IMG/VR virus record: IMGVR_UViG_3300037722_001090 | DNA from: a virus | Lineage: Duplodnaviria > Caudoviricetes | Length of the DNA: 64,000 nucleotides | Reading direction: 5' to 3' (one strand) | Shown here: positions 1-64,000 of the stretch, piece by piece | Numbering within the stretch: the first letter of the stretch is position 1 | Layout of the letters: every line of letters begins with the position of its first letter | Position numbers and translations under genes: made by a program | Notes under the pieces: generated by a model | Seen by the model: the letters and a program-made list of their open reading frames with translations, nothing else | The model's database searches: none | Told to the model about the DNA's origin: nothing

Positions 1-702
1 ATCTTTTCGGCTACGTTTCCATCCGCGACCTTTACTGTTATGATAATGTATACAGTCCCAATCAGTATAGGCCATTTCTACAAACTTAGCACGACTGCGA
101 TTATATTTAATATTCATACCATAAAAATCTTCGTCGCATTCAAGGTCATTTATAAAACCAATAGAAGACCTGGCTTCCATTCCAAATCCACCATGATCAC
201 CATCATATTTATGCCAGTGACCATTACGTCGACCAGTACGAGTACCTGGCCGATAGTTGCGATAGCTGTAATTTTGCCATGTAGACTTATCATCAAGACG
301 AATCTTTTGAGCATCTTTCCATAAATCTTTAGCATTAATAATACGACCTAATGAATCAGTTACCCTAAGTGTATGAGGCGTAAACTTAGGTTCAATCCAT
401 ACGTGATAATACTCCATTTCATGGTCCCACGTATTATCTTCTTCATTGAATACAATTTTACCAGTAGGTCTTGTGCGACGATCCCAATGGCCTTTAAAGT
501 AAATACCATCATTATCATTATGGCTATAATTTCTAGCAAATGACTTAAAGTCAGCATACAAGGATCTATCACTATAATACCACTCACGTCTTACGGGTTT
601 TTCTGTAAACCAATACTGCTTAATATGCTTTAGTATTTCAACATAAGTACTTGTTTTCTTGTTTTTACAAATACCATATTTAACTTGTTCAATTTGTTTC
701 AT
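1..702 (-). CDS. hypothetical protein, runs off the window start
   Basis: Open frame from ATG at 702 (MKQIEQVKYGIC) to position 1 with no stop; absent from the ORF track. Confidence 0.75.
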   Translation of the reverse strand, partial: MKQIEQVKYGICKNKKTSTYVEILKHIKQYWFTEKPVRREWYYSDRSLYADFKSFARNYSHNDNDGIYFKGHWDRRTRPTGKIVFNEEDNTWDHEMEYYHVWIEPKFTPHTLRVTDSLGRIINAKDLWKDAQKIRLDDKSTWQNYSYRNYRPGTRTGRRNGHWHKYDGDHGGFGMEARSSIGFINDLECDEDFYGMNIKYNRSRAKFVEMAYTDWDCIHYHNSKGRGWKRSRKD

Positions 703-976
703 AATTCCTCCAATAAGTTAGTATAAACCACACTTATTGTTTACTAATTATGAAACCTTTAATAAAATACATAGTAATCTCCTGAGAAATTATTTAGTCC
801 ACCGAATCCATGCAATTTTAGCATTACGATATAGTCTTTTAATGGGATACTTACCCCAAAGTTCAGGGTTACATTTTACCATTTGATCAACATCCTTACG
901 GATGCGTTTTACTCTTGTTCCGCGCATTTTATTTATACCTTTCAGTTATAGTATTTTATTTTAATGTATTTTTTAT

Positions 977-1067
977 TGGTGATCCGTAAAGGTGTCGATC
1001 CTTTCCGAGGGCTCTTATCTGGAGCTAAGAGTGTATAAAACTCTCCCGCACGCCGGTGCTACGGACC
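977..1067 (-). tRNA. atypical tRNA-like gene (UUA loop, short D arm, long variable arm)
   Basis: Acceptor GGTCCGT/ACGGATC-A-CCA; anticodon arm GAGAG-TTTTATA-CACTC; T arm AAAGG-ATCGACA-CCTTT. Confidence 0.6.
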
Positions 1068-1068
1068 A

Positions 1069-1145
1069 TGGAGACGTGAGTCGGATTCGAACCGACGAAT
1101 AACAGCTTTGCAGGCTGCCCCCTTAAGCCACTTGGGTATCACGTC
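1069..1145 (-). tRNA. tRNA-Cys(GCA)
   Basis: Cloverleaf, loop CTGCAAA, TTCGAAT, U73, CCA. Confidence 0.92.
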
Positions 1146-1152
1146 TTTTATT

Positions 1153-1446
1153 TCAGCTCCATGTTAATGCATCAGTCATTAACGGAGGATCAGTTTTCAT
1201 GCGATAAGCACTTATATGAGGAGTAACTTTCCCAGTTATATCATAATAAGATCCATTGATTTCCGTAATAACATGTCCTGGTGTGTCGTACCATGGATCA
1301 GCTTCCGGGAATATAGTCTTTAAAATCAAATAGAACTGAAAACACCTACCAGTTGTAAATGTTTCAACTGAATTATAAAACGAATTACGAATCGCATTAA
1401 TAACTTCTAGTGGGTCTGGTTTATATTCACTCATTTTATGTGGCAA
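1153..1446 (-). CDS. hypothetical protein
   Basis: 97-aa ORF in the coding-strand orientation. Confidence 0.65.
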   Translation of the reverse strand: MPHKMSEYKPDPLEVINAIRNSFYNSVETFTTGRCFQFYLILKTIFPEADPWYDTPGHVITEINGSYYDITGKVTPHISAYRMKTDPPLMTDALTWS

Positions 1447-1757
1447 TCCTTAGCTCCACAACCTTCTTCAGATTGCAAGCGCATACCTTCTTCATCAAGG
1501 AGAGTAAGAGGTGCAAGTCGTCCATCAGAAAGAACTTCAAAGTAATTACCATGTTCAGGATGATCTGGACCAGGAACAAATAGTGTTATCTCACTATATG
1601 GATTAGTATTATCATCAAGGATCCAAGGAGCATAAGGATAAATAAACTTCATACCAATACCAGTTACAATAATCAAAGCAATAATAGCAAAGAAGTACTT
1701 CATACCATAAAGTTGCTCTTTAATATCTGACATATTACTTATCTCTACGTTTAGCAT
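1431..1757 (-). CDS. hypothetical membrane protein
   Basis: N-terminal hydrophobic segment; true start probably about 1733. Confidence 0.6.
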   Translation of the reverse strand: MLNVEISNMSDIKEQLYGMKYFFAIIALIIVTGIGMKFIYPYAPWILDDNTNPYSEITLFVPGPDHPEHGNYFEVLSDGRLAPLTLLDEEGMRLQSEEGCGAKDCHIK

Positions 1758-2007
1758 TTACTTTACGTCGATTTTTTTCTTTTGCACGATTCTTAGCTTT
1801 GCGCTTAGCCATCATAGATTGCTTGTTCATTTCCGTATTCATCATACGGATAAGTTTTTCATATTGTTCTTTAGTTAGCTGAGGAGTAGATTCTTCTGCA
1901 GCAACAACGGGAGTATGTTCAGTCATAATAAATCTCGAGTTATAAGTTAATGTAAATGTAGGTTCTAGTCCAATACAGCAATCATTATTACTATAATTAA
2001 TAGACAT
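1735..2007 (-). CDS. hypothetical basic protein
   Basis: Lys/Arg-rich C-terminus; true start may be MTEHTP. Confidence 0.55.
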   Translation of the reverse strand: MSINYSNNDCCIGLEPTFTLTYNSRFIMTEHTPVVAAEESTPQLTKEQYEKLIRMMNTEMNKQSMMAKRKAKNRAKEKNRRKVNAKRRDK

Positions 2008-2009
2008 AA

Positions 2010-2585
2010 TTAATGTGCTGCTAGTCCATAAGCTGGACCAAATTCTTTATGTGCATTATCGTCCAGCTTCATGTGACATTTCATTGTAAGGGCAAGAAGA
2101 ACAATCATGTCTTCTTCTGAAACAGGAGTAAGATTACGAACATCAACACCTGCATTAACACAGTTATTCATCTTTTCGAACTGCTGATGTAGATGACCGC
2201 ACACCCAAGGAACACTAAGGTCAACAATACAGCAGCTAGGATCATGGGCAAGTCCGACTGGACCAATACTAGGTATATTAAGAAACAAATAACGCTGAAC
2301 ACTATCAAACCCTGCCCTGATATAATCAGACCAAGTATGTTCAGCATCATGATTCCCAAGGATTAACATGTGTCGCCCATTAAGTTGCTTAAGGATTAAT
2401 TCTACTCTTTCTAGGCTACCAAAACAAAAATCTCCAATATGATATACAGTATCGGAATTTTTTACAACAGAATTGTTATTATCTATTAATGCTTTGTTCA
2501 TTTGCATAACATTAGCAAAAGGCCTTTTAGCATATCTACGAATATTATCATGAAAATAATGCTCATCAGCTGTATAATAATTCAT
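2010..2585 (-). CDS. calcineurin-like metallophosphoesterase
   Basis: Motifs ADEH, GD (YHIGDF), GNHD and GHLH. Confidence 0.88.
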   Translation of the reverse strand: MNYYTADEHYFHDNIRRYAKRPFANVMQMNKALIDNNNSVVKNSDTVYHIGDFCFGSLERVELILKQLNGRHMLILGNHDAEHTWSDYIRAGFDSVQRYLFLNIPSIGPVGLAHDPSCCIVDLSVPWVCGHLHQQFEKMNNCVNAGVDVRNLTPVSEEDMIVLLALTMKCHMKLDDNAHKEFGPAYGLAAH

Positions 2586-2625
2586 TTACCATCCATGTTT
2601 ATCATGACCAAAATTAATAGTCATG

Positions 2626-2635
2626 GTTATTAACA
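2626..2635 (+). promoter_or_regulatory. GTTATTAACA motif before homing endonuclease
   Basis: Recurs upstream of all eight endonuclease genes. Confidence 0.65.
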
Positions 2636-2665
2636 AGTATAAATACTATAAAAGGAGTATTATAC

Positions 2666-3346
2666 ATGTTTTATAATTATATATTTTTAGATCCTAGAAA
2701 GCCAGGTAAATATTTATATGAAAATTTTAGTCTTCTTTATGAACCATTTTATGTCGGAAAAGGCAAAAAAGATAGATATAAAACTCACTTACGCAAAATA
2801 AGGCAATTTCAAAAAGATTCAAATAAAGAAAAACAAAAAACTATTCTTGACATATGGTCCTCTAATTTAGAAGTATTAATTATCCTACTTAATTTTACAG
2901 ATAATGAAAAATTAGCATATAAAAACGAATCTAATATTATTAAAGATATAGGTTCATTATATAATGGAGGACCACTAACAAATTTAGTAGTTTCTTATCC
3001 ATTCAATGCTTCGCCAGAATTACGTAAAACATATGGAAGATCCGGAAACAAACATCATCTTTACAATAAAGGGCATTCAGAAGAAGCCAAAAAGAAAATA
3101 TCTGACAATCATGCTGATTTCTCAGGATCTAAAAATGGTAGAGCTAAAAAATGGAAACTAACTAGTCCAAATAAGATAGAACATATTATTTGTGGTGAAC
3201 TTATTGAGTTTTGTAGAGATAATAAGTTATCTATTTACAAGCTCAAAAAAAACATAGGCAATATAGTTACACAGCAAATAAGCTCCAGAAGAGTTAAGGT
3301 CAAGCCTATTGAACCAACCACAGGATGGAAACTAGATAGAATCTAG
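2666..3346 (+). CDS. freestanding homing endonuclease (GIY-YIG-like, NUMOD3-type repeat)
   Basis: YNYIFLDP...FYVGKG; HSEEAKKKIS repeat; antisense to neighbouring genes. Confidence 0.8.
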   Translation: MFYNYIFLDPRKPGKYLYENFSLLYEPFYVGKGKKDRYKTHLRKIRQFQKDSNKEKQKTILDIWSSNLEVLIILLNFTDNEKLAYKNESNIIKDIGSLYNGGPLTNLVVSYPFNASPELRKTYGRSGNKHHLYNKGHSEEAKKKISDNHADFSGSKNGRAKKWKLTSPNKIEHIICGELIEFCRDNKLSIYKLKKNIGNIVTQQISSRRVKVKPIEPTTGWKLDRI

Positions 3347-3349
3347 CCA

Positions 3350-3868
3350 TTAGAAGTGATTCCTATTCGTAGGTAGTGACTGAACATGCTTTACTCTGTC
3401 TTTAGCAGCCTGTAGAACTGAAGTTAAGTCATTATATTGCTTAACTCCATAGCGCTCACAAACAATATCAACATTGCCTTTACGCCAAAATCCTTCAGGA
3501 CAACAAACCATAAGTTTATCAGCATGAGAATTAGCATAAAGACCAAGTTCTAATAGGCTGATAGGAGATTTAGTATCTTTATCAAAATACAATATAATAA
3601 TATCTGCCTTTTCAAGAGCAGTTAATTCCCAAGTAACCTGAGAAACAAATTCATTATTACTTTTATCTTGTTTCCAGCTAGAATCCCAATTATCACGTCG
3701 TGGGTTAAATATATTTATATTCTCATCACAAAAAAACTGTACAGCAATTCCTTGCCAGTATATTGCCGTGCCCATTTCAATAGATCCAGCCAAGAAAATA
3801 CTAAAAGTTCCACGAGAGCCATACTTTGGATAATCAGGCAAAGGCATTGGTGCTTTAAATTCTTTCAT
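3350..3868 (-). CDS. nucleoside 2-deoxyribosyltransferase-like protein
   Basis: IFLAGSI, NPRR, WEL..LEKAD, SPISLLELG. Confidence 0.82.
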   Translation of the reverse strand: MKEFKAPMPLPDYPKYGSRGTFSIFLAGSIEMGTAIYWQGIAVQFFCDENINIFNPRRDNWDSSWKQDKSNNEFVSQVTWELTALEKADIIILYFDKDTKSPISLLELGLYANSHADKLMVCCPEGFWRKGNVDIVCERYGVKQYNDLTSVLQAAKDRVKHVQSLPTNRNHF

Positions 3869-4051
3869 AACTATACTTTCCTTACATTACGAGCAATGAA
3901 GACATTAGATGTTCCATCAGTCTCTAATACATGCCATCCTTGTGTATTTTTACAAAGATAGGTATAGGAACTCACCGTTGACCAATGAATCCCCATACCT
4001 ACAATCTCTGTACCCCAAATGACCCTATCGCCATATTTGAAGTCATCCATA

Positions 4052-4729
4052 TTAACGACTTAGTGCAGCTTTATATCCACGAACCTGCATTTCAGTAACA
4101 GTATAACCAGCAGCACGAAGCTCACTAGCTACCTGTGCGGACTTTTTACCTTGGCGAAGCTTATAATGGACAGCTTCTTTAAGGCTCATACTTCCAACTT
4201 TAATTGTAGCAGGTTTAACAGCAGGCTTAGTTGCAGCTTGAGTTACAGGAGCAGGCTTAAGAGATCCATTTGCCTTTACAATAGTAGCTTTTACTTTTTC
4301 AGAAAGCTCACGAGCTGCTTTTGCAATAACATCTTCAGTCTTTTCCGTTTTAGTTCCCCAGCAGTCATCATGATCGCTACATTCTGCACAATCAGGACCT
4401 TCTTCTAGTTCGTCACCGGACTCTTCATTTTCTACTTCTTTCGCTTCCGTAAGGAAGTATTCACGGAATACTGCACCATTAATATTTACATTACGGAAAG
4501 TAATATACATATCTTTACCGTCAATATCAGCAGTCATACCAGCAAACGTACAGATATTATATACATCTGACATTAGTTTACTAACGATTTCCTGAGTAGC
4601 ATAATACCCAGTTGTGCGAAGATAGTTTTTAACTTCAAGAGAAGTCACTTTCCCTGCATCAAGCATTGCCCAGTTCATGATAATTCCGACAACATCTGCA
4701 CTTACTACTTTTTTACCAATTGCGCTCAT
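4052..4729 (-). CDS. hypothetical protein
   Basis: 225-aa ORF with an acidic linker and possible C-terminal HTH. Confidence 0.7.
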   Translation of the reverse strand: MSAIGKKVVSADVVGIIMNWAMLDAGKVTSLEVKNYLRTTGYYATQEIVSKLMSDVYNICTFAGMTADIDGKDMYITFRNVNINGAVFREYFLTEAKEVENEESGDELEEGPDCAECSDHDDCWGTKTEKTEDVIAKAARELSEKVKATIVKANGSLKPAPVTQAATKPAVKPATIKVGSMSLKEAVHYKLRQGKKSAQVASELRAAGYTVTEMQVRGYKAALSR

Positions 4730-4734
4730 AGTTC

Positions 4735-5925
4735 TTATCCTTTTAATTGTATTAGAAATTTAATAGTACTTTGATCTTGATTATAGGTAATATATTCATT
4801 ATTGATTAAATCAACACCGCCTTTAGCAAATAGAGAATCATAATCTCCTTTTACTTTAAGCTGAGTTTCATTAAGGCTACCCATCCAAGATTCTCTTCTT
4901 TGGACATCTAGGCTATTGCCAAGATGAACGTCAAACAAAGCCATGATAGCTTCATCTGCACTGCCATTGGCCCAATATGAGCCTCTTCCAGATGTATATC
5001 CATATGATTTTCTTGCTTTATCGGCAAAATAAGTACCATATCCGAACATCTTACCAGAAATAACAGCATTTGTAGGTCTTAGAACAAGACCTGTTTCCAT
5101 AATAGATAGCCAGTTTTCATTACGGCTACCATGGAAAAACATTTCTGTTCTTTTATTTTTTGATTTAGCTACCCAATCATCAAATCGTTTTTGTGTTTTA
5201 TGATTTGTAATACTAAATGCATTATGGAACTTACCTTCAATATCTCCTAGTTTCCCACGAATAGCATTGCGATCAATATCACTAACATTTGACAAGCTTA
5301 GACCCATAGCATCAAGAATAGTTAATTTATCATCAACATTCTCACGCGTAAGTACCGCTTGTTTAACCTGAGAAGACATTGTATCGAGTAGTGCCTGCTC
5401 TCTTACTAGAAGAGGATTAAGTTTATCTGGAGAAAACTCTTTAAGTAGATAATCTTTTACATTACTCATTATGCGAGGAATAACCTGATAAAGATCAATA
5501 AGTAGCTTATTCGTCTCAGGTAAGTCATCAGCTTTCATTAAGGCATTCAGCAATGATTGAGCTTCCTCAACCTGTTTTTGCGTAACAGCACTTGCTGACA
5601 CATTATAAAATGCTGCAACCTCTTTACGTGCATATGCCTGTAGTCCAGCAATAAATCGACTAATAGCAATATCACTAATATCTTGAAAGTCAACTATTTC
5701 ACTAGTGTCTTCAATACATAGGTTAGTAATGTCTTTATATCCTTTAGCTATCTTCTCTCTATAAGTCTTTTCCCACCTACTATTAGGGTAAGTCTTTTTT
5801 TGACTACTAGCACCAACACGACCGAACTCAGCAAGGAAACTTCCATCTCCAGAGTCAGTCATATTATAATATTTATTATTATTTGCATCACCAGTAACCA
5901 TCATTAATTTAATCATTTTAGCCAT
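4735..5925 (-). CDS. WGR-domain poly(ADP-ribose) polymerase-like protein
   Basis: N-terminal NNNKYY..EFGRVG; catalytic FHGS, GKMFGYGTYFA, KSYGY, NEYITY; start set at MAKMIKLM. Confidence 0.88.
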   Translation of the reverse strand: MAKMIKLMMVTGDANNNKYYNMTDSGDGSFLAEFGRVGASSQKKTYPNSRWEKTYREKIAKGYKDITNLCIEDTSEIVDFQDISDIAISRFIAGLQAYARKEVAAFYNVSASAVTQKQVEEAQSLLNALMKADDLPETNKLLIDLYQVIPRIMSNVKDYLLKEFSPDKLNPLLVREQALLDTMSSQVKQAVLTRENVDDKLTILDAMGLSLSNVSDIDRNAIRGKLGDIEGKFHNAFSITNHKTQKRFDDWVAKSKNKRTEMFFHGSRNENWLSIMETGLVLRPTNAVISGKMFGYGTYFADKARKSYGYTSGRGSYWANGSADEAIMALFDVHLGNSLDVQRRESWMGSLNETQLKVKGDYDSLFAKGGVDLINNEYITYNQDQSTIKFLIQLKG

Positions 5926-5946
5926 ATATTTACCTTTAAAATAAGC

Positions 5947-6033
5947 TGGAGGAGAGTACTGGACTTGAACCAGTAGAGCTTTTAAGCCCCGACTGTTTAG
6001 CAAACAGCTTCCCTACCATTAGGCGAACTCTCC
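5947..6033 (-). tRNA. tRNA-Ser(GCT)
   Basis: Loop TTGCTAA, long variable arm, CCA. Confidence 0.92.
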
Positions 6034-6039
6034 ATTCCA

Positions 6040-7164
6040 CTACTTAAATAAAAATTTAACAATCGTATCAGCACTATTGCGCCATACTTTTTCTAATATA
6101 TCTTTAGACTGAAACTGACCATGTTCTTTACGTAAGCTAAATATAATACCAGTAAAAGGAGTTTTAACTGGCGTATCTTTAGTTACAAAAATAGCAAAAG
6201 ATTTTTGATCTTCATACACCTGAGAAAACGACCAAACAAAGTACAAATCAAGATATGCCATTTGCATCTTAGCTTTAACTTCAGCCATTATATCTGCTAC
6301 TTCAGGAAAATAAGTAAGAACTTCATCTTCTTCGCCTGCAAGAATAAAAGGAATAATATTTTTAGGAAGAAAAATATTATCATTACCCTTAAGCTGATGT
6401 AGCGCAACGTATGTTTTGCTTTTAATTTTCATTCGCAAACCATTTACATCACGAACAACGATACCTTCAAAAGTAGGATCCGACTCTTCTTTCTCATTCA
6501 GAAAAGCAATAACCTCATCAGTATCTTTAAATTTATGAGATTCTGGTCTTTTAAAGTTATGTACTTTTGCGATTACATCGCATAGCCTTGTACTAAATTC
6601 AAGAAGCAATTCATCATATATATGAAATATAGTCAGTAAAATTGCTTTAGATTCAGGATATAGTCGAACTATTTTATTCCATATAGAACAAAACTCAAAT
6701 ACAAGACAAATATCATCCGCAGCCGTAATCTCGTCTGCAGTTTTACCAAGAGCTTCCCAAAAAAATTCAGCCCAAGTCTTACCGCATTCATGAATATTAT
6801 ATTCAGCAAAAGAACCACGAGTATTTACTCTCCAAGTTCCATTATAGTTATATAGAAGAATCAAAGATCCATCTTCTTTATCAAGAGCAGTAGATCCTTC
6901 CCAAACAAATTTATTAGTAATTTCAAGAGCTTCACCGGCATTAAAGAAGCGATTAAAAGCTTTAGCTACAACTTTCCATGTATCTATCTCAAGGACAAGT
7001 CCACGACATTCCATAACAATTGGAAGCATTTTTTGAGATTCAATTTGGTCATAATTAAGGATAACTAAAGGATCTACTGGATGCTTAACCACTTTAATTC
7101 CAAAATGAACAGTAAGGTCTTCCAAAGTCTTACCGTTAAGCAAATATTCTTGTACATGTAACAT
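6040..7164 (-). CDS. T4 Rnl1-like RNA ligase
   Basis: KEDGSLI motif I, FEGIVVRD and KIKS motifs. Confidence 0.85.
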   Translation of the reverse strand: MLHVQEYLLNGKTLEDLTVHFGIKVVKHPVDPLVILNYDQIESQKMLPIVMECRGLVLEIDTWKVVAKAFNRFFNAGEALEITNKFVWEGSTALDKEDGSLILLYNYNGTWRVNTRGSFAEYNIHECGKTWAEFFWEALGKTADEITAADDICLVFEFCSIWNKIVRLYPESKAILLTIFHIYDELLLEFSTRLCDVIAKVHNFKRPESHKFKDTDEVIAFLNEKEESDPTFEGIVVRDVNGLRMKIKSKTYVALHQLKGNDNIFLPKNIIPFILAGEEDEVLTYFPEVADIMAEVKAKMQMAYLDLYFVWSFSQVYEDQKSFAIFVTKDTPVKTPFTGIIFSLRKEHGQFQSKDILEKVWRNSADTIVKFLFK

Positions 7165-7318
7165 AATTAGTCCCTTAAAATCTGAATGTAGCACAAATAT
7201 TAATACCTGCAGCAAAAATCCAATAAAGAGACATCCTAATATCTCCTTTTATCAAATACGTAATACTAGCTATAGTCATTAATGTTATGATAATTAAAGG
7301 AAAGATCTTTTCCATAAG

Positions 7319-7846
7319 TTAAATTACTTTCAAAAACCTACTGACAAGTTCCATATCATCAAACACATCATTGCCTGCAGAGTTATTTCGTATTACATAA
7401 GCAGGATGCCATGTAGCCATTAATGGAACACCTTGGTATGAATGCCATTTACCTCGCAATACAGAAATAGCATTACTTTTACCACTTAAGAACTGAGCAG
7501 CAAACTTACCAAGTGTAATAATGACCTTAGGTTTAACCTCTGCTATTTGACTAATAAGGTAAGGAGTACAGGCAGATATTTCATCAGGCTCAGGATTTCT
7601 ATTGCTAGGAGGTCTACATTTACAAATATTAGCAATATAAACATCTTCTCTCTTAACACCAAGAACTTTAATATATTTATCTAACATCTTACCTGATTGC
7701 CCACAGAAAGGCACACCAGTAGCATCCTCAGTAGCCCCAGGAGCCTCTCCAACGAACATAATGTCAGCAGTAATACTACCGCTACCAATTACAATATTAG
7801 TTCGTGTGTTATGAAGTTTACATTTCTTACAGTCTGTAATTATCAT
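7319..7846 (-). CDS. uracil-DNA glycosylase, family 4
   Basis: CKKC, VGEAPG, CRPPSNR, TWHPAY. Confidence 0.93.
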   Translation of the reverse strand: MIITDCKKCKLHNTRTNIVIGSGSITADIMFVGEAPGATEDATGVPFCGQSGKMLDKYIKVLGVKREDVYIANICKCRPPSNRNPEPDEISACTPYLISQIAEVKPKVIITLGKFAAQFLSGKSNAISVLRGKWHSYQGVPLMATWHPAYVIRNNSAGNDVFDDMELVSRFLKVI

Positions 7847-7850
7847 CTTA

Positions 7851-8132
7851 TCACCACCTAAAGCAAATACTAGTATATGGATCTCTTTGATCACCATGTG
7901 AAACTTCTACTGTATATCCATCTACTTTAAGTAATGTTTTTACAAGTGCTTCCTGAGTATAACTTAAACGGATAGGATTAGTTCCTGTAGTAGCCCAACT
8001 GCCAAGCGAAATACTGGTTTTACCGGCTTTAGCAGCATCTATAATTCTATCATTAAGCCATTCCATGAATAGCTTTATATTATTATTATCTACATTTTTT
8101 GATAATTCTTTAGCCATAGATGCTTTAATCAT
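7851..8132 (-). CDS. hypothetical protein
   Basis: ORF from MIKASMAKE with an AGGA RBS. Confidence 0.6.
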   Translation of the reverse strand: MIKASMAKELSKNVDNNNIKLFMEWLNDRIIDAAKAGKTSISLGSWATTGTNPIRLSYTQEALVKTLLKVDGYTVEVSHGDQRDPYTSICFRW

Positions 8133-8148
8133 GTCCTTCTCCAATATT

Positions 8149-9579
8149 TTACAGTTTATTTTTATCAAATACAGGACGTAGACTTTCAACCCTAGGACAA
8201 GACATAACTCCTTCATCCTTAGTGAATTCTTGGCTTGTACAAATAACAATGCGATTCATAAAAGAGTCAGGATCAGCAGCAAACTCAAGCTTAAATGCTC
8301 TAGTCAACAATTTACCAGTACCAACGCCCGATCTCTTAAGTTCGCCTCTGTCATTAATATACTCAACAATAAGCCTCCCAAGCATAGGAGGATATGGAGT
8401 ACCATCAGTCTTATAAGATGTTTTAGCTACTTCCCAACCTACAATCTTACAGTCAACAGGTTCAGTTTTACATTTAATCTTGATCTGACTATTGTCTTTA
8501 GTAAATCCATACTTGCCATTACCAGCCTTAAGGACAATACCCTCTTTACCTTCAGAGATAAGCTTATTGGCAATAACATAAGCTTCTGCTTTATTGGAAA
8601 CCTTCTCACCAACAACAATAGCAAGTCTTTGGTTATTTATAATCATTGGCTGGACAGTAGTGAGTAGATACTCTCTTCTAACATCATATTCATCAGGAAT
8701 TGATTCAGAATCAAACTCATCTCTATCAAGAATTTCAAAGATTTTTACTTTAATTCTAGAGGCAATATCTTCCATCTCAGCTTTACGCTTAAGATATTTA
8801 GCCCAGCCAGAGCCAACCTTGCCAGTTTTACCTTTAAAATCATTTTCAGTTTTAGTAAAATCAAAACCAGAAAAAGATTGAATTTCTTCTAGATTATCAT
8901 CACATTCTACTTCACAATCTACAACTTTATTCTTAAGATTAAGTTTCTCGATAAAAGTATTTAGAAAACTAAAGTTTTCAATAGGCAAACCAGATCTTCC
9001 AATAGGAGACTTTAGTTCACAGAATGGAGTTCTATCAATCCTACCATCAGTATCAGTATACCAAAAAGTCCTGAAGCCATTAATCTTATGTCCAGGATAT
9101 GCCCCTCTTGTATAATCCATCTTATCAATAGATGCTTCAGATTTAGCACCAGAACAATTAAAGTCAAGGATTAACTTTTCTTCAAATGCAGCATTAACAA
9201 TAGCACCACCAATACCAATACTGGCAAGATCTTTCTGAAGACATTTAACATACCATTTCTTTTCATAATTAGTACAAGTAATAAGAAAGTTATTAATTGC
9301 ACCAAGAGCATTATGTCCAGTGAGAGATCTATTTCTAAGGCTATTAGTTAATATTACAAAATTATCCCACGTACTAAGACCCATTTTCCCAAGATAAGTT
9401 TCATTATCTACAGGTTTAATCTCTTTAATGCCAAACGTAACACGATCATCCATCGCCAAATAAAGAAACTCTTTAAGATGAGCAGTTTCTGCATTATCTT
9501 TCAAGAGCTTTTTTTTATCATTAGTTCCAGTTGTTTTTTCTAACTCTTCAAGTATACGAATAAACGGATTTCTTAGCAT
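8149..9579 (-). CDS. ATP-dependent DNA ligase
   Basis: HKINGFR (KxNG), VDCEV, EGIVLK, KIKCK, SCPRV; T4-like N-terminal domain. Confidence 0.85.
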   Translation of the reverse strand: MLRNPFIRILEELEKTTGTNDKKKLLKDNAETAHLKEFLYLAMDDRVTFGIKEIKPVDNETYLGKMGLSTWDNFVILTNSLRNRSLTGHNALGAINNFLITCTNYEKKWYVKCLQKDLASIGIGGAIVNAAFEEKLILDFNCSGAKSEASIDKMDYTRGAYPGHKINGFRTFWYTDTDGRIDRTPFCELKSPIGRSGLPIENFSFLNTFIEKLNLKNKVVDCEVECDDNLEEIQSFSGFDFTKTENDFKGKTGKVGSGWAKYLKRKAEMEDIASRIKVKIFEILDRDEFDSESIPDEYDVRREYLLTTVQPMIINNQRLAIVVGEKVSNKAEAYVIANKLISEGKEGIVLKAGNGKYGFTKDNSQIKIKCKTEPVDCKIVGWEVAKTSYKTDGTPYPPMLGRLIVEYINDRGELKRSGVGTGKLLTRAFKLEFAADPDSFMNRIVICTSQEFTKDEGVMSCPRVESLRPVFDKNKL

Positions 9580-9603
9580 ATAAATAATTCCTTATGTTTT
9601 TAA

Positions 9604-9689
9604 TAGTAGCCGGAGAGAGACTCGAACTCTCAATCCGCAAGGGCAAGGGATTTTAAGTCCCTCGTGTATCGCCATTCCACCACCCGGCC
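9604..9689 (-). tRNA. tRNA-Leu(TAA)
   Basis: AGGGA-CTTAAAA-TCCCT, long variable arm; CCA not encoded. Confidence 0.9.
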
Positions 9690-9696
9690 ATTGTAT

Positions 9697-10086
9697 TTAA
9701 ACTCTATAGACAAATACTTTTAACCCAAGAGCTTTAGCATTTGCAATCATATTTTTTGTACCAGGACTAACACCATCCCAAATAGCAATAAGCGCTTCAG
9801 CATTTTCAGCCATCAACTTATTACGCCTAAGTCCAGCATAAGCATCATACTTTTTACCGAATTTATTAACTTTAACTCTAGCATCAGGATGATTAATATC
9901 ATCCCATTTAGCAGGATAAGGATCAACTACTACGTTATTCTCCTTTGCCCATACTTCACCAAGTGTATCAACTCCAGGTGCACGGCCACTAACTACGCAT
10001 GAAACATCAAAACCTGAAGCCTTAATAGCCTCTCTAATAGCATCTAAGCTTACAATACTTCTACTTCCAGCGATAATAGTCTTCAT
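9697..10086 (-). CDS. SLOG/YspA-like (DUF2493) protein
   Basis: IAGSR, SGRAPGVD, AGLRRN, WDGVSPGT. Confidence 0.82.
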   Translation of the reverse strand: MKTIIAGSRSIVSLDAIREAIKASGFDVSCVVSGRAPGVDTLGEVWAKENNVVVDPYPAKWDDINHPDARVKVNKFGKKYDAYAGLRRNKLMAENAEALIAIWDGVSPGTKNMIANAKALGLKVFVYRV

Positions 10087-10301
10087 TAATCCTCCATCAT
10101 TACTTTAAGATCAGCATCACAATATTTACACTCTTCAGCAGCTTTATGCCAAACAACTTCCCATCTACCTTTATTTTTAGGTAGAATATGAGCATTGTTA
10201 CCAGCATCTATTTGTGTTCTTTTAATTACAAGTGCTAGCATTTCACTTTTAACGTTAGCTCTAAGGTGAATGACCTTGGCTTTAGGTAGTTCAATATCCA
10301 T
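10086..10301 (-). CDS. hypothetical protein
   Basis: 71-aa ORF translationally coupled to the next gene. Confidence 0.6.
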   Translation of the reverse strand: MDIELPKAKVIHLRANVKSEMLALVIKRTQIDAGNNAHILPKNKGRWEVVWHKAAEECKYCDADLKVMMED

Positions 10302-10326
10302 ATTTTTATTCCTATAGAGTTTAAAA

Positions 10327-10362
10327 TGGTGCCCCTGGTAGGATTCGAACCTACGACAAGTG
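10327..10362 (-). pseudogene. 3' half of a disrupted tRNA (probably Arg)
   Basis: GTAGG-TTCGAAT-CCTAC-CAGGGGC-A-CCA; pairs with the 5' half at 11086-11117. Confidence 0.85.
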
Positions 10363-10363
10363 A

Positions 10364-10373
10364 GTTAATAACA
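10364..10373 (+). promoter_or_regulatory. GTTAATAACA motif variant
   Basis: At the tRNA truncation point, upstream of the HNH gene. Confidence 0.55.
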
Positions 10374-10408
10374 AATATGATTTCGAATCATAAAATAAAG
10401 GAGCTACC

Positions 10409-10987
10409 ATGTTAGTAAAATGTAAAAATTGCAATAAAGAATTTGATAAAATACCAAGTCAAATTGCAAAATCTAAAAATAATTTTTGTTCTAAATCATG
10501 TAGTGCAACATTTAACAATAAAGGTAAGCAGCGTAATCCACCAAAGATAAGAATTTGTAGACAATGTAGTTTAACATATACGTATAAGCGAAAAGAAAAC
10601 ACATTAACTTTTTGCTCTAACTGCCTTAATACACTTAAAATAGATCGCAATAAAAACATAAGTTTTGTTTCAGAACAAATTAAGCAACTCACAATTGGAG
10701 AATATCGAAATAAAGAATCCGTAAAAAGCAAACACCCATCATGGAAACATGCTCATATTCGTATACTTAATAGATCGTGGAATGCAGATTTAACTAAAAT
10801 ACCATGTCAAAACTGTAAATATGATAAACATATTGAACTATGCCATATTAAATCTGTAGCATCATTTAAAGACAATGCAGTGCTATTAGAAGTTAATAGT
10901 CCAGATAATAATCTTGTACTTTGCAGAAATTGTCATTGGGAGCTTGATAATAATATTATTAAGATTGAAGATATACCTAAAAGATAA
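10409..10987 (+). CDS. HNH homing endonuclease with Zn ribbons
   Basis: CQNC..HIELCHIK..NLVLCRNCH; antisense insert inside a tRNA gene. Confidence 0.9.
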   Translation: MLVKCKNCNKEFDKIPSQIAKSKNNFCSKSCSATFNNKGKQRNPPKIRICRQCSLTYTYKRKENTLTFCSNCLNTLKIDRNKNISFVSEQIKQLTIGEYRNKESVKSKHPSWKHAHIRILNRSWNADLTKIPCQNCKYDKHIELCHIKSVASFKDNAVLLEVNSPDNNLVLCRNCHWELDNNIIKIEDIPKR

Positions 10988-10990
10988 TAA

Positions 10991-11075
10991 TGGAGCGCCC
11001 TGGAGGAATCGAACCTCTCACATCCATCCAACTTTTTATGTACGGGTTTAGAAGACCCGTGTTGGAGCAGGGCGC
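10991..11075 (-). tRNA. D-armless tRNA-Arg(TCT)-like gene
   Basis: GCGCCCTG/CAGGGCGC-T-CCA; ACGGGT-CTTCTAA-ACCCGT; D arm replaced by CTCCAAC. Confidence 0.75.
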
Positions 11076-11085
11076 ACTACCTTAA

Positions 11086-11117
11086 ACCTTCTGCTCTATC
11101 CGCTGAGCTACAGAGGC
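11086..11117 (-). pseudogene. 5' half of a disrupted tRNA (Arg-type D loop)
   Basis: GCCTCTG-TA-GCTC-AGCGGATA-GAGC; acceptor complements 10327-10362. Confidence 0.85.
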
Positions 11118-11132
11118 ACATCAATTATATAG

Positions 11133-11771
11133 CTATCGCCAATTAATAGCACTCCAATGAAAAGGAGAACTGGGGAACTTAGGTTGATCAAGTTTTATAA
11201 AATCAGAATTCTGAGGAACTGGTAGTTTCATGCTTAGTTTTTCCAGAACTTTTCTTGTAATATTCATAGCGACAGAATCATCACACAATATATTTTCAAA
11301 CGGCATACCATGATGAATTAAAAGCTTACTTATTTCAATATCAATTTGCTTTGCTTCTTCTTCAGTCTGCATGCGACCTTTTGGATTATATTCTTTTTGC
11401 CTCTTAAGAAAAATATTCATATTATTGAATGAATTAAATAGTCCAATTACCATACCTTCAAAATGTTCAATAACATCAGGCTCACTAGTAGGTGTCTTGC
11501 TCCTCTTATTATAATACAAAGATAGCAAAAGAGGAGAATCTGTTACAATAACATCAAGTTGATTTAGCAACCTAAATTGCCTATGATATTGCTTTGCTGT
11601 AATATACAATTGGTTATCAAGCATATTAAAATGCTTATCCCATACTTTTTCTTTAGCATATTCAGTAACAAGCTCTGCATTTAAACCAGCCTTCTTAAGC
11701 ATACTATAAACTTCAGCAGCCGTTGTACTTTTGCCTGTTCCAGGCCCTCCATACAGATTTACAACTAACAT
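11133..11771 (-). CDS. NadR-like P-loop nucleotide kinase
   Basis: GGPGTGKST Walker A; VTEYAKE and TDSP. Confidence 0.72.
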   Translation of the reverse strand: MLVVNLYGGPGTGKSTTAAEVYSMLKKAGLNAELVTEYAKEKVWDKHFNMLDNQLYITAKQYHRQFRLLNQLDVIVTDSPLLLSLYYNKRSKTPTSEPDVIEHFEGMVIGLFNSFNNMNIFLKRQKEYNPKGRMQTEEEAKQIDIEISKLLIHHGMPFENILCDDSVAMNITRKVLEKLSMKLPVPQNSDFIKLDQPKFPSSPFHWSAINWR

Positions 11772-12028
11772 ATTATAAATCCCCTTTCTATACAGACAGG
11801 ACATTTCTTTTCATGAAAATTTTTAGTCCAATTACAACTAGTTTTTTGTGGTCTATTACTCTCATGTCCAAGTGGACATGCCTCTACATATGGTTCATGT
11901 CGATAGCCGCCATATAAAGCACATTGACTGTGTGTACTCTCCCCAAATTCATTAGCAAGAAGTCTGCACTGATCTGTCATTGAATTACAACTCATATAGT
12001 AAGTATGTTCACAAGTCATTATAGTCAC
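11765..12028 (-). CDS. Cys-rich hypothetical protein
   Basis: Several Cys/His pairs. Confidence 0.5.
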   Translation of the reverse strand: MTIMTCEHTYYMSCNSMTDQCRLLANEFGESTHSQCALYGGYRHEPYVEACPLGHESNRPQKTSCNWTKNFHEKKCPVCIERGFIIC

Positions 12029-12030
12029 TC

Positions 12031-12330
12031 TTATTTTTCAAAGATAGGGTTAAACAATATAATATAACAACTGCCATCACCAAGCCTACCAAAAGACCAT
12101 GATGCATCAACAATAAACTCACCAAGAACAATAATAAGCCTTTTAGTAATTTTATTTTTTACTTCAACAAGTAAAGGTGTATATTCTTCTATGTCTTTTT
12201 TCTTAGCTTTTTCTCTAAAGCAATAATCACCATTAACATGCTTTTGATAATCAATAGCTTTGTCAATATCTGCTTCAATGCCGAGACCCTTAGCTAATAT
12301 GTAAAGCTTTTCTACCTTAACGCCTTTCAT
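12031..12330 (-). CDS. hypothetical protein
   Basis: 99-aa ORF overlapping the phoH stop. Confidence 0.6.
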   Translation of the reverse strand: MKGVKVEKLYILAKGLGIEADIDKAIDYQKHVNGDYCFREKAKKKDIEEYTPLLVEVKNKITKRLIIVLGEFIVDASWSFGRLGDGSCYIILFNPIFEK

Positions 12331-13766
12331 AGTAACTCCGCAGCAAGTTCTGCCAGCTCACTTCTTTCACCTTTAGTCAAAATAATATGTGCAGCAATTT
12401 TTTCGTTTTTAAATCTTTCAGCAACATACGTAAGTCCATTACTAGAAGAATCAACGTAAGGGTTATCAATCTGATACGGGTCGCCAGTAAGAATAATCTT
12501 AGTACCTTCACCTGCTCTTGTAATAATAGTTTTAACCTCGTGAGGGGTCAAATTCTGCGCCTCATCAACGATAAAATACTGCTTAGGGATAGACCTACCT
12601 CTGATAAAAGAAAGCGCTCCTACCTCAAGTTTACCTATTGCCTGAAGATAATCAACAGGACTCATATTGCCAGCCTCTTTATCGAAACTGCCTTTATGTA
12701 GAATCTTATTATCTGCTTTACCTAGGATTACTTCGATATTATCCCAAATAGGTTGCATCCAAGGAGCCATCTTTTCATTAAGTGTACCAGGCAAAAATCC
12801 AATATCTTGTTTTCCAAGAGAAATGACAGGTCTAGTTACAAGAACGCGATCAAAAGTATCAGTTTCCGTAGCACCGTAAAGTCCAGCAGCAATAGCCATT
12901 AAAGTTTTACCTGTGCCTGCTTTACCAATTAAAGTTACTAGCTTAATATTCGGATCAAGAAGCAAGTCCATAGCAAAGCGCTGTTCTCTATTCCTAGGAA
13001 TCAATCCAGAAGGAGCATTATCTTTTGTAATATCTGTAATCCGACAAAGAATATCTAAGGATGAATCATAGCGAGTAAGAACTGAATGCTTTGGATCTAC
13101 CGAAGATACCAAAGTAACACATTCATTAGGAGAAAAAAGAACACTGCTGTTGTCATGTGTAATAACACCCAGTTCCGAAATAATTTCCAGTTCCGAAACA
13201 CGAACACATCCATCACCATCTTTTTTATAGAGATCATCAATTTGCGCACCATTAACTCCTAACTGTGAATGTCCAGTAAAAAGAGTATCTATACTAACTC
13301 TATCATTATGATATACTTCAGAGAGAATACCAATAGCATTAGCTTTAATTCTAGCATTAGCATCATTAGAGACAAAGACAACTTTTACATCAGAATTACC
13401 ATAAACAGAAGTAGAGTAATAATGAGCAACAGCAATAATTCTATTATCAGCAACAATCTGTGAAAGCTCCCTTGGCATACCATCAAAATAAGCGGTAGGA
13501 CAAAAAGAAATTTTCAGATTACCACCACTCTTAAGGTCTACCCCTGTATCTAGCTGGCCTTCTGCGCGGAGAGAATCAAGATTTCTACCAGTCTCTCTAG
13601 CATTACGGCCAATCTCATTCATTTCACTTTTAAAGTTATCAATCTCCTCAATAACAGTAATAGGAATAATAATATCATTATCATTAAACCTAAAAATAGC
13701 ATTAGGGTCATGAAGTAAAACATTTGTATCTAGCACAAAGACCTTTTTCATATCAGGTCCTTTCAT
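12327..13766 (-). CDS. phoH: PIN-PhoH family ATPase (PhoH2/YlaK type)
   Basis: VLDTNVLLHDP PIN domain; GKAGTGKT, IRGRS, DEAQN, GDPYQID. Confidence 0.93.
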   Translation of the reverse strand: MKGPDMKKVFVLDTNVLLHDPNAIFRFNDNDIIIPITVIEEIDNFKSEMNEIGRNARETGRNLDSLRAEGQLDTGVDLKSGGNLKISFCPTAYFDGMPRELSQIVADNRIIAVAHYYSTSVYGNSDVKVVFVSNDANARIKANAIGILSEVYHNDRVSIDTLFTGHSQLGVNGAQIDDLYKKDGDGCVRVSELEIISELGVITHDNSSVLFSPNECVTLVSSVDPKHSVLTRYDSSLDILCRITDITKDNAPSGLIPRNREQRFAMDLLLDPNIKLVTLIGKAGTGKTLMAIAAGLYGATETDTFDRVLVTRPVISLGKQDIGFLPGTLNEKMAPWMQPIWDNIEVILGKADNKILHKGSFDKEAGNMSPVDYLQAIGKLEVGALSFIRGRSIPKQYFIVDEAQNLTPHEVKTIITRAGEGTKIILTGDPYQIDNPYVDSSSNGLTYVAERFKNEKIAAHIILTKGERSELAELAAELL

Positions 13767-14242
13767 TATTTGGATTGTTTTAAAAACAAAGAAACATTTT
13801 CTGGAACATATTGATCAATATTTTTACCATGCTTACGTAACTCTCTTACAAGTGAAGAGCTTATAGTCTTATAAAATCCATTTGAATTTATAAAAACAGT
13901 ATAAGCATTACCGATATTATGATTAATATCAGCAAGTCTAGATTCTTCAATCATATCTTGAGTATCACGAACACCACGAACAATATATTTGATATTATTC
14001 TCTTTCATGAAATCAACAACAAGATTATCAGTAGAAACTATCTCAATTATATCACACGGTATTTGTCTATAATATTGTTTAATAAGTTCAATCCGTGATG
14101 TTTCACAAAGCATATACTTTTTGTTAGGATTATTTGCAACAAGAATATATACCTTATCAAATATATTTCTAGCTTGGTGTACAAGCTCAACATGTCCAAC
14201 TGTAAACGGGTCAAATGATCCTGGAAATACACAACTACTCAT
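13766..14242 (-). CDS. coaD: phosphopantetheine adenylyltransferase-like protein
   Basis: PGSFDPFTVGH, IVRGVR, ISSSLVRE. Confidence 0.88.
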   Translation of the reverse strand: MSSCVFPGSFDPFTVGHVELVHQARNIFDKVYILVANNPNKKYMLCETSRIELIKQYYRQIPCDIIEIVSTDNLVVDFMKENNIKYIVRGVRDTQDMIEESRLADINHNIGNAYTVFINSNGFYKTISSSLVRELRKHGKNIDQYVPENVSLFLKQSK

Positions 14243-14332
14243 GACTTACCTTTCAAGAATATGATAATAAAATAAGTAATCAGTGCTTGAAATTGACCAA
14301 CGACATTACCAATCCAAAAATCAGGTGATAAC

Positions 14333-14872
14333 TCACTCATCATCTAGGTGTCCTTGTCTAACTAGGCCATCAAGATAGCACCACATATTTTGCTCTTTAG
14401 TATAAATGTCTGCATAAATCTCTTTATCAGGTAAACCAACATAAAGAGTATTTCTAAAATATTCGTATTCTTTATCGTACATAAGCCACTGCTTCTCTTT
14501 CTCGTGTTGAGATTGAGTCATGTTGGCAATACGATCTGCAATTTTCAATATACGACCATTGGTATCTTCAGTAATTAAAGGATAAGTTTTCTCTTGACGC
14601 TCACGTCTATTTTTACCACGCTTATCAGTTACAAGATATACAAGATCAGCAACATCTTTACCAAACTCTTCAAACAAGTCTTCATAGAGACACTCTGTAT
14701 CTTCAAGAATATCATGCAACCAAGAAGCAGTTAGAATTAACTTACTTGTTACACCAAAATACTTAAGTGTATTATATACTTGATTTAAATGAAATGTATA
14801 AGGATAAATTCCATACTTTTGACCTTCATGATATTTAAAGGCAAATTCTTTAGCTTTGATTACAGTTCTCAT
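14333..14872 (-). CDS. SpoT/Mesh1-like HD hydrolase
   Basis: HEGQ..PY..H, LHDILEDT, KIADRIAN. Confidence 0.82.
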   Translation of the reverse strand: MRTVIKAKEFAFKYHEGQKYGIYPYTFHLNQVYNTLKYFGVTSKLILTASWLHDILEDTECLYEDLFEEFGKDVADLVYLVTDKRGKNRRERQEKTYPLITEDTNGRILKIADRIANMTQSQHEKEKQWLMYDKEYEYFRNTLYVGLPDKEIYADIYTKEQNMWCYLDGLVRQGHLDDE

Positions 14873-14883
14873 AATTTAACCTT

Positions 14884-15102
14884 TTAATTATACAGTTTAG
14901 CATTTTCAGAAGGAACTATACATCCATTAGGACAGTCTGTTAAAACTGGATAGTCAATATCCTTAAATATAGTTTTACAATAAATACAATAAGAAATTTT
15001 AGGATTTTCTAGTCTGCATTTATCACAAAAAAAGCCTGAATCTCCATACTCAAACTCTTCCCCACACCTAATACAATCACCAAAATAATCTTGTCTACTC
15101 AT
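14884..15102 (-). CDS. small Zn-finger protein
   Basis: CxxC pairs. Confidence 0.55.
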   Translation of the reverse strand: MSRQDYFGDCIRCGEEFEYGDSGFFCDKCRLENPKISYCIYCKTIFKDIDYPVLTDCPNGCIVPSENAKLYN

Positions 15103-15797
15103 TTTTCTTCCTCTTCAGCCTTATCATATCCAACACGAGTATGATAAATAGAATCAAGCTCACGAGTAAGTTTTTCTCTTACCTTACGTAATGTACCAAC
15201 TTTCATTTCATCTAGTTGTTCATCATCACGAAGATAATCAATAGTAGATGAGACACAGTTAGATTTTTCTTCATGTGATTCAAGTTTTCCTGCTGAATGA
15301 AGAAACTTAGCCTTAGCCTCAATTGAATCAACAATCATTAAAACTGAAGAATAAGGACAATTAGGTTTAGGCCCTTTATAACGATAAGCATGGTCACCAA
15401 TACCAGAATCTTTTACTTTATTATACATAGCCTGAAGAACAGTATCTCCATGGTGACGCGTAATGATTTCAAGAACCTGCCTTGGCATATCTGGTTCTTG
15501 TATAAGAATTGCTACACCATCAGAAGCATGGCGAGTAATAATTTGGAACGATACTTGAGGATCTAGCTTATCATGAGGATTTTCATCAGATATATTTTCA
15601 CTAAAATAGGTAGGATTCCATATCTTTCCAATATCATGATACATAGCTGCTACCTTCATAAGGTCAATATCTAGCTTTAAATCTTTAGCAATTGTTTCAC
15701 ATAAATTAGCTACATTCAAAGAGTGCTGATATGTGCCTGGAGCAATAGTTTTAAATCGCTCTAGTAGTGGATAGCTCGTGTCTAAGAACTTCTTCAT
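15099..15797 (-). CDS. HDIG-domain phosphohydrolase (soluble PgpH/7TM-HD-like domain)
   Basis: APGTYQHS, YHDIGK, YFSEN, HHGD, YRYKGPKP, IVDSIEA. Confidence 0.85.
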   Translation of the reverse strand: MKKFLDTSYPLLERFKTIAPGTYQHSLNVANLCETIAKDLKLDIDLMKVAAMYHDIGKIWNPTYFSENISDENPHDKLDPQVSFQIITRHASDGVAILIQEPDMPRQVLEIITRHHGDTVLQAMYNKVKDSGIGDHAYRYKGPKPNCPYSSVLMIVDSIEAKAKFLHSAGKLESHEEKSNCVSSTIDYLRDDEQLDEMKVGTLRKVREKLTRELDSIYHTRVGYDKAEEEEK

Positions 15798-15948
15798 TTT
15801 TATTTCCCTGCCTTATAATAATAAGGTTTGTGTTCTTAAAAGTCCAAACACAACCACAATCACCACATTCTCTTGCATCTTGTGCATATCCATCGGCATG
15901 CAGGTCTATTTCAACGTGCTCACGATGCTTACAGTTAGGACATTTCAT
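15751..15948 (-). CDS. small Zn-ribbon protein
   Basis: CPNC...CGDCGCVW. Confidence 0.6.
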   Translation of the reverse strand: MKCPNCKHREHVEIDLHADGYAQDARECGDCGCVWTFKNTNLIIIRQGNKNEEVLRHELSTTRAI

Positions 15949-15952
15949 ATAT

Positions 15953-16188
15953 TTATTTCTTCTTTTTAGTTTTATCTGCAGGTGTGAGTTTAGAAATAAT
16001 TTGATTAATATTTTCTACAACTTCTAATTCTTTACAGTCAATGAATATTAATTTAGTAGAATCTTCATATGGAACAATTCTAGCAATTAAATCTGCTCTT
16101 TGCCAAAATTTTCTACTTGTAGTACCAGCTGCAGTTCCATGAGTTTTAGGAGACCTATAAAATGTTAACTCTATAAACTTATACATCA
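15953..16188 (-). CDS. hypothetical protein
   Basis: Start set at MMYKFIEL because the upstream extension overlaps a tRNA-like gene. Confidence 0.5.
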
Positions 16189-16212
16189 TTAAGACACGCT
16201 TTCTTTTAATAG

Positions 16213-16303
16213 TGGAGCTGCCCGGTTTTGAGCCGGGATTTACCAGATTGACATCGGATATCTCCGAAAACTTAAATCGTAATACCACTTATACTACAGC
16301 CCC
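16213..16303 (-). ncRNA. tRNA-Ala-like RNA (G3:U70) with the anticodon arm replaced by an insert
   Basis: GGGGCTG/CAGCTCC-A; D arm; T arm CCCGG-CTCAAAA-CCGGG; internal hairpin TCGGA-GATA-TCCGA. Confidence 0.7.
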
Positions 16304-16304
16304 A

Positions 16305-16323
16305 TGGAAGAGGGTGTGGGATT
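16305..16323 (-). pseudogene. 3' remnant of the old tRNA-Ser
   Basis: AATCCCAC-ACCCTCT-T-CCA; complements the 5' half at 16885-16918. Confidence 0.75.
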
Positions 16324-16741
16324 AAAAATTTTGTAATTCACTAATAACCCAACTCTCTTTATTTTTTCCTGCATATTTACTGGCAATATCGCGAATACAA
16401 ATAGCTCTACCTGCATTAATTCGATCAGACTTAATAAAGCAGACCTTATCATTTGATTGAATATAAATAGCAAGAATATCGCATGTAGAAAAATCAAACT
16501 TAACAATATTATTAGCTGTTTTATTTGATCGTACTGATCCTATTTGAACAACATAAGAGCCATATTTATCTATAACACTAGTGCCTTTAACCGAGATTCT
16601 AAAAATAACACCATCTTTATATGCAATAAGATCAAATGGCGCTTTTCCAGAAGTTTGAGTAAATACATGATAATCTAATTCTGTAAGTCTAGCAGCTACT
16701 TTTAATTCAGATAATGATCCTAATTTAGTTTTATTGTCCAT
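16322..16741 (-). CDS. PD-(D/E)XK endonuclease (freestanding homing type)
   Basis: G..SEL.VAA.L, PFDLIA, ISVKGT, DILAIY. Confidence 0.82.
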   Translation of the reverse strand: MDNKTKLGSLSELKVAARLTELDYHVFTQTSGKAPFDLIAYKDGVIFRISVKGTSVIDKYGSYVVQIGSVRSNKTANNIVKFDFSTCDILAIYIQSNDKVCFIKSDRINAGRAICIRDIASKYAGKNKESWVISELQNF

Positions 16742-16761
16742 AATTATCTCCAAGTAAGTTG

Positions 16762-16848
16762 TGGAAGAAGCGGGGAGACTCGAACTCCCATGCCTTAACA
16801 GACATACTGCTTTTCAAGAGCAGCTCCTCATCCAGCCGGATCGCTTCC
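16762..16848 (-). tRNA. tRNA-Ser(TGA), cassette-borne copy
   Basis: CTGCT-CTTGAAA-AGCAG, long variable arm, CCA. Confidence 0.9.
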
Positions 16849-16859
16849 ACATGAATACT

Positions 16860-16869
16860 TGTTAATAAC
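16860..16869 (-). promoter_or_regulatory. GTTATTAACA motif
   Basis: Upstream of the new tRNA-Ser plus endonuclease. Confidence 0.65.
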
Positions 16870-16884
16870 TGCAACCTGTTGCCT

Positions 16885-16918
16885 AAACTAGTGACTTAAT
16901 CCTCTCGCCCAACCCTCC
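16885..16918 (-). pseudogene. 5' half of the old tRNA-Ser
   Basis: GGAGGGT-TGGGCGAGAGGATTAAGTCA-CTAGT, then broken. Confidence 0.8.
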
Positions 16919-16927
16919 ATTTTTAAC

Positions 16928-17692
16928 TCAACAACTAAAGTCTGTAACTAACCAGTTACCTTCATCTTTGAAATTAAGCACTGGTTTAAAGCTACCACCT
17001 TTTTTGACATAAGAAATAAGCTCTTCCTCACTAGTAATAGCTTCAGAAGTTTCATTATAGCAAAACTGTAAAGCAATTTCATTATGAGCATCACTATTAC
17101 ATAATTGGATCAAATATTTGAATTCATCTGGAATAGGACGATCCCACCCTTCAGTATCTTTAAATGAACCAAAACAGTATTGTGCAGAATTAATTAATTC
17201 AAAGCCATCAATAGCAACAACCCCTCCATGCTTAACAAAGTTAGAATCTTGGGCATTATGATTTGGTCCAAGTGCTGGATGTGCAAGAAAACAAGCTGAG
17301 CTATACTTACTACGAATATCAATAAGTTCCTGAATTGAACACATAGGCTCGAACATAGAATTATATTTTCGTAAAATTTTCCGATCACGCATTACCAATA
17401 AGGCTTCAATAGCACTACGACCAAAAAGCAAACATTCTTCCATAAGGGCAACACTAATTTCAGCACCAACAATAACAGGAATACCAACAATATTAGAAAC
17501 TACTTCAGCTTCCTTACATTGCCAAAGAAATTTTTTATAATTATTACTATAGCCTGCTTCATCAGCATATATATGGTCAGTAATTACACACGCACTAAAT
17601 CCAAGATCTTTACAGGCCTTAGCCATATCAATCATGTGATGAGCGCCATCTGAATATCGCGTATGTGCATGTAAATTAATAAAGTAACTCAT
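16928..17692 (-). CDS. PHP-family phosphoesterase
   Basis: LHAHTRYSDG, ITDH, GAEI, LAHP, NSDAH. Confidence 0.9.
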   Translation of the reverse strand: MSYFINLHAHTRYSDGAHHMIDMAKACKDLGFSACVITDHIYADEAGYSNNYKKFLWQCKEAEVVSNIVGIPVIVGAEISVALMEECLLFGRSAIEALLVMRDRKILRKYNSMFEPMCSIQELIDIRSKYSSACFLAHPALGPNHNAQDSNFVKHGGVVAIDGFELINSAQYCFGSFKDTEGWDRPIPDEFKYLIQLCNSDAHNEIALQFCYNETSEAITSEEELISYVKKGGSFKPVLNFKDEGNWLVTDFSC

Positions 17693-17841
17693 GTATTCTC
17701 CTTAAAATGTTTGAAAGATTTTTCTACCATATAGATATCTAGTCGGGGTAATCTTACAAACCCGAGATCCTAGGAGTCGTTTTCTTCACCTCAGCAAAGT
17801 GACTAGCCCTAGTTTAACTGTTTAGTAATAGGGAACTAGCA

Positions 17842-18126
17842 TTACTTACAAAGAACTTCAACCCAACTAGGCAGCTTAGCGTTACCAAATGAACGCTCAT
17901 GACTATGCACAAAATGAGGAATAGCCTTTTTGATATCATAAGGAATATCAGACAAAGCACTAATCTCAGCCTTACTGCGAACATCAGAGATAATTTCACC
18001 AATTTCACGATCAAACTTATCAGTCTTTTTGCACTTAGAATAACCAACAAGAACTTTGTCATCCTTAACCGTTGCAGTAATCATTCCGATTTTTTGTTTT
18101 TTATTATTGCGAATATACTGTTTCAT
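17842..18126 (-). CDS. hypothetical protein
   Basis: 94-aa ORF. Confidence 0.65.
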   Translation of the reverse strand: MKQYIRNNKKQKIGMITATVKDDKVLVGYSKCKKTDKFDREIGEIISDVRSKAEISALSDIPYDIKKAIPHFVHSHERSFGNAKLPSWVEVLCK

Positions 18127-18149
18127 TAACTTAACCTTTCAAAAATTGT

Positions 18150-18353
18150 TTAAATAACAAGAATAGAGCCATATATCTCTGTGGGATTTAACCCATAAGA
18201 ATCTAGCACTTCAACAACTAGTTCTTTCATTTTAGAACTATTGCCTGTAATAATCTGTAGCGCCTCTTCTTTATCCCATTGATCTTCAAGAAAGCGCTTT
18301 ACTTCATTTGATACATCTGCATGGCGAACACCATGTAAGTCCATATTAATCAT
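18150..18353 (-). CDS. Smr-domain protein
   Basis: MDLHGV...IITGNS. Confidence 0.75.
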   Translation of the reverse strand: MINMDLHGVRHADVSNEVKRFLEDQWDKEEALQIITGNSSKMKELVVEVLDSYGLNPTEIYGSILVI

Positions 18354-18625
18354 ACAATAAAAGCCTTTTCAAGCATTACTATATAAAGAGGTTTTCCAAA
18401 CTTTGTCATTACCTCTAATGTCCCATTACCTGGGCCAAAAATAGCATCTTCTCCACAGTTTTTAACACGGAGAAAATTTCTACACTTTACACCGCTCATT
18501 CTCCACTCTTTAAGTTCCCACCACTTATCAGTTTCAGAATAATAAAAGCCAAAATTTATTCTCAATTCTACTGGCAGTTCAGTTTTTAAAATAGCAATGC
18601 CTTCTTTAATTTTTTCTTTATCCAT
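18350..18625 (-). CDS. hypothetical protein
   Basis: 91-aa ORF. Confidence 0.6.
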   Translation of the reverse strand: MDKEKIKEGIAILKTELPVELRINFGFYYSETDKWWELKEWRMSGVKCRNFLRVKNCGEDAIFGPGNGTLEVMTKFGKPLYIVMLEKAFIV

Positions 18626-18633
18626 AGAATTTC

Positions 18634-19188
18634 TTAATCATCTAGTAATGCCATAACAAGTGCCATACACTTATTGTGATATACATTGTTATTAATTGGA
18701 CTTTTTATAAATTTCTTTACTTGACCAATACATTCTCCAAGACGATTTTCTCCTTCCCAAAGCTCTTTATTTAGGCATTTTGGGTTATCTTCAAGAAGAC
18801 CAATACCCCAAATTCTATCATAAGGACTAGCTTCAACAATTTCAATGCCAGGATCATTCATCAAATAATTATAAAGCTTTTCGTTTTGTAGAAACTTTAG
18901 GTAGTTAGCTACATAAACAATGGCCATACTTGTTTCGCGATTCCACTTTTCATCACTGAAGCCTACAATCTTACGGCCAAGAGCTTTCTGATTACGAGGA
19001 TTTGTTTCCTTTAAAATTTTTTGAGAAGAAGCAATATCAACAAAAAGAAGTGCTTTAAAATACATCATAAATTGTTCAGCACAATTAAATGTAATATTAT
19101 TAAGTTTAAATTGAGAAGTATACCATTGAGAATAAGGTCCACTCCAGAAGAGACTAAAACCATTCTTTACATTATATACATTATCCAT
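18634..19188 (-). CDS. NADAR family hydrolase
   Basis: SQWY, AEQFMMYFKA, QKALGR, VEASPYDRIWGIG, GENRLG. Confidence 0.93.
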   Translation of the reverse strand: MDNVYNVKNGFSLFWSGPYSQWYTSQFKLNNITFNCAEQFMMYFKALLFVDIASSQKILKETNPRNQKALGRKIVGFSDEKWNRETSMAIVYVANYLKFLQNEKLYNYLMNDPGIEIVEASPYDRIWGIGLLEDNPKCLNKELWEGENRLGECIGQVKKFIKSPINNNVYHNKCMALVMALLDD

Positions 19189-29402: not shown

Positions 29403-29545
29403 ATTCAATTGTTATTTAATTCTTTTAGTGCCTGTATTGGCAACTACTGCAAACATATTGTCCATTTCTTGTACGATTAACTTTTTCACCACACTTGGGA
29501 CAAAAGCCAATAATACAATTAAGGCTTTGCAGATACCACTTCGTA

Positions 29546-29902
29546 TTACTGATTAACTTCCTCAGCGGCATTGGTGCCCTCCGAGATAAGTCCTTCAATA
29601 ACAGCTTTAGCAGCAGCGTCATCATCACCGAAGAAGTCTTTCATCCGGCCAATGAAACGCTCACCACGAGCATTTTTGTCGGAAAGAAGAATATTTTCTT
29701 CAGTTTTAGCAGCTTCGAAAGCAACGAGAGCAGCTTGCAGAGCTTCAACGGCTTTTGCATTATCAGCGATAACGGCGGCATTCTTAGCAATACCAACCTT
29801 AACACGAGCTTCTGCCTTGTCAAAATAACCAAGACCAGCATCGATATCTTTGCTACCACTGCACTTGCCAAAATGAAACCATTTTTTAATAGCTTTAAGC
29901 AT
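29546..29902 (-). CDS. hypothetical coiled-coil protein
   Basis: 118-aa Ala-rich ORF. Confidence 0.7.
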   Translation of the reverse strand: MLKAIKKWFHFGKCSGSKDIDAGLGYFDKAEARVKVGIAKNAAVIADNAKAVEALQAALVAFEAAKTEENILLSDKNARGERFIGRMKDFFGDDDAAAKAVIEGLISEGTNAAEEVNQ

Positions 29903-29927
29903 TTTTTAAATCCTTTATAAGAGTTGT

Positions 29928-30005
29928 TGGCTAGGGATGAGAGATTCGAACTCCCGCAAGACGCAGGATCAAAACCTGCCGCTCTACCAATTGAGCTAAT
30001 CCCCA
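29928..30005 (-). tRNA. tRNA-Gln(TTG)
   Basis: GCAGG-TTTTGAT-CCTGC; CCA. Confidence 0.9.
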
Positions 30006-30059
30006 ATGAAAAATACAACCTAGTTTCGCACCATGCTAATAGGTTGGAATAATATGTTA

Positions 30060-30207
30060 TTGTGAGGAATAAACGATGAGAGTATATTATACGCGTTCTA
30101 GCCAGTTAAACTACAGCCCTAGATTATATTACACTAGTAGAGCCGTCAGGATTTGAACCTGAATTCCGTCCTTGACATGGAAGTAACTCTTATCTACACC
30201 ATCACAA
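30060..30207 (-). ncRNA. Y RNA-like 1 (YrlA-type, permuted tRNA module)
   Basis: TGTGA-TGGTGTAG-ATAAGAG-TTACTTC ... T arm, closed acceptor, D arm ... CTCATC-GTTTATTCC-TCACA. Confidence 0.8.
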
Positions 30208-30216
30208 AATAAAAAT

Positions 30217-30291
30217 TGGTAGCTCCTGACAGAATTGAACTGTCTTTTTCGCTTTGTAAGAGCGACGTAATGCCCATTATACCAAGGAGCT
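30217..30291 (-). tRNA. tRNA-Val(TAC)
   Basis: TCGCT-CTTACAA-AGCGA; CCA. Confidence 0.9.
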
Positions 30292-30303
30292 ATCTTATAA
30301 ATA

Positions 30304-30391
30304 TGTATAAGGAATTAGCGAAAACGGAAATGTGTGCTTGGTTTATATTCAATTATAAGTAAGAAGTAACCGTTCTCTTCGCCATTATACA
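30304..30391 (-). ncRNA. Y RNA-like 2 (short form)
   Basis: GTATAA-TGGCGAAG-AGAACGG-TTACTTC ... CCGTTTTC-GCTAATTCC-TTATAC; contains GNCGAAG. Confidence 0.78.
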
Positions 30392-30401
30392 ATTCTAAAT
30401 T

Positions 30402-30477
30402 TGGTGGGGCCTTCCGGTAACGATCCGAATTCTTCTGTTCTTCAAACAGACGTGAGCACCTGCTTCACCAAAGCCCC
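30402..30477 (-). tRNA. tRNA-Phe(GAA)
   Basis: TCTGT-TTGAAGA-ACAGA; variant T loop; CCA. Confidence 0.85.
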
Positions 30478-30754
30478 AAATACCTCATCAGTATGTAATT
30501 CGTAAAGTTAAGAGGCATACATTCCATGTACTTTATTACCGCAAGAGGCTCGCTCTTAACTAAATTGTAAACTATAGTCCATATATCCGTTACATTAAGT
30601 GGTTTTGAAACCTATGTCTTCAGTGCCCCTCCAACATACTTTACTTAAACGCCCACTACAAGACACAATGCTTGCTAAAAGTCTCGCGTAATATACAGAA
30701 TTGCCACGTAAACGTGGTCTTCAAGCCCGATAGATTAAATCCAGAGCGGGAACA

Positions 30755-30830
30755 TGGTGTGCGCGGTCGGGATTGAACCGACGACCTGTAGATTAAAAGT
30801 CCACTGCTCTACCAACTGAGCTACGCGTAC
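30755..30830 (-). tRNA. tRNA-Lys(TTT)
   Basis: GTGGA-CTTTTAA-TCTAC; CCA. Confidence 0.92.
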
Positions 30831-30833
30831 ATT

Positions 30834-30974
30834 TTTATTAGGGTATAAGCGAAAAGAGTGTTTAAATCGGATGCTCTACCAACTGAGCTATATCGTTCGC
30901 GTGAGCTTTCAATAATGGGAATTGAACCCATGACCGTCTGAGGGGAAGTATCTCTTATCTACGCCACTAATAAA
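30834..30974 (-). ncRNA. Y RNA-like 3 (YrlA-type)
   Basis: TTTATTAG-TGGCGTAG-ATAAGAG ... ATGGG-TTCAATT-CCCAT ... AGCTCAGTTGGTAGAGC ... CTCTTTTCGCTTATACC-CTAATAAA. Confidence 0.8.
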
Positions 30975-30980
30975 CTTTAA

Positions 30981-31400
30981 TTAACTTGTTCTACCTATAG
31001 TTAGATGTAATCCATAATCATATGGAAAACCCATCTCTTTTCTGATATCAATGAGAAAATCACATTCAACATCAATAAACCAAAAAGGACTTGGCACGCT
31101 TAAGCCAGTTCTATCACCAGCTTGTCTTACGTTGCTACTATAAGTAAATTCTACTTCTAAGCCATTATACTTTTTCCAAAGATCCATATTATTTGGAAAT
31201 GGCTTCTCTCCTCGTATGATCGAAACATGTGAACCCCAAGATGGTTTGTTAAGCTCAACCCCCATCTCTTTAAAGGCCCACCAGCGATAATATCTAGTAA
31301 TATCTGCATCAATATTAAGAACACACCACCAGTCTTTTTTTTTCTTAAGTCCTGGCCTATAAGGATCATACTGAATAATGCCTTTACTGCTATGAATCAT
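30981..31400 (-). CDS. 2H phosphoesterase family protein
   Basis: Two Hx(S/T) motifs: SHVSII and LHLTIG. Confidence 0.75.
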   Translation of the reverse strand: MIHSSKGIIQYDPYRPGLKKKKDWWCVLNIDADITRYYRWWAFKEMGVELNKPSWGSHVSIIRGEKPFPNNMDLWKKYNGLEVEFTYSSNVRQAGDRTGLSVPSPFWFIDVECDFLIDIRKEMGFPYDYGLHLTIGRTS

Positions 31401-31576
31401 TACACTTTATTAGGCGGATTTTCCTGCCAGCGCTTCAGAGCTTTTTCAGCAACAGGATCACCGGGATGAAGTTCAAGATGTTTAGCAAGAATACGCATTT
31501 TATTATCACGAGTACGTGCACGCTTAGCGGCAATTTCACCCGGAGTAGCTTTTTTACCATTTTTACCTTTAGCCAT
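31400..31576 (-). CDS. small basic hypothetical protein
   Basis: MAKGKNGKK..., GGAG RBS. Confidence 0.6.
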   Translation of the reverse strand: MAKGKNGKKATPGEIAAKRARTRDNKMRILAKHLELHPGDPVAEKALKRWQENPPNKV

Positions 31577-31604
31577 GACAAACTCCATAATTCTAGTTAT
31601 AGGT

Positions 31605-31681
31605 TGGTGCCCCATATTGGATTTGAACCAATGACCTTCCGCTTCGTAGGCGGACGCTCTATCCAGCTGAGCTAATGTGGC
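31605..31681 (-). tRNA. tRNA-Arg(ACG)
   Basis: TCCGC-CTACGAA-GCGGA; CCA. Confidence 0.92.
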
Positions 31682-31687
31682 AAATTA

Positions 31688-31830
31688 TTTTACAAGGAAC
31701 AAACGACAACACAAATTTTTAGCGCTCTACCGATTGAGCTACACATATGCTTTTGGCATACATGACAGGACTCGAACCTGCAACCACTCTATTAGCATTA
31801 GATGTAAGTGTTATCTACGCCATTGTAAAA
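31688..31830 (-). ncRNA. Y RNA-like 4 (YrlA-type)
   Basis: TTTTACAA-TGGCGTAG-ATAACAC ... GCAGG-TTCGAGT-CCTGT, closed acceptor, D arm ... GTCGTTTGTTCC-TTGTAAAA. Confidence 0.8.
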
Positions 31831-31841
31831 CTGAAATTTTC

Positions 31842-32001
31842 TTAAGAAATATAAGGAACATTCGGATACAGATAGTTTTTTGTGCTACCATTACAACACA
31901 TGCCCATGTTTCATTATGGTGGACACGCTCGGATTCGAACCGAGACCGCATTATTATAAGTATTGAAGTAACTGTATTCTACACCATTATATTTTTCTTA
32001 A
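31842..32001 (-). ncRNA. Y RNA-like 5 (YrlA-type)
   Basis: TATAA-TGGTGTAG-AATACAG-TTACTTC ... CTCGG-TTCGAAT-CCGAG-CGTGTCC-ACCA ... GGGCATG, D arm ... CTGTATCCGAATGTTCC-TTATA. Confidence 0.8.
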
Positions 32002-32005
32002 ACTT

Positions 32006-32078
32006 TGGTACCGCTGCAGGGAGTTGATACCCCGATTTCCTAGTGGTGTACTAATGGTATTGCTTATACGACAGCGAT
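32006..32078 (-). pseudogene. degenerate tRNA-like gene
   Basis: ATCGCTG/CAGCGGT-A-CCA; non-canonical D, anticodon and T loops. Confidence 0.5.
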
Positions 32079-32178
32079 AAATTTTGGTGCCAGGTATCGG
32101 AATTTAACCGTTTTTCGAAGACATAGGTAATGATCCTAATCCCCAGTGCTGCATAACCAGACCCAACATGATTTCTTT

Positions 32179-32264
32179 TGGTACCCGACCCCGGACTCGA
32201 ACCGGGACGCCTTGCGGCATGGGGCCTAAACCCAACGGCTATACCATAGTTCGCCTAGCCGGGC
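32179..32264 (-). tRNA. tRNA-Leu(TAG)
   Basis: Loop TTTAGGC, long variable arm, CCA. Confidence 0.9.
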
Positions 32265-32271
32265 ACATTGT

Positions 32272-32787
32272 TTAACCATTATATCCTTTAAACCACTCAT
32301 CAAGCTCAGGATCTTTATGTCTTTTAACTATAAACTCATAAAGCATAGGCTGATAAGGTTTATAACTTTTCTTGAAATAGCTCATTCCAGCTTCTTCAGG
32401 TGTTCTATCTGCTTTTTTCTGATTACAATCATGACAAGCAGATGCTACATTGTCCCAGGTAGTCTTACCTCCCTTAGAGGAAGGAACTACGTGTTCAATT
32501 TCAAGTTGTTTTATGGTCAATGATGCGCCACAATAAACACAGCGATAGCCATCTCTTTCAACCATATTTTCTTTGCTGAATCTTAGTCGCTTACCATATA
32601 GCCCTTTAGCTAAATCAAACAGCTTTATCTTCTTTGGAACGAAGCTAGTCTCACGTATATTACTCAAGTCACCTTCGTAATCAACAAGAAAGGCTTTGCC
32701 GTTTTCAATCATATGCTTAGCGCGTCTGGTTGAAACTTTATTGATGCATGCAAAGTCAGCGTTGAGTACTGAAACTGACCCTTTCAT
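32272..32787 (-). CDS. HNH endonuclease (McrA-like fold)
   Basis: ERDGYRCVYCG, EHVVPSSKGG, NVASACHDCNQKKADRTPEEAGM. Confidence 0.9.
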   Translation of the reverse strand: MKGSVSVLNADFACINKVSTRRAKHMIENGKAFLVDYEGDLSNIRETSFVPKKIKLFDLAKGLYGKRLRFSKENMVERDGYRCVYCGASLTIKQLEIEHVVPSSKGGKTTWDNVASACHDCNQKKADRTPEEAGMSYFKKSYKPYQPMLYEFIVKRHKDPELDEWFKGYNG

Positions 32788-32821
32788 AATACACACTAGA
32801 CCTTTCTTTTTATTTTATTGT

Positions 32822-32899
32822 TGGTGTGACCGAGGAGATTTGAACTCCCGTTCATTGATTCACAGTCAATGCGATTAGCCTAGCTATCTTACAGTCACC
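32822..32899 (-). tRNA. tRNA-His(GTG)
   Basis: ATTGA-CTGTGAA-TCAAT; encoded G-1, with A rather than C at 73. Confidence 0.88.
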
Positions 32900-32902
32900 A
32901 CA

Positions 32903-32986
32903 TTGCAGGTACATGGGGAATCGAACCCAAAAGTGAAGAGTTTTGGAGGCTCTTGCTAACCCAGCTAGCTTTACACTCACGCACCT
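32903..32986 (-). tRNA. tRNA-Trp(CCA) with an enlarged D region
   Basis: Loop CTCCAAA; AGGTGCG/TGTACCT-G. Confidence 0.75.
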
Positions 32987-33423
32987 AAAATCGAGCTAGT
33001 TTTGTACATCGGAAACTAGCAACCTTCTGCTTACTTATCGTGTAAGTGTCCCAGACAATAAACATACAAATAAAGGGCAGGGTTTTTACCTGCATCAATA
33101 GACAATCCTTTCTTAAGGGACTGACCCTCACTAAAGAAGGTTACATATTTATATGCTTATTTTCATATAATGAGTTCTCTCCACTCAATAAGTCAAGCCT
33201 TGAAGCTACATGCAAGTCGCTATGCTTCTTACATATACCTTACCGTCAATACGGAGTATGCCGGCTTTCACCACTTTAATCAATAATCCACTCTTGGCGT
33301 TCCTTCCAAGCGATATCTGTCAATTCAGATCTAAATGGTGCGCATTCATTTTTATGGTACTCTTAGAGGGCTCGTAAGCCAAAACCATGCTATTATTGTT
33401 CAGCGTTTAGGAAATATTATTTT

Positions 33424-33468
33424 TGGTTGGGATAACTGGATTTGAACCAGTGACCCCCGAGTTATCAG
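33424..33468 (-). pseudogene. 3' part of the old tRNA-Ile(GAT)
   Basis: CTGATAA-CTCGG-GGGTC-ACTGG-TTCAAAT-CCAGT-TATCCCA-A-CCA. Confidence 0.9.
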
Positions 33469-33472
33469 CTTT

Positions 33473-33546
33473 TGGTACGCTCACTAAGAATTGAACTTAG
33501 ATGGTCCGGTTATCAGCCGAATCCTCTACCGTTGAGGTATGAGCGT
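33473..33546 (-). tRNA. tRNA-Ile(GAT), cassette-borne copy
   Basis: TTCGG-CTGATAA-CCGGA; ACGCTCA/TGAGCGT-A-CCA. Confidence 0.9.
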
Positions 33547-33561
33547 ATAGTTTCGAATTTA

Positions 33562-33571
33562 GTTATTAACA
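33562..33571 (+). promoter_or_regulatory. GTTATTAACA motif
   Basis: 28 nt upstream of the HNH start. Confidence 0.65.
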
Positions 33572-33599
33572 CTTATCACATATTGATAAGGAGTTAATA

Positions 33600-34085
33600 A
33601 TGAATTCATGCTTAAATTGTAGTAAAGAAACACTTAATCCAGTATTTTGTTCACGCTCATGTTCTGCTTCCTATGCTAATAAAATAAAGCCAAAACGTAA
33701 GAAAGAGGGTAAATGTGCAATCTGTAATGAAATAATCTCTGCTTCAAGGGCTTATTGTTCAGATATTTGTCGTGGTAAAGCTAGATCTATTGCCCGTAAA
33801 AATTCTAAAGCAAAAACGGGATATGAAAATATAAAAACCCACCGGCAAAAAGTCAAATTAAGAGCCGTACAATATAAAGGAGATAAATGTCAAATATGTA
33901 ATTATGATAAAACACCAGTTAATCTATCATTTCATCATTTAAATCCAGGTAAAAAAGATTTTAACCTTAGTGGTAATTATCACTTAACCTGGGAGACAAT
34001 ACAGGCTGAACTTGATAAATGTATTTTATTATGTATGAATTGTCATGGAGAAGTTCATGTAGGAATTATAAAAATTCCAGACTGA
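33600..34085 (+). CDS. HNH homing endonuclease
   Basis: CLNC, FCSRSC; CQICNY, SFHH, KCILLCMNCHGEVH. Confidence 0.9.
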   Translation: MNSCLNCSKETLNPVFCSRSCSASYANKIKPKRKKEGKCAICNEIISASRAYCSDICRGKARSIARKNSKAKTGYENIKTHRQKVKLRAVQYKGDKCQICNYDKTPVNLSFHHLNPGKKDFNLSGNYHLTWETIQAELDKCILLCMNCHGEVHVGIIKIPD

Positions 34086-34096
34086 GCTATACCCCA
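34077..34096 (-). pseudogene. 5' fragment of the old tRNA-Ile
   Basis: TGGGGTA-TA-GCTC-AGTCTGG; acceptor complements TATCCCA. Confidence 0.85.
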
Positions 34097-34102
34097 ATAA
34101 AC

Positions 34103-34170
34103 TGTGGAAGAACTGACGAGTCATCGTCAACAGGATATCACTTGCAACCCTACAGGAGGGAAATTCTTCC
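34103..34170 (-). ncRNA. tRNA-like element with an acceptor stem
   Basis: GGAAGAA/TTCTTCC-A; hairpin TGACGA-TGAC-TCGTCA. Confidence 0.4.
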
Positions 34171-34218
34171 ATAACTTTTTTTTAACTGGAGCGGGTAATC
34201 GGGCTACCTGCTTTTTAT

Positions 34219-34293
34219 TAGAGCGGATGGTCGGGATCGAACCGACGACAAACAGTTTGGAAAACTGCAATTCTACCACTGAATTACACCCGC
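34219..34293 (-). tRNA. tRNA-Gly(TCC)
   Basis: GCAGT-TTTCCAA-ACTGT; CCA not encoded. Confidence 0.9.
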
Positions 34294-34308
34294 ATTGAAC
34301 TTTTTAAC

Positions 34309-34393
34309 TAGTGGGACGGATAGGACTCGAACCTATGAAACCCGAAGGTGGAAGATTTACAGTCTTCTGCAATTGCCACTATGCGACTGTCCC
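34309..34393 (-). tRNA. tRNA-Tyr(GTA)
   Basis: GAAGA-CTGTAAA-TCTTC, long variable arm. Confidence 0.92.
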
Positions 34394-34760
34394 ATGATGC
34401 CACCCATAGGTGGACTTTTATTTATTGATTGGCCCCCTTCTGATCTAAAGAGCATTTAATCAAATCCGCTTGAACCAATCTTCTAGATATAATTGAGGAT
34501 TTTCTTTATAGACGTGAACTCATCCTCTGCAAACATGTCTTTCCGATAAGAGTGTAGGATTATTTTATCTTACGGGAGCTTACTCCGCTACTTCAATACC
34601 GCTAGGCTTCACCTGATTGCTTATGTCAGTCACGCCATCACCGCACATAAGGCGTGCGTCCCAGTTTCCTCTTATCTAGCAACTCAAGCCATAGACGCCT
34701 GATCCGTTCAGGTCAATTAAGAACACGATATCACAATCGGCCCTCTATGGGTTTCGTATT

Positions 34761-34814
34761 TGGTGCCAGACCAGCTGCAACCATGAATCACAGCTCTCTC
34801 GAGATCCGTCTGGC
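34761..34814 (-). ncRNA. mini tRNA-like element
   Basis: GCCAGAC/GTCTGGC-A-CCA enclosing only about 36 nt. Confidence 0.45.
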
Positions 34815-34830
34815 TTTTTGTTAAACTAAT

Positions 34831-34905
34831 TGTGGACCCTATCGGGCTCGAACCGATAACCTCCTAAGTGCAAGTCAGGTGCTCCCCCAGTTGAGCTAAG
34901 GGCCC
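34831..34905 (-). tRNA. tRNA-Ala(TGC)
   Basis: CCTGA-CTTGCAC-TTAGG; G3:U70. Confidence 0.92.
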
Positions 34906-34916
34906 ATTGTAAAATT

Positions 34917-34990
34917 TGGTCGAAAGTGATGGACTTTAACCACCGGCCTCCTCCACCCAAGGAGGTGCCCCTTCACCGGGCCGACTTTCG
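34917..34990 (-). tRNA. atypical tRNA-Pro-like gene (6-nt anticodon loop)
   Basis: CGAAAGT/ACTTTCG-A-CCA; CCTCC-TTGGGT-GGAGG; T loop TTAAAGT. Confidence 0.6.
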
Positions 34991-34997
34991 AAATTTT

Positions 34998-35076
34998 TGG
35001 ATGCGGATGCTAGATTTGAACTAGCGATCTTTTGGTTATGAGCCAAATGGGATAGGCCAGACTTCCCCAATCCGCA
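34998..35076 (-). tRNA. tRNA-Met(CAT)
   Basis: TTTGG-CTCATAA-CCAAA; TTCAAAT; CCA. Confidence 0.85.
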
Positions 35077-35102
35077 AAACCATGTAGTTTTTTTTATGAA
35101 AC

Positions 35103-35600
35103 TTAAGAAAGCAAGTTCATTGCTTTAACAAACTTTGAAGCTCCAATGATTTCAGCAGCATCATAAAAAGCATTTACTTCTTCCTGCGTTGCAATACGCA
35201 TATTCTCTTCAGTAAAATGAGGAAGATTATTGCCTACAGCACCACCAATATCGACAGCATTCTTGCCTTGATATACAGCAATAAGCTCTCCAATAGCATA
35301 GCTATGACTGTTAGTATTGTCAAGAAGAAGAATCATAGCACCTTTGGGTGCTCCAAGGACAGAAGGCAGCAAAATATCTTTGGATTTAGTAGTGATCTTT
35401 TCACCAATAAGTTCTCCTACAATACCAATAATATCTCTTTTGCCACCAGAGCAAAAGTTACCCGATCCATTGATAAGAGCTAGAAGCTTTTTAGCCTTCT
35501 CACTAGGCTCTTTCTCTTTTTCAGTATAAGCTTTTTCAAGAATAGCAGACAATTGCTTTGTTGCTTCTAGAGACATTGCTCTAAGTTCTTTCAGATCCAT
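35103..35600 (-). CDS. hypothetical protein
   Basis: Start MDLKELRAM; weakly resembles the 54927-55469 ORF (R.A..EE...F). Confidence 0.7.
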   Translation of the reverse strand: MDLKELRAMSLEATKQLSAILEKAYTEKEKEPSEKAKKLLALINGSGNFCSGGKRDIIGIVGELIGEKITTKSKDILLPSVLGAPKGAMILLLDNTNSHSYAIGELIAVYQGKNAVDIGGAVGNNLPHFTEENMRIATQEEVNAFYDAAEIIGASKFVKAMNLLS

Positions 35601-35637
35601 TTTAAAATTTCCTAAAAAGTTGTTTAAAGATACGGTG

Positions 35638-35988
35638 TTACATTTCAGAAATAAAACAATGACCATCATGTTCAACGGCCACACGAGTAGCAGGACCTAA
35701 AAGGTCACTATATTTACGAAGCCATAAACTGATTGTTGGTTGTGCTACACCAGTACTGAGAACGGCATTATAAAGCTCCTTGAACTTAATGGGAGCAGAA
35801 AATCTCCCACTTCTTCCACGGCCTAAGCGATAGTTAGGTCCAGCAGCAGCTTCAAGCTCTTTCGCAATAATACGGCGGGCTTTATATCCATATTGAGCAC
35901 CATGTGTAGGTACTCCTGGGATTTCTGCTTGTTGACGAAATTTCACTGCACGACAATCATTAAGCGCTTGTAAAAATTCCTTAGTCAT
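35638..35988 (-). CDS. hypothetical protein
   Basis: 116-aa ORF with a GAGG RBS. Confidence 0.7.
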   Translation of the reverse strand: MTKEFLQALNDCRAVKFRQQAEIPGVPTHGAQYGYKARRIIAKELEAAAGPNYRLGRGRSGRFSAPIKFKELYNAVLSTGVAQPTISLWLRKYSDLLGPATRVAVEHDGHCFISEM

Positions 35989-36010
35989 ACTAAAAATTCC
36001 TCAAAAATGT

Positions 36011-36085
36011 TGGCGGCATAGACCGGGATTGAACCGGCAACTTCCTATTCGACAGACAGGCACTCTACCATTGAGTTACTACGCC
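36011..36085 (-). tRNA. tRNA-Asp(GTC)
   Basis: CCTGT-CTGTCGA-ATAGG; G73; CCA. Confidence 0.92.
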
Positions 36086-36094
36086 AGTTAATTT

Positions 36095-36177
36095 TGGCTC
36101 TGAGAGTTGGATTTGAACCAACGACCTCGCTTTTTAAAGGCGGCCACCTACGCGCTCTACCACTGAGCTATCTCAGA
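36095..36177 (-). ncRNA. tRNA body with a distorted anticodon arm (contains CTTTAAA)
   Basis: Canonical acceptor, D and T arms; about 9 extra nt in the anticodon region. Confidence 0.65.
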
Positions 36178-36191
36178 ACACTATTCAGTTT

Positions 36192-36270
36192 TGGTTACCA
36201 GGACCGGAGTTGCACCGATGACCACCTACCCGTGTAGATAAGTAGCTCTTTTACTGAGTCTTACCCGGCA
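36192..36270 (-). tRNA. atypical tRNA (Val-like, 8-nt loop ATCTACAC)
   Basis: TGCCGGG/CCTGGTA-A-CCA; T loop TGCAACT. Confidence 0.5.
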
Positions 36271-36284
36271 ACATAATTTTTTAT

Positions 36285-36360
36285 TAGCAGTCGCACCGAG
36301 GATCGAACTCGGCTCTCAATCTTGAAAGGATTGCGTCCTGGCCTACTAGACGATGCAACC
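36285..36360 (-). tRNA. tRNA-Glu(TTC)
   Basis: CAATC-CTTTCAA-GATTG. Confidence 0.9.
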
Positions 36361-36375
36361 AAAAACCTTAAGTAA

Positions 36376-36453
36376 TGGAGCCCACTATCGGATTCGAACC
36401 GATGACCTACGGGTTACAAATCCGTTGCTCTGGCCGAACTGAGCTAAGCGGGC
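36376..36453 (-). tRNA. tRNA-Thr(TGT)
   Basis: Loop TTTGTAA; CCA. Confidence 0.92.
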
Positions 36454-36460
36454 AATTAAT

Positions 36461-36534
36461 TGGTGGGCCTTATCAGACGTTACCCTGATCCAACTGCATG
36501 TACTGTGCAGCTGAGCAACTTACACTATCGTCCC
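36461..36534 (-). pseudogene. degenerate tRNA-like gene
   Basis: CCA end; CTGCA-CAGTACA-TGCAG arm; mismatched acceptor. Confidence 0.45.
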
Positions 36535-36560
36535 ATATTAAATTTTTTATTACTACTTAT

Positions 36561-36652
36561 TGGCTCCCCAGAGTGGGCTCGAACCACTATACCGCTCTCG
36601 CGGAATACACTTGATTAACAGTCAAGCCTCTTACCAATTAGAGTACCGAGGA
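36561..36652 (-). tRNA. tRNA-Asn(GTT) with a long variable arm
   Basis: CTTGA-CTGTTAA-TCAAG; variable hairpin TTCCGC-GAGA-GCGGTA; G73; CCA. Confidence 0.85.
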
Positions 36653-37189
36653 ATGGTATTTTTTATATCTTTTTCTTACAGCAGCTTCAGAAATATCTAG
36701 TATCTCTGAAATTTGTACATTAGTCATGGTCTTTTTTAGTTCTGTTAAATCTATTTTATCCCAATTGACTTTTCCTGATAGCTTAGCTGCACAATTATGA
36801 GAACAAGTTTTATTATACATTGGTTTTGAAGCACCACAAACAGGACACTCATTAATTTTAACAGTTATCATCTTGTATTCAGCATATTTTTCATTAAAAT
36901 ATTGTTTAACTTCAGGACTAGTTCTTATTCCTGAATGTATTTCGCAATGACAATTATGACATAAAAGAATACATTTTCTTAATTCTATAATAATTTTTTC
37001 CCAAGCCTTAGGATTACCTCTTATTGCTCCAAGAGTAAATTCTTTTTTACTAGGATCAAGATGGTGCAAAGCTAACGCGTCATTACACTTATCATATCCA
37101 CAACAAGAGCATTTACCTCCCATTGATAATACAATTCTTTCTTTTGTTTTTTTACGCCACTCTTTAACACGCTCAGAACCTTCACTCAT
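36638..37189 (-). CDS. HNH homing endonuclease with a C-terminal HTH
   Basis: CSCCGY, LALHH, KCILLCHNCHCEIH; stop codon lies inside the tRNA-Asn 5' end. Confidence 0.9.
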   Translation of the reverse strand: MSEGSERVKEWRKKTKERIVLSMGGKCSCCGYDKCNDALALHHLDPSKKEFTLGAIRGNPKAWEKIIIELRKCILLCHNCHCEIHSGIRTSPEVKQYFNEKYAEYKMITVKINECPVCGASKPMYNKTCSHNCAAKLSGKVNWDKIDLTELKKTMTNVQISEILDISEAAVRKRYKKYHSSVL

Positions 37190-37219
37190 AGAACCTCCAA
37201 CATAATTATTAACTATACA

Positions 37220-37229
37220 TGTTAATAAC
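37220..37229 (-). promoter_or_regulatory. GTTATTAACA motif
   Basis: 30 nt upstream of the HNH start. Confidence 0.65.
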
Positions 37230-37356
37230 TACATTATGGTTCTAAGAGTTTTACATTTTTAAAACGAGCACTGGGAGCTTGGTACTCTCTATCACGATCA
37301 AGTCGTGCTTCGCCTACCAGTTTTATCTAGTACTTAGACTCATTTTAATAATTTAT

Positions 37357-37429
37357 TACCCAAGAACAAACGAAAACAGTGTTGGTTTCAATTCAAAGGT
37401 GAAGTAACTGTTTTCTAACACTATGGGTA
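37357..37429 (-). ncRNA. Y RNA-like 6 (short form)
   Basis: TACCCA-TAGTGTTAG-AAAACAG-TTACTTC ... CTGTTTTCGTTTGTTCT-TGGGTA. Confidence 0.72.
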
Positions 37430-37448
37430 TATTTTTAACTTTTTCTTA

Positions 37449-37525
37449 TGGTCGGAATAGCAAGAATCGAACTTGCGACCTCTCCCTCCCAAGGGGAGCG
37501 CTCTACCAGGCTGAGCCATATTCCG
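37449..37525 (-). tRNA. tRNA-Pro(TGG)
   Basis: CTCCC-CTTGGGA-GGGAG; CCA. Confidence 0.93.
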
Positions 37526-37790
37526 AAAATATAATTAGTCTATACATGTTTGTCTTTTTAGGAGACTGGTTATAACCCAGTATAGTAGGTATCTGCCTAT
37601 TGACAGAATTTTGCCACACTAATTTAATACATTATTTAATTGTCAATGAACTTAATCAACACTACGAAATAGATTAGTTGAAAGCTTAATCATATCATTC
37701 GATATATTGATTTCAAATTTTTTAAAAAGAACAACTACAAAAATAGCAAAAATTAAACATAAATACCAAAACATAGCGTATCCTTAAATT

Positions 37791-37820
37791 AAAAAACCGC
37801 AGGGATTATCTCCGCTGCGG
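37791..37820 (-). terminator. intrinsic terminator
   Basis: CCGCAG..CTGCGG hairpin followed by a T run on the minus strand. Confidence 0.7.
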
Positions 37821-38085
37821 CTAAAATAAGAATATGTATTATATTACTTAAGTAGTTACGCAGCTAGTATTAGTTGCCCAGAGATTGCCTAGATTCTTAT
37901 TATCATGGCTAGCAAAGGCTGGTATAAATGGGCGCTCAATAATTTGATACACGGGTACATTCATCTCAAGAGGTTTAAGTCTTGAATTGCATGAATAGCA
38001 CGCTTGTGTTTGAGCTAAAGAGCAACAACAGATCATTTTACTAATACTTCCTTTTCAAAAATAGCACGACTTGTGTGCTTATGTT

Positions 38086-38095
38086 TGTTAATAAC
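38086..38095 (-). promoter_or_regulatory. GTTATTAACA motif (not endonuclease-linked)
   Basis: Upstream of the small Cys-rich ORF 37848-38036. Confidence 0.5.
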
Positions 38096-38130
38096 TGGTT
38101 ATGTTTTTTTACGGAAAACTTTATTTAAGA

Positions 38131-38284
38131 TGCTAGAGAACATGCGATAAGAGAGATGGCCGAAGCCGTTCATACCGGTGCGTTTACCAATTTCGCCACC
38201 CCTCCATAAAAGTGGAGGACGCAGGACTCGAACCTGCAAATATCCGGTCCCAATAGAAGTAACTCTTATCTATCACTACTAGCA
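38131..38284 (-). ncRNA. Y RNA-like 7 (YrlA-type)
   Basis: TGCTAG-TAGTGATAG-ATAAGAG-TTACTTC ... GCAGG-TTCGAGT-CCTGC, closed acceptor, Leu-type D arm GGCGAAATTGGTAAACGC ... CTCTTATCGCATGTTCT-CTAGCA. Confidence 0.8.
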
Positions 38285-38289
38285 ATCAA

Positions 38290-38652
38290 TTAATTTTTAC
38301 GATCGACTTTGACGAAGATCTCATTAGGTGCTTCAGGAAAGTATTTAAAAAGAGCAGGACAAAGCCATCCTTCAATTCCAATTACATCCTTAACAACACA
38401 GTCCGTAATAGTATACCAGTTGCCGCCCCACTCTTCGCGTGTACGAACGAGAGAGATTTGGCTACCAGGGAAATTACTAGCAGAGAAGGTAAGAGCAACA
38501 CCTTTCTCTGCTTCAGGAATATCACCAGTAAGTGCATCAATCATAAAATTGATTGCACCAACAAAAGGTTCACGAACAAGACCAACTTTGTCATCATCAA
38601 ACGCCCAGATGCCACCGTTCCTGTACGGATAGATAACCATCAGTGCATTCAT
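38290..38652 (-). CDS. conserved hypothetical protein (DUF6717-like)
   Basis: IYPY..GIWAFDD..GL.REPFV, WLCPALFKYF. Confidence 0.6.
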   Translation of the reverse strand: MNALMVIYPYRNGGIWAFDDDKVGLVREPFVGAINFMIDALTGDIPEAEKGVALTFSASNFPGSQISLVRTREEWGGNWYTITDCVVKDVIGIEGWLCPALFKYFPEAPNEIFVKVDRKN

Positions 38653-38656
38653 ATGA

Positions 38657-39394
38657 TTAACGAGTCACAGCACGAATAGGAGTACGCAGCCAATCAGCTT
38701 CGCCACAGAAATCTGCAGCACGAGCCATAAGACCATTGAACTTATTGCCGAGGCCAGGATTAGTAATCTGGAACTCAAGCGTAAACGGCTTGAATCCAGC
38801 AGTAGGAAGGCTCACCTTCTGAACAACCATGCCATCGGGGGTAGTAGCAGAGCTAAGTACCGTAGCTACACCAGCACAACCGCACTGCGCATCAATGGCA
38901 GTAACAAGAGGTCCAAAAAGCCAGTCCTGACGATGATTAAATTCACGAGCAGCATGGTTAAAGGTATTTTTCAGCTTGTCAGCTACAGCTGCAGTACGAA
39001 GAGTGAATACAATGGAGTAGGGCTGAAAACCAGCAGCCACTTCATTAAGTGCAGTTTTAATAACACGAAGGCCATCAGCTGCAGCAATAACAGCACAAGT
39101 ATTGTCTTCGACAGTAGCGGCAGCAGTAGCAGGACCGGTAATACGAGCAGTAGCTTCAGCTGTGAAAAAGCGGAGAGTACGCTCGGCAGCAATAATGCGT
39201 CCAATGTTCTGAACCTTGCTGTAAGAACGGACATTGGTAAGATTAAGACGCTGAGCAACATCTTCAATTACCCAGTAATTGTCAGTTGAGCGCTTTCCAC
39301 CAGTAACGCGAGCGCCGGTTTCATCACGCACAACACATCTGTTACGAAGCTCTTGTTCAAATGCGGCAAGAGTAGGACGAATAACATCAGTCAT
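38657..39394 (-). CDS. hypothetical protein
   Basis: Ala-rich ORF directly downstream of the TROVE gene. Confidence 0.75.
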   Translation of the reverse strand: MTDVIRPTLAAFEQELRNRCVVRDETGARVTGGKRSTDNYWVIEDVAQRLNLTNVRSYSKVQNIGRIIAAERTLRFFTAEATARITGPATAAATVEDNTCAVIAAADGLRVIKTALNEVAAGFQPYSIVFTLRTAAVADKLKNTFNHAAREFNHRQDWLFGPLVTAIDAQCGCAGVATVLSSATTPDGMVVQKVSLPTAGFKPFTLEFQITNPGLGNKFNGLMARAADFCGEADWLRTPIRAVTR

Positions 39395-39455
39395 TTTTGA
39401 TTCCTTTAAAATAGTTGTTTTAAAAAGGGGCCACACTATGTGACCCCACAGTTAA

Positions 39456-40883
39456 TTAAGCAGCATGAATAGCAAGAGACTTTTCATACTCACGAACATA
39501 GTCAATAGTTGCTTCAGAGAAGCCGTTGACATGAGTCCATTTGGAATTGTAGCCAACACCATTTTCATAGCTAGCAACATTGATAATATAGCCAAGCCCA
39601 TTAGGCTGTGCAATGCCAGTTTGGCTCTGTTCGTCAGTAAAGACGATGATACGGTCATACTTGCCATTAGTCTTGTTAATATACTCAACAGCACGATGAA
39701 GATCAGTACCGCCAAATCGCTGACTGTTCTTAATAGCCTCACGAAGAGCAAATCCACGACGAGGAGCAATCTGCTTAACGTCAGTAGAAAAGCTATAGAC
39801 ATCAACTTCTTCGCAAACTTCACGAGCAAGCATAGCAATGCCAAAGGCTGCATCCATACGAGTCATTTCGCTTTTGTCAGACATCTTAGCGCACATGGAA
39901 CCAGAGACGTCAACAAGAAGGATAGTCTTACCAGCAATCTTCTCTTGTACATCAAGACATTTCAGCATACCAGTTTCAAGAGCATCTTCATACTGAGGAG
40001 CATAGTTCGCAGCAGTAATGAAGCGATAAGGAAGAACACGTTCAGGGTTCATGCTACGAAGCGCATTCTTGATTAAGGCAGGATCAACGCCAGCTTCAGT
40101 CATTCCGCGCAAGTTACGAAGAAGTGCCAACGCACCAAGAAGATTTTTTTGCTCAGGATCAAGATTAGCATTCAGCATACGAGTGAACGTATCCTTTTTA
40201 TTCTCACCAGCGGACAGATTAGTTTCCCAGGTATCAGGAGTTGCAAGAGTGTCAGCTGCCAACTTTGCCCAGAGTGCAGCCTGAGCAGCATCCTTAGGTT
40301 TAGCGTGGCACAAGAATAGCACGTCGCGGAGCTTAATGGCACTGTTGCGATTGTATTTCGCAAGAGAATACTCATCAAACTTAGTGAACGCACGAGCAAG
40401 ACCCTTTTTCACGGAAGCTGCAATAGGAGTCTTCTTGAATACGCGCTCAGTAGTAAGCCGCATGCTGTCATAGTAGCCGTATCCTTTAGTAGCCTTTGTC
40501 TCAGTTTCCGTCCAATACATAGCAAGAAACTCAGCAAGCTCATCAGGACGCTGAATAACAGCCTCAAGAGCATCAGCGACAATATGACGATGAGTCGGAA
40601 TGCGAGCAGCCTCACGAACTAGCATGAGAGGGGCATGCCGCAGTTTAAAAGCAGTACGAGCCTCAAGCGCAAGAGCAGCAACAGTTTCCGGAGGAACAGT
40701 TGCTACCAAATTTTTGATACGCTCAGACACAGAAATACCATCTTCGTAAAAGTTATCCTCAAACAGAAGACAACCAAGAATAGTACGACGAAGCATCTCT
40801 TCGTTTTTTGCTACAACCACACTTGCGCCTGCATGATTGAGGGATCGGATAGCACGAGGTGCTGGTTTATTTGTTTTCGCCAT
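39456..40883 (-). CDS. Ro60/TROVE-domain RNA-binding protein with a vWA domain
   Basis: N..G, LLFEDNFYE, LRDVLFLCH, TWE, ALLRNL, LPYRF, VDVSGSM (MIDAS), GGTD, VFTDEQ, GFSE. Confidence 0.95.
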   Translation of the reverse strand: MAKTNKPAPRAIRSLNHAGASVVVAKNEEMLRRTILGCLLFEDNFYEDGISVSERIKNLVATVPPETVAALALEARTAFKLRHAPLMLVREAARIPTHRHIVADALEAVIQRPDELAEFLAMYWTETETKATKGYGYYDSMRLTTERVFKKTPIAASVKKGLARAFTKFDEYSLAKYNRNSAIKLRDVLFLCHAKPKDAAQAALWAKLAADTLATPDTWETNLSAGENKKDTFTRMLNANLDPEQKNLLGALALLRNLRGMTEAGVDPALIKNALRSMNPERVLPYRFITAANYAPQYEDALETGMLKCLDVQEKIAGKTILLVDVSGSMCAKMSDKSEMTRMDAAFGIAMLAREVCEEVDVYSFSTDVKQIAPRRGFALREAIKNSQRFGGTDLHRAVEYINKTNGKYDRIIVFTDEQSQTGIAQPNGLGYIINVASYENGVGYNSKWTHVNGFSEATIDYVREYEKSLAIHAA

Positions 40884-40898
40884 CGGTATATTCCTTTA

Positions 40899-41081
40899 TT
40901 ATTTATTAATTAAAGCTTGTGTGAATAGAACTGCTTCATCATGACCAAAATCCTCTTTACGCAAAGCATTATATTGCTTACGTGTCATTTTTGCATTAAG
41001 GTCAAATATGGCATCACGTTCACATAGCAATTTAGCAGCTTGCTCTGTCTGGTCAATAATATGCTTAATATCGTTATTCAT
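40899..41081 (-). CDS. hypothetical protein
   Basis: 60-aa ORF. Confidence 0.55.
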   Translation of the reverse strand: MNNDIKHIIDQTEQAAKLLCERDAIFDLNAKMTRKQYNALRKEDFGHDEAVLFTQALINK

Positions 41082-41094
41082 AATTACCTTTTTA

Positions 41095-42105
41095 CTAAAT
41101 GTTATTTAAGATTTCGCCAAATACTTCACGTTGGATAAGACGGACAAGCCAGTCTTCCCAGCGCTTACGATTTACTTCACTGGGATACTCAGAAATAGCA
41201 GTAAGCTTTTCACAAGTATCAATTAGAGATTCCATTAAGGGAAGAACTTCCGTTAAATAATCCATCTCTCCGTTTTTAATTTTTCGTAGCGTAGAGCCAC
41301 AGCTTAATGGATACTGTATAGTACCAACAGTCATTATGGAGATAAGCTGAAAAGCAGCACGAATAGCATGACTTATCGCTTTCCAATCAATACCTTCATT
41401 AGCTTCTGCCTTCTTAGCTCTAGCGCCATATTCATCATACTTCTTTTTTATGCCATCACGCATATATTCAAGAGTAACAGTTTCCTGAAACTTCTGACCA
41501 CATACTTGATACATACGATATTGGTTCTTATCTCCAGCATCAGGAGACAGTTTATGGATATGTTCACCGGCAGGCAAACAGTCCCAAGTACCATCTAGCT
41601 TAATGCTAATGTTACGATCCACAACAAAATCAAGAACCGCTTTCATTGCAATAAGACGAGAGCCTTTAACTCCATATTTAGCAGCTTGTGAGCGAGCATA
41701 TCCAATAAATGATTTTAATTCGCTTGTATAAAACTCTGATCTAGAAGCAGTCATCTCGTCCCAGATTACAGAAGTAGCAAATATTTTATCTTTAGGAATA
41801 TGCAACATATCAAGAGCAGCAGTATCGCCGTCCATAGCAAGTTTAAGGAAATAATTAAGAGAATAGAATTCAATATCTACATCATCTTTACTGTTCTTCC
41901 CATCTGTTTCTTTTGTCTTAAAATGAATAGATTTTGGATAAAGACCAAGATAAACTTCTCTTTTTGTAGGCATATAAATGCCTTTAAAGTCCCAGTCTGA
42001 ATCTTCAGTATTTGCACCATAAAGACGAGAGCCAAATACTCCAAACATTAAAACATTCAAGTTTCCTATTTCAGGAAACATTTTTAATACTTTTTGATAA
42101 TTCAT
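41095..42105 (-). CDS. Pol-beta-superfamily nucleotidyltransferase (RlaP-like)
   Basis: FGSRLYG..TEDSDWDFKGIY, D.E.YSL..F, WKAISHA.R. Confidence 0.87.
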   Translation of the reverse strand: MNYQKVLKMFPEIGNLNVLMFGVFGSRLYGANTEDSDWDFKGIYMPTKREVYLGLYPKSIHFKTKETDGKNSKDDVDIEFYSLNYFLKLAMDGDTAALDMLHIPKDKIFATSVIWDEMTASRSEFYTSELKSFIGYARSQAAKYGVKGSRLIAMKAVLDFVVDRNISIKLDGTWDCLPAGEHIHKLSPDAGDKNQYRMYQVCGQKFQETVTLEYMRDGIKKKYDEYGARAKKAEANEGIDWKAISHAIRAAFQLISIMTVGTIQYPLSCGSTLRKIKNGEMDYLTEVLPLMESLIDTCEKLTAISEYPSEVNRKRWEDWLVRLIQREVFGEILNNI

Positions 42106-42594
42106 ATATTCCTAACTAATATTTACTAGTTTAACAACCTTACTTTGATTACTGTCATGATAGATCGTCTGATTTAATTTGTTTTCTACAACCTTTTTTA
42201 CTTTGATCTTTCTTTTTATCAGGAACAGTAGTGTTAGGAGGTAGAATAACCCTAGGGGCAACCTTCTTCCATAAAGGTGTCTTATTGCATTTCATGTTTA
42301 CATCTCCGACAAGCATGATATTTAGTAAGTTTGTATCCGTCAATAATATTGCCGGTAATTTCAAAATACCTATGTCCTAAAATTTTACAAATAAAACTAA
42401 TCATTTTGATTCTGTTCCATCAGGCATAGGGACATGAAGAGTATTAGAAAAGTGTTTAATATAATTCAGATAAAAAATAACCGAATCAAACTCTTCTTTC
42501 TTCAATGTAATACGATCAACAGGAATATCATTGCCGCTTTTAGCTTTCAACTGGATCGTATCTATCAGTGTATCAACTGCAATCATATTCATTG

Positions 42595-42873
42595 TTAAGT
42601 TTCCTGTTTTATTAGTGGCTCATAAAGGAATTTTGTTTTACATCGCCTGCATTTCCATTCAGCAGGGACATTACTATATCCAATAAGTTGAATTTGCTCA
42701 TCGCCACACCTAGGACAATAAGGTGTATGATGACTAAGATGTTCACGCCTATCTGTCAACTCAAAAGTTTTTTCTAACCAACCAGGAGGTAAAGACCATT
42801 CTTCTTCATGATAAGTCTTATCGGATTGTTTCATTACTGCTCTCCAATAGGATTCAGTATTGTTATACGACAA
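42595..42873 (-). CDS. Zn-ribbon hypothetical protein
   Basis: CPRCG..WKCRRC. Confidence 0.6.
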   Translation of the reverse strand: MSYNNTESYWRAVMKQSDKTYHEEEWSLPPGWLEKTFELTDRREHLSHHTPYCPRCGDEQIQLIGYSNVPAEWKCRRCKTKFLYEPLIKQET

Positions 42874-43115
42874 TTAAGCTTACCAAGTTTAGCAAAGTCA
42901 GAAAACCCAGCAGGAATTTCACCGTCTGTTTTCTTCCAATTCTTACGAGCTTGTCCTTTAGAAGGAAAGATACCAGAACAAACAAGAATATCAAACATAT
43001 CCCATTTAGAATCGATAGGAACTTGAACTACTTCTTCTTTAGGGCAACCAAAGAAAAGTTCACAATCACCTTCTTTTTCATTCCCATTTAAGATAAGAAA
43101 ATTAAATTCACTCAT
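42834..43115 (-). CDS. hypothetical protein
   Basis: 93-aa ORF; IFPSKGQARKN is S4-like. Confidence 0.55.
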   Translation of the reverse strand: MSEFNFLILNGNEKEGDCELFFGCPKEEVVQVPIDSKWDMFDILVCSGIFPSKGQARKNWKKTDGEIPAGFSDFAKLGKLNCRITILNPIGEQ

Positions 43116-43116
43116 A

Positions 43117-43503
43117 TTATTTACACACTTTAAGCATTATAGACATAAAAAACCCTATAAACGCCATTGCACCAGAAGTGCTAAGAAGTAAAATAGGAAA
43201 GAAAACAAAAAATACATTACTAAAAAAATTTTGTTTTATATCAAAATCACGGAGAGAAATAGTTACTTTATCTCCTTCTTTGATTTGTGAAAGATATGAA
43301 TAAGAAATGTGTTGATCAATTCTCAGGCCATCACTAAATTCATAAACAGCAACAGGATGAGATGACTGTTTATATCCAGCAGGCTCGATATATAATTTTA
43401 CAATAGTTACATCTCTTGGTTTAAGTTTGTTATATTCCGGTAAATACATTAAAGAAAAACCTATAACAGTAACAATAAGCCAAACAATAAATATATTACG
43501 CAT
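43117..43503 (-). CDS. membrane protein (two TM segments)
   Basis: Hydrophobic N- and C-terminal segments. Confidence 0.7.
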   Translation of the reverse strand: MRNIFIVWLIVTVIGFSLMYLPEYNKLKPRDVTIVKLYIEPAGYKQSSHPVAVYEFSDGLRIDQHISYSYLSQIKEGDKVTISLRDFDIKQNFFSNVFFVFFPILLLSTSGAMAFIGFFMSIMLKVCK

Positions 43504-43570
43504 TACAAATGCTCCTTAATAGTTAATAGCAATACTTACAAGACAGTAAGTTCTCCTATTAAATATTAAA

Positions 43571-43595
43571 GACTGGGCCCTTCGGGGGCCCAGCC
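43571..43595 (-). terminator. GC-rich hairpin, probable terminator
   Basis: CTGGGCCC-TTCGG-GGGCCCAG right after a stop codon. Confidence 0.6.
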
Positions 43596-43599
43596 TTAA

Positions 43600-43800
43600 T
43601 TATATAAATCCTACAACACAGCCGATAGGAGCAACCAGAATACCAATACAGCGGATAACAAGTTCTCCAGTTATAGTTGAAAAATCAGAATTCATAACTT
43701 TCATTATGTTCCAAATCCAACCCCATGCACCAAGGCAAACTATAATCGAGAAGATAAGTTCAATGGTACTCAGTCCTTTTTCATTTTCGATCAAATTCAT
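43600..43800 (-). CDS. small membrane protein with a prepilin-like leader
   Basis: EKG|LSTIELIFSIIV. Confidence 0.6.
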   Translation of the reverse strand: MNLIENEKGLSTIELIFSIIVCLGAWGWIWNIMKVMNSDFSTITGELVIRCIGILVAPIGCVVGFI

Positions 43801-43811
43801 AAGAGCTTCCT

Positions 43812-44453
43812 TTATTTGTGTTGAATCTTCCCTTGATTAAAAGGCCGTATGAAGTTCACTATATGTGACCACACACTTGCTTCATAATCGTTAGGGTCAT
43901 GATTCGGTCGCTTACGTACACCGCCCGCACCTCGATTATATGACAACACGGCTTTACCCCAACCACCAGGTCCTTTAAATTGATCCAGTTGCATTTTAAA
44001 ATAACGACTCGCTAGTCTTATATTAAAGCGATCATTAGTCAGTAGTGCAACTAGAAGTTCTTCGTCGTGATTGAATCGTCCAAGATCCGGATATTGTCTT
44101 AGTATCTCTTTCGCCGTATTAATTCGGATCTGGCAGATTCCATAAGACTTATCACCAAAGGCGCGTTTATCACCCTTTTTAAATCTTCCATTTGGATCAT
44201 TATAGGCATAGCGATCATCGCCAACAATTCCGCCTGGACTTGCAACTTTGGATCCACGTAAACTTTCCTGCCATAGAATTGACTGAATAGTTTCTGGGAA
44301 TCCGATACGAGTACCTTCCTCATATGCAATTACCAGAAGATTAGCTTGTCTTTCTGTCACAACACTAGGATACTCATGTGATGCACCAAAAGAGTTACCG
44401 ACCCATACGAGTAAGAGTATCAACATCCCACTCATTAGTATCAGTTTCTTCAT
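43812..44453 (-). CDS. secreted lytic transglycosylase (SLT-like)
   Basis: Signal peptide; WQES, YGICQI, N......Y, SYNRG. Confidence 0.78.
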   Translation of the reverse strand: MKKLILMSGMLILLLVWVGNSFGASHEYPSVVTERQANLLVIAYEEGTRIGFPETIQSILWQESLRGSKVASPGGIVGDDRYAYNDPNGRFKKGDKRAFGDKSYGICQIRINTAKEILRQYPDLGRFNHDEELLVALLTNDRFNIRLASRYFKMQLDQFKGPGGWGKAVLSYNRGAGGVRKRPNHDPNDYEASVWSHIVNFIRPFNQGKIQHK

Positions 44454-44655
44454 TAACTTCCCCTTCGCCAGTCATTTCCATAATAAGTTCTTGTTCAATT
44501 TCAATAGCTCGCAATTCAACAATGTCAAGATCAACAATATTAAATGCTTCGCAAATCTCTATAAAAGACTGAAGCATTGCCTTAGTCTTTACAAGTTCCA
44601 TTAATAGAAACTCCTGCATTTGTTTTAATTCGTTAACTGATATGTCCATAGTCAC
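44395..44655 (-). CDS. acidic hypothetical protein
   Basis: 86-aa ORF. Confidence 0.55.
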   Translation of the reverse strand: MTMDISVNELKQMQEFLLMELVKTKAMLQSFIEICEAFNIVDLDIVELRAIEIEQELIMEMTGEGEVNEETDTNEWDVDTLTRMGR

Positions 44656-44791
44656 CTATTAAATCATTCTCCAAATATCAGCCATCGGTTTTCCGTTCCA
44701 CGAATGACCCATTTCGCTGAATCGGCCAAAAGAAATATCGATCTCATTTAGAGTCTCGAATTCTTTAATGACTGTGCATTCTTCTTCTTTA

Positions 44792-45376
44792 TCAGTGTTT
44801 AGTTTCTTTTCCATCATCAGGCTCCAAGCCTGAAGGGTTGTCAAGTTTTACAAGAAATTTTTGCATATAAGGAAACTCATTACCTTTAGATTTTAGTGCT
44901 GCCATTTCTGCAGCAATAGAACCTTTAAGCTTACTATGATGTTTTTCACCAGCAATTAAAATTGTACCAAGACTTCCATCAGAATTCAGTAGAAGCCATG
45001 CAATACAAAAATCTTTGCGTGACATATCACATGCATAACGAGCAACATTAAACAAGGTAGAAAGAGACTCATATAGCATAATCTGTTTAGTAAAACGGAC
45101 AGTCTCATTCAGGTCTTTACTAAGATATATATCCTTTACTTCTACATCTAGAAACTTAGCAACAGTTTCCGTTTCATATTTATCTGCATAGCTAGAACAA
45201 AAAACACCGTCAAACAAATTATCATCCGTAAGAATGATAGAGTTCATAACATTGTTAAAGTCTTTCATTTTTCGATTAACAACATTAGCAGTTTTTGCTA
45301 AGTTACTAGGATTACTAGAAACCTCTTCTTCTAGACTACACATTTCATTGTACATTCTTTGCGCTTCGGGGGTCAT
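44792..45376 (-). CDS. hypothetical protein
   Basis: 194-aa ORF. Confidence 0.7.
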   Translation of the reverse strand: MTPEAQRMYNEMCSLEEEVSSNPSNLAKTANVVNRKMKDFNNVMNSIILTDDNLFDGVFCSSYADKYETETVAKFLDVEVKDIYLSKDLNETVRFTKQIMLYESLSTLFNVARYACDMSRKDFCIAWLLLNSDGSLGTILIAGEKHHSKLKGSIAAEMAALKSKGNEFPYMQKFLVKLDNPSGLEPDDGKETKH

Positions 45377-45761
45377 ATTTAACCTTTACGAAAGAATAGG
45401 CCTTTAATGAGATAATACCCAACAAAGGCAACACCCAGGGCCATAAAGACAAAGGCGAGTTTAAAAACGATATTGGCCAGAAAAAAACCAAGACCAACAA
45501 GTGCAATAAGACCAAACACAATACCAAGTTTAAAATTAGTCGGCATTTTACTTTCCTTTAATCCGAGAAGTTACAGTCAGTACAAGCAAGCATCCCTGAA
45601 GAAATTTCTTCAAGTTCACCAGTATTACAGACAGGACATTTTTTACCACTTTCAATCTTTGCTGCAGCACCATCTTCTACAATATCACGCTTACGACCAA
45701 AAAAACCTTCCATTGAATACCTCTGTATAAGAATTTTTAAAATACCCTAAGAATAGCATGA

Positions 45762-45944
45762 CTAATTATCAGCAAGTTTCCTGATAACGTCAGCAATAGA
45801 CAAGCCACTGATAGCATCAGCCCCAAAGCGTAAAAGTGCTTTTTCTCTAATTTCACCTTCAGTTAAACCATCAAGAAAATCAAGACCATTACAGATAGGA
45901 CTAATCACAACATCCATAGCTGCGCCTAAGAGTTTTCCAAACAT
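45762..45944 (-). CDS. hypothetical protein
   Basis: 60-aa ORF. Confidence 0.55.
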   Translation of the reverse strand: MFGKLLGAAMDVVISPICNGLDFLDGLTEGEIREKALLRFGADAISGLSIADVIRKLADN

Positions 45945-46076
45945 ATAAGTTAACCTTTTCTTAAAAAAAAGAGGGACTGCGTGCCATTACCTATACTGAC
46001 ATACTCGGTTTCCCGTCATTGTCATCATAAGTTAGACATACAATCCCTCTTGACCTTTTCAGTCTTTCACTGGGAA

Positions 46077-46286
46077 TTACTTGGGAGCAAGAATAGCAGC
46101 CTGTTCATTGCTGACCATGTATTTGTGGTTGTTTTTGAGGTAATCAATTGCACCCCAAGAAACAAGGCTGACCCTGGCTTCTTTGGTGATCTTGATAACC
46201 CTGGTACCAGCACCAATGGTAACACCAGAAACGCCTTTGAGTTTCTTCAGTGCATCAACAGCCTCATTATACTTCTGCTCTGCCAT
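46077..46286 (-). CDS. hypothetical protein
   Basis: 69-aa ORF with an AGGA RBS. Confidence 0.6.
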   Translation of the reverse strand: MAEQKYNEAVDALKKLKGVSGVTIGAGTRVIKITKEARVSLVSWGAIDYLKNNHKYMVSNEQAAILAPK

Positions 46287-46510
46287 TTTACATTCCTTTT
46301 AATGACGGGTTATTTTTCTTTAGTGGAAATTTCTTTCTCACCAACATAAAGTTCGTGAGCTTTTTCCTGAATCGTGTTAATTTTGCTTTTAACACTGACG
46401 AGCTTATCGGTTGTATATTCACAACCAAGATAAAACCCAAGCGTAAAAAACATCAAAGCAATGATAAGTGATTTCATTGTACGTCTCCTGAAGTTGATAC
46501 TTAAAAAAAT

Positions 46511-46654
46511 CTATTCACAGCGGATTTGCACCTATATCTATTGACTTATGTTCTCCTGTGTATCTCACAGTTAACATTACGCTAAGAATAGCAAAAGACT
46601 TCCTGCTGTCTCCTCCTTTAAAGGGAGGCGCTCTCCTACTAAGCTAGTGAATAG
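46511..46654 (-). ncRNA. tRNA-like RNA with a UUA anticodon loop and a ~70-nt insert in the T stem
   Basis: CTATTCAC/GTGAATAG; D arm; CCTCC-CTTTAAA-GGAGG; T arm split AGC...GG-TGCAAAT-CCGCT. Confidence 0.6.
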
Positions 46655-46836
46655 AAAATCTGAGTTTATCCTACGGCTCCACATGCTATAACTCTAGGTT
46701 ACATGTTTCACTGCCGGTAAATGATAATTGCCACTAAGTCTCTTATCTCAGAATGGAAACGCAGCCGATCTCTATGTATCGGCTCGATTTTCTTGGCAAT
46801 AAAACAATTAAAATCTTTTTCATACTTCTTCTAAAA

Positions 46837-46895
46837 TGGAGCCGGGGCATGGGTGCTACCCATTACGGCAACTAGTATTTTATCCGATTCCCGGC
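46837..46895 (-). ncRNA. mini tRNA-like element
   Basis: GCCGGG/CCCGGC-T-CCA; ATGGG-TAGCA-CCCAT hairpin. Confidence 0.45.
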
Positions 46896-46899
46896 ATAA

Positions 46900-64000: not shown

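Follow-up and report, generated by a model that had tools for sequence, protein, structure and literature searches.

A proposed homing-endonuclease cassette in a phage tRNA-Arg gene that carries a non-cloverleaf tRNA-Arg(UCU)

In the window, by which we mean the whole 64,000-nt stretch of phage DNA that was analyzed, a free-standing homing-endonuclease cassette appears to have invaded the canonical tRNA-Arg gene of the phage, most probably the one with the anticodon UCU, in its anticodon region, and we put the probability of this reading at about two in three. The cassette carries an HNH endonuclease gene, a motif upstream of it and a passenger tRNA-Arg(UCU) that is not a cloverleaf. Under the mechanism we propose, the two ends of the old tRNA-Arg would be dead remnants, there being no ribozyme to splice them. 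When a cassette-bearing phage and a relative without the cassette infect the same cell, the HNH enzyme would cut the relative's canonical tRNA-Arg gene, recombinational repair would copy in the nuclease gene and the passenger tRNA together, and the passenger would keep AGA decoding going. In the passenger, the anticodon arm would come not after a D hairpin but inside a new helix, so that the DNA flanking its anticodon loop would no longer look like the nuclease target and the cassette-bearing genome would, we propose, be immune.

Remnants of a split tRNA-Arg gene

Both remnants are on the minus strand and were delimited by direct reading of the sequence. The 5′ remnant (11084–11117) corresponds to nt 1–34 of a canonical tRNA-Arg and, from 11117 to 11084, is composed of the acceptor strand GCCTCTG, TA, the D arm GCTC-AGCGGATA-GAGC, A26, the 5′ strand of the anticodon stem, GAAGG, and then T32, T33 and T34. 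The 3′ remnant (10327–10360) corresponds to nt 43–76 of the same type of canonical tRNA-Arg and, from 10360 to 10327, is composed of C43, the variable loop TTGTC, the T arm GTAGG-TTCGAAT-CCTAC, the acceptor strand CAGGGGC, A73 and CCA. The D loop contains GGATA and the D arm as a whole (GGATAGAGC) is of the Arg type with A20, in agreement with the initial annotation of this locus, which had called the D loop typical of tRNA-Arg. The same annotation described the halves as pairing perfectly as one acceptor stem and placed them at 11086–11117 and 10327–10362. The acceptor strands do pair at 7/7 positions, but one of these pairs is a G-U (T4-G69), which is also present in most intact relatives, and hence the stem is not perfect in the strict Watson-Crick sense; similarly, the halves are where they were said to be, but each inner end had to be moved by 2 nt, to 11084 and 10360, respectively.

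The pairing of the remnants is not a matter of chance. ARAGORN, when introns are allowed, joins exactly 10327–11117. An IMG/VR search with the first 25 nt of the 5′ remnant (the 3′ remnant was not in the query) returned 25 phage tRNAs and all 25 were tRNA-Arg, about 20 of them with the anticodon UCU. Independently, the 3′ remnant matches one of these 25, the tRNA-Arg(TCT) of L083, at 33 of 34 positions. Both remnants are Arg-type, and the earlier claim that they are halves of one Arg-type tRNA is borne out by the stem pairing and by these matches. Nucleotides 35–42 of the old gene are absent between the remnants, and the 3′ remnant is unable to pair with GAAGG. The surrogate evidence favors tRNA-Arg(UCU) as, most probably, the gene that was broken, because T34 is kept in the 5′ remnant, because UCU is the anticodon of most of the intact tRNAs with the same 5′ end, and because homologs of the HNH gene of the window occur in tRNA-Arg(UCU) genes, inside group I introns inserted at U34|C35.

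As had been noted initially, the halves enclose an antisense HNH gene (ORF at 10409–10987, plus strand) and a tRNA-like gene with a TCT anticodon (10991–11075, minus strand). Could the old gene still be functional, with the insert removed from its RNA or the halves joined in trans? ARAGORN, run with the -i option, reports one tRNA, c[10327,11117], with a 708-nt intron. However, the anticodon stem of that call would consist of G-T, A-T, A/A, G-T and G-T, the call itself combines a Leu(taa) reading with a class I body and an Arg D loop, nt 35–42 are missing, there is no ribozyme core, and most of the insert is filled by the HNH ORF on the other strand. The bad anticodon stem, the Arg-type D loop and the lack of a ribozyme rule out the called tRNA-Leu(taa), and we give a functional interrupted gene next to no chance of being correct.

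Over 10200–11250, Rfam at E≤10 gave no match to a group I or group II intron, and only about 130 non-ORF bases are present between the remnants, of which 85 are the new tRNA. The locus has neither the ribozyme core of a group I intron (P3-P9/R/S) nor an intact 3′ exon. Given the lack of a group I core, we conclude that an insertion, and not an intron, has inactivated the old gene.

A question that arises from the exact position of the 5′ junction is whether the old gene was invaded first by an intron. The 5′ remnant ends in T34, as the 5′ exon of a tRNA intron would, and the 8-nt spacer AAGGTAGT between it and the new tRNA (11076–11083, minus strand) resembles the starts of group I introns in tRNA-Arg genes. 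With the next G the spacer reads AAGGTAGTG, and the intron starts are TAAGTAGTG in L085, AAGTATTAAC in L126 and TAAGCTATAA in L178; the match is short and only suggestive. Because the junction is exactly at U34 and the next bases are intron-start-like, the gene may have met an intron before the present state was reached. In that history, a canonical tRNA-Arg(UCU) would first have gained, at U34|C35, a group I intron containing this HNH gene in antisense orientation, the ribozyme core and nt 35–42 of the 3′ exon would later have been lost or replaced, and the rewired tRNA would have been recruited beside the HNH gene; the 5′ junction would then be an old splice site and not a cassette breakpoint, with the same present state. 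In L126, L178, L157 and L170, homologous HNH genes do lie, in antisense orientation, within group I introns that interrupt tRNA-Arg(UCU) at U34|C35, group I signs (R/S elements or Rfam matches) are present in the relatives L126, L178, L157 and L085, and in the branching order of the HNH tree the intron-borne genes appear nested among the cassette-borne ones. Against this history, the likeness spans only 8–9 nt and the junction T is assignable to either partner, Rfam detected no R/S elements or other remnant of a core, the cassettes of L108, L110, L118, L122 and L159 break their target tRNA in the D or T arm and not at U34, and the linkage to rewired tRNAs is spread over the entire HNH tree. 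We consider a decayed intron possible but improbable, and continue to favor the landing of a free-standing cassette.

No cassette-free allele was found in this phage or in syntenic relatives among the near-identical copies, four runs and neighbor-gene homologs that were searched, and we therefore infer the insertion from the remnants only. The near-identical copies of the phage (L106 and L107) all carry the cassette. Contigs of the 4 runs, aligned to 9700–11800, covered both cassette junctions and gave no empty-allele joint; extra contig matches at 10325–10357 proved to be unrelated tRNA T arms. An exact 24-nt search for the 5′ remnant had 0 matches in metagenome_contigs, from which the source phage itself is absent, and a megablast of 9600–11900 against the phage collection had no match. 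For the neighboring AAA_28 gene, which together with a 71-aa ORF brackets the site in this phage of roughly 205 kb, there was no IMG/VR relative, and its best homologs have ≤60% identity and are in other contexts that are not syntenic.

The HNH gene and its family

The protein encoded by the HNH gene has 192 aa, with zinc ribbons of the CxxC type at the N terminus and an HNH/zinc motif at the C terminus; the gene is convergent with the new tRNA, the gap between them being 3 nt. Pfam HNH_2 matches residues 133–184 just under its cut-off (E=4.7e-4, 20.4 bits against 21). We identified 127 homologs, most of which have PF13391, and in 40 of the homologs H146, N163, N167, H176 and four CxxC pairs are invariant, residues that we take to form an HNH (beta-beta-alpha-metal) catalytic motif together with zinc-binding cysteines. 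A tblastn search of the HNH protein against cultured phages gave only three matches, all weak and partial.

The ORF is outside any self-splicing intron or intein and is equipped with a start codon, a ribosome-binding site and an upstream motif of its own. This motif, the palindromic GTTAATAAC at 10364–10372 (plus strand), is 36 nt upstream of the start codon, and direct reading of the leader that follows it (10373–10408, plus strand) reveals the palindrome TATGATTTCGAATCATA and the ribosome-binding site GGAG. Nine copies of GTTAATAAC are present in the window where 0.96 are expected, a number reached in 0/100 shuffles, and the motif overlaps a weak sigma-70-like site (ATAACA-17-TAAAAT); it is a candidate promoter or operator belonging to the cassette. 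Promoter-like sites in the sigma-70 scan were no more frequent than in shuffles, and no terminator was found. A sub-threshold Rfam tRNA match at 10330–10404 (27.6 bits) is explained by the old 3′ remnant together with the palindrome of the HNH leader.

The context of the family was sampled at 80 loci that were retrieved from IMG/VR by means of the HNH alignment. At 43 of the 80 homolog loci a rewired tRNA lies about 200 nt or less from the HNH ORF, relative to 0 in 80 unrelated phage loci (about 640 kb) and one in 25 tRNA-rich loci; the many SLOG-neighbor relatives (40–54% identity) served as control DNA. Intact, intron-bearing and broken tRNA-Arg genes all occur within the family. Besides the intron-borne members described above, about a dozen loci have broken canonical tRNAs around the HNH gene, mostly with GGATA D loops (L108, L110, L116-118, L122, L124, L127, L141/143, L159, L162 and L177), and one of them, L108, whose HNH is 64% identical to that of the window, has the same layout. 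In L121, L123 and L139 a family member is beside an intact canonical tRNA-Arg(TCT), which leads to the conclusion that not every member can cut that type of gene. The HNH family is linked to tRNA-Arg genes and to rewired tRNAs, and the enzyme of the window would be one whose specificity is for the former.

The rewired tRNA-Arg(UCU)

The passenger tRNA (10991–11075, minus strand) is 85 nt long with an encoded CCA, and its description is based on RNAfold and covariation. Its 5′ part has an 8-bp acceptor, a C and then the helix TCCAAC/GTTGGA, with no D hairpin. This helix encloses an A, the anticodon arm CGGGT-CTTCTAA-ACCCG and a 10-nt bulge, and is followed by TGGATGTGA, a 4-bp T stem, the T loop TTCGATT, a T as discriminator and CCA. 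The RNAfold minimum-energy structure (-33.2 kcal/mol) is exactly the proposed fold. ARAGORN missed the gene, and it does not reach the gathering list of Rfam, in which its best match, to tRNA-Sec, scores 33.8 bits where the gathering threshold is 47 and has the D arm deleted in the alignment. By the measure of RF00005 it is not a canonical cloverleaf tRNA. The canonical features that it keeps are 8 + 4 = 12 bp of acceptor and T stems, the TTCGATT T loop, the 7-nt anticodon loop CTTCTAA with U33 and the T-CCA end. Its discriminator, U73, is allowed in bacterial tRNA-Arg, though less usual. There is no other UCU tRNA in the window, and AGA and AGG together make up 33% of the Arg codons in 25 window ORFs.

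The tRNA that the initial annotation had termed odd is a member of a large covarying class that is tightly linked to this HNH family. Pairs were tallied in Python on a segment-based alignment of 38 unique rewired sequences, because MAFFT alignments were off register by 1 nt in some rows. In the 8/4 type (7 sequences) all helices covary, every cell of the 5-6 pairs of the enclosing helix is a standard pair, and pair 2 of that helix is seen as A-T, T-A, C-G and G-C. A strict IUPAC pattern for this type found one new member only, L190, in an ordinary tRNA array with no HNH alongside. In the commoner 7/5 type, for which the helix was defined by anchoring on the conserved TAA, the enclosing helix occurs with at least nine different complementary triplets. 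That the enclosing helix covaries across members argues that the rewired fold is a selected structure.

Conservation extends to the anticodon loop, CTTCTAA, and to the T loop, and a base like that at position 20 tracks the anticodon, with GGA in 34/34 members with YCU and GGU in 4/4 members with UAU. In this tally L120 and L125 are counted as TGGA, a heuristic having misread both. The correlation fits the determinants known in bacteria, where A20 is the main determinant for Arg and U20 is a determinant for Ile (PMC9976931). The corresponding UGGA-type strand of the window, between the enclosing helix and the T arm, is TGGAT, and with this conserved, anticodon-tracking strand and the covarying enclosing helix the tRNA of the window belongs to the class.

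The same type of rewired tRNA is present in the cultured phage Felix O1 (AF320576.1:25951-26032), in which it supplies an AGA tRNA whose presence the genome paper had expected without finding it. Felix O1 ORF100 has only remote similarity to the HNH of the window (E=0.012), which indicates that the class is not tied to one HNH subfamily. We found no paper in the literature on the rewired class and its cassette.

Is the rewired gene a decoder at all? It could serve as a decoy for host nucleases that target tRNAs, it could regulate the HNH transcript or mark it for processing, or it could be a pseudo-tRNA in decay; the cassette would then simply have destroyed tRNA-Arg function. Such roles would be consistent with the rejection of 10991–11075 by ARAGORN and the Rfam tRNA model, with the physical tie of the gene to a selfish gene, and with the lack of any non-cloverleaf tRNA documented as working in bacteria, one paper stating that all known bacterial tRNAs are cloverleaf (PMC11551756). 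However, none of them would lead one to expect helices that covary in 38 unique sequences or conserved anticodon and T loops, and the perfect correlation between the anticodon and the position-20-like base is what recognition by a synthetase predicts and a decoy does not. Also, the class occurs in plain tRNA arrays (L190), its member in Felix O1 supplies the AGA tRNA that was expected there, and its orientation relative to the HNH gene varies, which argues against a fixed cis-regulatory role. A gene without a decoding role is, in our opinion, distinctly unlikely. We suggest, more tentatively than we do the landing of the cassette, that the rewired tRNA-Arg(UCU) may be a working decoder, charged and used in translation, and may have evolved, or be kept, as an allele of the HNH target that resists the nuclease.

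Meaning and relation to known systems

Phage tRNA clusters are already known to harbor free-standing homing endonucleases (SegB and the T5 enzymes), none of which is reported to bring along a structurally altered stand-in for the gene that it destroys. If our reading is true, the cassette would represent a new escape from the dilemma that cutting one's own essential target is lethal. It would also be a third route for a homing endonuclease into an essential, sequence-constrained gene, beside the self-splicing intron or intein, namely via a topologically rearranged copy of the target whose DNA escapes recognition. It would follow, too, that a differently ordered wiring of the anticodon arm is routinely tolerated in bacteria by ArgRS, RNase P, EF-Tu and ribosomes, that selfish nucleases are tied to how a whole class of non-cloverleaf tRNAs arose or spread, and that standard tools under-count the tRNA sets of phages, as exemplified by the “missing” AGA tRNA of Felix O1. 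The rewired class would provide natural test cases of how much of the tRNA core bacterial translation needs and could yield compact orthogonal tRNA scaffolds. These ideas are directly testable because the same design is carried by cultured phages.

There is a parallel with SegB, whose gene likewise occupies a position among phage tRNA genes, between or within them, without being part of an intron. In relatives that lack segB, the enzyme cuts within a tRNA gene (tRNA-Asn of T2L), and it promotes the inheritance of the tRNA region to which segB belongs; we propose the same logic here. However, SegB belongs to the GIY-YIG family, recognizes the T stem-loop and sits between intact genes with no structurally altered replacement of its target, whereas the locus described here has two remnants and a non-cloverleaf substitute, and cleavage by its HNH enzyme is a prediction.

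Group I introns with homing endonuclease ORFs occur in the anticodon loops of bacterial and phage tRNAs, for instance in tRNA-Leu(UAA) after U34. Those in tRNA-Arg(UCU) (L085, L126, L157, L170 and L178) share their insertion point, after U34, with the window, and the HNH genes borne by the introns of L126 and L178 are of the same family as that of the window and likewise antisense. Such introns and the cassette would solve the same problem, that of keeping the invaded tRNA gene useful; unlike the introns, the window has no ribozyme core or intact 3′ exon, and rescue would be by a second gene and not by splicing.

As to the tRNA itself, D-armless mitochondrial tRNAs such as mt-tRNA-Ser(AGY) resemble the rewired tRNA in having no D hairpin and in joining the acceptor, the anticodon arm and the T arm at a three-way junction (PMC4013460, PMC7609411). 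In the mitochondrial D-armless tRNAs a short flexible connector replaces the D arm and there are co-evolved factors (PMC4013460, PMC7609411), whereas the rewired tRNAs have a covarying helix of 3-6 bp that encloses the anticodon arm and, between this helix and a canonical T arm, a conserved UGGA resembling G18 G19 A20, and their carriers are phages of bacteria. Allo-tRNAs and tRNA-Sec have 8/4, 9/3 or 8/5 arrangements of acceptor and T stem (PMC7609411), and the tRNA of the window shares the 8/4 arrangement, from which the commoner 7/5 rewired type departs. Unlike the tRNA of the window, however, allo-tRNAs and tRNA-Sec keep the D arm, have a long variable arm and are of Ser/Sec/Leu-like identity, not Arg.

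The divided tRNA-Arg gene

The source of the window is a large, tRNA-rich phage. Contigs recording the HNH protein discussed below reach up to 205 kb, ARAGORN finds 24 tRNA genes in the window, nearly all on the minus strand, and our search of the phage collection with 9600-11900 found no near match. Several members of this tRNA set are non-standard. A tRNA of 126-128 nt at 53404-53531 exceeds the Rfam tRNA threshold (51.4 bits) and is missed by default ARAGORN, which with introns allowed reports tRNA-Tyr(gta) with a 53-nt insert; ARAGORN assigns two-base “anticodons” (unusual loops) at 34917-34990 and 36095-36177; and the tRNA-Ile(tat) at 977-1067 (91 nt) has a long extra arm.

Read on the minus strand, 11117-11084 corresponds to nucleotides 1-34 of a canonical class I tRNA: acceptor strand GCCTCTG, U8 A9, D arm GCTC-AGCGGATA-GAGC, A26, 5′ anticodon stem GAAGG and T32 T33 T34. 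An 8-nt spacer, AAGGTAGT (11083-11076), separates this piece from an 85-nt tRNA-like gene on the same strand with anticodon loop CTTCTAA (11075-10991). Convergent with the latter, across a 3-nt gap, is a plus-strand HNH ORF of 192 aa (10409-10987), whose leader has the palindrome TATGATTCGAAATCATA and a GGAG ribosome-binding site and which is preceded by the motif GTTAATAAC (10364-10372). The old gene resumes on the minus strand at 10360-10327 with C43, variable loop TTGTC, T arm GTAGG-TTCGAAT-CCTAC, acceptor strand CAGGGGC, A73 and CCA. This layout bears out the initial annotation, in which two tRNA halves enclosed an antisense HNH gene and a TCT-anticodon tRNA. A sub-threshold Rfam tRNA match at 10330-10404 (27.6 bits) was rejected because it combines the old 3′ remnant with the TATGATTCGAAATCATA palindrome; a similar stretch, GATTCGAAA, lies 5′ of the HNH gene in L108, a locus fetched for comparison.

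The palindromic motif GTTAWTAAC occurs nine times in the window (at 2626, 10364, 16861, 21538, 25784, 33562, 37221, 38087 and 54011) against 0.96 expected. At the five places where ORFs were checked (2666, 10409, 21570, 33600 and 54043), a GIY-YIG or HNH gene begins shortly downstream of it. The homing endonucleases of this phage may thus have a promoter or operator in common. A second cassette of the same logic lies at 33424-34096, in the order old 5′ piece, HNH, new tRNA, old 3′ piece. Its old 5′ end (TGGGGTA...AGCTCAGTCTGG) pairs with the acceptor strand TATCCCA of the anticodon-to-CCA part, and the pieces flank an antisense 161-aa HNH gene and a complete canonical tRNA-Ile(GAT).

The outer acceptor strands of the old pieces pair at 7/7 positions, although the pairing is not strictly perfect as first claimed because one pair is G-U. 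With introns allowed, ARAGORN joins 10327-11117 exactly, but its product, “tRNA-Leu(taa)”, is an artefact of forced joining: its anticodon stem has three G-T pairs, an A-T pair and an A/A mismatch. When IMG/VR was searched with the first 25 nt of the old 5′ piece alone (position 16 being any base), all 25 matches were tRNA-Arg, about 20 with anticodon TCT, two with TCG, two with ACG and one, L085, an interrupted TCT gene; most also share CAGGGGC as their 3′ strand and, with it, the T4-G69 wobble. The old 3′ piece is identical to the tRNA-Arg(TCT) of locus L083 at 33/34 positions, and among the 454 ARAGORN tRNAs of all fetched loci those that best match the two pieces jointly are Arg(TCT). The old gene lacks nucleotides 35-42; the T34 that it retains fits UCU or UCG and excludes ACG. 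In agreement with the earlier proposal of an Arg-type tRNA, both halves are thus what is left of a single tRNA-Arg gene, whose anticodon was most probably UCU.

Is the insert an intron? In the DNA separating the halves Rfam (E<=10) detected neither a group I nor a group II signal, and the HNH ORF and inner tRNA leave less than 50 nt of room. We therefore reject an intron and consider the old gene dead. The locus could nonetheless have begun with an intron, since the junction lies at U34 and the spacer AAGGTAGT(G) resembles the starts of tRNA-Arg introns, but we regard such a history as unlikely.

A rewired tRNA without a D hairpin

The inner tRNA had been called odd, and its predicted fold is indeed not a cloverleaf. 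In order it comprises an 8-bp acceptor, C, a helix strand TCCAAC, A, the anticodon arm CGGGT-CTTCTAA-ACCCG, a 10-nt bulge, the helix strand GTTGGA, TGGATGTGA, a 4-bp T stem with loop TTCGATT, the acceptor 3′ strand, T and CCA; the RNAfold minimum-energy structure is exactly this fold. We compared seven such rewired tRNAs with 8-bp acceptor and 4-bp T stems (8/4 type: the window, L109, L120, L125, L133, L149 and L190). Their enclosing helix of 5-6 pairs has a standard pair in every cell, pair 2 occurring as A-T, T-A, C-G and G-C, and the remaining three helices also covary. A commoner 7/5 type begins with the acceptor, U8 A9 N, a 3-nt strand and the anticodon arm, and continues with 2-8 nt, the complementary 3 nt, UAA(N)GGA and the T arm. 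Its 3-bp helix occurs as CGG/CCG, CAG/CTG, CTC/GAG, CGC/GCG, CCT/AGG, GCC/GGC, AGA/TCT, CCC/GGG and CGA/TCG, and one subgroup has an additional covarying 4-bp helix between bases 8-11 and those directly after GGA. Covariation of this kind points to a selected, non-cloverleaf structure. As a D-loop-like stretch, (U)AAUUGGA, lies 3′ of the enclosing helix, the D-arm parts appear to be retained, in another order along the chain.

The base after GG tracks the anticodon (GGA in 34/34 YCU members, GGU in 4/4 UAU members, after correction of two heuristic miscalls by eye), a correlation predicted by charging via the cognate synthetases: arginine identity in bacteria depends mainly on A20, and for isoleucine U20 is a listed determinant (PMC9976931). 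The rewired architecture is not confined to tRNA-Arg, because TAT (AUA, Ile-type) members with GGT in place of GGA in the D-loop-like strand occur in L156, L186, L149 and L086. In L190 a rewired tRNA stands in an ordinary tRNA array with no adjoining HNH gene. Salmonella phage Felix O1 has an unannotated rewired tRNA-Arg(UCU) of 7/5 type (AF320576.1:25951-26032; 1482-1563 of the fetched locus, L192) directly upstream of ORF100, a remotely related HNH-like zinc-finger ORF. The authors of its genome paper had expected a tRNA for the over-used AGA codon and did not find one (PMC3185647). AGA and AGG make up 116 of the 351 Arg codons in 25 ORFs of our window, where a search for a second UCU tRNA found none.

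An HNH family associated with tRNA genes

The 192-aa protein has an HNH_2 domain scoring just below the Pfam cut-off and 127 homologues at E<=1e-3, most already annotated as PF13391. It looks intact: a 40-homologue alignment has H146, N163, N167 and H176 among its invariant residues, together with four CxxC pairs that include two N-terminal zinc ribbons. We sampled family contexts in 80 IMG/VR loci (via the HNH alignment) and four contigs (via exact protein look-up), and the three contexts found indicate a family specialised on tRNA genes.

In the first, HNH has next to it a tRNA that is not a cloverleaf and whose anticodon is TCT, CCT or TAT (43/80 loci). The two genes converge, diverge or run in tandem, and the tRNA is no more than about 200 nt from the stop-to-stop ORF. 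Applied to 80 phage loci unrelated to the family (about 640 kb), this descriptor found none; in 25 tRNA-rich loci it found one. On the midpoint-rooted HNH tree this context appears spread throughout, and the second, HNH antisense inside a genuine group I intron at U34|C35 of tRNA-Arg(UCU), appears to sit in sub-clades. The introns of L126 and L178 have R/S-type core elements and clean CTT|...|CTAA exon junctions, L170 has the same junctions, and that of L157 matches Rfam Intron_gpI (32.5 bits). In L085 the intron at this site holds an HNH gene from another family, in sense orientation. Its adjacent Arg(UCU) and CAT-anticodon tRNA genes (6086-6760 and 6920-7730) each have a group I intron (Rfam 30.4 and 68.8 bits) holding a sense-strand HNH ORF. 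In the third context canonical tRNAs, most with GGATA-type, Arg-like D loops, are broken around HNH without a ribozyme (the window, L108, L110, L116-118, L122, L124, L127, L141/143, L159, L162 and L177). L108 (HNH 64% identical) has the order of the window: old 5′ piece, rewired tRNA(TCT), antisense HNH, old 3′ piece. L109 (59%) has the window's rewired tRNA and HNH, the remnants being absent.

Other loci hint at further events. About 100-230 nt past the HNH stop of L139, on the opposite strand, is an apparent first half of a rewired tRNA, which begins like the L116 gene and extends through CTTCTAA. A complete canonical tRNA-Arg(TCT) comes next, and replacement may here have run in reverse. 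In L169 (reverse strand, 1503-2354) a tRNA with the rewired signature GCTAATTGGATTCAT 5′ of its T arm is apparently split by an HNH insert, and rewired genes may be targets of some family members.

Proposed homing of the cassette and known systems

In the reading that we favour, the HNH gene, its upstream motif and the passenger tRNA form a cassette, which has taken the place of the anticodon region in what was once a canonical tRNA-Arg(UCU) gene. The HNH protein probably cuts the canonical tRNA-Arg genes of cassette-free relatives, and repair would copy the cassette into the cut gene; intron-borne members of the family sit at U34|C35 of tRNA-Arg(UCU). Counting against homing of this kind, no empty, cassette-free allele was recovered from relatives or metagenome data, and some family members adjoin an intact canonical tRNA-Arg(TCT). 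The passenger and the old gene have only the 7-nt anticodon loop in common, both flanks being different DNA, so the passenger is plausibly a nuclease-immune replacement. We infer the target specificity of the nuclease, this immunity and the use of the passenger in translation.

We found no published description of a homing endonuclease carrying a rearranged substitute tRNA, or of non-cloverleaf tRNAs of phages. A 2020 review of non-canonical tRNAs leaves phages unmentioned, and a 2024 paper describes all known bacterial tRNAs as cloverleafs (PMC11551756). The homing proposed here follows an analogy with SegB, whose cut falls within a tRNA gene in phages that lack segB and which drives the inheritance of its own tRNA region (PMC2330249): the HNH protein would likewise be a nuclease that cuts the tRNA genes of relatives without it.

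Follow-up and report, generated by a model that had tools for sequence, protein, structure and literature searches.

A conserved family of phage tRNA-like genes with two crossing helices and a displaced D-loop-like segment, including putative tRNA-Arg(UCU) genes

Can an RNA without a D hairpin between its acceptor and anticodon arms still serve as a tRNA? The question is raised by an element in the window, i.e., the whole 64,000-nucleotide stretch of DNA analysed here, which is phage DNA with about 35% G+C and 24 tRNA calls by ARAGORN. None of these 24 calls covers the element, and Rfam missed it at the gathering score. Its best Rfam match, tRNA-Sec (RF01852), was rejected with 33.8 bits against a cut-off of 47 and an anticodon that is UCU, not UCA. 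The tRNA-like domain of tmRNA was also rejected, as an anticodon arm and a G3-C pair are present and no tmRNA call was made. An earlier note had proposed a D-armless tRNA-Arg(UCU) with a possible pseudoknot at this position, and a tRNA-like element is indeed present there, on the minus strand. The anticodon arm and CCA are intact as described, with a 6-bp stem, UCU in a 7-nt loop, and an encoded CCA. The fold of the element has a z of -3.6 against shuffles. Two JGI assemblies, one of them possibly the source of the window, contain it without a single base difference, and an exact-motif scan of viral contigs for the window's own sequence gave no match.

The strands of the element are arranged in an unusual order (Table 1). 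From the 5' end, 8 bp of acceptor strand and two nucleotides are followed by the 5' strand of a helix termed Pa, the anticodon arm, the 5' strand of a helix termed Pb, and an A-rich linker. The 3' strand of Pa, ATGGA, the 3' strand of Pb, GA, the T arm, the second acceptor strand, U, and CCA complete the molecule. No D hairpin lies between the acceptor and anticodon arms. The variable insert, previously given as 22 nt, measures 24 nt after the 6-bp stem. Within it, GTTGGA had been described as the complement of a CTCCAAC connector; the helix is real, but the complement covers six of the seven connector bases, and five pairs (CCAAC/GTTGG, Pa) are conserved. A 6-nt match in a single sequence is reached by about 2% of shuffles, so the homologues decide on the pairing. 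The pseudoknot exists as well, although the pairing named for it encloses the anticodon hairpin and is nested. Pa on its own extends the anticodon helix, and the fold is a pseudoknot because the 3-bp Pb crosses the 5-bp Pa.

Table 1. Features of the element, of its surroundings in the window, and of the shorter form at other loci
Feature	Position	Strand	Description
Putative rewired tRNA-Arg(UCU)	10991..11075	-	85 nt, 8/4 acceptor branch, U73-CCA
Acceptor stem, 5' strand	11068..11075	-	Pairs with 10995-11002, 8 bp; 8/8 pairs with two-sided changes, 99.8% paired
Pa, 5' strand (surrogate D stem)	11061..11065	-	CCAAC, partner 11028-11032; 99.7% paired
Anticodon arm	11042..11060	-	6-bp stem, 7-nt loop 11054-11048, UCU 11052-11050
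Pb, 5' strand	11039..11041	-	ACA, partner TGT 11020-11022; 99.4% paired; crosses Pa
Pa, 3' strand	11028..11032	-	GTTGG; covariation with 11061-11065
Displaced D-loop-like segment A-N-G-G-A	11023..11027	-	ATGGA in the window copy
T arm	11003..11017	-	4-bp stem, TTCGA T loop; feature imposed by the search patterns
Orphan 5' half of a canonical Arg-type tRNA	11085..11117	-	Acceptor strand, intact D arm with GGA, anticodon-stem 5' strand
Predicted HNH endonuclease gene	10409..10987	+	192 aa; Pfam HNH_2 E 5e-4, narrowly short of the curated cut-off
Orphan 3' half of the same canonical tRNA	10327..10362	-	T arm, acceptor strand, A-CCA
Shorter 7/5 rewired tRNA-Arg(UCU) form (putative)	L197:2060-2137; L047:6205-6287; L016:7560-7642	-; +; -	

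Homologues are widespread among phages. By BLAST, 347 GenBank phage records match at least part of the query, among them T5-like Vibrio phages, T4-like Acinetobacter and Aeromonas phages, Escherichia phage Av-05, Salmonella phage Arash, and the jumbo phage SCTP-2. RNA annotation for the element was absent from 11 out of 11 GenBank phage records examined. The first pattern scans used a 3'-side anchor with GG imposed and left anticodon and helices free; they yielded 61 distinct members with Arg anticodons (57 UCU and 4 CCU) and 21 members with GUA, CAU, or UAU anticodons. CCA is encoded in 58 of the 61 Arg-type members. In the second scan, the anticodon loop and T arm served as anchors, the middle was free, and GG was not imposed. 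It gave at least 43 further members; the distinct homologues number more than 100 in total. The real members found by the pattern scan in GTDB genomes number just three (Vibrio, Spirabiliibacterium, and a MAG) and are probably prophage or phage DNA. The element belongs to a real, conserved family of tRNA-like genes with a non-cloverleaf fold. The window copy scores 98 bits against the family model, by construction. No description of the family was found in the literature searched, most subscription and older papers lying outside the search; the family could be an unnamed entry among the more than 10,000 candidates in the supplements of a structured-RNA screen (PMC10690425).

The family also includes members with other anticodons and arrangements. 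Rewired tRNAs with a CAU anticodon and no encoded CCA occur at loci L016, L037, L056, L081, L083, L100, L103, and others, and rewired GUA (Tyr) members at L013, L021, L044, L091, and L137. Some genomes hold two rewired Arg genes, either CCU and UCU in tandem or UCU and ACG (L029:1449-1627; L080:302-387 and 2515-2601). Canonical-shaped CUA (amber) tRNAs were seen at L335 (Acinetobacter phage phi1_092060) and L336 (Salmonella phage Arash). Phage T5 carries a stable RNA IV, which we take to be tRNA-Arg-like. As an RNA of unexplained role from the tRNA cluster of a phage (NC_005859 rnaIV), it is comparable to the element. It was rejected as a family member, having a different sequence and no match to the family model.

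Covariation was assessed in a plain MAFFT alignment of 59 distinct Arg-type sequences, in which 99.5% of cells pair and 19 out of 26 pairs show two-sided changes; every helix that varies shows covariation. None of 500 shuffles reached the observed covariation values, and pairing dropped to 36-49% in slid registers. The earlier note had named conservation of the connector pairing in homologues as its own check. The pairing is conserved, with 99.7% of Pa cells paired and three of five pairs compensatory; one position alone shows five pair types. For Pb, 99.4% of cells are paired and 3/3 pairs are compensatory, two of them strongly. When 3,916 column pairs were ranked by corrected mutual information, two Pa and two Pb pairs fell within the top 14. 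The eighth acceptor pair, belonging to the 8/4 branch, covaries in the same alignment. As shuffles ignore relatedness, a tree-based test of joint changes was added, with the tree built without the Pa and Pb columns. On this tree, which is short and weak, Pa and Pb partner columns changed jointly 9, 13, 4, and 11 times, about the same as singly, whereas mismatched columns gave 11-18 changes, close to additive. This contrast agrees with that of the acceptor and anticodon stems. Covariation shows a consensus fold at base-pair level, with two crossing helices, that is conserved in the family. Two further pairs were rejected, a sixth in Pa, which forms in 5 of 59 homologues, and a fourth in Pb using the A after GG, which is paired in 20 of 59.

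The D arm looks moved rather than lost. The description of the element as D-armless is correct in that the hairpin is missing, but D-rewired fits better because a D-loop-like GG and A lie 3' of the anticodon arm. The order A-N-G-G-A after the 3' strand of Pa is that of A14, G18, G19, and A20 in a normal D loop, and this order suggests that the bases at 11023-11027 may be their equivalents in space. The first connector base, comparable to U8, is U in 46 of 59 sequences and C in the window copy, and the A14-like base is A in 57 of 59, as expected for a U8-A14 contact. In the 7/5 form, a textbook D-loop sequence is found at the same place, on the 3' side of the anticodon arm. In 61/61 members with an Arg anticodon (UCU or CCU) and in one ACG member, GG is followed by A, while it is followed by U or C, never A, in 21/21 members with GUA, CAU, or UAU anticodons; as the non-Arg members form a few near-identical groups, this A-versus-U contrast rests on a few independent events. 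GGA occurs in 41 (automatic count) or 42 (by eye) of the 43 second-scan members listed.

Bacterial Arg identity consists of A20, C35, U/G36, and a discriminator A, G, or U73 (PMC9976931 Table 1), A20 being the main determinant for E. coli ArgRS (PMC9976931). In the family, the 7-nt anticodon loop contains U33, C35, U/G36, and A37, and the T loop and CCA are present. The discriminators match the bacterial set, with G in 33, U in 14, and A in 12 of the 59 sequences; a C discriminator was found in two of the 43 second-scan members listed.

Compared to canonical tRNA-Arg(UCU) (RF00005; Bennett gt022, T5), the element is alike in the UCU of its 7-nt loop, T loop, CCA, 12-bp acceptor branch, and Arg-type discriminators, and in its genomic slot, when GRLPWR is compared with Bennett. 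It differs in the missing D hairpin, in being 8/4 and not 7/5, in lying below RF00005 detection, and in a D-stem equivalent whose two strands flank the anticodon arm and which a second helix crosses. Non-canonical tRNAs in PMC7609411 and PMC5389517 vary in arm length or lose arms while keeping the cloverleaf strand order. The D-armless mitochondrial tRNA-Ser (PMC7609411) likewise has no D hairpin between acceptor and anticodon arms, but it is shortened and has a flexible linker, whereas the connector of the 85-nt element is paired and covarying and its GG lies elsewhere. The D-armless tRNA review (PMC7609411) mentions neither phages nor pseudoknots. The (8/4) allo-tRNAs and (8/4) tRNA-Ser/His (PMC5389517) share an 8-bp acceptor and 4-bp T stem, a long variable region, and occurrence in phages with the element, and 8/4 tRNAs function in E. 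coli (PMC5389517). Unlike the element, allo-tRNAs have a tRNA-Sec-like long D stem with a tetraloop, a long V arm, and Ser identity, and no pseudoknot is mentioned in the allo-tRNA paper (Mukai et al., PMC5389517).

The genomic context shows a pattern in which canonical tRNA-Arg(UCU) genes are replaced by the rewired gene in phage genomes. Vibrio phage Bennett carries a canonical tRNA-Arg(UCU) gene (gt022) exactly where its relative GRLPWR carries the rewired gene, with identical flanks. Canonical Arg(UCU) genes were sought by pattern search, with doubtful matches checked by ARAGORN or by eye. They are absent from 9 out of 10 complete genomes carrying the rewired gene, Aeromonas phage Aszh-1 having both, and T5, the positive control, has the canonical gene only. 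A canonical gene with the matching anticodon is missing from all eight loci with five or more tRNAs. Since phages can do without their tRNAs, a missing canonical gene is no proof of replacement. Of the 578 Arg codons in the 56 long ORFs of the window, 173 (30%) are AGA.

In the window, the rewired gene lies within the remains of another tRNA gene. It starts 9 nt behind the orphan 5' half of a canonical Arg-type tRNA. An HNH gene comes next, arranged tail to tail with it, and the orphan 3' half lies behind that gene. The earlier note mentions neither this cassette nor the split tRNA. The outer acceptor strands pair 7/7, and the D arm of the 5' half matches phage genes annotated mostly as tRNA-Arg. 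The outer anticodon-stem strands are paired at 3/5 positions and UCU is absent at both junctions; with the anticodon region of the window halves decayed, the identity of the broken gene rests on the Arg-type D loop and on parallel cassettes. The same order with matching halves recurs at L109, L124, L135, and L150 (7/7), and by eye at L107 (7/7) and L059 (6/7). Several cassettes retain TCTAA anticodon remnants, which identify the broken gene in those cassettes as tRNA-Arg(UCU), while others have decayed halves. An uninterrupted outer tRNA gene, i.e., a cassette-free allele, was not found by a sequence scan.

Features of free-standing homing endonucleases were found, as the gene has a predicted nuclease domain, is intron-free, and is tied to tRNA genes. 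The insert consists of the rewired tRNA and the ORF, and no group I or II intron core was matched in it by Rfam. An HNH gene lies directly behind the rewired gene (25 nt or less) in 16 of 61 Arg-type copies, and in 45 of 61 none is adjacent. The adjacent proteins form three groups without BLAST matches to each other. A 40%-identical relative of the window HNH protein is encoded directly behind another rewired tRNA. Relatives of the window HNH protein have a canonical Arg(UCU) gene next to them in four loci and a rewired gene nearby in two. The layout fits homing in the manner of SegB, in which a nuclease would break the resident tRNA gene and bring a replacement. SegB of T4/T6 is likewise encoded next to tRNA genes; it cleaves inside tRNA genes and takes neighbouring ones along as it spreads (PMC2330249, PMC13096335). 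It differs as a GIY-YIG enzyme, the window gene being an HNH gene that lies inside a split tRNA gene and beside a replacement tRNA of different topology. Homing cassettes may sometimes have spread the rewired RNA; most copies have no adjacent nuclease, so the RNA is not just cassette cargo.

The element is probably a working, rewired phage tRNA-Arg(UCU) that reads AGA, and AGA decoding is indirectly supported by the slot swap, the near mutual exclusion with the canonical gene, and the A20-like base tracking Arg anticodons. A rather unlikely alternative with the same fold is a tRNA mimic outside translation, which would divert tRNA-cutting host defences or toxins as a decoy, or bind ArgRS off the ribosome. 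Host defences do cut tRNAs and phage tRNAs counter them (PMC10264068, PMC13096335), odd tRNAs that are charged yet unused in translation exist (PMC5389517), the core is far from a cloverleaf, and Aszh-1 holds both forms in one genome. A decoy, however, would need neither slot-for-slot replacement of the canonical gene nor CCA, a 12-bp branch, Arg-type discriminators, and a post-GG base matched to the anticodon. That the complementarity arose by chance in a decayed pseudogene, to which the 2% shuffle frequency in a single sequence would still give room, has next to no probability and is refuted by covariation, since more than 100 distinct homologues share the layout and carry compensatory changes.

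Two more readings give the RNA a different product or a different amino acid. According to one, the insert would be removed from the RNA with the inner tRNA as processing signal, and the outer halves ligated to a canonical tRNA, possibly by a phage RNA ligase. The outer halves do retain an intact D arm, T arm, acceptor (7/7), and CCA, and an Rnl1-type RNA ligase gene is present at 6040-7215; yet with anticodon-stem strands only 3/5 paired, UCU at neither junction, no group I or II intron model match, halves at all stages of decay in other cassettes, and flanking halves absent from most family members, such ligation is very unlikely. At least as improbable is a missense tRNA, charged by SerRS through a long variable region like that of allo-tRNAs and placing Ser at AGA. 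The 8/4 branch and long variable region are common to both, and G or U73 is common. The variable region here, however, is tied into the pseudoknot and forms only a 3-bp helix where a long arm would have to protrude. The A20-like base also goes with Arg anticodons, and the rewired gene substitutes for tRNA-Arg genes.

For the AGA-reading tRNA, the following mechanism is proposed from the arrangement of strands. The 5-nt strand before the anticodon arm would take the place of D-stem strand 22-25, and its Pa partner in the variable region that of strand 10-13. Docking of the displaced GG on the T loop would form the elbow, and the A20 pocket of ArgRS would receive the last A of A-N-G-G-A. With its 12 bp (8/4), the acceptor branch would be suitable for RNase P, EF-Tu, and the ribosome. 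The rewired gene may have arrived in the window phage with the HNH homing endonuclease, in a cassette inserted at the anticodon of a resident Arg tRNA gene. It would then supply the lost tRNA function, probably without containing the nuclease target.

Other unusual tRNA-related features were observed in the window. Five permuted units lie on the minus strand (about 31990-31870, 31820-31710, 30965-30860, 30200-30080, and 38275-38160), and in each of them a shared GTAGATAAGAGTTACTTC-like motif precedes a T arm and acceptor strand, while a tRNA 5' half comes last. Acceptor strands pair 7/7 in the two units checked by eye, and no unit has an Rfam match; presumably they resemble YrlA-type Y RNAs. 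In a tRNA at 53406-53531 (minus strand), an insert of about 50 nt replaces the anticodon loop and folds into two hairpins. An orphan 5' tRNA half at 22047-21940 (minus strand) stands directly before a complete tRNA(CAU) and is possibly another swap cassette. A PD-(D/E)XK nuclease gene (16305-16918, minus strand) adjoins a tRNA gene missed by ARAGORN, and genes for a WGR-PARP, a T4 Rnl1-type RNA ligase, and an ATP-dependent DNA ligase occur at 4735-9579 (minus strand).

The family is common in cultured phages yet carries no RNA annotation in the records examined, so phage tRNA counts are biased. Tentatively, phages may carry a parallel class of translating non-cloverleaf tRNAs for Arg (UCU, CCU, and ACG) and also with GUA, CAU, and UAU anticodons. 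It is conceivable, with the same reserve, that the pseudoknot restores the L shape and repositions synthetase determinants such as A20. A possible selective benefit, no more certain, is that rewiring evades homing endonucleases that cut tRNA genes as well as host defences that cut tRNAs. Bennett with its canonical gene and GRLPWR with the rewired one are a natural pair that makes the question directly testable, and the rewired fold may give a new scaffold for engineered tRNAs. If a pseudoknot-threaded tRNA does satisfy ArgRS, EF-Tu, and the ribosome, then the L shape, and not the cloverleaf, would be what translation requires.

Follow-up and report, generated by a model that had tools for sequence, protein, structure and literature searches.

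The window analysed here, a stretch of 64,000 nt from a phage of approximately 205 kb found in sediment and soil metagenomes, has all of its tRNA genes on the minus strand. Direct reading of this strand from 16918 to 16305 revealed a dead tRNA gene, which can be followed from base 1 to its CCA end and whose pieces enclose a promoter-like motif, a complete tRNA-Ser(UGA) gene, a spacer and a gene for a 139-aa nuclease, all in the same minus-strand orientation. The insert-bearing stretch comprises 614 bases, which start at base 1 of the broken gene and stop at its base 76. A nested layout of this kind, with the halves of an old gene around a motif, a new tRNA-Ser and a nuclease, had been proposed in a preliminary description of the locus and was confirmed by our reading.

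The upstream neighbour of the dead tRNA is a PHP-domain gene, also on the minus strand, that ends at 16928. It is followed by the 5' remnant of the old tRNA-Ser (16887-16918), which was read directly and holds positions 1-31, i.e., the acceptor strand GGAGGGT, the D-arm and, from the anticodon stem, the 5' strand CTAGT. An anticodon-arm-like hairpin (16875-16891), composed of CTAGT, a 7-nt loop (TTAGGCA) and ACAGG, with strands that are partly complementary, leads to the promoter-like motif GTTATTAACA at 16860-16869, which heads the cassette. The complete new tRNA-Ser(UGA) lies at 16762-16848 (relaxed ARAGORN, RNAfold), and a spacer with a ribosome-binding site, GGAG, that was read directly (16742-16761) connects it to the nuclease gene at 16322-16741, a member of the PD-(D/E)XK homing endonucleases of the I-Ssp6803I family (PF11645). 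Within the spacer, the string ACTTGGAGATAA is conserved in the syntenic relative L004. Finally, the 3' remnant of the old tRNA-Ser (16305-16323, direct reading) overlaps the nuclease stop codon and contains the T-loop end, the T-stem 3' strand, the acceptor 3' strand, U73 and CCA (AAT-CCCAC-ACCCTCT-T-CCA). One base past the old CCA begins a neighbouring tRNA-like gene (16213-16303, minus strand; Rfam tRNA, 33.2 bits), in which the anticodon region spans 34 nt with a hairpin inside, and which folds into an acceptor, a T-arm and a central hairpin without a normal anticodon loop. Since this tRNA-like gene adjoins it, the old gene belonged to a tRNA cluster.

With regard to the identity of the broken gene, the acceptor strands of the two remnants pair at 7 of 7 positions, one G-U pair included, and the D-arm of the 5' remnant has a 3-bp stem in which pairing is kept through a G-U. 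We searched metagenomes with a pattern in which GGAGGGT and a 15-nt 3' piece (T-loop, T-stem and acceptor 3' strand) were fixed, with 48-75 free bases between them. The pattern matched 21 stretches, every one of them a tRNA-Ser (14 UGA, 5 CGA and 2 ACU), most with U73 and an encoded CCA and all located in dense phage-type tRNA clusters; the exact match of the 3' remnant to these 21 intact genes is the search pattern itself. Positions 8-31 of the 5' remnant, which were outside the pattern, were closest to a tRNA-Ser(UGA) of contig L028 (21/25, the best of 242 tRNAs compared, stem strand CACTAGT included), and six of the top seven matches among these 242 were Ser; the resemblance to tRNA-Ser thus exceeds chance. 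On the basis of these comparisons, with 21 of 21 look-alikes being Ser and positions 8-31 being nearest to a tRNA-Ser(UGA), the serine identity given in the preliminary description was upheld, and the old gene can be assigned as a tRNA-Ser, most likely with the anticodon UGA. The halves pair with one another and both match a single family that was Ser in 21 of 21 cases, which argues against their origin from different tRNAs.

Of the old gene, positions 1-31 (perhaps up to 43) remain, together with those from about 54/58 to 76; the variable arm and the T-stem 5' strand were deleted, and the break lies at or past the anticodon arm. The right-hand junction coincides with a 4-nt microhomology, AATC, which is common to the cassette end in L004. 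As for the old anticodon, which had been described as lost, no Ser anticodon is present in the pieces, in line with that description; on the other hand, the anticodon-arm-like hairpin at 16875-16891 persists, so that the arm may survive in part. This hairpin is 74% homologous to a perfect 11-bp hairpin located just upstream of the GTTATTAACA motif in L004, and may be what is left of the old anticodon arm, its loop having mutated, or else a conserved element of the cassette itself.

The pairing of the outer acceptor strands is also what would be seen if the 614 bases were an intron-bearing tRNA-Ser gene that is spliced to a working tRNA, and the nuclease family is indeed intron-borne elsewhere (I-Ssp6803I in a tRNA-fMet gene, and the insert of the bacterial contig L005 described below). 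Nevertheless, we consider this explanation highly improbable: the pieces lack a Ser anticodon, a variable arm and the T-stem 5' strand, so that joining them cannot yield a tRNA, the insert holds a complete tRNA of its own, and no Intron_gpI match was obtained with Rfam at E<=10 in 16100-17000. An intron-bearing tRNA composed of the old 5' piece and the new tRNA, called by ARAGORN at low threshold, was rejected because its acceptor strands are unpaired.

The tRNA within the cassette has the acceptor GGAAGCG/CGCTTCT with G1-U72, a 3-bp D-stem, the anticodon loop CTTGAAA, a 6-bp variable arm, the T-loop TTCGAGT, U73 and an encoded CCA. Its minimum-energy structure in RNAfold is a full class-II cloverleaf (-33.3 kcal/mol, 46% of the ensemble, z -2.7). 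The gene was called neither by ARAGORN with default settings nor by Rfam, even at E<=10; at relaxed threshold, ARAGORN called it as Ser(tga). Rfam also missed the Ser(UGA) genes of L004 and L048 that ARAGORN calls, and therefore the miss reflects the model more than the gene. Its oddities, namely A8, a 1-nt connector and the 3-bp D-stem, recur in other Ser tRNAs of the same phage group, and a tRNA-Ser fragment in L046 has nearly the same D-arm. These three features and the escape from standard tools are points that weigh against function. The product is a putative working tRNA, which would be charged with serine and restore UCN decoding. The anticodon stems of the linked and the old tRNA (CTGCT/AGCAG vs. 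CTAGT/ACTAG) differ at four positions, and these differences could give the linked tRNA immunity from cutting.

The open reading frame at 16741-16322 matched PF11645 (PDDEXK_5) over residues 4-116 with an E value of 7.6e-16 and 58.8 bits, the cutoff being 26.1. As a single sequence, it retrieved I-Ssp6803I (PDB 2OST) at E 0.0015, the sole structure below E 0.01, and a profile of 19 homologs aligned to the same structure over its full length (E 8.5e-14, residues 2-123 to 2-124). The assignment to the PD-(D/E)XK nucleases made in the preliminary description is thus borne out by both the PF11645 match and the full-length homology to 2OST. Among the 19 homologs, D37 and K52 of the catalytic core are invariant and E12 is conserved at 90% or more. 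The residue two before K52, the classical acidic residue of the (D/E)xK motif, is Ser; the matching position in I-Ssp6803I is Gln, and therefore this Ser is no argument against activity. Taken from its sequence, the protein is a predicted I-Ssp6803I-family endonuclease with an intact catalytic core, which would be expected to be active at present. The nuclease is identical in five contigs. Its gene is an open reading frame in its own right that does not lie in an intron or intein and is preceded by putative expression signals of its own (motif, tRNA and ribosome-binding site).

The GTTATTAACA motif occurs in eight exact copies in the window, compared with 0.31 expected. Each copy is placed 20-50 nt upstream of a start codon preceded by GGAG, and at this cassette it is located upstream of the tRNA. 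The genes behind the eight copies are two GIY-YIG genes, two HNH genes, the PD-(D/E)XK cassette, two unknowns and one open reading frame that sits between two sub-threshold group I intron matches; in addition, a copy with one mismatch precedes an HNH_2 gene. In this way, the motif precedes nearly every free-standing endonuclease gene of the window, and in L004 it precedes the tRNA-nuclease unit and a GIY-YIG gene. A role as a junction or recombination site was rejected in view of this placement ahead of endonuclease genes in both the window and L004. The motif is best read as the expression signal of the endonuclease genes of this lineage, a promoter role suggested by its position, and the cassette would then be a single transcription unit in which tRNA and nuclease are co-transcribed. 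A scan with the sigma-70 consensus found no promoter at GTTATTAACA, and the sole 'terminator' that it returned was the anticodon arm of the tRNA.

The nearest homolog of the nuclease, P0026, is encoded by the syntenic relative L004 and shares 74% protein identity with it. The elements follow in the same order in L004: a 15-nt motif string shared with the window comes first, then a tRNA-Ser(UGA), and then the nuclease gene, preceded by the shared spacer string. The homology between both loci starts approximately 25 nt upstream of the motif and stops at the stop codon. Nucleotide identity is highest in hairpin and promoter (74%) and in the open reading frame (73%), lower in the spacer (69%) and lowest in the tRNA (63.5%). 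That the tRNA has diverged most between the window and L004 does not fit the view that the unit as a whole was simply transferred in recent times. In L004, an old acceptor or D-arm could not be clearly recognised. The 11-bp hairpin of this relative aligns with the old anticodon-stem region of the window, with paired TA-to-AT changes that preserve complementarity, and the last part of its 3' flank is similar to the 3' end of a tRNA.

Empty alleles were sought in several datasets. None was present among five contigs with the identical flanking protein, in which the cassette was found in all those that reach the site, and contigs of four further sediment runs gave the cassette-bearing form alone. 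A single 'joint' reported in these further runs was dismissed, since it belongs to the contig of a different phage. Contigs L001 and L002 are 100% identical to the window across the whole element, while L003 and L010-L013, found via the PHP protein, have other genes after PHP and no empty site. No matches were obtained for 15000-18500 in a comparison at DNA level with 50,697 phage records, nor in scans of IMG/VR with the PHP protein, a strict old-tRNA pattern and a cassette pattern. Among the sequencing runs listed as containing the stretch, none was an RNA run.

This distribution is compatible with a fixed scar, left by a single ancestral entry before the divergence of this phage and L004 and inherited vertically since then, with a nuclease that may be inactive or repurposed and an ordinary tRNA. 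The two loci share their neighbourhood (with Smr and a 94/106-aa gene on the upstream side and HD_4 and PhoH on the downstream side), derived bases are common to both versions of the hairpin that precedes the motif, no empty allele appeared among the contigs examined, and the nucleotide identity of the cassette (72%) is approximately that of the best-conserved stretches of the flanking genes (70-77%). However, the nuclease protein is 74% identical between the two loci, whereas the neighbouring core proteins (Smr, the 94/106-aa protein, HD_4 and PhoH) are only 46-55% identical, the catalytic residues are intact, and related units in cultured phages vary in presence and cross genera (see below). 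A fixed scar is therefore judged unlikely, albeit the most credible of the alternatives to an element that homes.

Cultured phages harbour units of the same kind. Salmonella phage NJ12 and coliphage CHB7, members of different genera, each have a tRNA-Ser(UGA) 22 nt upstream of a PF11645 gene. The flanks of this locus are shared by 264 Felixounavirus/Suspvirus records, exactly eight of which contain the nuclease gene, and one tRNA-Ser(UGA) allele (98.9-100% identity) was detected in exactly these same eight of 50,697 records. The nuclease-free phages have a 70%-identical tRNA-Ser(UGA) allele instead, between flanks that are 97-98% identical. The units are thus polymorphic for presence and absence and cross genus boundaries, and the Felixounavirus/Suspvirus locus reads as a clean allele swap of tRNA and nuclease, without remnants. 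In the window, in L004 and in eight of eight cultured phages, a divergent tRNA-Ser(UGA) is linked to the nuclease. The suggestion of the preliminary description that nuclease and new tRNA move together is accordingly backed by the unit in L004 and by the complete linkage in the cultured phages.

A further homolog, P0029, 48% identical to the nuclease, is located on the bacterial contig L005 in a 669-nt insert of a tRNA-Ser(UGA), between anticodon-loop position 38 and stem position 39. Once joined, its two sides form a perfect 90-nt tRNA-Ser(UGA), and the insert scores 12.6 bits to Intron_gpI, weak support that makes it a candidate for a group I fold. I-Ssp6803I itself is encoded in a group I intron of the Synechocystis tRNA-fMet gene (PMC1995217); this intron is 655 nt long, a size like that of the L005 insert. 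We infer that the target of the nuclease is the anticodon region of tRNA-Ser(UGA) genes, with a cleavage site probably in or near the anticodon arm. The preliminary description had also put forward convergence, as a different nuclease family produces the same outcome. At the level of architecture this idea holds, with an HNH gene in a tRNA-Ile at 33424-34096, a cassette with a spare tRNA that was confirmed by direct reading, and an HNH_2 gene in another tRNA at 10330-11113 of the window; it does not extend to tRNA targeting, which is ancestral in the PF11645 family in view of I-Ssp6803I and L005.

At 13 of 13 sampled loci, PF11645 genes adjoin a tRNA. The adjoining tRNA is Ser(GCU) in Streptomyces phages Navo and Jada, Leu(UAG) in Vibrio phage pVp-1, Leu(UAA) in L009 and L045, Ser(UGA) in L046 and L048/L049, and Arg/Val, Met/Asn and Cys at three other loci. 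These last cases, and the presence in the window of eight or more endonuclease-like genes that are mostly adjacent to tRNAs, would also be expected if tRNA clusters were merely a tolerant safe harbour for a nuclease that is not aimed at tRNA-Ser, the pieces of the old gene having arisen from recombination between tandem tRNA-Ser genes. We regard this as improbable, given the perfect association between the nuclease and a single tRNA-Ser(UGA) allele in eight of eight phages, the L005 homolog inside a tRNA-Ser(UGA) anticodon loop, the cleavage of the anticodon region of a tRNA gene by the family prototype, and the repeated association of the nearest homologs with Ser(UGA).

The anatomy of the locus, the family of the nuclease with its intact catalytic core, the serine identity of the old gene, the recurrence of the unit and the perfect one-allele linkage in cultured phages, all of which follow directly from the sequences, are best brought together by a free-standing homing endonuclease that has invaded a resident tRNA-Ser gene and is kept harmless by a spare tRNA that it carries rather than by splicing, an explanation that we hold to be likely. 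According to this proposal, the endonuclease would cut resident-type tRNA-Ser(UGA) genes in or near the DNA of the anticodon arm, a natural near-palindrome, and the cassette-bearing genome would then serve as the repair template, by which the unit would be installed. The carried tRNA, with its different anticodon stem, would escape cutting and restore UCN decoding, so that the cost to the phage would be nil. At the present locus, repair would have been untidy, ending at short homologies (AATC on the right, the anticodon-stem region on the left), and would have left the dead flanks and the deletion.

Homing endonucleases usually spare their host through self-splicing introns, inteins or an intergenic position. 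The cassette would add a third route for RNA genes, in which the target is broken and its replacement is brought along. It resembles I-Ssp6803I in family (PF11645) and size class and in having a tRNA gene as its home and presumed target; it differs in that there is no intron, the exons are incomplete and the host gene is a phage tRNA-Ser(UGA), and in that neutrality would be provided by the spare tRNA and not by splicing. T4 mobA and the gene 60 bypass element are reportedly a mobile cassette, as Bonocora and coworkers are said to have described in 2011, and in that system the endonuclease likewise moves with an element that neutralises its insertion damage; there, the neutraliser is a translational bypass in a protein gene, whereas here it would be a spare copy of the target.

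Closer in setting is SegB of phages T4 and T6, a free-standing endonuclease encoded in a phage tRNA cluster that cuts within tRNA genes and spreads together with neighbouring tRNA genes (PMC2330249), and whose homologs co-locate with tRNAs across phages (PMC13096335). As with SegB and in the 'intronless homing' of SegF, the endonuclease gene of the cassette is free-standing and, as with SegB, it lies within a phage tRNA cluster. SegB, in contrast, is a GIY-YIG enzyme that reads a conserved T-arm motif of many tRNAs, while the PD-(D/E)XK enzyme is associated with a single isoacceptor, goes together with a single divergent allele of the same tRNA, and is accompanied by a resident gene left as split remnants. 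The mORFs of fungal mitochondria (Allomyces atp6; Glomus atp6, atp9, cox2 and nad3), which bring a foreign gene end (PMC3630166), are also similar in that an endonuclease gene inserts and carries a divergent replacement, the native piece being stranded downstream in the mORFs. They concern protein-coding genes, of which the C-terminus alone is replaced, and encode LAGLIDADG or GIY-YIG enzymes; the cassette, unlike them, supplies a whole RNA gene and has remnants on both sides. In its proposed logic the cassette follows intronless homing and T4 SegB and also matches the mORFs. What is new is the nuclease family, the linkage to one isoacceptor and one allele, the provision of an entire RNA gene and the presence of remnants on both sides. 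Full-text searches of the literature found no description of PF11645/I-Ssp6803I-like enzymes as free-standing, tRNA-tied phage elements.

The small family of PD-(D/E)XK homing enzymes, represented so far by a single enzyme from a cyanobacterial intron, thereby gains a wide phage membership, whose members are consistently tied to class-II tRNA genes. Cassettes of this type would explain the occurrence of orphan tRNA halves in phage tRNA clusters, sharp differences in a single tRNA allele between closely related phages, and the escape of some phage tRNAs from standard finders. Since cultured E. coli and Salmonella phages carry the same kind of unit, the model is open to bench testing, and the enzymes may be useful as compact, palindrome-reading nucleases specific for tRNA genes.

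Traces of similar events are present at other PF11645 loci. In L046, a 27-nt tRNA-Ser 5' fragment abuts the nuclease ATG and an intact Ser(UGA) follows the gene, and in L045, a 3' remnant consisting of T-arm and acceptor is found past the nuclease stop codon. The broken type in L046 resembles the intact tRNA of the window in its D-arm, and the intact type in L046 resembles the broken one of the window in its stem, which hints at reciprocal specificities of the two nucleases. Joining these observations, we tentatively propose a broader reading, less likely than not, in which PD-(D/E)XK enzymes that were once passengers of tRNA introns would have dispensed with the ribozyme in phages and would travel as cassettes with a cut-resistant copy of the tRNA under attack. 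Allele specificities may be reciprocal between different cassettes and, if so, tRNA-Ser(UGA) alleles would keep replacing one another among phages. The conserved anticodon-arm-like hairpin ahead of the cassette promoter could be half of a target site, retained so that the nuclease can bind it for self-regulation, and the linked tRNA alleles might differ in their sensitivity to host defences that cleave tRNA.

The cassette layout was also present at a tRNA-Ile gene of the window. Within 33424-34096, which comprises a split tRNA-Ile(GAU), an HNH gene and a second tRNA-Ile(GAU), the resident gene is interrupted in its D-loop by the HNH gene (33600-34085, plus strand), which lies in antisense to the split tRNA and carries a GTTATTAACA motif, the promoter-like element found ahead of nearly all free-standing endonuclease genes of the window. 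The old acceptor strands pair at 7/7 positions, the old 3' piece starts within the anticodon loop, and the second tRNA-Ile(GAU), at 33546-33473, is complete and divergent.

At 10330-11113, a third case was observed, in which 5' and 3' pieces of an old tRNA surround a tRNA-like gene and an HNH_2 gene. The 5' piece (approximately 11113-11080) retains the acceptor strand GCCTCTG, the D-arm and a stem strand, and the 3' piece (10363-10330) the T-arm and CAGGGGC-A-CCA. The enclosed tRNA-like gene (10994-11076) is odd, with a loop reading CTTCTAA, and scored 33.8 bits against the Rfam tRNA-Sec model, which is under the cutoff. The HNH_2 gene (10409-10987) is in antisense and preceded by a GTTATTAACA-type motif with one mismatch.

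With regard to the PD-(D/E)XK family PF11645, a bacterial metagenome-assembled contig (L005, 1203-1961) harbors a 669-nt insert at anticodon-loop position 38/39 of tRNA-Ser(UGA), and this insert encodes a PF11645 protein. It would be the second tRNA-intron home of this nuclease family, after tRNA-fMet. Other layouts were found on three further contigs: a nuclease gene whose ATG is abutted by a 27-nt tRNA-Ser 5' fragment and which is followed by an intact Ser(UGA) (L046, 1473-1945); a tRNA 3' remnant after the nuclease stop codon (L045, 1900-1945); and a nuclease ORF that terminates inside an intact tRNA-Ser(UGA), in its 5' half (L048, 1857-1942). On two phage-like contigs, L009 (3350-3423) and L018 (3559-3649), tRNAs of the amber suppressor type (anticodon CUA; labeled 'Pyl' by ARAGORN) lie beside tRNA genes covered by this analysis.

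A nicotinamide phosphoribosyltransferase gene of the window is in two parts (24052-26341), with NAPRTase at 24052-25014 and NAMPT_N at 25913-26341. The interval between these parts contains a 187-aa ORF (25200-25763) with a GTTATTAACA motif ahead and two sub-threshold group I intron matches, at 25095-25273 (46.2 bits, cutoff 50) and at 25651-25924 (29.9 bits).

Several unusual tRNAs were also noted in the window. Directly 3' of the old tRNA-Ser CCA is a tRNA-like gene (16213-16303) whose acceptor, D and T arms are well formed but which lacks a normal anticodon loop; its anticodon region spans 34 nt and includes a 5-bp hairpin capped by GAUA. Near a GIY-YIG gene (54043-54816), the tRNA model matched a stretch of 126 nt (53406-53531; 51 bits) in which the anticodon/variable region is enlarged by approximately 50 nt, and which was not called by ARAGORN. 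This program did report two tRNAs with two-base 'anticodons' in 6-nt loops (34917-34990 and 36095-36177), and several others are longer than usual (977-1067, 36561-36652). Finally, two stretches, 31703-31805 (40.9 bits) and 30847-30958 (28.9 bits), matched the Y-RNA-like family YrlA below the threshold.

Follow-up and report, generated by a model that had tools for sequence, protein, structure and literature searches.

A phage Ro60 gene with seven probable Y RNA-type partner genes, most of them embedded in a tRNA cluster

The window analysed here is 64 kb of DNA from an uncultured large phage; four metagenome runs, perhaps including its own source in two cases, gave the identical assembly. It raises the question of what a phage Ro60 gene is doing in the company of many small structured elements. 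An earlier note, made from the DNA sequence, had described a phage Ro60 with seven dispersed Y RNA-like genes. Are these elements the RNA partners of Ro60, or are they remnants of tRNA genes, regulatory parts of an mRNA, or RNAs whose main business lies elsewhere?

We begin with the protein. Judged by its sequence, the predicted product is a full-length Ro60, in which a TROVE domain, of the HEAT-repeat ring type, precedes a vWA domain whose MIDAS motif (DVSGSM) is intact. Both Pfam matches lie above their cut-offs (TROVE, 4.7e-13; vWA_Ro60, 3.2e-11), and the ORF also matches PHROG 850, 'RNA-binding protein', at 3e-44. Residues 37-464 align with the solved Ro60 of Thermus phage phiLo (9KOP/9L5Y; E 2.5e-13), and the phiLo motifs DVSGSM, GGT, and TDEQ line up with the same motifs in the window protein. 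The gene lies 1172 nt from the nearest element, E7, in keeping with the earlier reading of a complete TROVE/vWA gene about 1.2 kb away.

The RNA elements were detected with a covariance model, R1, seeded with 16 short-form elements, 14 of which come from other contigs; the seed includes E6 (alignment A1) and none of the five long copies from the window. With filters off, R1 found exactly seven matches in the whole 64-kb window, all on the minus strand and scoring 41.6-72.3 bits (E ~4e-8 to 9e-16); the best remaining match has an E of 2.4 (Table 1). Each of the seven elements previously described was thus recovered, at or within 5 nt of its original start.

Table 1. Features of the 64-kb window discussed in the text
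Feature	Coordinates	Strand	Evidence
Y RNA E1, long form	30060..30207	(-)	R1 46.4 bits; alignment A3
Y RNA E2, short form, exact GGCGAAG	30304..30391	(-)	R1 64.0 bits, E 1e-13
Y RNA E3, long form	30834..30974	(-)	R1 41.6 bits
Y RNA E4, long form	31687..31831	(-)	R1 42.0 bits
Y RNA E5, long form	31847..31994	(-)	R1 47.6 bits; alignment A3
Y RNA E6, short form (handle only)	37357..37429	(-)	R1 72.3 bits, E 8.7e-16
Y RNA E7, long form, handle start AGUGAUAG	38131..38284	(-)	R1 48.7 bits, E 6.6e-10; A3
tRNA gene cluster embedding E1-E6, 19 ARAGORN calls	29928..37525	(-)	ARAGORN, Rfam tRNA
Terminator-like hairpin, 9 bp, 6 GC, then T run	39427..39447	(-)	consensus scan, pattern match only
Ro60 (Rsr-type) gene, 475 aa	39456..40883	(-)	Pfam TROVE + vWA_Ro60, PHROG 850, phiLo alignment
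RlaP-family nucleotidyltransferase gene	41095..42105	(-)	Pfam RlaP 2e-17, PHROG 388 9e-85
Rnl1-type RNA ligase gene	6040..7215	(-)	Pfam RNA_lig_T4_1 1e-22
CCA-adding enzyme gene with HD domain	50827..52236	(-)	Pfam PolyA_pol, PolyA_pol_RNAbd, tRNA_NucTran2_2, HD
Metallophosphoesterase gene	52648..53385	(-)	Pfam Metallophos 2.3e-10

All seven elements share a handle, built on the frame of terminal stem, motif, second stem, and bulged 3' partner that had been noticed before. A terminal stem of 6-9 bp is followed by a bulged U and an RG:CY pairing (GG:CC in the consensus). On the 5' side, RG leads into YG(N)NAGA, a second stem of 8 bp, and (G)WUACWUC, while the 3' side reads YCG, then 4-5 nt, UU/UA, and CC/CU; in the internal loop a GGYGNA motif stands opposite G-YUUGUU. 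Bacterial YrlA RNAs carry the motif GNCGAAN0-1G, a YUAY sequence, and a T arm, acceptor-like stem, and D arm in that order (PMC4201824). In the window, this published motif is exact in E2 only (GGCGAAG), the element singled out in the earlier note. The other six handles are relaxed, with GGCGUAG in E3 and E4, GGUGUAG in E1 and E5, AGUGUUAG in E6, and AGUGAUAG in E7 (summarised as GGYG[U/UU/AU]AG), and the YUAY position after the Ro-binding stem is UUAC in six of the seven copies and AUAC in E3. The handle stems vary in sequence between copies while their pairing is kept: in the 16-sequence seed, compensatory changes are seen at 13 of the 16 pairs, and among 66 homologues 93.5% of cells are paired, versus 60% in shuffles and 43-50% when the partner strand is slid, with double changes in all 16 handle pairs. 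Thus, the seven elements are members of a covarying structured RNA family, and the proposal that their stems differ but stay paired, bulged stem included, holds.

Five copies (E1, E3, E4, E5, and E7) have an insert at the tip of the handle, made up of a T arm, then a closed acceptor-like hairpin, then a D arm, with no anticodon arm; in E7 these are joined by an additional 3' hairpin. E2 and E6 consist of the handle without a tRNA-like domain, a form also known from smaller Y RNAs such as YrlB, and roughly one-third of the handle RNA family lacks the tRNA-like head and keeps the handle. RNAalifold, run on an unfitted MAFFT alignment of 28 long forms (A3), recovered the handle, T arm, acceptor-like stem, and D arm, with 28 of 30 pairs compensatory. 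In E5, CCA stands directly 3' of the 3' strand of the acceptor-like hairpin, and this copy matches the permuted-tmRNA model in its T arm and acceptor part; some long-form heads could be substrates for RNase P or the CCA-adding enzyme. Comparison with the Rfam YrlA model (RF02553; gathering score, 69 bits) bears out a kinship with Y RNAs in part. E4 matches over the full model length at 40.9 bits (E 2.4e-6), below threshold, E3 reaches 28.9 bits, and E1 17.8 bits in a partial match; no match was seen for E2, E5, E6, or E7, and thus none of the seven attains the gathering score. Their relatives also score below it, the best being a copy from phage Tenjo at 55.9 bits. Because of the missing gathering-score match, we file the seven RNAs as a divergent branch that works like YrlA rather than as members by the curated model.

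The elements alternate with tRNA genes, from which 3-54 nt separate them. E1 sits between tRNA-Val and tRNA-Gln, and E2 between tRNA-Phe and tRNA-Val with gaps of 10 and 12 nt; E3 lies 3 nt ahead of tRNA-Lys, E4 5 nt ahead of tRNA-Arg, and E6 19 nt past tRNA-Pro. This proximity, together with the T and D arms of the long forms, could be taken to mean that the elements are structured spacers, or tRNA remnants that are degenerate and circularly permuted, serving as processing signals or lingering as pseudogenes, with no tie to Ro60. Yet what is conserved is the handle rather than the tRNA part, and head-less copies retain it. ARAGORN called no tRNA among the seven elements, and none reached the Rfam tRNA gathering score (E5 attains 17.6 bits only). 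Nor are the heads recent copies of any of the co-resident tRNAs.

Relatives of the locus bear on this question further. The handle RNA family occurs next to related Ro60 genes in 22 viral contigs, 8 named phages, and 80 bacterial loci, and in these 110 other loci all homologues lie on the Ro60 strand. The 22 viral loci contribute 66 matches, all on the strand of Ro60, and the 80 bacterial loci 303 matches, which without exception share its strand too and, save for one, lie upstream of the gene. In many related loci, L002, L006, and L017 among them, the array adjoins Ro60 and there are no tRNA genes at all, and in the whole 280-kb genome of Caulobacter phage CcrColossus the 8 matches form one array beside Ro60. 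None of the eight GenBank phage records inspected annotates Y RNA elements, and one CcrColossus copy is labelled tRNA-Gln there. That label fits a tRNA origin, but arrays that accompany Ro60 without tRNA genes, and genome-wide matches confined to the side of Ro60, argue against one, and we regard tRNA remnants as very improbable. In phages and bacteria alike, the handle RNA family shows a firm genetic linkage to Ro60, lying on the strand of that gene in every related locus examined.

The position of these arrays suggests another possibility. In most relatives the array ends within ~30-150 nt of the Ro60 start codon on the same strand, an arrangement resembling the rsr-yrlBA-rtcBA operon, from whose transcript the Y RNAs are excised. 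The elements might then act in cis, as structures in the leader or trailer of the Ro60 operon mRNA, and be autoregulatory Ro60 binding sites rather than independent stable RNAs. However, all seven window copies are downstream of Ro60, past two ORFs and the terminator-like hairpin directly 3' of its stop codon; E6 is 2.0 kb from the gene and E1-E5, among the tRNAs, are 7.5-9.2 kb from it. Moreover, Salmonella YrlA and YrlB accumulate as separate RNAs (PMC4201824). We therefore give a cis-acting role very little credence.

How unusual is the locus? The earlier note held that Ro60 is usually found with few RNAs, which does not stand for this Ro60 clade: arrays of 2 to 8 copies are the rule, and CcrColossus and Acidobacteriota loci reach 8. 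Since such arrays are usual in phages and Acidobacteriota, seven copies are not exceptional; and since Ro60 with multi-copy Y RNAs is common in phages and soil bacteria, the window locus is a new example and not a new type of system. What is particular to this lineage is the spread of the copies among the genes of a tRNA cluster, as far as 9.2 kb from Ro60, the adjoining RlaP gene along with further RNA-repair genes at other places in the window, and a recurring set of five long and two short forms. The closest relative, L001, also has 7 copies, 5 long and 2 short, two of which pair with window copies by sequence identity and three more by their neighbouring tRNA genes. E7 has a syntenic orthologue at 12767-12939 (73% identical) and E4 an orthologue at 18578-18709 (78% identical), while E3 is syntenic with 19042-19179, likewise ahead of tRNA-Lys; the syntenic partner of the short E2, at 20084-20224 after tRNA-Phe, is a long form. 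RlaP lies directly upstream of Ro60 in the window and is adjacent to it in L001 as well (RlaP 63% identical), and the L001 contig carries homologues of the CCA-adding enzyme and the metallophosphoesterase, the latter a possible RNA end-healing enzyme. Among the window ORFs scanned, no RtcB gene and no PNPase gene was found.

Taken together, these observations lead us to conclude, with a probability of roughly 0.8, that the seven elements are genes for the Y RNA-type partners of Ro60, five of them YrlA-like tRNA mimics and two handle-only. Several points count against this explanation: the published motif is not kept exactly in six of the seven handles, and in phiLo single changes in CGAA cut affinity; no copy reaches the Rfam gathering score; E1-E5 are remote from Ro60 and a terminator-like hairpin follows that gene, so that co-regulation is not evident; and the window ORFs scanned include no RtcB gene. 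On this explanation, the Y RNAs would be transcribed together with the tRNA cluster and, because they lie 3-54 nt from tRNA ends, would probably be released by tRNA-processing enzymes, such that the tRNA ends probably define their own. The handle would bind Ro60, by analogy with the CGAA internal loop of the phiLo Yrl RNAs, and the tRNA-like head or variable tip may recruit a second factor. This could be a 3'-5' exoribonuclease of the host, for instance PNPase, a partner borrowed from Deinococcus and phiLo, or else an enzyme of tRNA handling and repair such as the adjacent RlaP, Rnl1, or the CCA-adding enzyme. During infection, the resulting particle might survey structured RNAs, tRNAs foremost, or protect them, and several diverged copies could yield several particles sharing one handle.

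Alternatively, the RNAs could bind Ro60 but act mainly as decoys for host tRNA-targeting nucleases or tRNA-sensing defence, with Ro60 merely stabilising them and different heads covering different threats. Heads that mimic tRNA without an anticodon arm would suit such a role, as would the retention of individual paralogues in the relative G001. A tRNA array with RlaP, Rnl1, a CCA-adding enzyme, and a phosphoesterase is the usual phage answer to tRNA cleavage (PMC7824862), and Hughes et al. proposed that YrlA may competitively inhibit an anticodon nuclease (PMC7790460). Against this, the head is missing from two of the seven copies and from roughly one-third of the family, although all of these retain the handle, and bacteria carry the same arrays in their chromosomes, a setting in which anti-defence is a less obvious function; we consider decoys unlikely. 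Somewhat more doubtful still is the idea that the seven RNAs are conserved, specialised adaptors rather than redundant copies, five with different permuted-tRNA heads and two head-less, each paralogue being kept separately in related phages, and that together with Ro60, RlaP, Rnl1, and the CCA-adding enzyme they form a multi-adaptor platform that protects or repairs the tRNAs of phage and host. If that were true, each head would be a guide or decoy for a different enzyme against a tRNA-cleaving defence.

Returning to the reading of the elements as Ro60 partners, several known systems offer comparisons. Like bacterial and mycobacteriophage YrlA, the window RNAs lie on the Ro60 strand and have a 5' motif of the GNCGAA type in the terminal stem (exact in E2, relaxed in the other six) followed by YUAY, and their long forms are ordered T arm, closed acceptor-like stem, D arm. 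Unlike YrlA, they have the handle consensus GGYGNAG, the conserved 3' bulge YUUGUU, and an invariant UUACUUC. The 2014 survey by Chen et al. (PMC4201824) applied a 4-kb limit from Ro60 and found ~1.3 YrlA per genome, whereas the window has seven copies, five of them past that limit, with E1-E6 embedded in the tRNA cluster. In phiLo, Ro60 has been shown to bind Y-like RNAs of the phage and, with host PNPase, to assemble into ternary complexes; its Yrl RNAs bind Ro60 through an internal loop that contains CGAA, in which single changes cut affinity 3-4 fold (PMC12135203). Like phiLo Yrl1 and Yrl2, the window RNAs are small, of the handle type, and place the motif in an internal loop, but the two Ro60 proteins are only ~24% identical (tblastn), and phiLo has two RNAs rather than seven, with no tRNA-like head described. 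The published phiLo RNAs were chosen upstream of the gene by their CGAA motif, whereas R1-type matches in phiLo sit downstream.

Closer to the window is CcrColossus (NC_019406), already cited as a phage with Y RNA-like RNAs, which has a Ro60 40% identical to that of the window and RNAs of the same family, long forms as well as short. Its 8 copies, however, are packed in tandem into 1.2 kb immediately upstream of Ro60 instead of being dispersed between tRNA genes, and the locus has no adjacent RlaP gene. The tRNA cluster of phage T4 encodes the small stable RNAs species 1 and 2, and the window RNAs are similar in that they are not tRNAs, have their genes within a tRNA operon of a phage, and probably owe their release to tRNA-processing enzymes; T4 is not known to have a Ro60. 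In the Rsr-Yrn1-PNPase complex of Deinococcus radiodurans (RYPER), a Y RNA tethers the Ro60 ring to an exoribonuclease. RYPER belongs to a cellular stress system, and its Y RNA has a different, independently evolved architecture, but it provides our working model for how the window system may act.

Reading of the minus strand together with a motif scan placed seven Y-RNA-like elements (E1-E7) in the window, in agreement with the positions proposed in the earlier note. As a comparison set, we used 22 viral contigs encoding relatives of the window Ro60 protein, in which the 5' motif UGGYGNAG ... WUACUUC adjoins almost every Ro60 relative gene. A covariance model (R1) was built from an alignment of 16 short elements (A1), 14 of which came from other contigs, leaving five of E1-E7 outside the seed. 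When run over the whole window with filters off, R1 returned exactly seven matches, all on the minus strand (41.6-72.3 bits, E-values of 4e-8 to 9e-16), and the next candidate had an E-value of 2.4. Because R1 returns exactly those seven, five of them from outside its seed, the presence of the elements is confirmed far beyond chance. The complete TROVE/vWA Ro60 gene described alongside them is also there: residues 37-464 of its product align with the Ro60 structure solved for Thermus phage phiLo, and the MIDAS motif DVSGSM is kept. The two ORFs between Ro60 and E7 (259 aa, no family; 120 aa, DUF6717) were considered as partners and rejected, being unconserved in the closest relative and having no Atlas match.

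Features of the window and of compared loci (window coordinates unless another sequence is named)
Feature	Coordinates	Strand	Remarks
E1	30060-30207	minus	with tRNA-like head
E2	30304-30391	minus	handle-only
E3	30834-30974	minus	with tRNA-like head
E4	31687-31831	minus	with tRNA-like head
E5	31847-31994	minus	with tRNA-like head
E6	37357-37429	minus	handle-only
E7	38131-38284	minus	with tRNA-like head
Ro60, complete ORF	39456-40883	minus	Pfam TROVE and vWA_Ro60
Rnl1 ligase	6040-7215		RNA toolkit gene
RlaP	41095-42105		RNA toolkit gene
CCA-adding enzyme with HD domain	50827-52236		RNA toolkit gene
Metallophosphoesterase	52648-53385		RNA toolkit gene
PhoH-PIN protein			RNA toolkit gene
HNH endonuclease	32272-32796	minus	within tRNA/Y RNA cluster
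HNH endonuclease	36638-37189	minus	within tRNA/Y RNA cluster
ORF-free segment	32004-32080	minus	acceptor-like terminal pairing; ends ACCA; small cloverleaf-like fold, z -1.7
ORF-free segment	32096-32172	minus	acceptor-like terminal pairing; reads on to GGCACCA just past folded range; fold indistinguishable from shuffles
ARAGORN tRNA, undetermined identity	34917-34990	minus	two-base 'anticodon' gg
ARAGORN tRNA, undetermined identity	36095-36177	minus	two-base 'anticodon' gc; tRNA by Rfam, 51.7 bits
Rfam tRNA match	53406-53531	minus	51.4 bits, 126 nt, whole model; no ARAGORN call
tmRNA gene, viral locus L003	8696-9089		
tmRNA gene, crAss-like cr106_1 (L029)	5386-5689		
Handle RNA, CcrColossus (L024, NC_019406)	5169-5333 of locus		
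GenBank 'tRNA-Gln', CcrColossus	109217-109284 of record		within the handle RNA
R1-type match, phiLo (L035, MH673673)	4204-4267		26.4 bits, E 3e-5
R1-type match, phiLo	4395-4472		14.1 bits, E 0.036

Folding of A1 with RNAalifold gave two stems, a terminal one and a second one of 8 bp, separated in this order by a bulged U, a 2-bp GG:CC step and an internal loop; compensatory changes occur in 13 of the 16 pairs. We refer to this bulged two-stem part of each RNA as the handle. The suggestion that its stems diverge in sequence yet stay paired is borne out by the 66 homologues from the viral loci, which, in an alignment fitted to the model, have 93.5% of cells standard-paired, versus 60% in column shuffles and 43-50% with the 3' partner slid, and double changes in all 16 pairs. 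Since that alignment is a fitted one, we added an unfitted one (A3), in which 28 long forms were aligned by plain MAFFT and folded with RNAalifold. Besides the handle, its consensus has a T arm of 5 bp whose loop is of the UUCGAAU type, then a closed, variable hairpin and a D arm of 4 bp, and 28 of its 30 pairs are compensatory. Contigs from four metagenome runs showed no differences from the stretch, and thus offered no population variants for testing pairing; the identical assembly of this DNA occurs in several metagenome runs from sediment and soil.

As had been noted, the copies come in long and short forms: five carry the T arm, acceptor-like hairpin and D arm, and two are handle-only. 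The family has a bimodal length distribution, one class measuring 63-76 nt and the other about 130-148 nt, and some copies are intermediate. Of the 49 long forms, 43 have the T-loop motif, in most cases about 42-60 nt in from the 5' end. The exact published motif, GNCGAAN0-1G, occurs in E2 alone among the seven, the element in which the earlier note had pointed it out; the family consensus is GGYGNAG, which covariation places largely in the internal loop, facing a conserved G-YUUGUU. The heads could be recent copies of neighbouring tRNAs, an origin that we rejected since their matches are to generic D and T arms only and fall within the tRNA-to-tRNA background. That the elements as a whole are debris of the tRNA cluster is likewise poorly supported, because head-less copies keep the handle and arrays exist in loci without tRNAs.

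How usual is a seven-copy set? The 22 viral loci hold 66 R1 copies, each on the strand of its Ro60 gene; most stand immediately upstream of that gene as tandem arrays of 2-5. Among named phages, a search of the whole 280-kb genome of Caulobacter phage CcrColossus with R1 found eight copies in one 1.2-kb array beside Ro60; Xanthomonas phage Tenjo and Brevundimonas phage Papperlapapp have five each, Ralstonia phage RsoM2USA three (two within a tRNA cluster), Rhizobium phage TM30 three, Microcystis phage Mvi-JY20 two, crAss-like cr106_1 one to three, and phiLo one or two weak matches. Inspection of these eight records found no Y RNA annotation for any copy. At 80 bacterial Ro60 loci, mostly from Acidobacteriota and including Candidatus Angelobacter and Granulicella rosea DSM 18704 (loci L036-L115), whose proteins are 43-58% identical to the phage Ro60 of the window, there were 303 R1 matches, every one on the strand of the Ro60 gene and, with one exception, upstream of it, in tandem arrays of up to eight per 5-kb flank. 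Because arrays run up to eight in phages and bacteria alike, seven copies lie at the high end of the normal range and are no outlier. The premise of the earlier note that few RNAs are the rule for a Ro60 does not hold in this Ro60 clade; the rest of its reading of the feature is supported.

Two observations in these loci concern other small RNAs. The GenBank 'tRNA-Gln' of CcrColossus is probably not a tRNA gene but a Y RNA's tRNA-like head. L003 and cr106_1, two phages unrelated to each other, each encode a tmRNA; its gene is separated from the Ro60/Y RNA module by a few hundred to a few thousand bases.

The window belongs to a large, uncultured phage. It is gene-dense, with genes on one strand and 24 tRNA calls by ARAGORN, and also encodes HNH endonucleases (two of them scattered among the tRNAs and Y RNAs), PHROG-type phage genes and NAD-salvage genes. 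Its Y-RNA-like copies are indeed interleaved with tRNAs, with gaps of 3-54 nt to tRNA ends and distances to Ro60 of up to 9.2 kb. Both here and in the closest relative (L001/G001), whose Ro60 is 67% identical, the copies are downstream of Ro60 and scattered in the tRNA cluster. The window copies lie beyond a terminator-like hairpin, which argues against their being mRNA leaders, a poorly supported reading. The relative's 103.7-kb contig has seven copies too, five long and two short. E7 and E4 each match a single relative copy by sequence identity (73% and 78%), and E6, E3 and E2 were matched via flanking tRNA genes, their identities being no higher than among paralogues; one pair is short in the window and long in the relative. 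These pairings suggest that individual paralogues are kept over time, with loss or gain of heads. Directly upstream of Ro60, both have RlaP, and the CCA-adding enzyme and phosphoesterase are common to both. Since these three genes recur on the L001 contig only, and are absent from the other Ro60 loci compared, the RNA-repair link of Ro60 is lineage-specific.

Neither ARAGORN nor Rfam called the two ORF-free segments near 32 kb, and a 277-nt stretch without ORFs, between tRNA-Lys and tRNA-Phe, folds no better than shuffles. Two ARAGORN tRNAs have abnormal anticodon loops. At 53406-53531, a whole-model Rfam match spanning 126 nt suggests that an insertion of about 50 nt splits a tRNA gene.

The RNAs are linked to Ro60 genes, their handle is conserved, and the window protein is homologous to a Ro60 known to bind RNAs of this kind; Ro60 binding is therefore the most likely role of the handle. 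Because the elements are packed tightly with tRNAs, they may be co-transcribed with them and released by RNase P and 3'-processing enzymes. RNase P cleavage and CCA addition have been shown for a mycobacterial YrlA, YrlA being a tRNA-mimic bacterial Y RNA (Chen et al., 2014; PMC4201824), and in E5 a CCA follows the 3' strand of the acceptor-like hairpin. By analogy with Deinococcus and phiLo, the resulting particles might tether Ro60 to an exoribonuclease, or alternatively to tRNA-handling and repair enzymes. A live alternative to Ro60 tethering is that the RNAs act as decoys of tRNA-directed host nucleases.

The window locus reveals no new type of machinery. Systems of this kind have been on record since 2014, and structural work on one from a phage has followed. 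Its interest lies in a documented sub-family that Rfam does not hit at its threshold, that the eight phage records inspected leave unannotated, and that has cultured, tractable carriers. The window is a clean case, with seven diverged copies of one handle beside RNA-repair genes; the same unannotated family adjoins Ro60, as arrays of up to eight copies, in cultured phages of Caulobacter (CcrColossus), Xanthomonas (Tenjo) and Ralstonia (RsoM2USA), and many Acidobacteriota carry it beside Ro60. Curators thus gain a sub-family that Rfam YrlA misses at threshold, and experimenters a system in which to ask why a Ro60 would need several Y RNAs.

The long forms share the arm order of YrlA, in which a T arm, an acceptor-like stem-loop and a D arm follow one another and the two ends form the Ro-binding stem (Chen et al., 2014; PMC4201824). 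At gathering scores, Rfam found no Y RNA family, either in the window or across 19 related loci, and in E-value mode YrlA (RF02553; threshold 69 bits) matched E4 at 40.9 bits over the full model length, E3 at 28.9 and E1 at 17.8. Relatives tested in viral, named-phage and bacterial loci also fell below threshold (none of 12 bacterial loci reached it), the top score being 55.9 bits in Tenjo. From the shared layout and these scores, the RNAs form a divergent branch, outside what the curated model collects, that probably works like YrlA. In phiLo, R1-type matches are limited to two sites just downstream of Ro60, overlapping the annotated hypothetical CDS phiLo_25 and carrying GUACUUC and UUCC motifs. 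Yrl1 and Yrl2 of phiLo were chosen upstream of Ro60 by their CGAA motif (PMC12135203), and thus the RNAs studied there may differ from the family-type partners of phiLo Ro60. The CGAA motif of phiLo sits in a large internal bulge (PMC12135203), matching the internal-loop position of GGYGNAG in the window family.

Follow-up and report, generated by a model that had tools for sequence, protein, structure and literature searches.

Seven Y-type RNAs lie downstream of a phage Ro60 gene

The window (the whole 64,000-nucleotide stretch analyzed here) comes from a phage of soil or sediment and encodes seven Y-type small RNAs, all on the minus strand. They lie downstream of a Ro60 gene and are dispersed across the phage tRNA gene cluster, which also holds HNH endonuclease genes and odd tRNA-like fragments. 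Five are long forms (E1, E3, E4, E5, and E7) and two are short (E2 and E6). The elements and the protein-coding genes discussed below are as follows; bits are full-length scores against a covariance model, R1, unless stated otherwise.

30065..30201, minus strand: E1, long Y RNA, 78.0 bits; T arm 30146-30162, acceptor 3' strand 30139-30145, ACUA and 14-nt linker 30121-30138, acceptor 5' strand 30114-30120 (acceptor of 7 bp), D arm 30095-30111
30310..30384, minus strand: E2, short Y RNA, 39.3 bits; helix GAGAACGG/CCGUUUUC
30841..30966, minus strand: E3, long Y RNA whose D arm is canonical YrlA, 87.2 bits (Rfam YrlA, 28.9 bits)
31695..31822, minus strand: E4, long Y RNA whose T and D arms are canonical YrlA, 104.4 bits
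31854..31986, minus strand: E5, long Y RNA, 78.6 bits, strict descriptor match; T arm 31928-31944, acceptor 3' strand 31921-31927, ACCA and 11-nt linker 31906-31920, acceptor 5' strand 31899-31905 (acceptor of 7 bp), D arm 31882-31896
37362..37423, minus strand: E6, short Y RNA, handle only, 37.6 bits; helix GAAAACAG/CUGUUUUC
38136..38278, minus strand: E7, long Y RNA with tRNA-Leu-type D arm, 62.8 bits; T arm 38221-38237, acceptor 3' strand 38214-38220, 8-nt linker ACUUUUAU, acceptor 5' strand 38199-38205, D arm 38180-38196
39456..40883, minus strand: Ro60 orthologue of 475 aa; the Y RNA/tRNA array lies downstream of it on this strand
41095..42105, minus strand: RlaP-family nucleotidyltransferase (Pfam RlaP, 2e-17)
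50827..52236, minus strand: CCA-adding enzyme with HD domain (Pfam PolyA_pol, 1.6e-30; PolyA_pol_RNAbd; tRNA_NucTran2_2; HD)

All seven elements share a co-varying, Ro-type handle. Its 5' strand consists of UGGYGWAGA, one side of an 8-bp helix, and single-stranded UUACUUC, and its 3' strand of the helix partner followed by CGYUUGUUCC. UGGYGWAGA is a degenerate version of the published Ro motif GNCGAA(N)G, which occurs in exact form only at the 5' end of E2 (GGCGAAG). A 17-nt handle motif, TAGATAAGAGTTACTTC, is found six times in the window at three or fewer mismatches, compared with 0.42 expected, and none of 100 shuffles attained six occurrences; E2, the seventh element, was recovered by the covariance model rather than by this motif. 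In the long forms, the handle 5' strand is followed by a V region, a T arm (5 bp with UUCRAnU), the acceptor 3' strand, a linker, the acceptor 5' strand, 2 nt, a D arm, and the handle 3' strand. Handle motif, descriptor, and covariance model thus all bear out the earlier note, which had described long Y RNAs carrying permuted tRNA modules, and the YrlA tRNA-mimic layout that it proposed is present in all five.

The Ro60 orthologue contains TROVE (4.7e-13) and vWA_Ro60 (3.2e-11) Pfam domains and matches the Ro60 of Thermus phage phiLo (PDB 9KOP/9L5Y) over residues 37-464 (E 2.5e-13). Most of the 22 IMG/VR loci with this Ro60 have same-strand R1 hits within ~1 kb of the gene. E1 to E5 lie about 7.5-9.4 kb from Ro60, beyond the 4-kb criterion of Chen et al. 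2014, a synteny common to the closest relative, L001, whose Ro60 is 67% identical.

Covariation supports the shared structure

R1 was seeded with 14 canonical forms that include E3 and E4 and exclude E1, E2, E5, E6, and E7. Real junctions between neighboring tRNA genes score at most ~28 bits against this model, with only partial model coverage. A strict permuted-module descriptor has three matches in the window and none in 20 shuffles. Across 14 relatives, 93.8% of cells are paired, compared with 72.4% in shuffles (0/500 attain 93.8%) and 37-53% when the structure is slid. Compensatory changes occur at 21 of the 28 pairs in these relatives, including 8/8 in the handle, 7/7 in the acceptor, and 4/5 in the T stem.

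The tertiary nucleotides of tRNA are also retained. U8, A14, G18G19, U54U55C56, A58, and G53-C61 are kept in all five modules, and the Levitt pair 15:48 covaries among 19 modules (12 A:U, 5 G:C, 2 A:C, and 0 G:U). For E1, the minimum free energy (MFE) fold recovers the handle together with the V hairpin, the T arm, the acceptor, and the D arm. Taken by themselves, MFE z-scores do not reach significance for E1, E3, and E5; support for the elements comes from covariation and the covariance model, not from these scores. None of the seven reaches the Rfam YrlA gathering score of 69, the best being E4 at 40.9 bits (E 2e-6).

The tRNA-like domains differ in class

The five tRNA-like domains fall into four or more old classes, each conserved separately: canonical YrlA (E3 and E4), Y-RNA-specific (E5), tRNA-Leu-like (E7), and rare (E1). 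Every class except that of E1 is shared with other Ro60 phages, and class conservation spans phages with Ro60 identities of 37-67%.

E3 and E4 agree with the Rfam YrlA T/D consensus. Both contain the sequence AGCUCA..GGUAGAGC, as reported earlier, but the label "Lys/Val-type" given to it does not hold: this is the D arm that YrlA RNAs carry almost without variation (Rfam consensus; Chen et al. 2014). Their acceptors differ, with 5 bp and a 14-nt loop in E3 and a 9-bp hairpin with a 5-nt loop in E4. The E5 D arm occurs in no called tRNA and is present in other phage Y-like RNAs; its class recurs in L003, L022, L144, and L157, and E5 groups with the L003 elements. The E1 D arm is near-identical to that of a unit in tRNA order in L018, and its exact 17-mer is found again in L158 and L159.

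E7 has a D arm with a 3-bp stem and an 11-nt Leu-type loop. It also contains a small 3' hairpin and a 5-bp helix resembling an anticodon stem. A 19-mer of its D arm is identical to nucleotides 8-26 of at least 50 phage tRNA-Leu genes, and A73 is present in all of these genes and in E7. The Leu class is also found in L001, L026, L076, and L090. The L001 orthologue (L001:12773-12934) shows compensatory changes and has retained ACCA along with a linker of 12 nt and a hairpin resembling a variable arm. NCCA is absent from E7 of the window, apparently through a 7-nt deletion relative to L001, which means that not every class can depend on a free CCA end.

E3 and E4 likewise have positional orthologues in L001 (L001:19048-19174 and L001:18584-18704), and a short counterpart of E6 lies at the matching position (L001:15170-15254). 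These orthologues, and the recurrence of the E5 class at ~50% Ro60 identity, indicate that module diversity reflects old paralogy rather than recent independent capture. Further, when the modules were compared with the 89 tRNAs that ARAGORN called in this phage and its relatives, a comparison that the earlier note had suggested, none matched above background: the best have 8-11 of 16 identical pairs, and for unrelated tRNA pairs the 95th percentile is 8 and the 99th is 10. Of the earlier interpretation, the YrlA layout, the differences among modules, and the Leu-type D loop of E7 stand; the Lys/Val label and recent independent derivation do not.

It is extremely improbable that the elements are nonfunctional debris from tRNA gene rearrangements in a fast-changing, homing-endonuclease-rich array. 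The HNH genes and tRNA-like fragments of the array would suit such an origin, and the short forms may be decayed long forms, as the likely L001 counterpart of E2 (20090-20219) retains a T arm. Against this, four helices covary strongly, the 15:48 tertiary pair covaries, and the classes are conserved across the full range of Ro60 identity; the covariation already brings this explanation close to refutation.

Possible origins of the modules

E5 keeps its 7-bp acceptor and ACCA followed by an 11-nt linker, and E1 a 7-bp acceptor and ACUA (ACTA in the DNA) with a longer linker of 14 nt; the sequences after the acceptor and the linkers agree with the first description. Across the Y RNA family, NCCA after the acceptor is enriched (4/28, compared with 0.31 expected; P ~3e-4), and in three relatives the same RNA occurs in natural tRNA order (with ACCA in L018; as two in tandem in L016). 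Both observations support the resemblance, pointed out earlier, to the 3' half of one tRNA joined to the 5' half of the next. An origin from two tRNA halves has been published as the dimeric-tRNA model (Sim and Wolin 2018, as quoted in 10.1101/312249), in which the T arm comes from the first tRNA and the D arm from the second, the same idea as in the earlier note.

At least some modules might have been taken separately from tRNA genes, through a tandem tRNA gene junction or gene conversion with a tRNA, rather than diverging from one ancestral YrlA, as the earlier note held. We consider such separate capture rather unlikely. Because classes are common to distant phages, any capture is old. The case is strongest for the E7 class, with tRNA-Leu as the source: the 19-mer identity, the shared A73, and the ACCA, linker, and variable-arm-like hairpin of the L001 orthologue are consistent with it. 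The raw material that the dimeric-tRNA model requires, as quoted, exists in phages L038 and L046 as tandem tRNA-Leu genes whose acceptor stems match, and Leu-type permuted modules sit on a different handle (helix plus ACAGCAA) in L026, L076, and L090. The NCCA enrichment points the same way, as does the E3 D region, which is identical at 19/19 positions to the adjacent tRNA-Lys; this tRNA begins ~10 nt beyond E3, on its downstream side, and is the sole called tRNA of the set with that identity. A consensus Leu D arm could, however, also arise by selection for Leu mimicry, and the D arm of E3 and E4 is the generic one of YrlA. The absence of the E5 D arm from called tRNAs and the background-level module alignments also argue against capture, and all five modules align full-length to one model, V region and connectors included.

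Predicted processing at the acceptor

YrlA RNAs mimic tRNA, and opening by RNase P, which the earlier note suggested for the linkers, has already been published for Mycobacterium smegmatis YrlA, with CCA addition (Chen et al. 2014; PMC4201824). In E5, and probably E1, a 7-bp acceptor stem is followed by (N)CCA and a single-stranded linker; by analogy with the M. smegmatis RNA, we predict that RNase P would open them and that trimming would leave a CCA end. It is conceivable, if somewhat doubtful, that RNase P cuts E5, E1, and the E7 copy of L001 at the acceptor 5' strand and that trimming or repair to CCA then yields two-piece Y RNAs whose free acceptor end resembles that of a tRNA and might even be charged. 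E5 has A73, and its CCA is encoded; CCA is likewise encoded in 19 of the 24 tRNA genes of this phage, which also carries a CCA-adding enzyme gene. The acceptor end of E5 is Ala-type (G1-C72, G2-C71, G3.U70, and A73), a set that among 87 phage tRNAs is found only in three tRNA-Ala. M. smegmatis YrlA, with its 7-bp stem, is cut by RNase P and gains CCA in vivo (PMC4201824), and the tRNA-order relatives in L018 (with ACCA) and L016 end at the acceptor. On the other side, Salmonella and Deinococcus Y RNAs showed no cleavage in Chen et al. 2014 (PMC4201824). The E5-class relatives in L003 and L022 close the acceptor with a 4-nt loop; given these loops and the CCA loss in E7 of the window, the free end is not conserved within a class.

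A working model of tRNA-shaped adaptors

E1 to E7 are probably YrlA-type paralogous Y RNAs and likely partners of the Ro60 encoded just upstream, and the five long forms would serve as tRNA-shaped adaptors. We infer that the handle would most likely dock Ro60, with an L-shaped tRNA-like domain, in which the handle replaces the anticodon arm, as the effector end of five elements. In the most likely working model, a single Ro60 ring would pair with several distinct adaptors, each showing a distinct tRNA "face" to host or phage tRNA-binding proteins. Candidate targets are processing, repair, modification, or charging enzymes, or defense nucleases, in a phage that itself encodes a set of tRNAs as well as an RlaP nucleotidyltransferase and an enzyme that adds CCA. 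In the published view, the D and T stems of YrlA are nearly invariant because they are read by one effector. Four divergent classes in one genome do not fit so simple a picture, and we propose several partners instead.

It is improbable that the modules act as decoys that soak up host nucleases or modifying toxins attacking tRNAs. The large phage tRNA array and repair-type enzymes provide a suitable context, phage tRNAs counter tRNA-cleaving defenses (PMC11464382, PMC11555353), and a Ro60-like phage gene beside a tRNA array counters the ppl system (PMC11482910). The modules, though, lack the anticodon loop, which the best-known anticodon nucleases recognize and cleave, so decoying would be limited to factors recognizing the elbow, the D arm, or the acceptor end.

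Comparison with known systems

As putative Ro60 partners, the elements are closest to YrlA (Rfam RF02553), for which there is a crystal structure and which has been likened to a "circularly permuted tRNA" (10.1101/312249). Both are encoded on the same strand as Ro60, both run from handle through V, T arm, closed acceptor stem, and D arm back to handle, and both share the tertiary nucleotides of tRNA and a Levitt pair that covaries; the YrlA T/D consensus is present in E3 and E4. Unlike YrlA, the window elements fall below the gathering score, have a variant handle (UUACUUC/CGYUUGUUCC), and include five tRNA-like paralogues in one genome rather than one; three have D arms unlike the "nearly invariant" arm, and most lie 7-9 kb from Ro60, within a tRNA array. 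E5 and E1 have the geometry of M. smegmatis YrlA, in which RNase P can cut a 7-bp acceptor stem and a CCA end follows (Chen et al. 2014). In that RNA, cleavage is observed and CCA is added afterward (PMC4201824), whereas in E5 cleavage is predicted and the gene itself supplies CCA, with the 11-nt linker behind it, an arrangement like that between adjoining tRNA genes.

Phage phiLo also has Y-like RNAs adjoining its Ro60 gene, and its Ro60, the best solved-structure match to ours, binds phage Yrl RNAs and complexes with host PNPase (PMC12135203). Its two RNAs (Yrl1 and Yrl2) lie upstream of the gene, unlike the array in the window, and are stem-bulge-stem structures with a CGAA motif for which no tRNA-like module was reported (PMC12135203). 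Bas63 gp130 is likewise a Ro60-like phage gene directly upstream of tRNA genes, among which its authors suspected concealed Y RNAs; it encodes a different, more divergent protein, and the anti-defense role was demonstrated for the protein only (PMC11482910).

The dimeric-tRNA model, as quoted, derives the acceptor stem from the spacer, whereas E5, E1, and L001:12773-12934 keep both acceptor strands and also the discriminator, (N)CCA, and spacer. The natural-order relatives, two of them in tandem in L016, look like intermediates. Permuted tRNA genes of Cyanidioschyzon and its relatives (Soma et al. 2007, as cited in 10.1101/312249) also place the 3' half before the 5' half and close the acceptor stem in the precursor; according to that citation they mature to real tRNAs with an anticodon loop, where the window modules have a Ro-type handle instead. 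Two-piece tmRNA genes (RF04321) resemble E5 in the order of T arm, acceptor 3' strand, CCA, linker, and acceptor 5' strand and in the G3.U70/A73 acceptor end. The match of E5 is weak (25 bits against a gathering score of 47, over the acceptor part only), and E5 has no tag reading frame or pseudoknot. The system is a richer version of known YrlA RNAs rather than a new kind of element.

Y RNA elements lie in a tRNA array downstream of a Ro60 gene

The window resembles part of a large phage genome, and its matching DNA comes from sediment and soil metagenomes; searches for sequencing runs with this DNA listed no RNA dataset. Megablast of the region against INPHARED phages returned nothing beyond a 72-nt tRNA-Tyr match, so that no close relative was found among deposited phages. 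Of the 24 tRNA genes that ARAGORN calls, 19 lie in the interval 29928-37525, and an encoded CCA is the rule in this phage (19 of 24 genes). The following genes are located upstream of the array:

39456-40883, minus strand: Ro60 orthologue with TROVE and vWA_Ro60 domains, on the strand of the array
41095-42105, minus strand: RlaP-family nucleotidyltransferase
50827-52236, minus strand: CCA-adding enzyme with an HD domain, farther upstream

The best solved-structure match of this Ro60 is that of Thermus phage phiLo (E 2.5e-13). Seven Y-type RNA elements, E1 to E7, share its strand. E7 and E6 lie 1.2 kb and 2.0 kb downstream of it, and E1 to E5 lie 7.5 to 9.4 kb downstream, in an order common to L001, the most closely related IMG/VR phage locus. 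YrlA, the Ro-associated Y RNA with a circularly permuted tRNA layout, is expected within 4 kb of Ro60 and on the same strand (Chen et al. 2014, PMC4201824). A promoter and terminator scan gave no signal specific for Y RNA starts. Further features of the array, its flanks and the rest of the window are listed here.

Other features of the window
32272-32796 (minus), 36638-37189 (minus), 33600-34085 (plus): HNH-type endonuclease genes interspersed in the tRNA/Y RNA array
~34425-34800, 33000-33400, 30480-30750: long structured stretches without ORFs
36190-36300, 36470-36540, 32000-32170, 33425-33470, minus strand: uncalled CCA-ended or tRNA-like hairpin RNAs in the array
32905-32980: another of these uncalled RNAs, with a weak tRNA-Sec-model match (28.5 bits)
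10281-10393, minus strand: T arm, acceptor 3' strand and ACCA, the 5' half not being obvious nearby; 20 bits with R1, our long-form covariance model; could be a split or degraded tRNA
47455-47907, 49078-50043, 27273-29389, all minus strand: flanks of the RNA region, encoding TerB, TerC, a NadM-Nudix fusion and a radical SAM protein

The elements share a covarying Ro-type handle

All seven elements have the same handle, a Ro-type 5'/3' stem. Its 5' side reads UGGYGWAGA, an 8-nt helix strand and UUACUUC, and its 3' side the complementary 8-mer and CGYUUGUUCC. The 17-nt handle core occurs six times at up to 3 mismatches, compared with 0.42 expected, and the 8-bp helix covaries among the window paralogues.

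Handle helices of window elements
E7: GAUAAGAG/CUCUUAUC
E4: GAUAACAC/GUGUUGUC
E6: GAAAACAG/CUGUUUUC
E2: GAGAACGG/CCGUUUUC

The Ro motif GNCGAA(N0-1)G, found near the YrlA 5' end (Chen et al. 2014, PMC4201824), is exact in E2 (GGCGAAG), has one mismatch in E3 and E4 (GGCGUAG) and two in E1 and E5; the family consensus at this position, GGYGWAG, is a degenerate GNCGAA(N)G. A Ro60 protein search identified 22 IMG/VR loci (37 to 67% identity), nearly all of which carry two to six same-handle elements on the strand of Ro60, mostly within 1 kb.

Pairs were counted in an alignment of 14 canonical long forms, 12 of them taken from relatives and the other two being E3 and E4. Of the cells in the proposed structure, 93.8% are paired, compared with 72.4% after shuffling (0 of 500 shuffles as high) and 37 to 53% with partners slid. 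Two-sided changes occur at 21 of the 28 pairs, with covariation at 8/8 pairs of the handle helix, 7/7 of the acceptor, 4/5 of the T stem and 2/4 of the D stem. R1, built from these 14 forms and thus seeded without E1, E2, E5, E6 and E7, matches all seven window elements at full length (E4, 104.4 bits; E3, 87.2; E5, 78.6; E1, 78.0; E7, 62.8; E2, 39.3; E6, 37.6). Real neighbouring tRNA gene junctions in the window reach only ~28 bits, with the inner part of the model. The permuted layout proposed in the earlier note, with T arm, closed acceptor and D arm inside the 5'/3' end pairing as described for YrlA (Chen et al. 2014, PMC4201824), is thus present in all five long forms, as seen in the covarying helices of relatives and the full-length R1 matches. 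Thermodynamic stability was dropped as support, with z near 0 for E1, E3 and E5.

The long forms contain tRNA-like modules

Anatomy of the elements (all minus strand)
E1, 30065-30201, long: T stem UCAGG/CCUGA; acceptor 7 bp, then ACUA and 14-nt linker; D arm GUUU-AACUGGCUA-GAAC
E2, 30310-30384, short
E3, 30841-30966, long: T stem AUGGG/CCCAU; acceptor 5 bp, then 14-nt loop; D arm GCUC-AGUUGGUA-GAGC
E4, 31695-31822, long: T stem GCAGG/CCUGU; 9-bp acceptor hairpin, then 5-nt loop; D arm GCUC-AAUCGGUA-GAGC
E5, 31854-31986, long: T stem CUCGG/CCGAG; acceptor 7 bp, then ACCA and 11-nt linker; D arm UUGU-AAUGGUA-GCAC
E6, 37362-37423, short
E7, 38136-38278, long: T stem GCAGG/CCUGC; acceptor 6 bp and a G-G mismatch, then A and 7 nt; D arm with 3-bp stem and 11-nt loop (GCG-AAAUUGGUAAA-CGC)

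The acceptor-ACCA with an 11-nt linker noted earlier in E5 stands, with a 7-bp acceptor, as does the acceptor-ACUA with a longer linker in E1, which measures 14 nt. E7 additionally has a 5-bp helix at the anticodon-stem position and a small hairpin, both compensatory relative to its L001 orthologue. U8, A14, G18G19, U54U55C56, A58 and G53-C61 are kept in 5/5 window modules. YrlA RNAs are described as having the tertiary contacts of tRNA, with compensating changes at Levitt pair 15:48 (Chen et al. 2014, PMC4201824; Wang et al. 2018); among 19 non-redundant family modules this pair is A:U in 12, G:C in 5, A:C in 2 and G:U in 0, and all five window modules fit. The conserved tertiary nucleotides together with the Levitt-pair pattern argue for a real L-shaped fold.

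In two relatives ARAGORN mis-calls Y RNA parts (handle and T arm): L018:9394-9459 is labelled tRNA-Leu(tag), and L009:1157-1235 is labelled tRNA-Gln(ctg). Such calls can inflate the tRNA counts of phages with Ro60 and Y RNAs.

The modules fall into old classes

In the earlier note the modules were said to look independently derived. They do differ from one another; recent separate capture is disfavoured by classes shared with L001, L003 and other phages. L001, whose Ro60 is 67% identical, carries orthologues of E7, E6, E4 and E3, which keep their order and have the same tRNA neighbours (Lys, Phe, Gln). In a rough tree of about 120 aligned positions, E3, E4 and E7 pair with their L001 partners and E5 with elements of L003. 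Identical pairs kept relative to L001 in acceptor, D and T stems number 2/7, 4/4 and 5/5 for E4 and 3/7, 4/4 and 4/5 for E7.

The arm of E3 and E4 previously described as Lys/Val-type is the near-invariant YrlA D arm, judging from the Rfam consensus, and occurs in 15 of the 89 phage tRNA calls of our set. It is also the commonest bacterial D arm. Aligning the modules to tRNAs, as the note had proposed, revealed no module closer to a called tRNA than unrelated tRNAs are to one another: the best comparisons share 8 to 11 of 16 stem pairs with called tRNAs, against a background of 8 at the 95th and 10 at the 99th percentile, in a set of 89 ARAGORN calls from the window phage and relatives, 2 of them mis-called Y RNAs. 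Capture from the window phage's own tRNAs was rejected on this stem-by-stem comparison, which gave no match above background. At the level of arms the matches are generic, save for E3 with tRNA-Lys and a partial likeness of E5 to tRNA-Gln in L003 and L012. The E3 D region (30873-30891) is 19/19 identical to tRNA-Lys(UUU) at 30755-30830, ~10 nt downstream, an identity that no other tRNA of the set shows; the counterpart pair in L001 is not identical there, and the identity may reflect local gene conversion.

D arms were also searched in IMG/VR by exact match only. The Leu-type D loop that the note saw in E7 is borne out by a 19-mer identical to nt 8-26 of at least 50 called tRNA-Leu genes, all with discriminator A, among at least 119 exact matches. 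Eight of the matches listed, including the L001 orthologue, have a permuted context, and two of these eight, in L038 and L046, are true tandem pairs of tRNA-Leu genes whose acceptor stems match. For the E5 D-arm 17-mer, 16 matches are listed, and no called tRNA contains any of them; permuted modules of other phages account for several, with this handle in L144 and a different one in L157, and the class is also present in L003 and L022. E5 represents a second Y-RNA-specific class. The E1 D arm is near-identical in a unit of L018 that follows tRNA order. Its 17-mer is also exact in L158 (1321-1337 region) and L159 (2676-2692 region), within a 70-nt tRNA-like RNA that has no anticodon, its anticodon stem being closed by a UUGG tetraloop, and that ARAGORN labels "tRNA-???".

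Permuted Leu-type modules occur on an unrelated handle (helix and ACAGCAA) in L026/L056/L058, L076 and L090, the last with the exact E7 T arm and acceptor-ACCA-5 nt-acceptor. This second handle family, in which ACAGCAA or GCAGCAA follows a short helix, comprises L026, L056, L058, L076, L090 and L157. Since both Leu- and E5-class modules are found on it, head classes are common to two handle families. A tblastn search for Ro60 near the extra D-arm loci (L023-L159) found it only in L064, which is L001's contig.

We read the five modules as at least four old classes, probably under selection. A separate tRNA-Leu origin of the E7 class is plausible, though with at best an even chance; selection for Leu mimicry would look alike in present sequences. 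In the likely L001 counterpart of E2 (30310-30384), at 20090-20219, a T arm and a second hairpin are still present, and the short Y RNAs may be trimmed long forms.

Retained NCCA and two wirings support a proposed tandem origin

Of 28 family members, 4 have NCCA immediately behind the 7-nt acceptor 3' strand, where 0.31 would be expected (P about 3e-4). In the L001 copy of E7 the acceptor is followed by ACCA and 12 nt, and the window E7 linker looks like a 7-nt deletion of this arrangement; in E4, GCCA is located within the acceptor hairpin. Three relatives have the natural tRNA order: acceptor 5' strand, D arm, handle 3' strand, closing loop, handle 5' strand, V, T arm and acceptor 3' strand.

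Elements in tRNA order
L018:9305-9462: Y/tRNA chimera, ending in ACCA; unambiguous
L016:9625-9752 and 9758-9885 (copies in L013): two tandem units; acceptor pairs 7/7 and handle pairs 8/8 in both

In these units the handle is loop-closed in the anticodon-arm position and the RNA ends at the acceptor stem; unconstrained folding of three of them gives cloverleaves (z -3.8, -3.8, -2.3). The two parts of the L018 unit each show ~75% identity to E1 and E4, which leaves E4 as good a candidate orthologue of the unit as E1. A permuted reading is possible for the middle of the L016 tandem as well (76.5 bits), and tandem tRNA-order units are the textbook route to circular permutation via tandem duplication.

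The earlier suggestion that a module joins the 3' half of one tRNA to the 5' half of the next is therefore reasonable. It is not new, as YrlA has been proposed to arise from tandem tRNA-type genes (Sim and Wolin 2018, as quoted in 10.1101/312249), and different neighbouring tRNAs are the less likely source: the acceptor strands pair, which favours halves of tandem Y/tRNA chimeras or of identical tandem tRNAs. Our data refine the published proposal in that acceptor strands, discriminator, CCA and spacer are all still visible. Both wirings and the retained NCCA and spacer provide the clearest sequence-level support that we found for a tandem-tRNA origin of YrlA.

Proposed function

The family has a conserved RNA structure, distinct module classes and linkage to Ro60. 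By analogy with known Ro60/Y RNA systems (PMC4201824, 10.1101/312249, PMC12135203), the handle would bind the phage Ro60 and the tRNA-like head would recruit a tRNA-binding partner. We infer that there may be several partners, one per head class, as four head classes have been kept. Candidates include enzymes that process, repair, modify or charge tRNAs, or tRNA-attacking factors of the host; such a model fits a phage with its own tRNAs, RlaP and CCA-adding enzyme.

By analogy with M. smegmatis YrlA, E5 is a predicted RNase P substrate, and E1 less surely so. The E5 set G1-C72, G2-C71, G3.U70 and A73 is found among 87 phage tRNAs only in three tRNA-Ala, and charging of E5 is conceivable but speculative. 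A more far-reaching alternative, which we consider very improbable, is that the module classes are isoacceptor-specific mimics, chargeable once RNase P opens the linker. E5 would then be alanylated, its acceptor pairs, A73 and CCA constituting the tRNA-Ala/tmRNA identity set, and the Leu class leucylated, given its exact tRNA-Leu D arm and A73, to which the L001 copy adds ACCA. The tRNA-order relatives in L016 and L018 would be the one-piece form of such a molecule, and Ro60 would hold anticodon-less aminoacyl-tRNA look-alikes, with a possible role in titrating or sensing certain synthetases, EF-Tu or acceptor-end defence enzymes.

The idea in the earlier note that the modules are decoys for tRNA-targeting defences loses weight for anticodon nucleases, since an anticodon loop is absent from the modules, and may still hold for factors recognising the elbow or acceptor end. 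According to a preprint (PMC11482910), the ppl defence system is countered by a Ro60-like protein that phage Bas63 encodes immediately upstream of its tRNA array, which makes an anti-defence role of the particle a live possibility. As phage Ro60-like genes are newly tied to anti-defence, their RNA partners matter there. For the model of heads recruiting partners to Ro60, the classes suggest coupling to several tRNA-specific partners, and they provide concrete RNAs for a partner search.

Comparison with known RNA families

In the published view, YrlA shows one highly conserved tRNA elbow to one effector. The phage lineage studied here combines a single Ro-type handle with at least four distinct tRNA-like heads, each conserved separately; one head copies a tRNA-Leu D arm exactly, and another has an alanine-type acceptor end with encoded CCA.

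Other RNA families were considered. Permuted true tRNA genes reportedly have a 7-nt anticodon loop on a 5-bp stem and are processed to decoding tRNAs. Genes of this type (Soma et al. 2007) were rejected because the handle sits where that stem and loop belong; neither ARAGORN nor the Rfam tRNA model called a tRNA on any of the five long forms. Two-piece tmRNA (Rfam RF04321, gathering score 47) was also rejected: E5 and E1 reach 25.1 and 20 bits over model positions 36-95 only, and their acceptor 5' strand is followed by only ~50 nt of D arm and handle, where a tag reading frame and pseudoknots are expected.

With Rfam YrlA (RF02553, gathering threshold 69 bits) E4 scores 40.9, E3 28.9 and E1 17.8 (partial), none reaching the threshold, and E5 and E7 give no match at E <=10. 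The YrlA T arm GCGGGuUCGAgaCCCGC and D arm GUAGCUCAauuuGGUAGAGC are near-invariant (Chen et al. 2014, PMC4201824) and form the Rfam consensus. E4 fits both, E3 the D arm and E7 only the T arm; E1, E5 and the E7 D arm deviate. The design works like that of YrlA. The window branch falls under the Rfam threshold and three of five heads break the invariant D/T-arm rule. The elements are best filed as a divergent phage branch of the YrlA design. Compared with the papers considered, what appears to be new is the presence of five tRNA-like Y RNAs with class-specific heads in one genome, an exact tRNA-Leu D arm on a Y RNA, an alanine-type CCA end followed by a spacer, and permuted and tRNA-order wirings together in one family.

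Follow-up and report, generated by a model that had tools for sequence, protein, structure and literature searches.

Two genes, an HNH endonuclease gene and an intact tRNA-Ile(GAT) gene, lie between the halves of an older tRNA-Ile(GAT) gene in a phage tRNA array

Organization of the broken tRNA-Ile(GAT) locus

The window, that is, the whole stretch of 64,000 nucleotides analysed here (IMG/VR record IMGVR_UViG_3300037722_001090), represents a large phage from metagenomes of sediment and soil and has a G+C content of 37%. ARAGORN found 24 tRNA genes in the whole window, and a tRNA array lies on the minus strand from about 29900 to 37600. As listed in Table 1, an old tRNA-Ile gene in this array is present in two separate pieces. 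The order of the features on the minus strand is tRNA-Tyr, tRNA-Gly, a spacer of 124 nt, the 5′ piece of the old gene, an antisense HNH ORF, a spacer of 53 nt, an intact tRNA-Ile(GAT) gene, the four bases AAAG, and the 3′ piece of the old gene.

Table 1. Features of the broken tRNA-Ile locus and of a second locus with the same layout in the window
Feature	Position	Strand	Basis and remarks
tRNA-Gly	34293-34221	(-)	upstream of the 124-nt spacer and the old 5′ piece
Old tRNA-Ile, 5′ remnant, 20 nt	34077..34096	(-)	read directly; acceptor strand TGGGGTA, TA (positions 8-9), D-stem strand GCTC, D loop AGTCTGG, ending at GG
Old tRNA-Ile, 3′ remnant, 45 nt	33424..33468	(-)	loop CTGATAA, stem strand CTCGG, variable loop GGGTC, perfect T arm, TATCCCA, A, CCA
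Four-base joint AAAG (minus strand)	33469..33472	(-)	read directly; joins the CCA end of the new tRNA to the old 3′ remnant
New intact tRNA-Ile(GAT) with encoded CCA	33473..33546	(-)	ARAGORN; Rfam tRNA; cloverleaf fold; oriented divergently to the HNH gene
HNH endonuclease gene, 161 aa	33600..34085	(+)	ORF; antisense to the tRNA array; PHROG phrog_2255
Motif AGTTATTAACA	33561..33571	(+)	39 nt upstream of the HNH start codon; candidate regulatory element
Second putative cassette, same layout	10327..11117	(-)	acceptor strands GCCTCTG and CAGGGGC pair 7/7
Second locus, old 5′ part	11117 to ~11085	(-)	Arg-type D loop, running into the anticodon loop
Second locus, non-canonical tRNA-like gene	11076-10994	(-)	within 10327-11117; UCU loop, no D arm
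Second locus, antisense HNH gene, 192 aa	10409-10987	(+)	27% identical to the Ile-linked HNH protein
Second locus, old 3′ part	10360-10327	(-)	T arm and acceptor strand, the latter complementary to the 5′ part at 7/7 positions

The two acceptor strands of the old gene, one in the 5′ remnant and the other at 33428-33434, pair at all seven positions with one G-T pair. The chance of such pairing between two fixed 7-mers is about 0.001. When the 3′ piece was searched alone with the Rfam tRNA model, it gave a 5′-truncated match to model positions 31-71 (25.5 bits, E 4e-4), and its anticodon was identified as GAT from the loop sequence. About 12 nt of the old gene are gone, comprising the 3′ strand of the D-stem, position 26, and the 5′ strand of the anticodon stem.

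The insert between the halves is 608 bp in length (33469-34076). The HNH ORF reaches 9 nt into the old 5′ remnant, and its stop codon, TGA, lies within the old D loop. Since the ORF ends there and the CCA of the new tRNA lies only 4 nt from the old 3′ piece, the insert consists of exactly two genes. Terminal repeats, direct or inverted, and bounding hairpins were sought at the ends of the insert, and none were found. The insert encodes only the HNH protein and the tRNA; it has no integrase gene, and the 3′ part of the tRNA is not directly repeated at its ends. Logan contigs from other sediment samples have no differences from the window across both junctions, and two JGI contigs show the identical arrangement. 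Thus, the structure is not an assembly artefact.

The original prediction had described an old gene in two pieces whose acceptor strands pair, an antisense HNH gene and a complete, sequence-divergent tRNA gene with the same anticodon between them, and a layout needing neither intron nor intein. These points were confirmed, at the positions given in Table 1. As for the last of them, no intron family in Rfam, including Intron_gpI, matched anywhere in 29000-38500, even at E values up to 10.

Might the old tRNA still be functional, with the insert removed as an intron or the halves joined in trans, so that nothing has been replaced? Group I introns do occur in the anticodon loops of bacterial and phage tRNAs (PMC3984707). 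However, since about 12 nt are missing, the old tRNA is not restorable by splicing or by joining of the halves, and neither an intron family match nor terminal repeats or hairpins bounding the insert were found. I regard a still functional old tRNA as extremely improbable.

The HNH endonuclease and the second tRNA-Ile(GAT)

In PHROG, the HNH protein matched phrog_2255 ("HNH endonuclease", E 7e-25) and phrog_35854 (E 5e-21), and all of the matches are annotated as HNH endonuclease. The Pfam family AI2M-like_HNH gave 18.4 bits for this protein, which is under the cut-off of 23. A paralogue in the same window (36638-37189), whose gene overlaps the 5′ end of a tRNA-Asn gene, scored 24.7 bits, above the cut-off. 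In an alignment of 12 sequences (the window protein and 11 homologues), the residues C97, C100, H112, H113, C145, N147, C148, H149, and H153 are invariant, and the catalytic His/Asn/His residues as well as both CxxC zinc pairs are kept in all 12. The HNH domain is C-terminal, and the N-terminal half has repeated Cys-rich motifs of the FCSRSC type, which probably form a DNA-binding zinc ribbon. With a full-length ORF and conserved HNH and zinc residues, the nuclease looks functional. A PDB sequence search with the family profile gave only weak matches, to McrA (E 0.0065) and to a group II intron maturase (E 0.047). By Pfam, the alignment, and PHROG, the Ile-linked protein of the window is an HNH protein, and a GIY-YIG catalytic domain is not a feature of it. 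GIY-YIG genes are present elsewhere in the window (2666-3346 and 54043-54816), none of them in the insert.

The HNH ORF is free-standing, having its own start codon, its own upstream motif, and no intron match. The upstream motif, AGTTATTAACA, has 10 matches in the window against 3.5 expected, and six of the 10 lie 30-46 nt upstream of nuclease genes. It also lies upstream of the HNH gene of another phage contig, L016, whose product is 65% identical to the window protein. AGTTATTAACA is a candidate for a promoter or control element common to the endonuclease genes of this phage. A scan for sigma-70 promoters and terminators gave no score above those of shuffled controls. Another sequence, GCGTATAGTT, is found upstream of the HNH leader in both the window and L016. 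It was considered whether GCGTATAGTT might be a relic 5′ stub carried along with the two genes; an alignment gave no clear support for this.

The new tRNA-Ile(GAT) is canonical. It scored 62.4 bits with the Rfam tRNA model (gathering score 29), and its minimum-free-energy fold is a cloverleaf (z -3.1). Compared with the old copy, it is 48% identical in the first 20 nt and 67% identical in the last 45 nt. Its identity to the L016 tRNA-Ile gene located after the HNH gene is 69%.

Distribution of the nested layout and of nuclease-tRNA pairs

Does the layout recur at other tRNA genes of the window, as had been predicted? One clear case was found at 10327-11117 (Table 1), where both parts of an old tRNA gene enclose an antisense HNH gene and a tRNA-like gene. 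As for the HNH genes at 32272-32796 and 36638-37189, no flanking tRNA halves were found, so the prediction held at one further locus and failed at these two. The window also holds several more odd tRNA-like genes and orphan T arms. Rfam YrlA matches account for most of the other orphan T arms of the array, as permuted tRNA modules that belong to Y-RNA-like genes.

Closer relatives of the HNH protein were obtained by a search of a large protein collection, and their contigs were then examined. The HNH protein of L016 is encoded on a phage contig of 125 kb that has several proteins in common with the window at 37-66% identity. The order in L016 is a tRNA 5′ stub, the leader known from the window with AGTTATTAACA, a sense HNH gene, a tRNA-Ile(GAT) gene starting one base past the stop codon, and a 3′ stub. 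The next relative (52% identity) is encoded on a phage contig of 242 kb, L017, which otherwise has no similarity to the window. On the tRNA strand of L017, a 5′ stub extending through the D arm is followed by an antisense HNH gene, a tRNA-Ile(GAU)-like gene, and a 3′ stub. This tRNA-Ile(GAU)-like gene abuts the HNH start codon and scored 30.1 bits with the Rfam tRNA model, and its D arm is replaced by 4 nt. The old acceptor strands pair 7/7 in L016 and 7/7 in L017. It had been predicted that the layout is a general strategy rather than an accident. In agreement with this, the HNH genes of the two closest relatives are likewise nested together with a tRNA-Ile(GAT) between matching halves. In two more contigs, the 3′ stub is all that is left of the old gene; it begins within the anticodon loop and adjoins an HNH gene and a tRNA gene, namely tRNA-Ile in L022 and tRNA-Asn in L023.

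Among the window, L016, and L017, both strands of the acceptor pairs 1-72, 4-69, and 5-68 have changed, and each 5′ stub matches its own 3′ stub only; for example, the window 5′ stub pairs with the L017 3′ stub at 5 of 7 positions. Since broken halves are under no selection for complementarity, the differences in the stem must have arisen while each gene was intact. Thus, the halves are co-adapted in each genome, and at least three lineage-specific tRNA genes were broken separately. This argues for separate insertions in the lineages of the window, L016, and L017.

The 5′ junction lies at tRNA position ~20 in the window, ~21 in L016, and ~27 in L017. In the Ile loci of the window, L017, and L022 and in the Asn locus of L023, the 3′ junction falls within the anticodon loop. 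That the old 3′ remnants start in the anticodon loop points to a common break site. On the other hand, the varying junction positions are better accounted for by imprecise repair or subsequent erosion than by precise homing via fixed homology arms.

The linkage between nuclease and tRNA is tight. Among the 17 family members examined, six abut a tRNA-Ile(GAT) gene (those of the window, L016, L017, L022, L026, and Felix O1) and eight abut a tRNA-Asn(GTT) gene (the window paralogue at 36638-37189, L007, L008, L009, L021, and L023-L025). The position of the tRNA gene relative to the nuclease gene varies and may be downstream sense, upstream sense, or upstream antisense. Since adjacency has been kept through such rearrangement, the pattern argues for selection on the linkage, as would be expected of the rescue half of a pair. 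With 10 of the 14 inner branches open, a tree of the 17 HNH proteins was of too low a resolution to group the enzymes by their linked tRNA (Ile or Asn).

These loci bear on whether the split and the nested tRNA are a recombination scar. In that case, illegitimate recombination via the conserved D and T motifs would have produced both, and the HNH gene would be a bystander of a kind common in tRNA clusters. HNH and GIY-YIG genes are indeed common in phage tRNA clusters without a split tRNA (at 32272-32796 of the window and in L007-L009 and L025), and the other odd tRNA-like genes and orphan T arms of the window would also suit such an origin. However, members of one HNH clade lie inside the split in three phages, and the breaks fall within one region of the tRNA that starts at the D loop or anticodon stem and ends at the anticodon loop. 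Furthermore, the ends of the insert are at most 9 nt from the HNH stop codon and 4 nt from the tRNA CCA, and most of the other orphan T arms are accounted for by the YrlA-type modules. A scar with a bystander nuclease is thus very unlikely.

The closest homologue from a cultured phage is ORF44 of Salmonella phage Felix O1 (NP_944863, "HNH endonuclease"; 43% identity, E 8e-30), whose gene overlaps a tRNA-Ile(GAT) gene at the 5′ end of the latter. ORF44 resembles the window HNH protein in its length of 161 aa, in its domain order, and in being encoded within a tRNA cluster, and only some of the related phages have it. In contrast to the window gene, ORF44 is co-oriented with and upstream of its tRNA gene, and its insertion between tRNA-Met and tRNA-Ile is clean, leaving no broken halves. 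No functional study of ORF44 was found in the literature searched.

The segment from tRNA-Lys to beyond tRNA-Ile matches in about 263 Felix-like records, and 12 of these have the HNH gene, at one precise site. Among the Felix-like phages without the HNH gene, at least three unrelated tRNA-Ile(GAT) alleles occur, one per phage, in identical flanks, and the alleles are 62-67% identical to each other. The flanks stay identical up to one or two bases from the tRNA gene. One of the alleles, allele F, is listed for at least 10 of the 12 records with the HNH gene; two others are allele M (phage Mushroom) and allele C (phage C600M2). Allele F is also found in 35 records without the HNH gene, in which the gene is exactly absent, between two CAAT repeats. 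The HNH gene of these phages is accordingly a clean intergenic insertion of about 0.5 kb flanked by CAAT. These data show a presence/absence polymorphism and an association between the enzyme and an allele. Since allele F occurs without the HNH gene and the insertion at CAAT is clean, classical homing beside an existing allele fits equally well as a linked rescue gene. Allele F may be a resistant copy that travels with the gene, or it may be the allele next to which insertion is possible.

No cassette-free relative of the phage was found in INPHARED, IMG/VR, JGI metagenomes, or four sediment runs. In INPHARED, no close whole-phage relative was found by DNA (only a tRNA-Tyr matched) or by the PhoH protein (best 42%), and none was found in IMG/VR by a neighbouring protein. 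Exact and gapped patterns for the intact old allele had no match in IMG/VR or the JGI metagenomes, nor did a search of IMG/VR recover the old allele of L016 or that of L017 in intact form. When the four sediment runs were compared with 29500-38000, only low-depth contigs identical to the window were obtained, with no joint that skips the insert; the joints listed and the high-depth bins in these runs are tRNAs of other organisms. That these runs gave no cassette-free form therefore carries no weight as evidence. Thus, a before-and-after pair is missing for this exact locus. A looser pattern for the reconstructed anticodon arm led to four intact tRNA-Ile genes in metagenomes (L028-L031) whose anticodon arm and variable loop are identical to those of the old 3′ remnant. 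Their contigs are unrelated (46-68% G+C, no protein matches to the window). They demonstrate only that such an anticodon arm occurs in real genes.

A proposed homing cassette and its relation to known systems

Homing endonuclease genes are known to persist in essential genes within introns or inteins, or they sit between genes. The segment 33469-34076 is probably a two-gene selfish cassette, made up of a free-standing HNH homing endonuclease gene and a tRNA-Ile(GAT) gene, which was copied into a resident tRNA-Ile(GAT) gene. In a mixed infection, the enzyme would cut the DNA of a cassette-free tRNA-Ile gene in the region from the D-stem to the anticodon loop. The break would be resected, with a loss of only a few bases (about 5-12 nt), and repaired from the cassette-bearing genome, so that the nuclease gene and the linked tRNA gene are copied in. 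As the target is then destroyed, recutting would be impossible, and tRNA-Ile function would be retained by the phage through the sequence-divergent copy that comes with the insert. The cost that is usually removed by the splicing of an intron or intein would be met here by a replacement gene. The model implies that the new allele resists cleavage, that the new tRNA is expressed and charged, and that the cassette is inherited in a biased manner. That the nuclease breaks the tRNA gene and carries the replacement had been predicted from the window, and comparison supports it through the nesting in L016 and L017, the co-adapted halves, the linkage to tRNA-Ile(GAT), and the allele association in Felix-like phages.

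The SegB protein of phages T4 and T6 is a free-standing GIY-YIG homing endonuclease encoded in a phage tRNA gene cluster (PMC2330249; PMC13096335). It recognises tRNA-gene DNA through a T-arm motif and drives the inheritance of itself and of neighbouring tRNA genes in mixed infections (PMC2330249; PMC13096335). This behaviour makes the mechanism proposed here plausible. Both SegB and the window HNH are encoded by a free-standing nuclease gene within a phage tRNA array. However, SegB is a GIY-YIG enzyme and not an HNH enzyme, its gene lies between intact tRNA genes with no broken target around it, and no dedicated replacement with the same anticodon has been described for it. Moreover, SegB recognises a motif common to many tRNAs, whereas the HNH clade of the window is tied to Ile(GAU) or Asn(GUU) genes.

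An alternative explanation is ordinary intronless homing with co-conversion by a normal free-standing homing endonuclease. The "new" tRNA would then be the neighbouring tRNA-Ile of the donor, carried over as flanking DNA, like the T4 tRNA genes with SegB, and not as a dedicated rescue, and the halves would result from one sloppy repair between poorly homologous genomes. SegB does spread the surrounding tRNA genes along with itself, the Felix-like HNH gene is a clean insertion beside an allele that also exists without it, and the junction positions differ among the window, L016, and L017. On the other hand, three phages each have a nuclease gene and a tRNA-Ile(GAT) nested in a broken tRNA whose halves form a separate pair in each phage, and the nuclease and tRNA genes stay adjacent despite rearrangements of order and orientation. 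The insert is also free of anything else, while co-converted flanks would normally be longer and more varied. Thus, co-conversion is an unlikely explanation for the three nested loci, although less so than a recombination scar, and the two-gene cassette remains the preferred reading.

Are there known elements that enter an essential gene and provide for its function? Integrative elements that target tRNA genes restore the 3′ part of the gene from attP via an integrase. They resemble the proposed cassette in being mobile DNA in a tRNA gene, in keeping the function through a sequence borne by the element, and in leaving a tRNA fragment behind. However, they have an integrase and a direct repeat of the 3′ part, whereas the window locus has no integrase, both of its halves are remnants, and the replacement is whole and divergent. 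A mobile endonuclease ORF in the mitochondrial atp6 gene of Allomyces macrogynus (Paquin, Laforest and Lang 1994) reportedly brings a foreign copy of the part that it displaces. Like the cassette, it inserts in a gene, supplies a replacement, and leaves the native part as a remnant. In contrast to the complete and separate RNA gene in the window, the atp6 element concerns a protein gene of which only the 3′ portion is replaced in frame, giving a hybrid gene.

In phage Aeh1, nrdA exists as genes in pieces, split by mobE. "Fractured genes" with split inteins, in which a gene is split by the insertion of a homing endonuclease, have been described (PMC2677866). As in the window, a free-standing endonuclease gene lies inside an essential gene in these cases, with no removable intron or contiguous intein. 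However, their function is achieved by the reassembly of two protein pieces, whereas the pieces in the window are dead and a whole second gene would serve instead. The proposed logic, a nuclease that destroys an essential gene and is tightly linked to a cleavage-resistant copy of it, equals that of the synthetic ClvR ("cleave and rescue") and HomeR ("home and rescue") drives. These are engineered Cas9 systems in insects, whereas the cassette in the window would be a natural system of phages with a protein-guided nuclease.

Full-text searches turned up no account of an endonuclease cassette by which a tRNA gene is broken and a complete substitute for it provided. The pairing of a free-standing homing endonuclease with a replacement for its target is apparently undescribed. 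Since related enzymes are placed likewise in other phages, it looks like a general route for such selfish genes into essential RNA genes. If so, breaking the target and bringing a substitute would be a further solution to the problem of survival in an essential gene, and the first for RNA genes. It would also provide a mechanism for the rapid turnover of phage tRNA alleles, for the many tRNA fragments in arrays, and for some structurally odd phage tRNAs.

A broader possibility, which I put forward tentatively as somewhat short of an even chance, is that these loci represent a widespread natural "home-and-rescue" drive. HNH clades would each act on the anticodon-arm DNA of one isoacceptor (Ile-GAU, Asn-GUU, or Arg-UCU) and form an obligate pair with a cleavage-resistant tRNA. 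Such a drive, in successive cycles of attack and replacement, would explain the turnover of whole alleles of phage tRNA genes in fixed flanks, as seen in the Felix-like tRNA-Ile alleles. It would also explain the half genes scattered through tRNA arrays, as well as the drift of replacement tRNAs to non-canonical shapes, such as the two genes without a D arm at 10994-11076 and in L017. The cassette mechanism is directly testable in the standard laboratory phage Felix O1, in which the 43% identical homologue adjoins tRNA-Ile, and which has natural relatives without the nuclease and with other tRNA-Ile alleles.

Replacement and breakage of tRNA genes in other phages

The Felix-like phages (L001, L004, L005, L006, and L013-L015) have three unrelated tRNA-Ile(GAT) alleles, which are only 62-67% identical in pairwise comparisons. 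All three are found at a single site, with tRNA-Met on one side and a conserved flank downstream, and the identity of the flanks extends to 1-2 nt from the tRNA ends. Here, in cultured and closely related phages, alleles are replaced as whole genes. In the Yersinia phage fHe-Yen9-03 (L012), a pair of neighbouring tRNA-Pro(TGG) genes, together with a tRNA-Val gene, lies immediately 5′ of a distant HNH homologue. The pair may represent a swap that left the old copy whole.

It was found that contig L017, whose HNH gene is nested in a broken tRNA-Ile, has two extra orphan fragments, each consisting of a T arm plus acceptor. They lie between tRNA-Gly and the broken tRNA-Ile and suggest that this locus had already been broken in previous rounds. 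On contig L022, the translation of the HNH homologue agrees with the database protein only when TAG is read as Gln. Thus, the cassette family is also present in a stop-codon-recoded phage.

An HNH paralogue paired with tRNA-Asn, and odd-shaped tRNAs

The window has a paralogous HNH gene whose HNH domain is 49% identical to that of the HNH linked to tRNA-Ile. The final 15 nt of this gene overlap the 5′ end of a tRNA-Asn(GTT) gene. The same order, HNH and then tRNA-Asn, was found in Hafnia phage SarahDanielle, in Vibrio phages VH1_2019 and F86, and in several metagenome contigs.

A non-canonical form is frequent among the HNH-linked tRNAs, as seen in the UCU-loop RNA, the GAU-loop tRNA of L017, and this tRNA-Asn. 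Such odd shapes could result from escape from a nuclease whose recognition covers the DNA of the D arm and the anticodon arm.

Features of the window and of other phage contigs
Feature	Location	Strand	Remarks
Paralogous HNH gene	window 36638-37189	−	N-terminal HNH domain, C-terminal zinc ribbon
tRNA-Asn(GTT)	window 36561-36652	−	variable arm of 21 nt
UCU-loop RNA	window 10994-11076	−	no D arm; 6-bp helix TCCAAC/GTTGGA lengthens anticodon arm; fold z -3.4
GAU-loop tRNA	L017 3924-4000	−	D arm replaced by 4 nt
Two orphan fragments	L017 4510-4533, 4575-4598	−, −	
HNH homologue	L022 146-694		
Two tRNA-Pro(TGG) genes and tRNA-Val	L012 901-1139		one tRNA-Pro(TGG) annotated as pseudogene
AGTTATTAACA sites	window 2625, 10363, 25783(−), 33561, 37220(−), 54010; further 16860(−), 38086(−)		
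Leader with same motif	L016 ~3961		
tRNA-like gene	window 53405-53540	−	perfect acceptor stem GGGGGAG/CTCCCCC; normal D and T arms
GIY-YIG gene	window 54043-54816	+	
Three tRNA-like genes	window 22745-22815, 36186-36275, 32905-32980	all −	not called by ARAGORN

A motif upstream of nuclease genes

With one mismatch allowed, AGTTATTAACA has 10 matches in the window versus 3.5 expected. Six nuclease genes of the window (two GIY-YIG, three HNH, and one HNH/EndoVII-like) have it 30-46 nt 5′ of the start codon, and on a different phage contig, L016, this leader also stands in front of the 65%-identical HNH gene. AGTTATTAACA is a candidate for a phage promoter or control site that the selfish nuclease genes have in common.

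Further tRNA-like genes in the window

The tRNA-like gene that has a GIY-YIG gene about 500 nt upstream of it, on the opposite strand, contains approximately 55 additional nt within its anticodon and variable region. Among the three tRNA-like genes listed together, one combines a CAU loop with an 8-bp anticodon stem and carries a hairpin instead of the D arm; in another, the acceptor stem is 8 bp long (TTGCCGGG/CCTGGTAA); and one matches the Rfam tRNA-Sec model with 28.5 bits, and this last is probably a tRNA-Trp(CCA).
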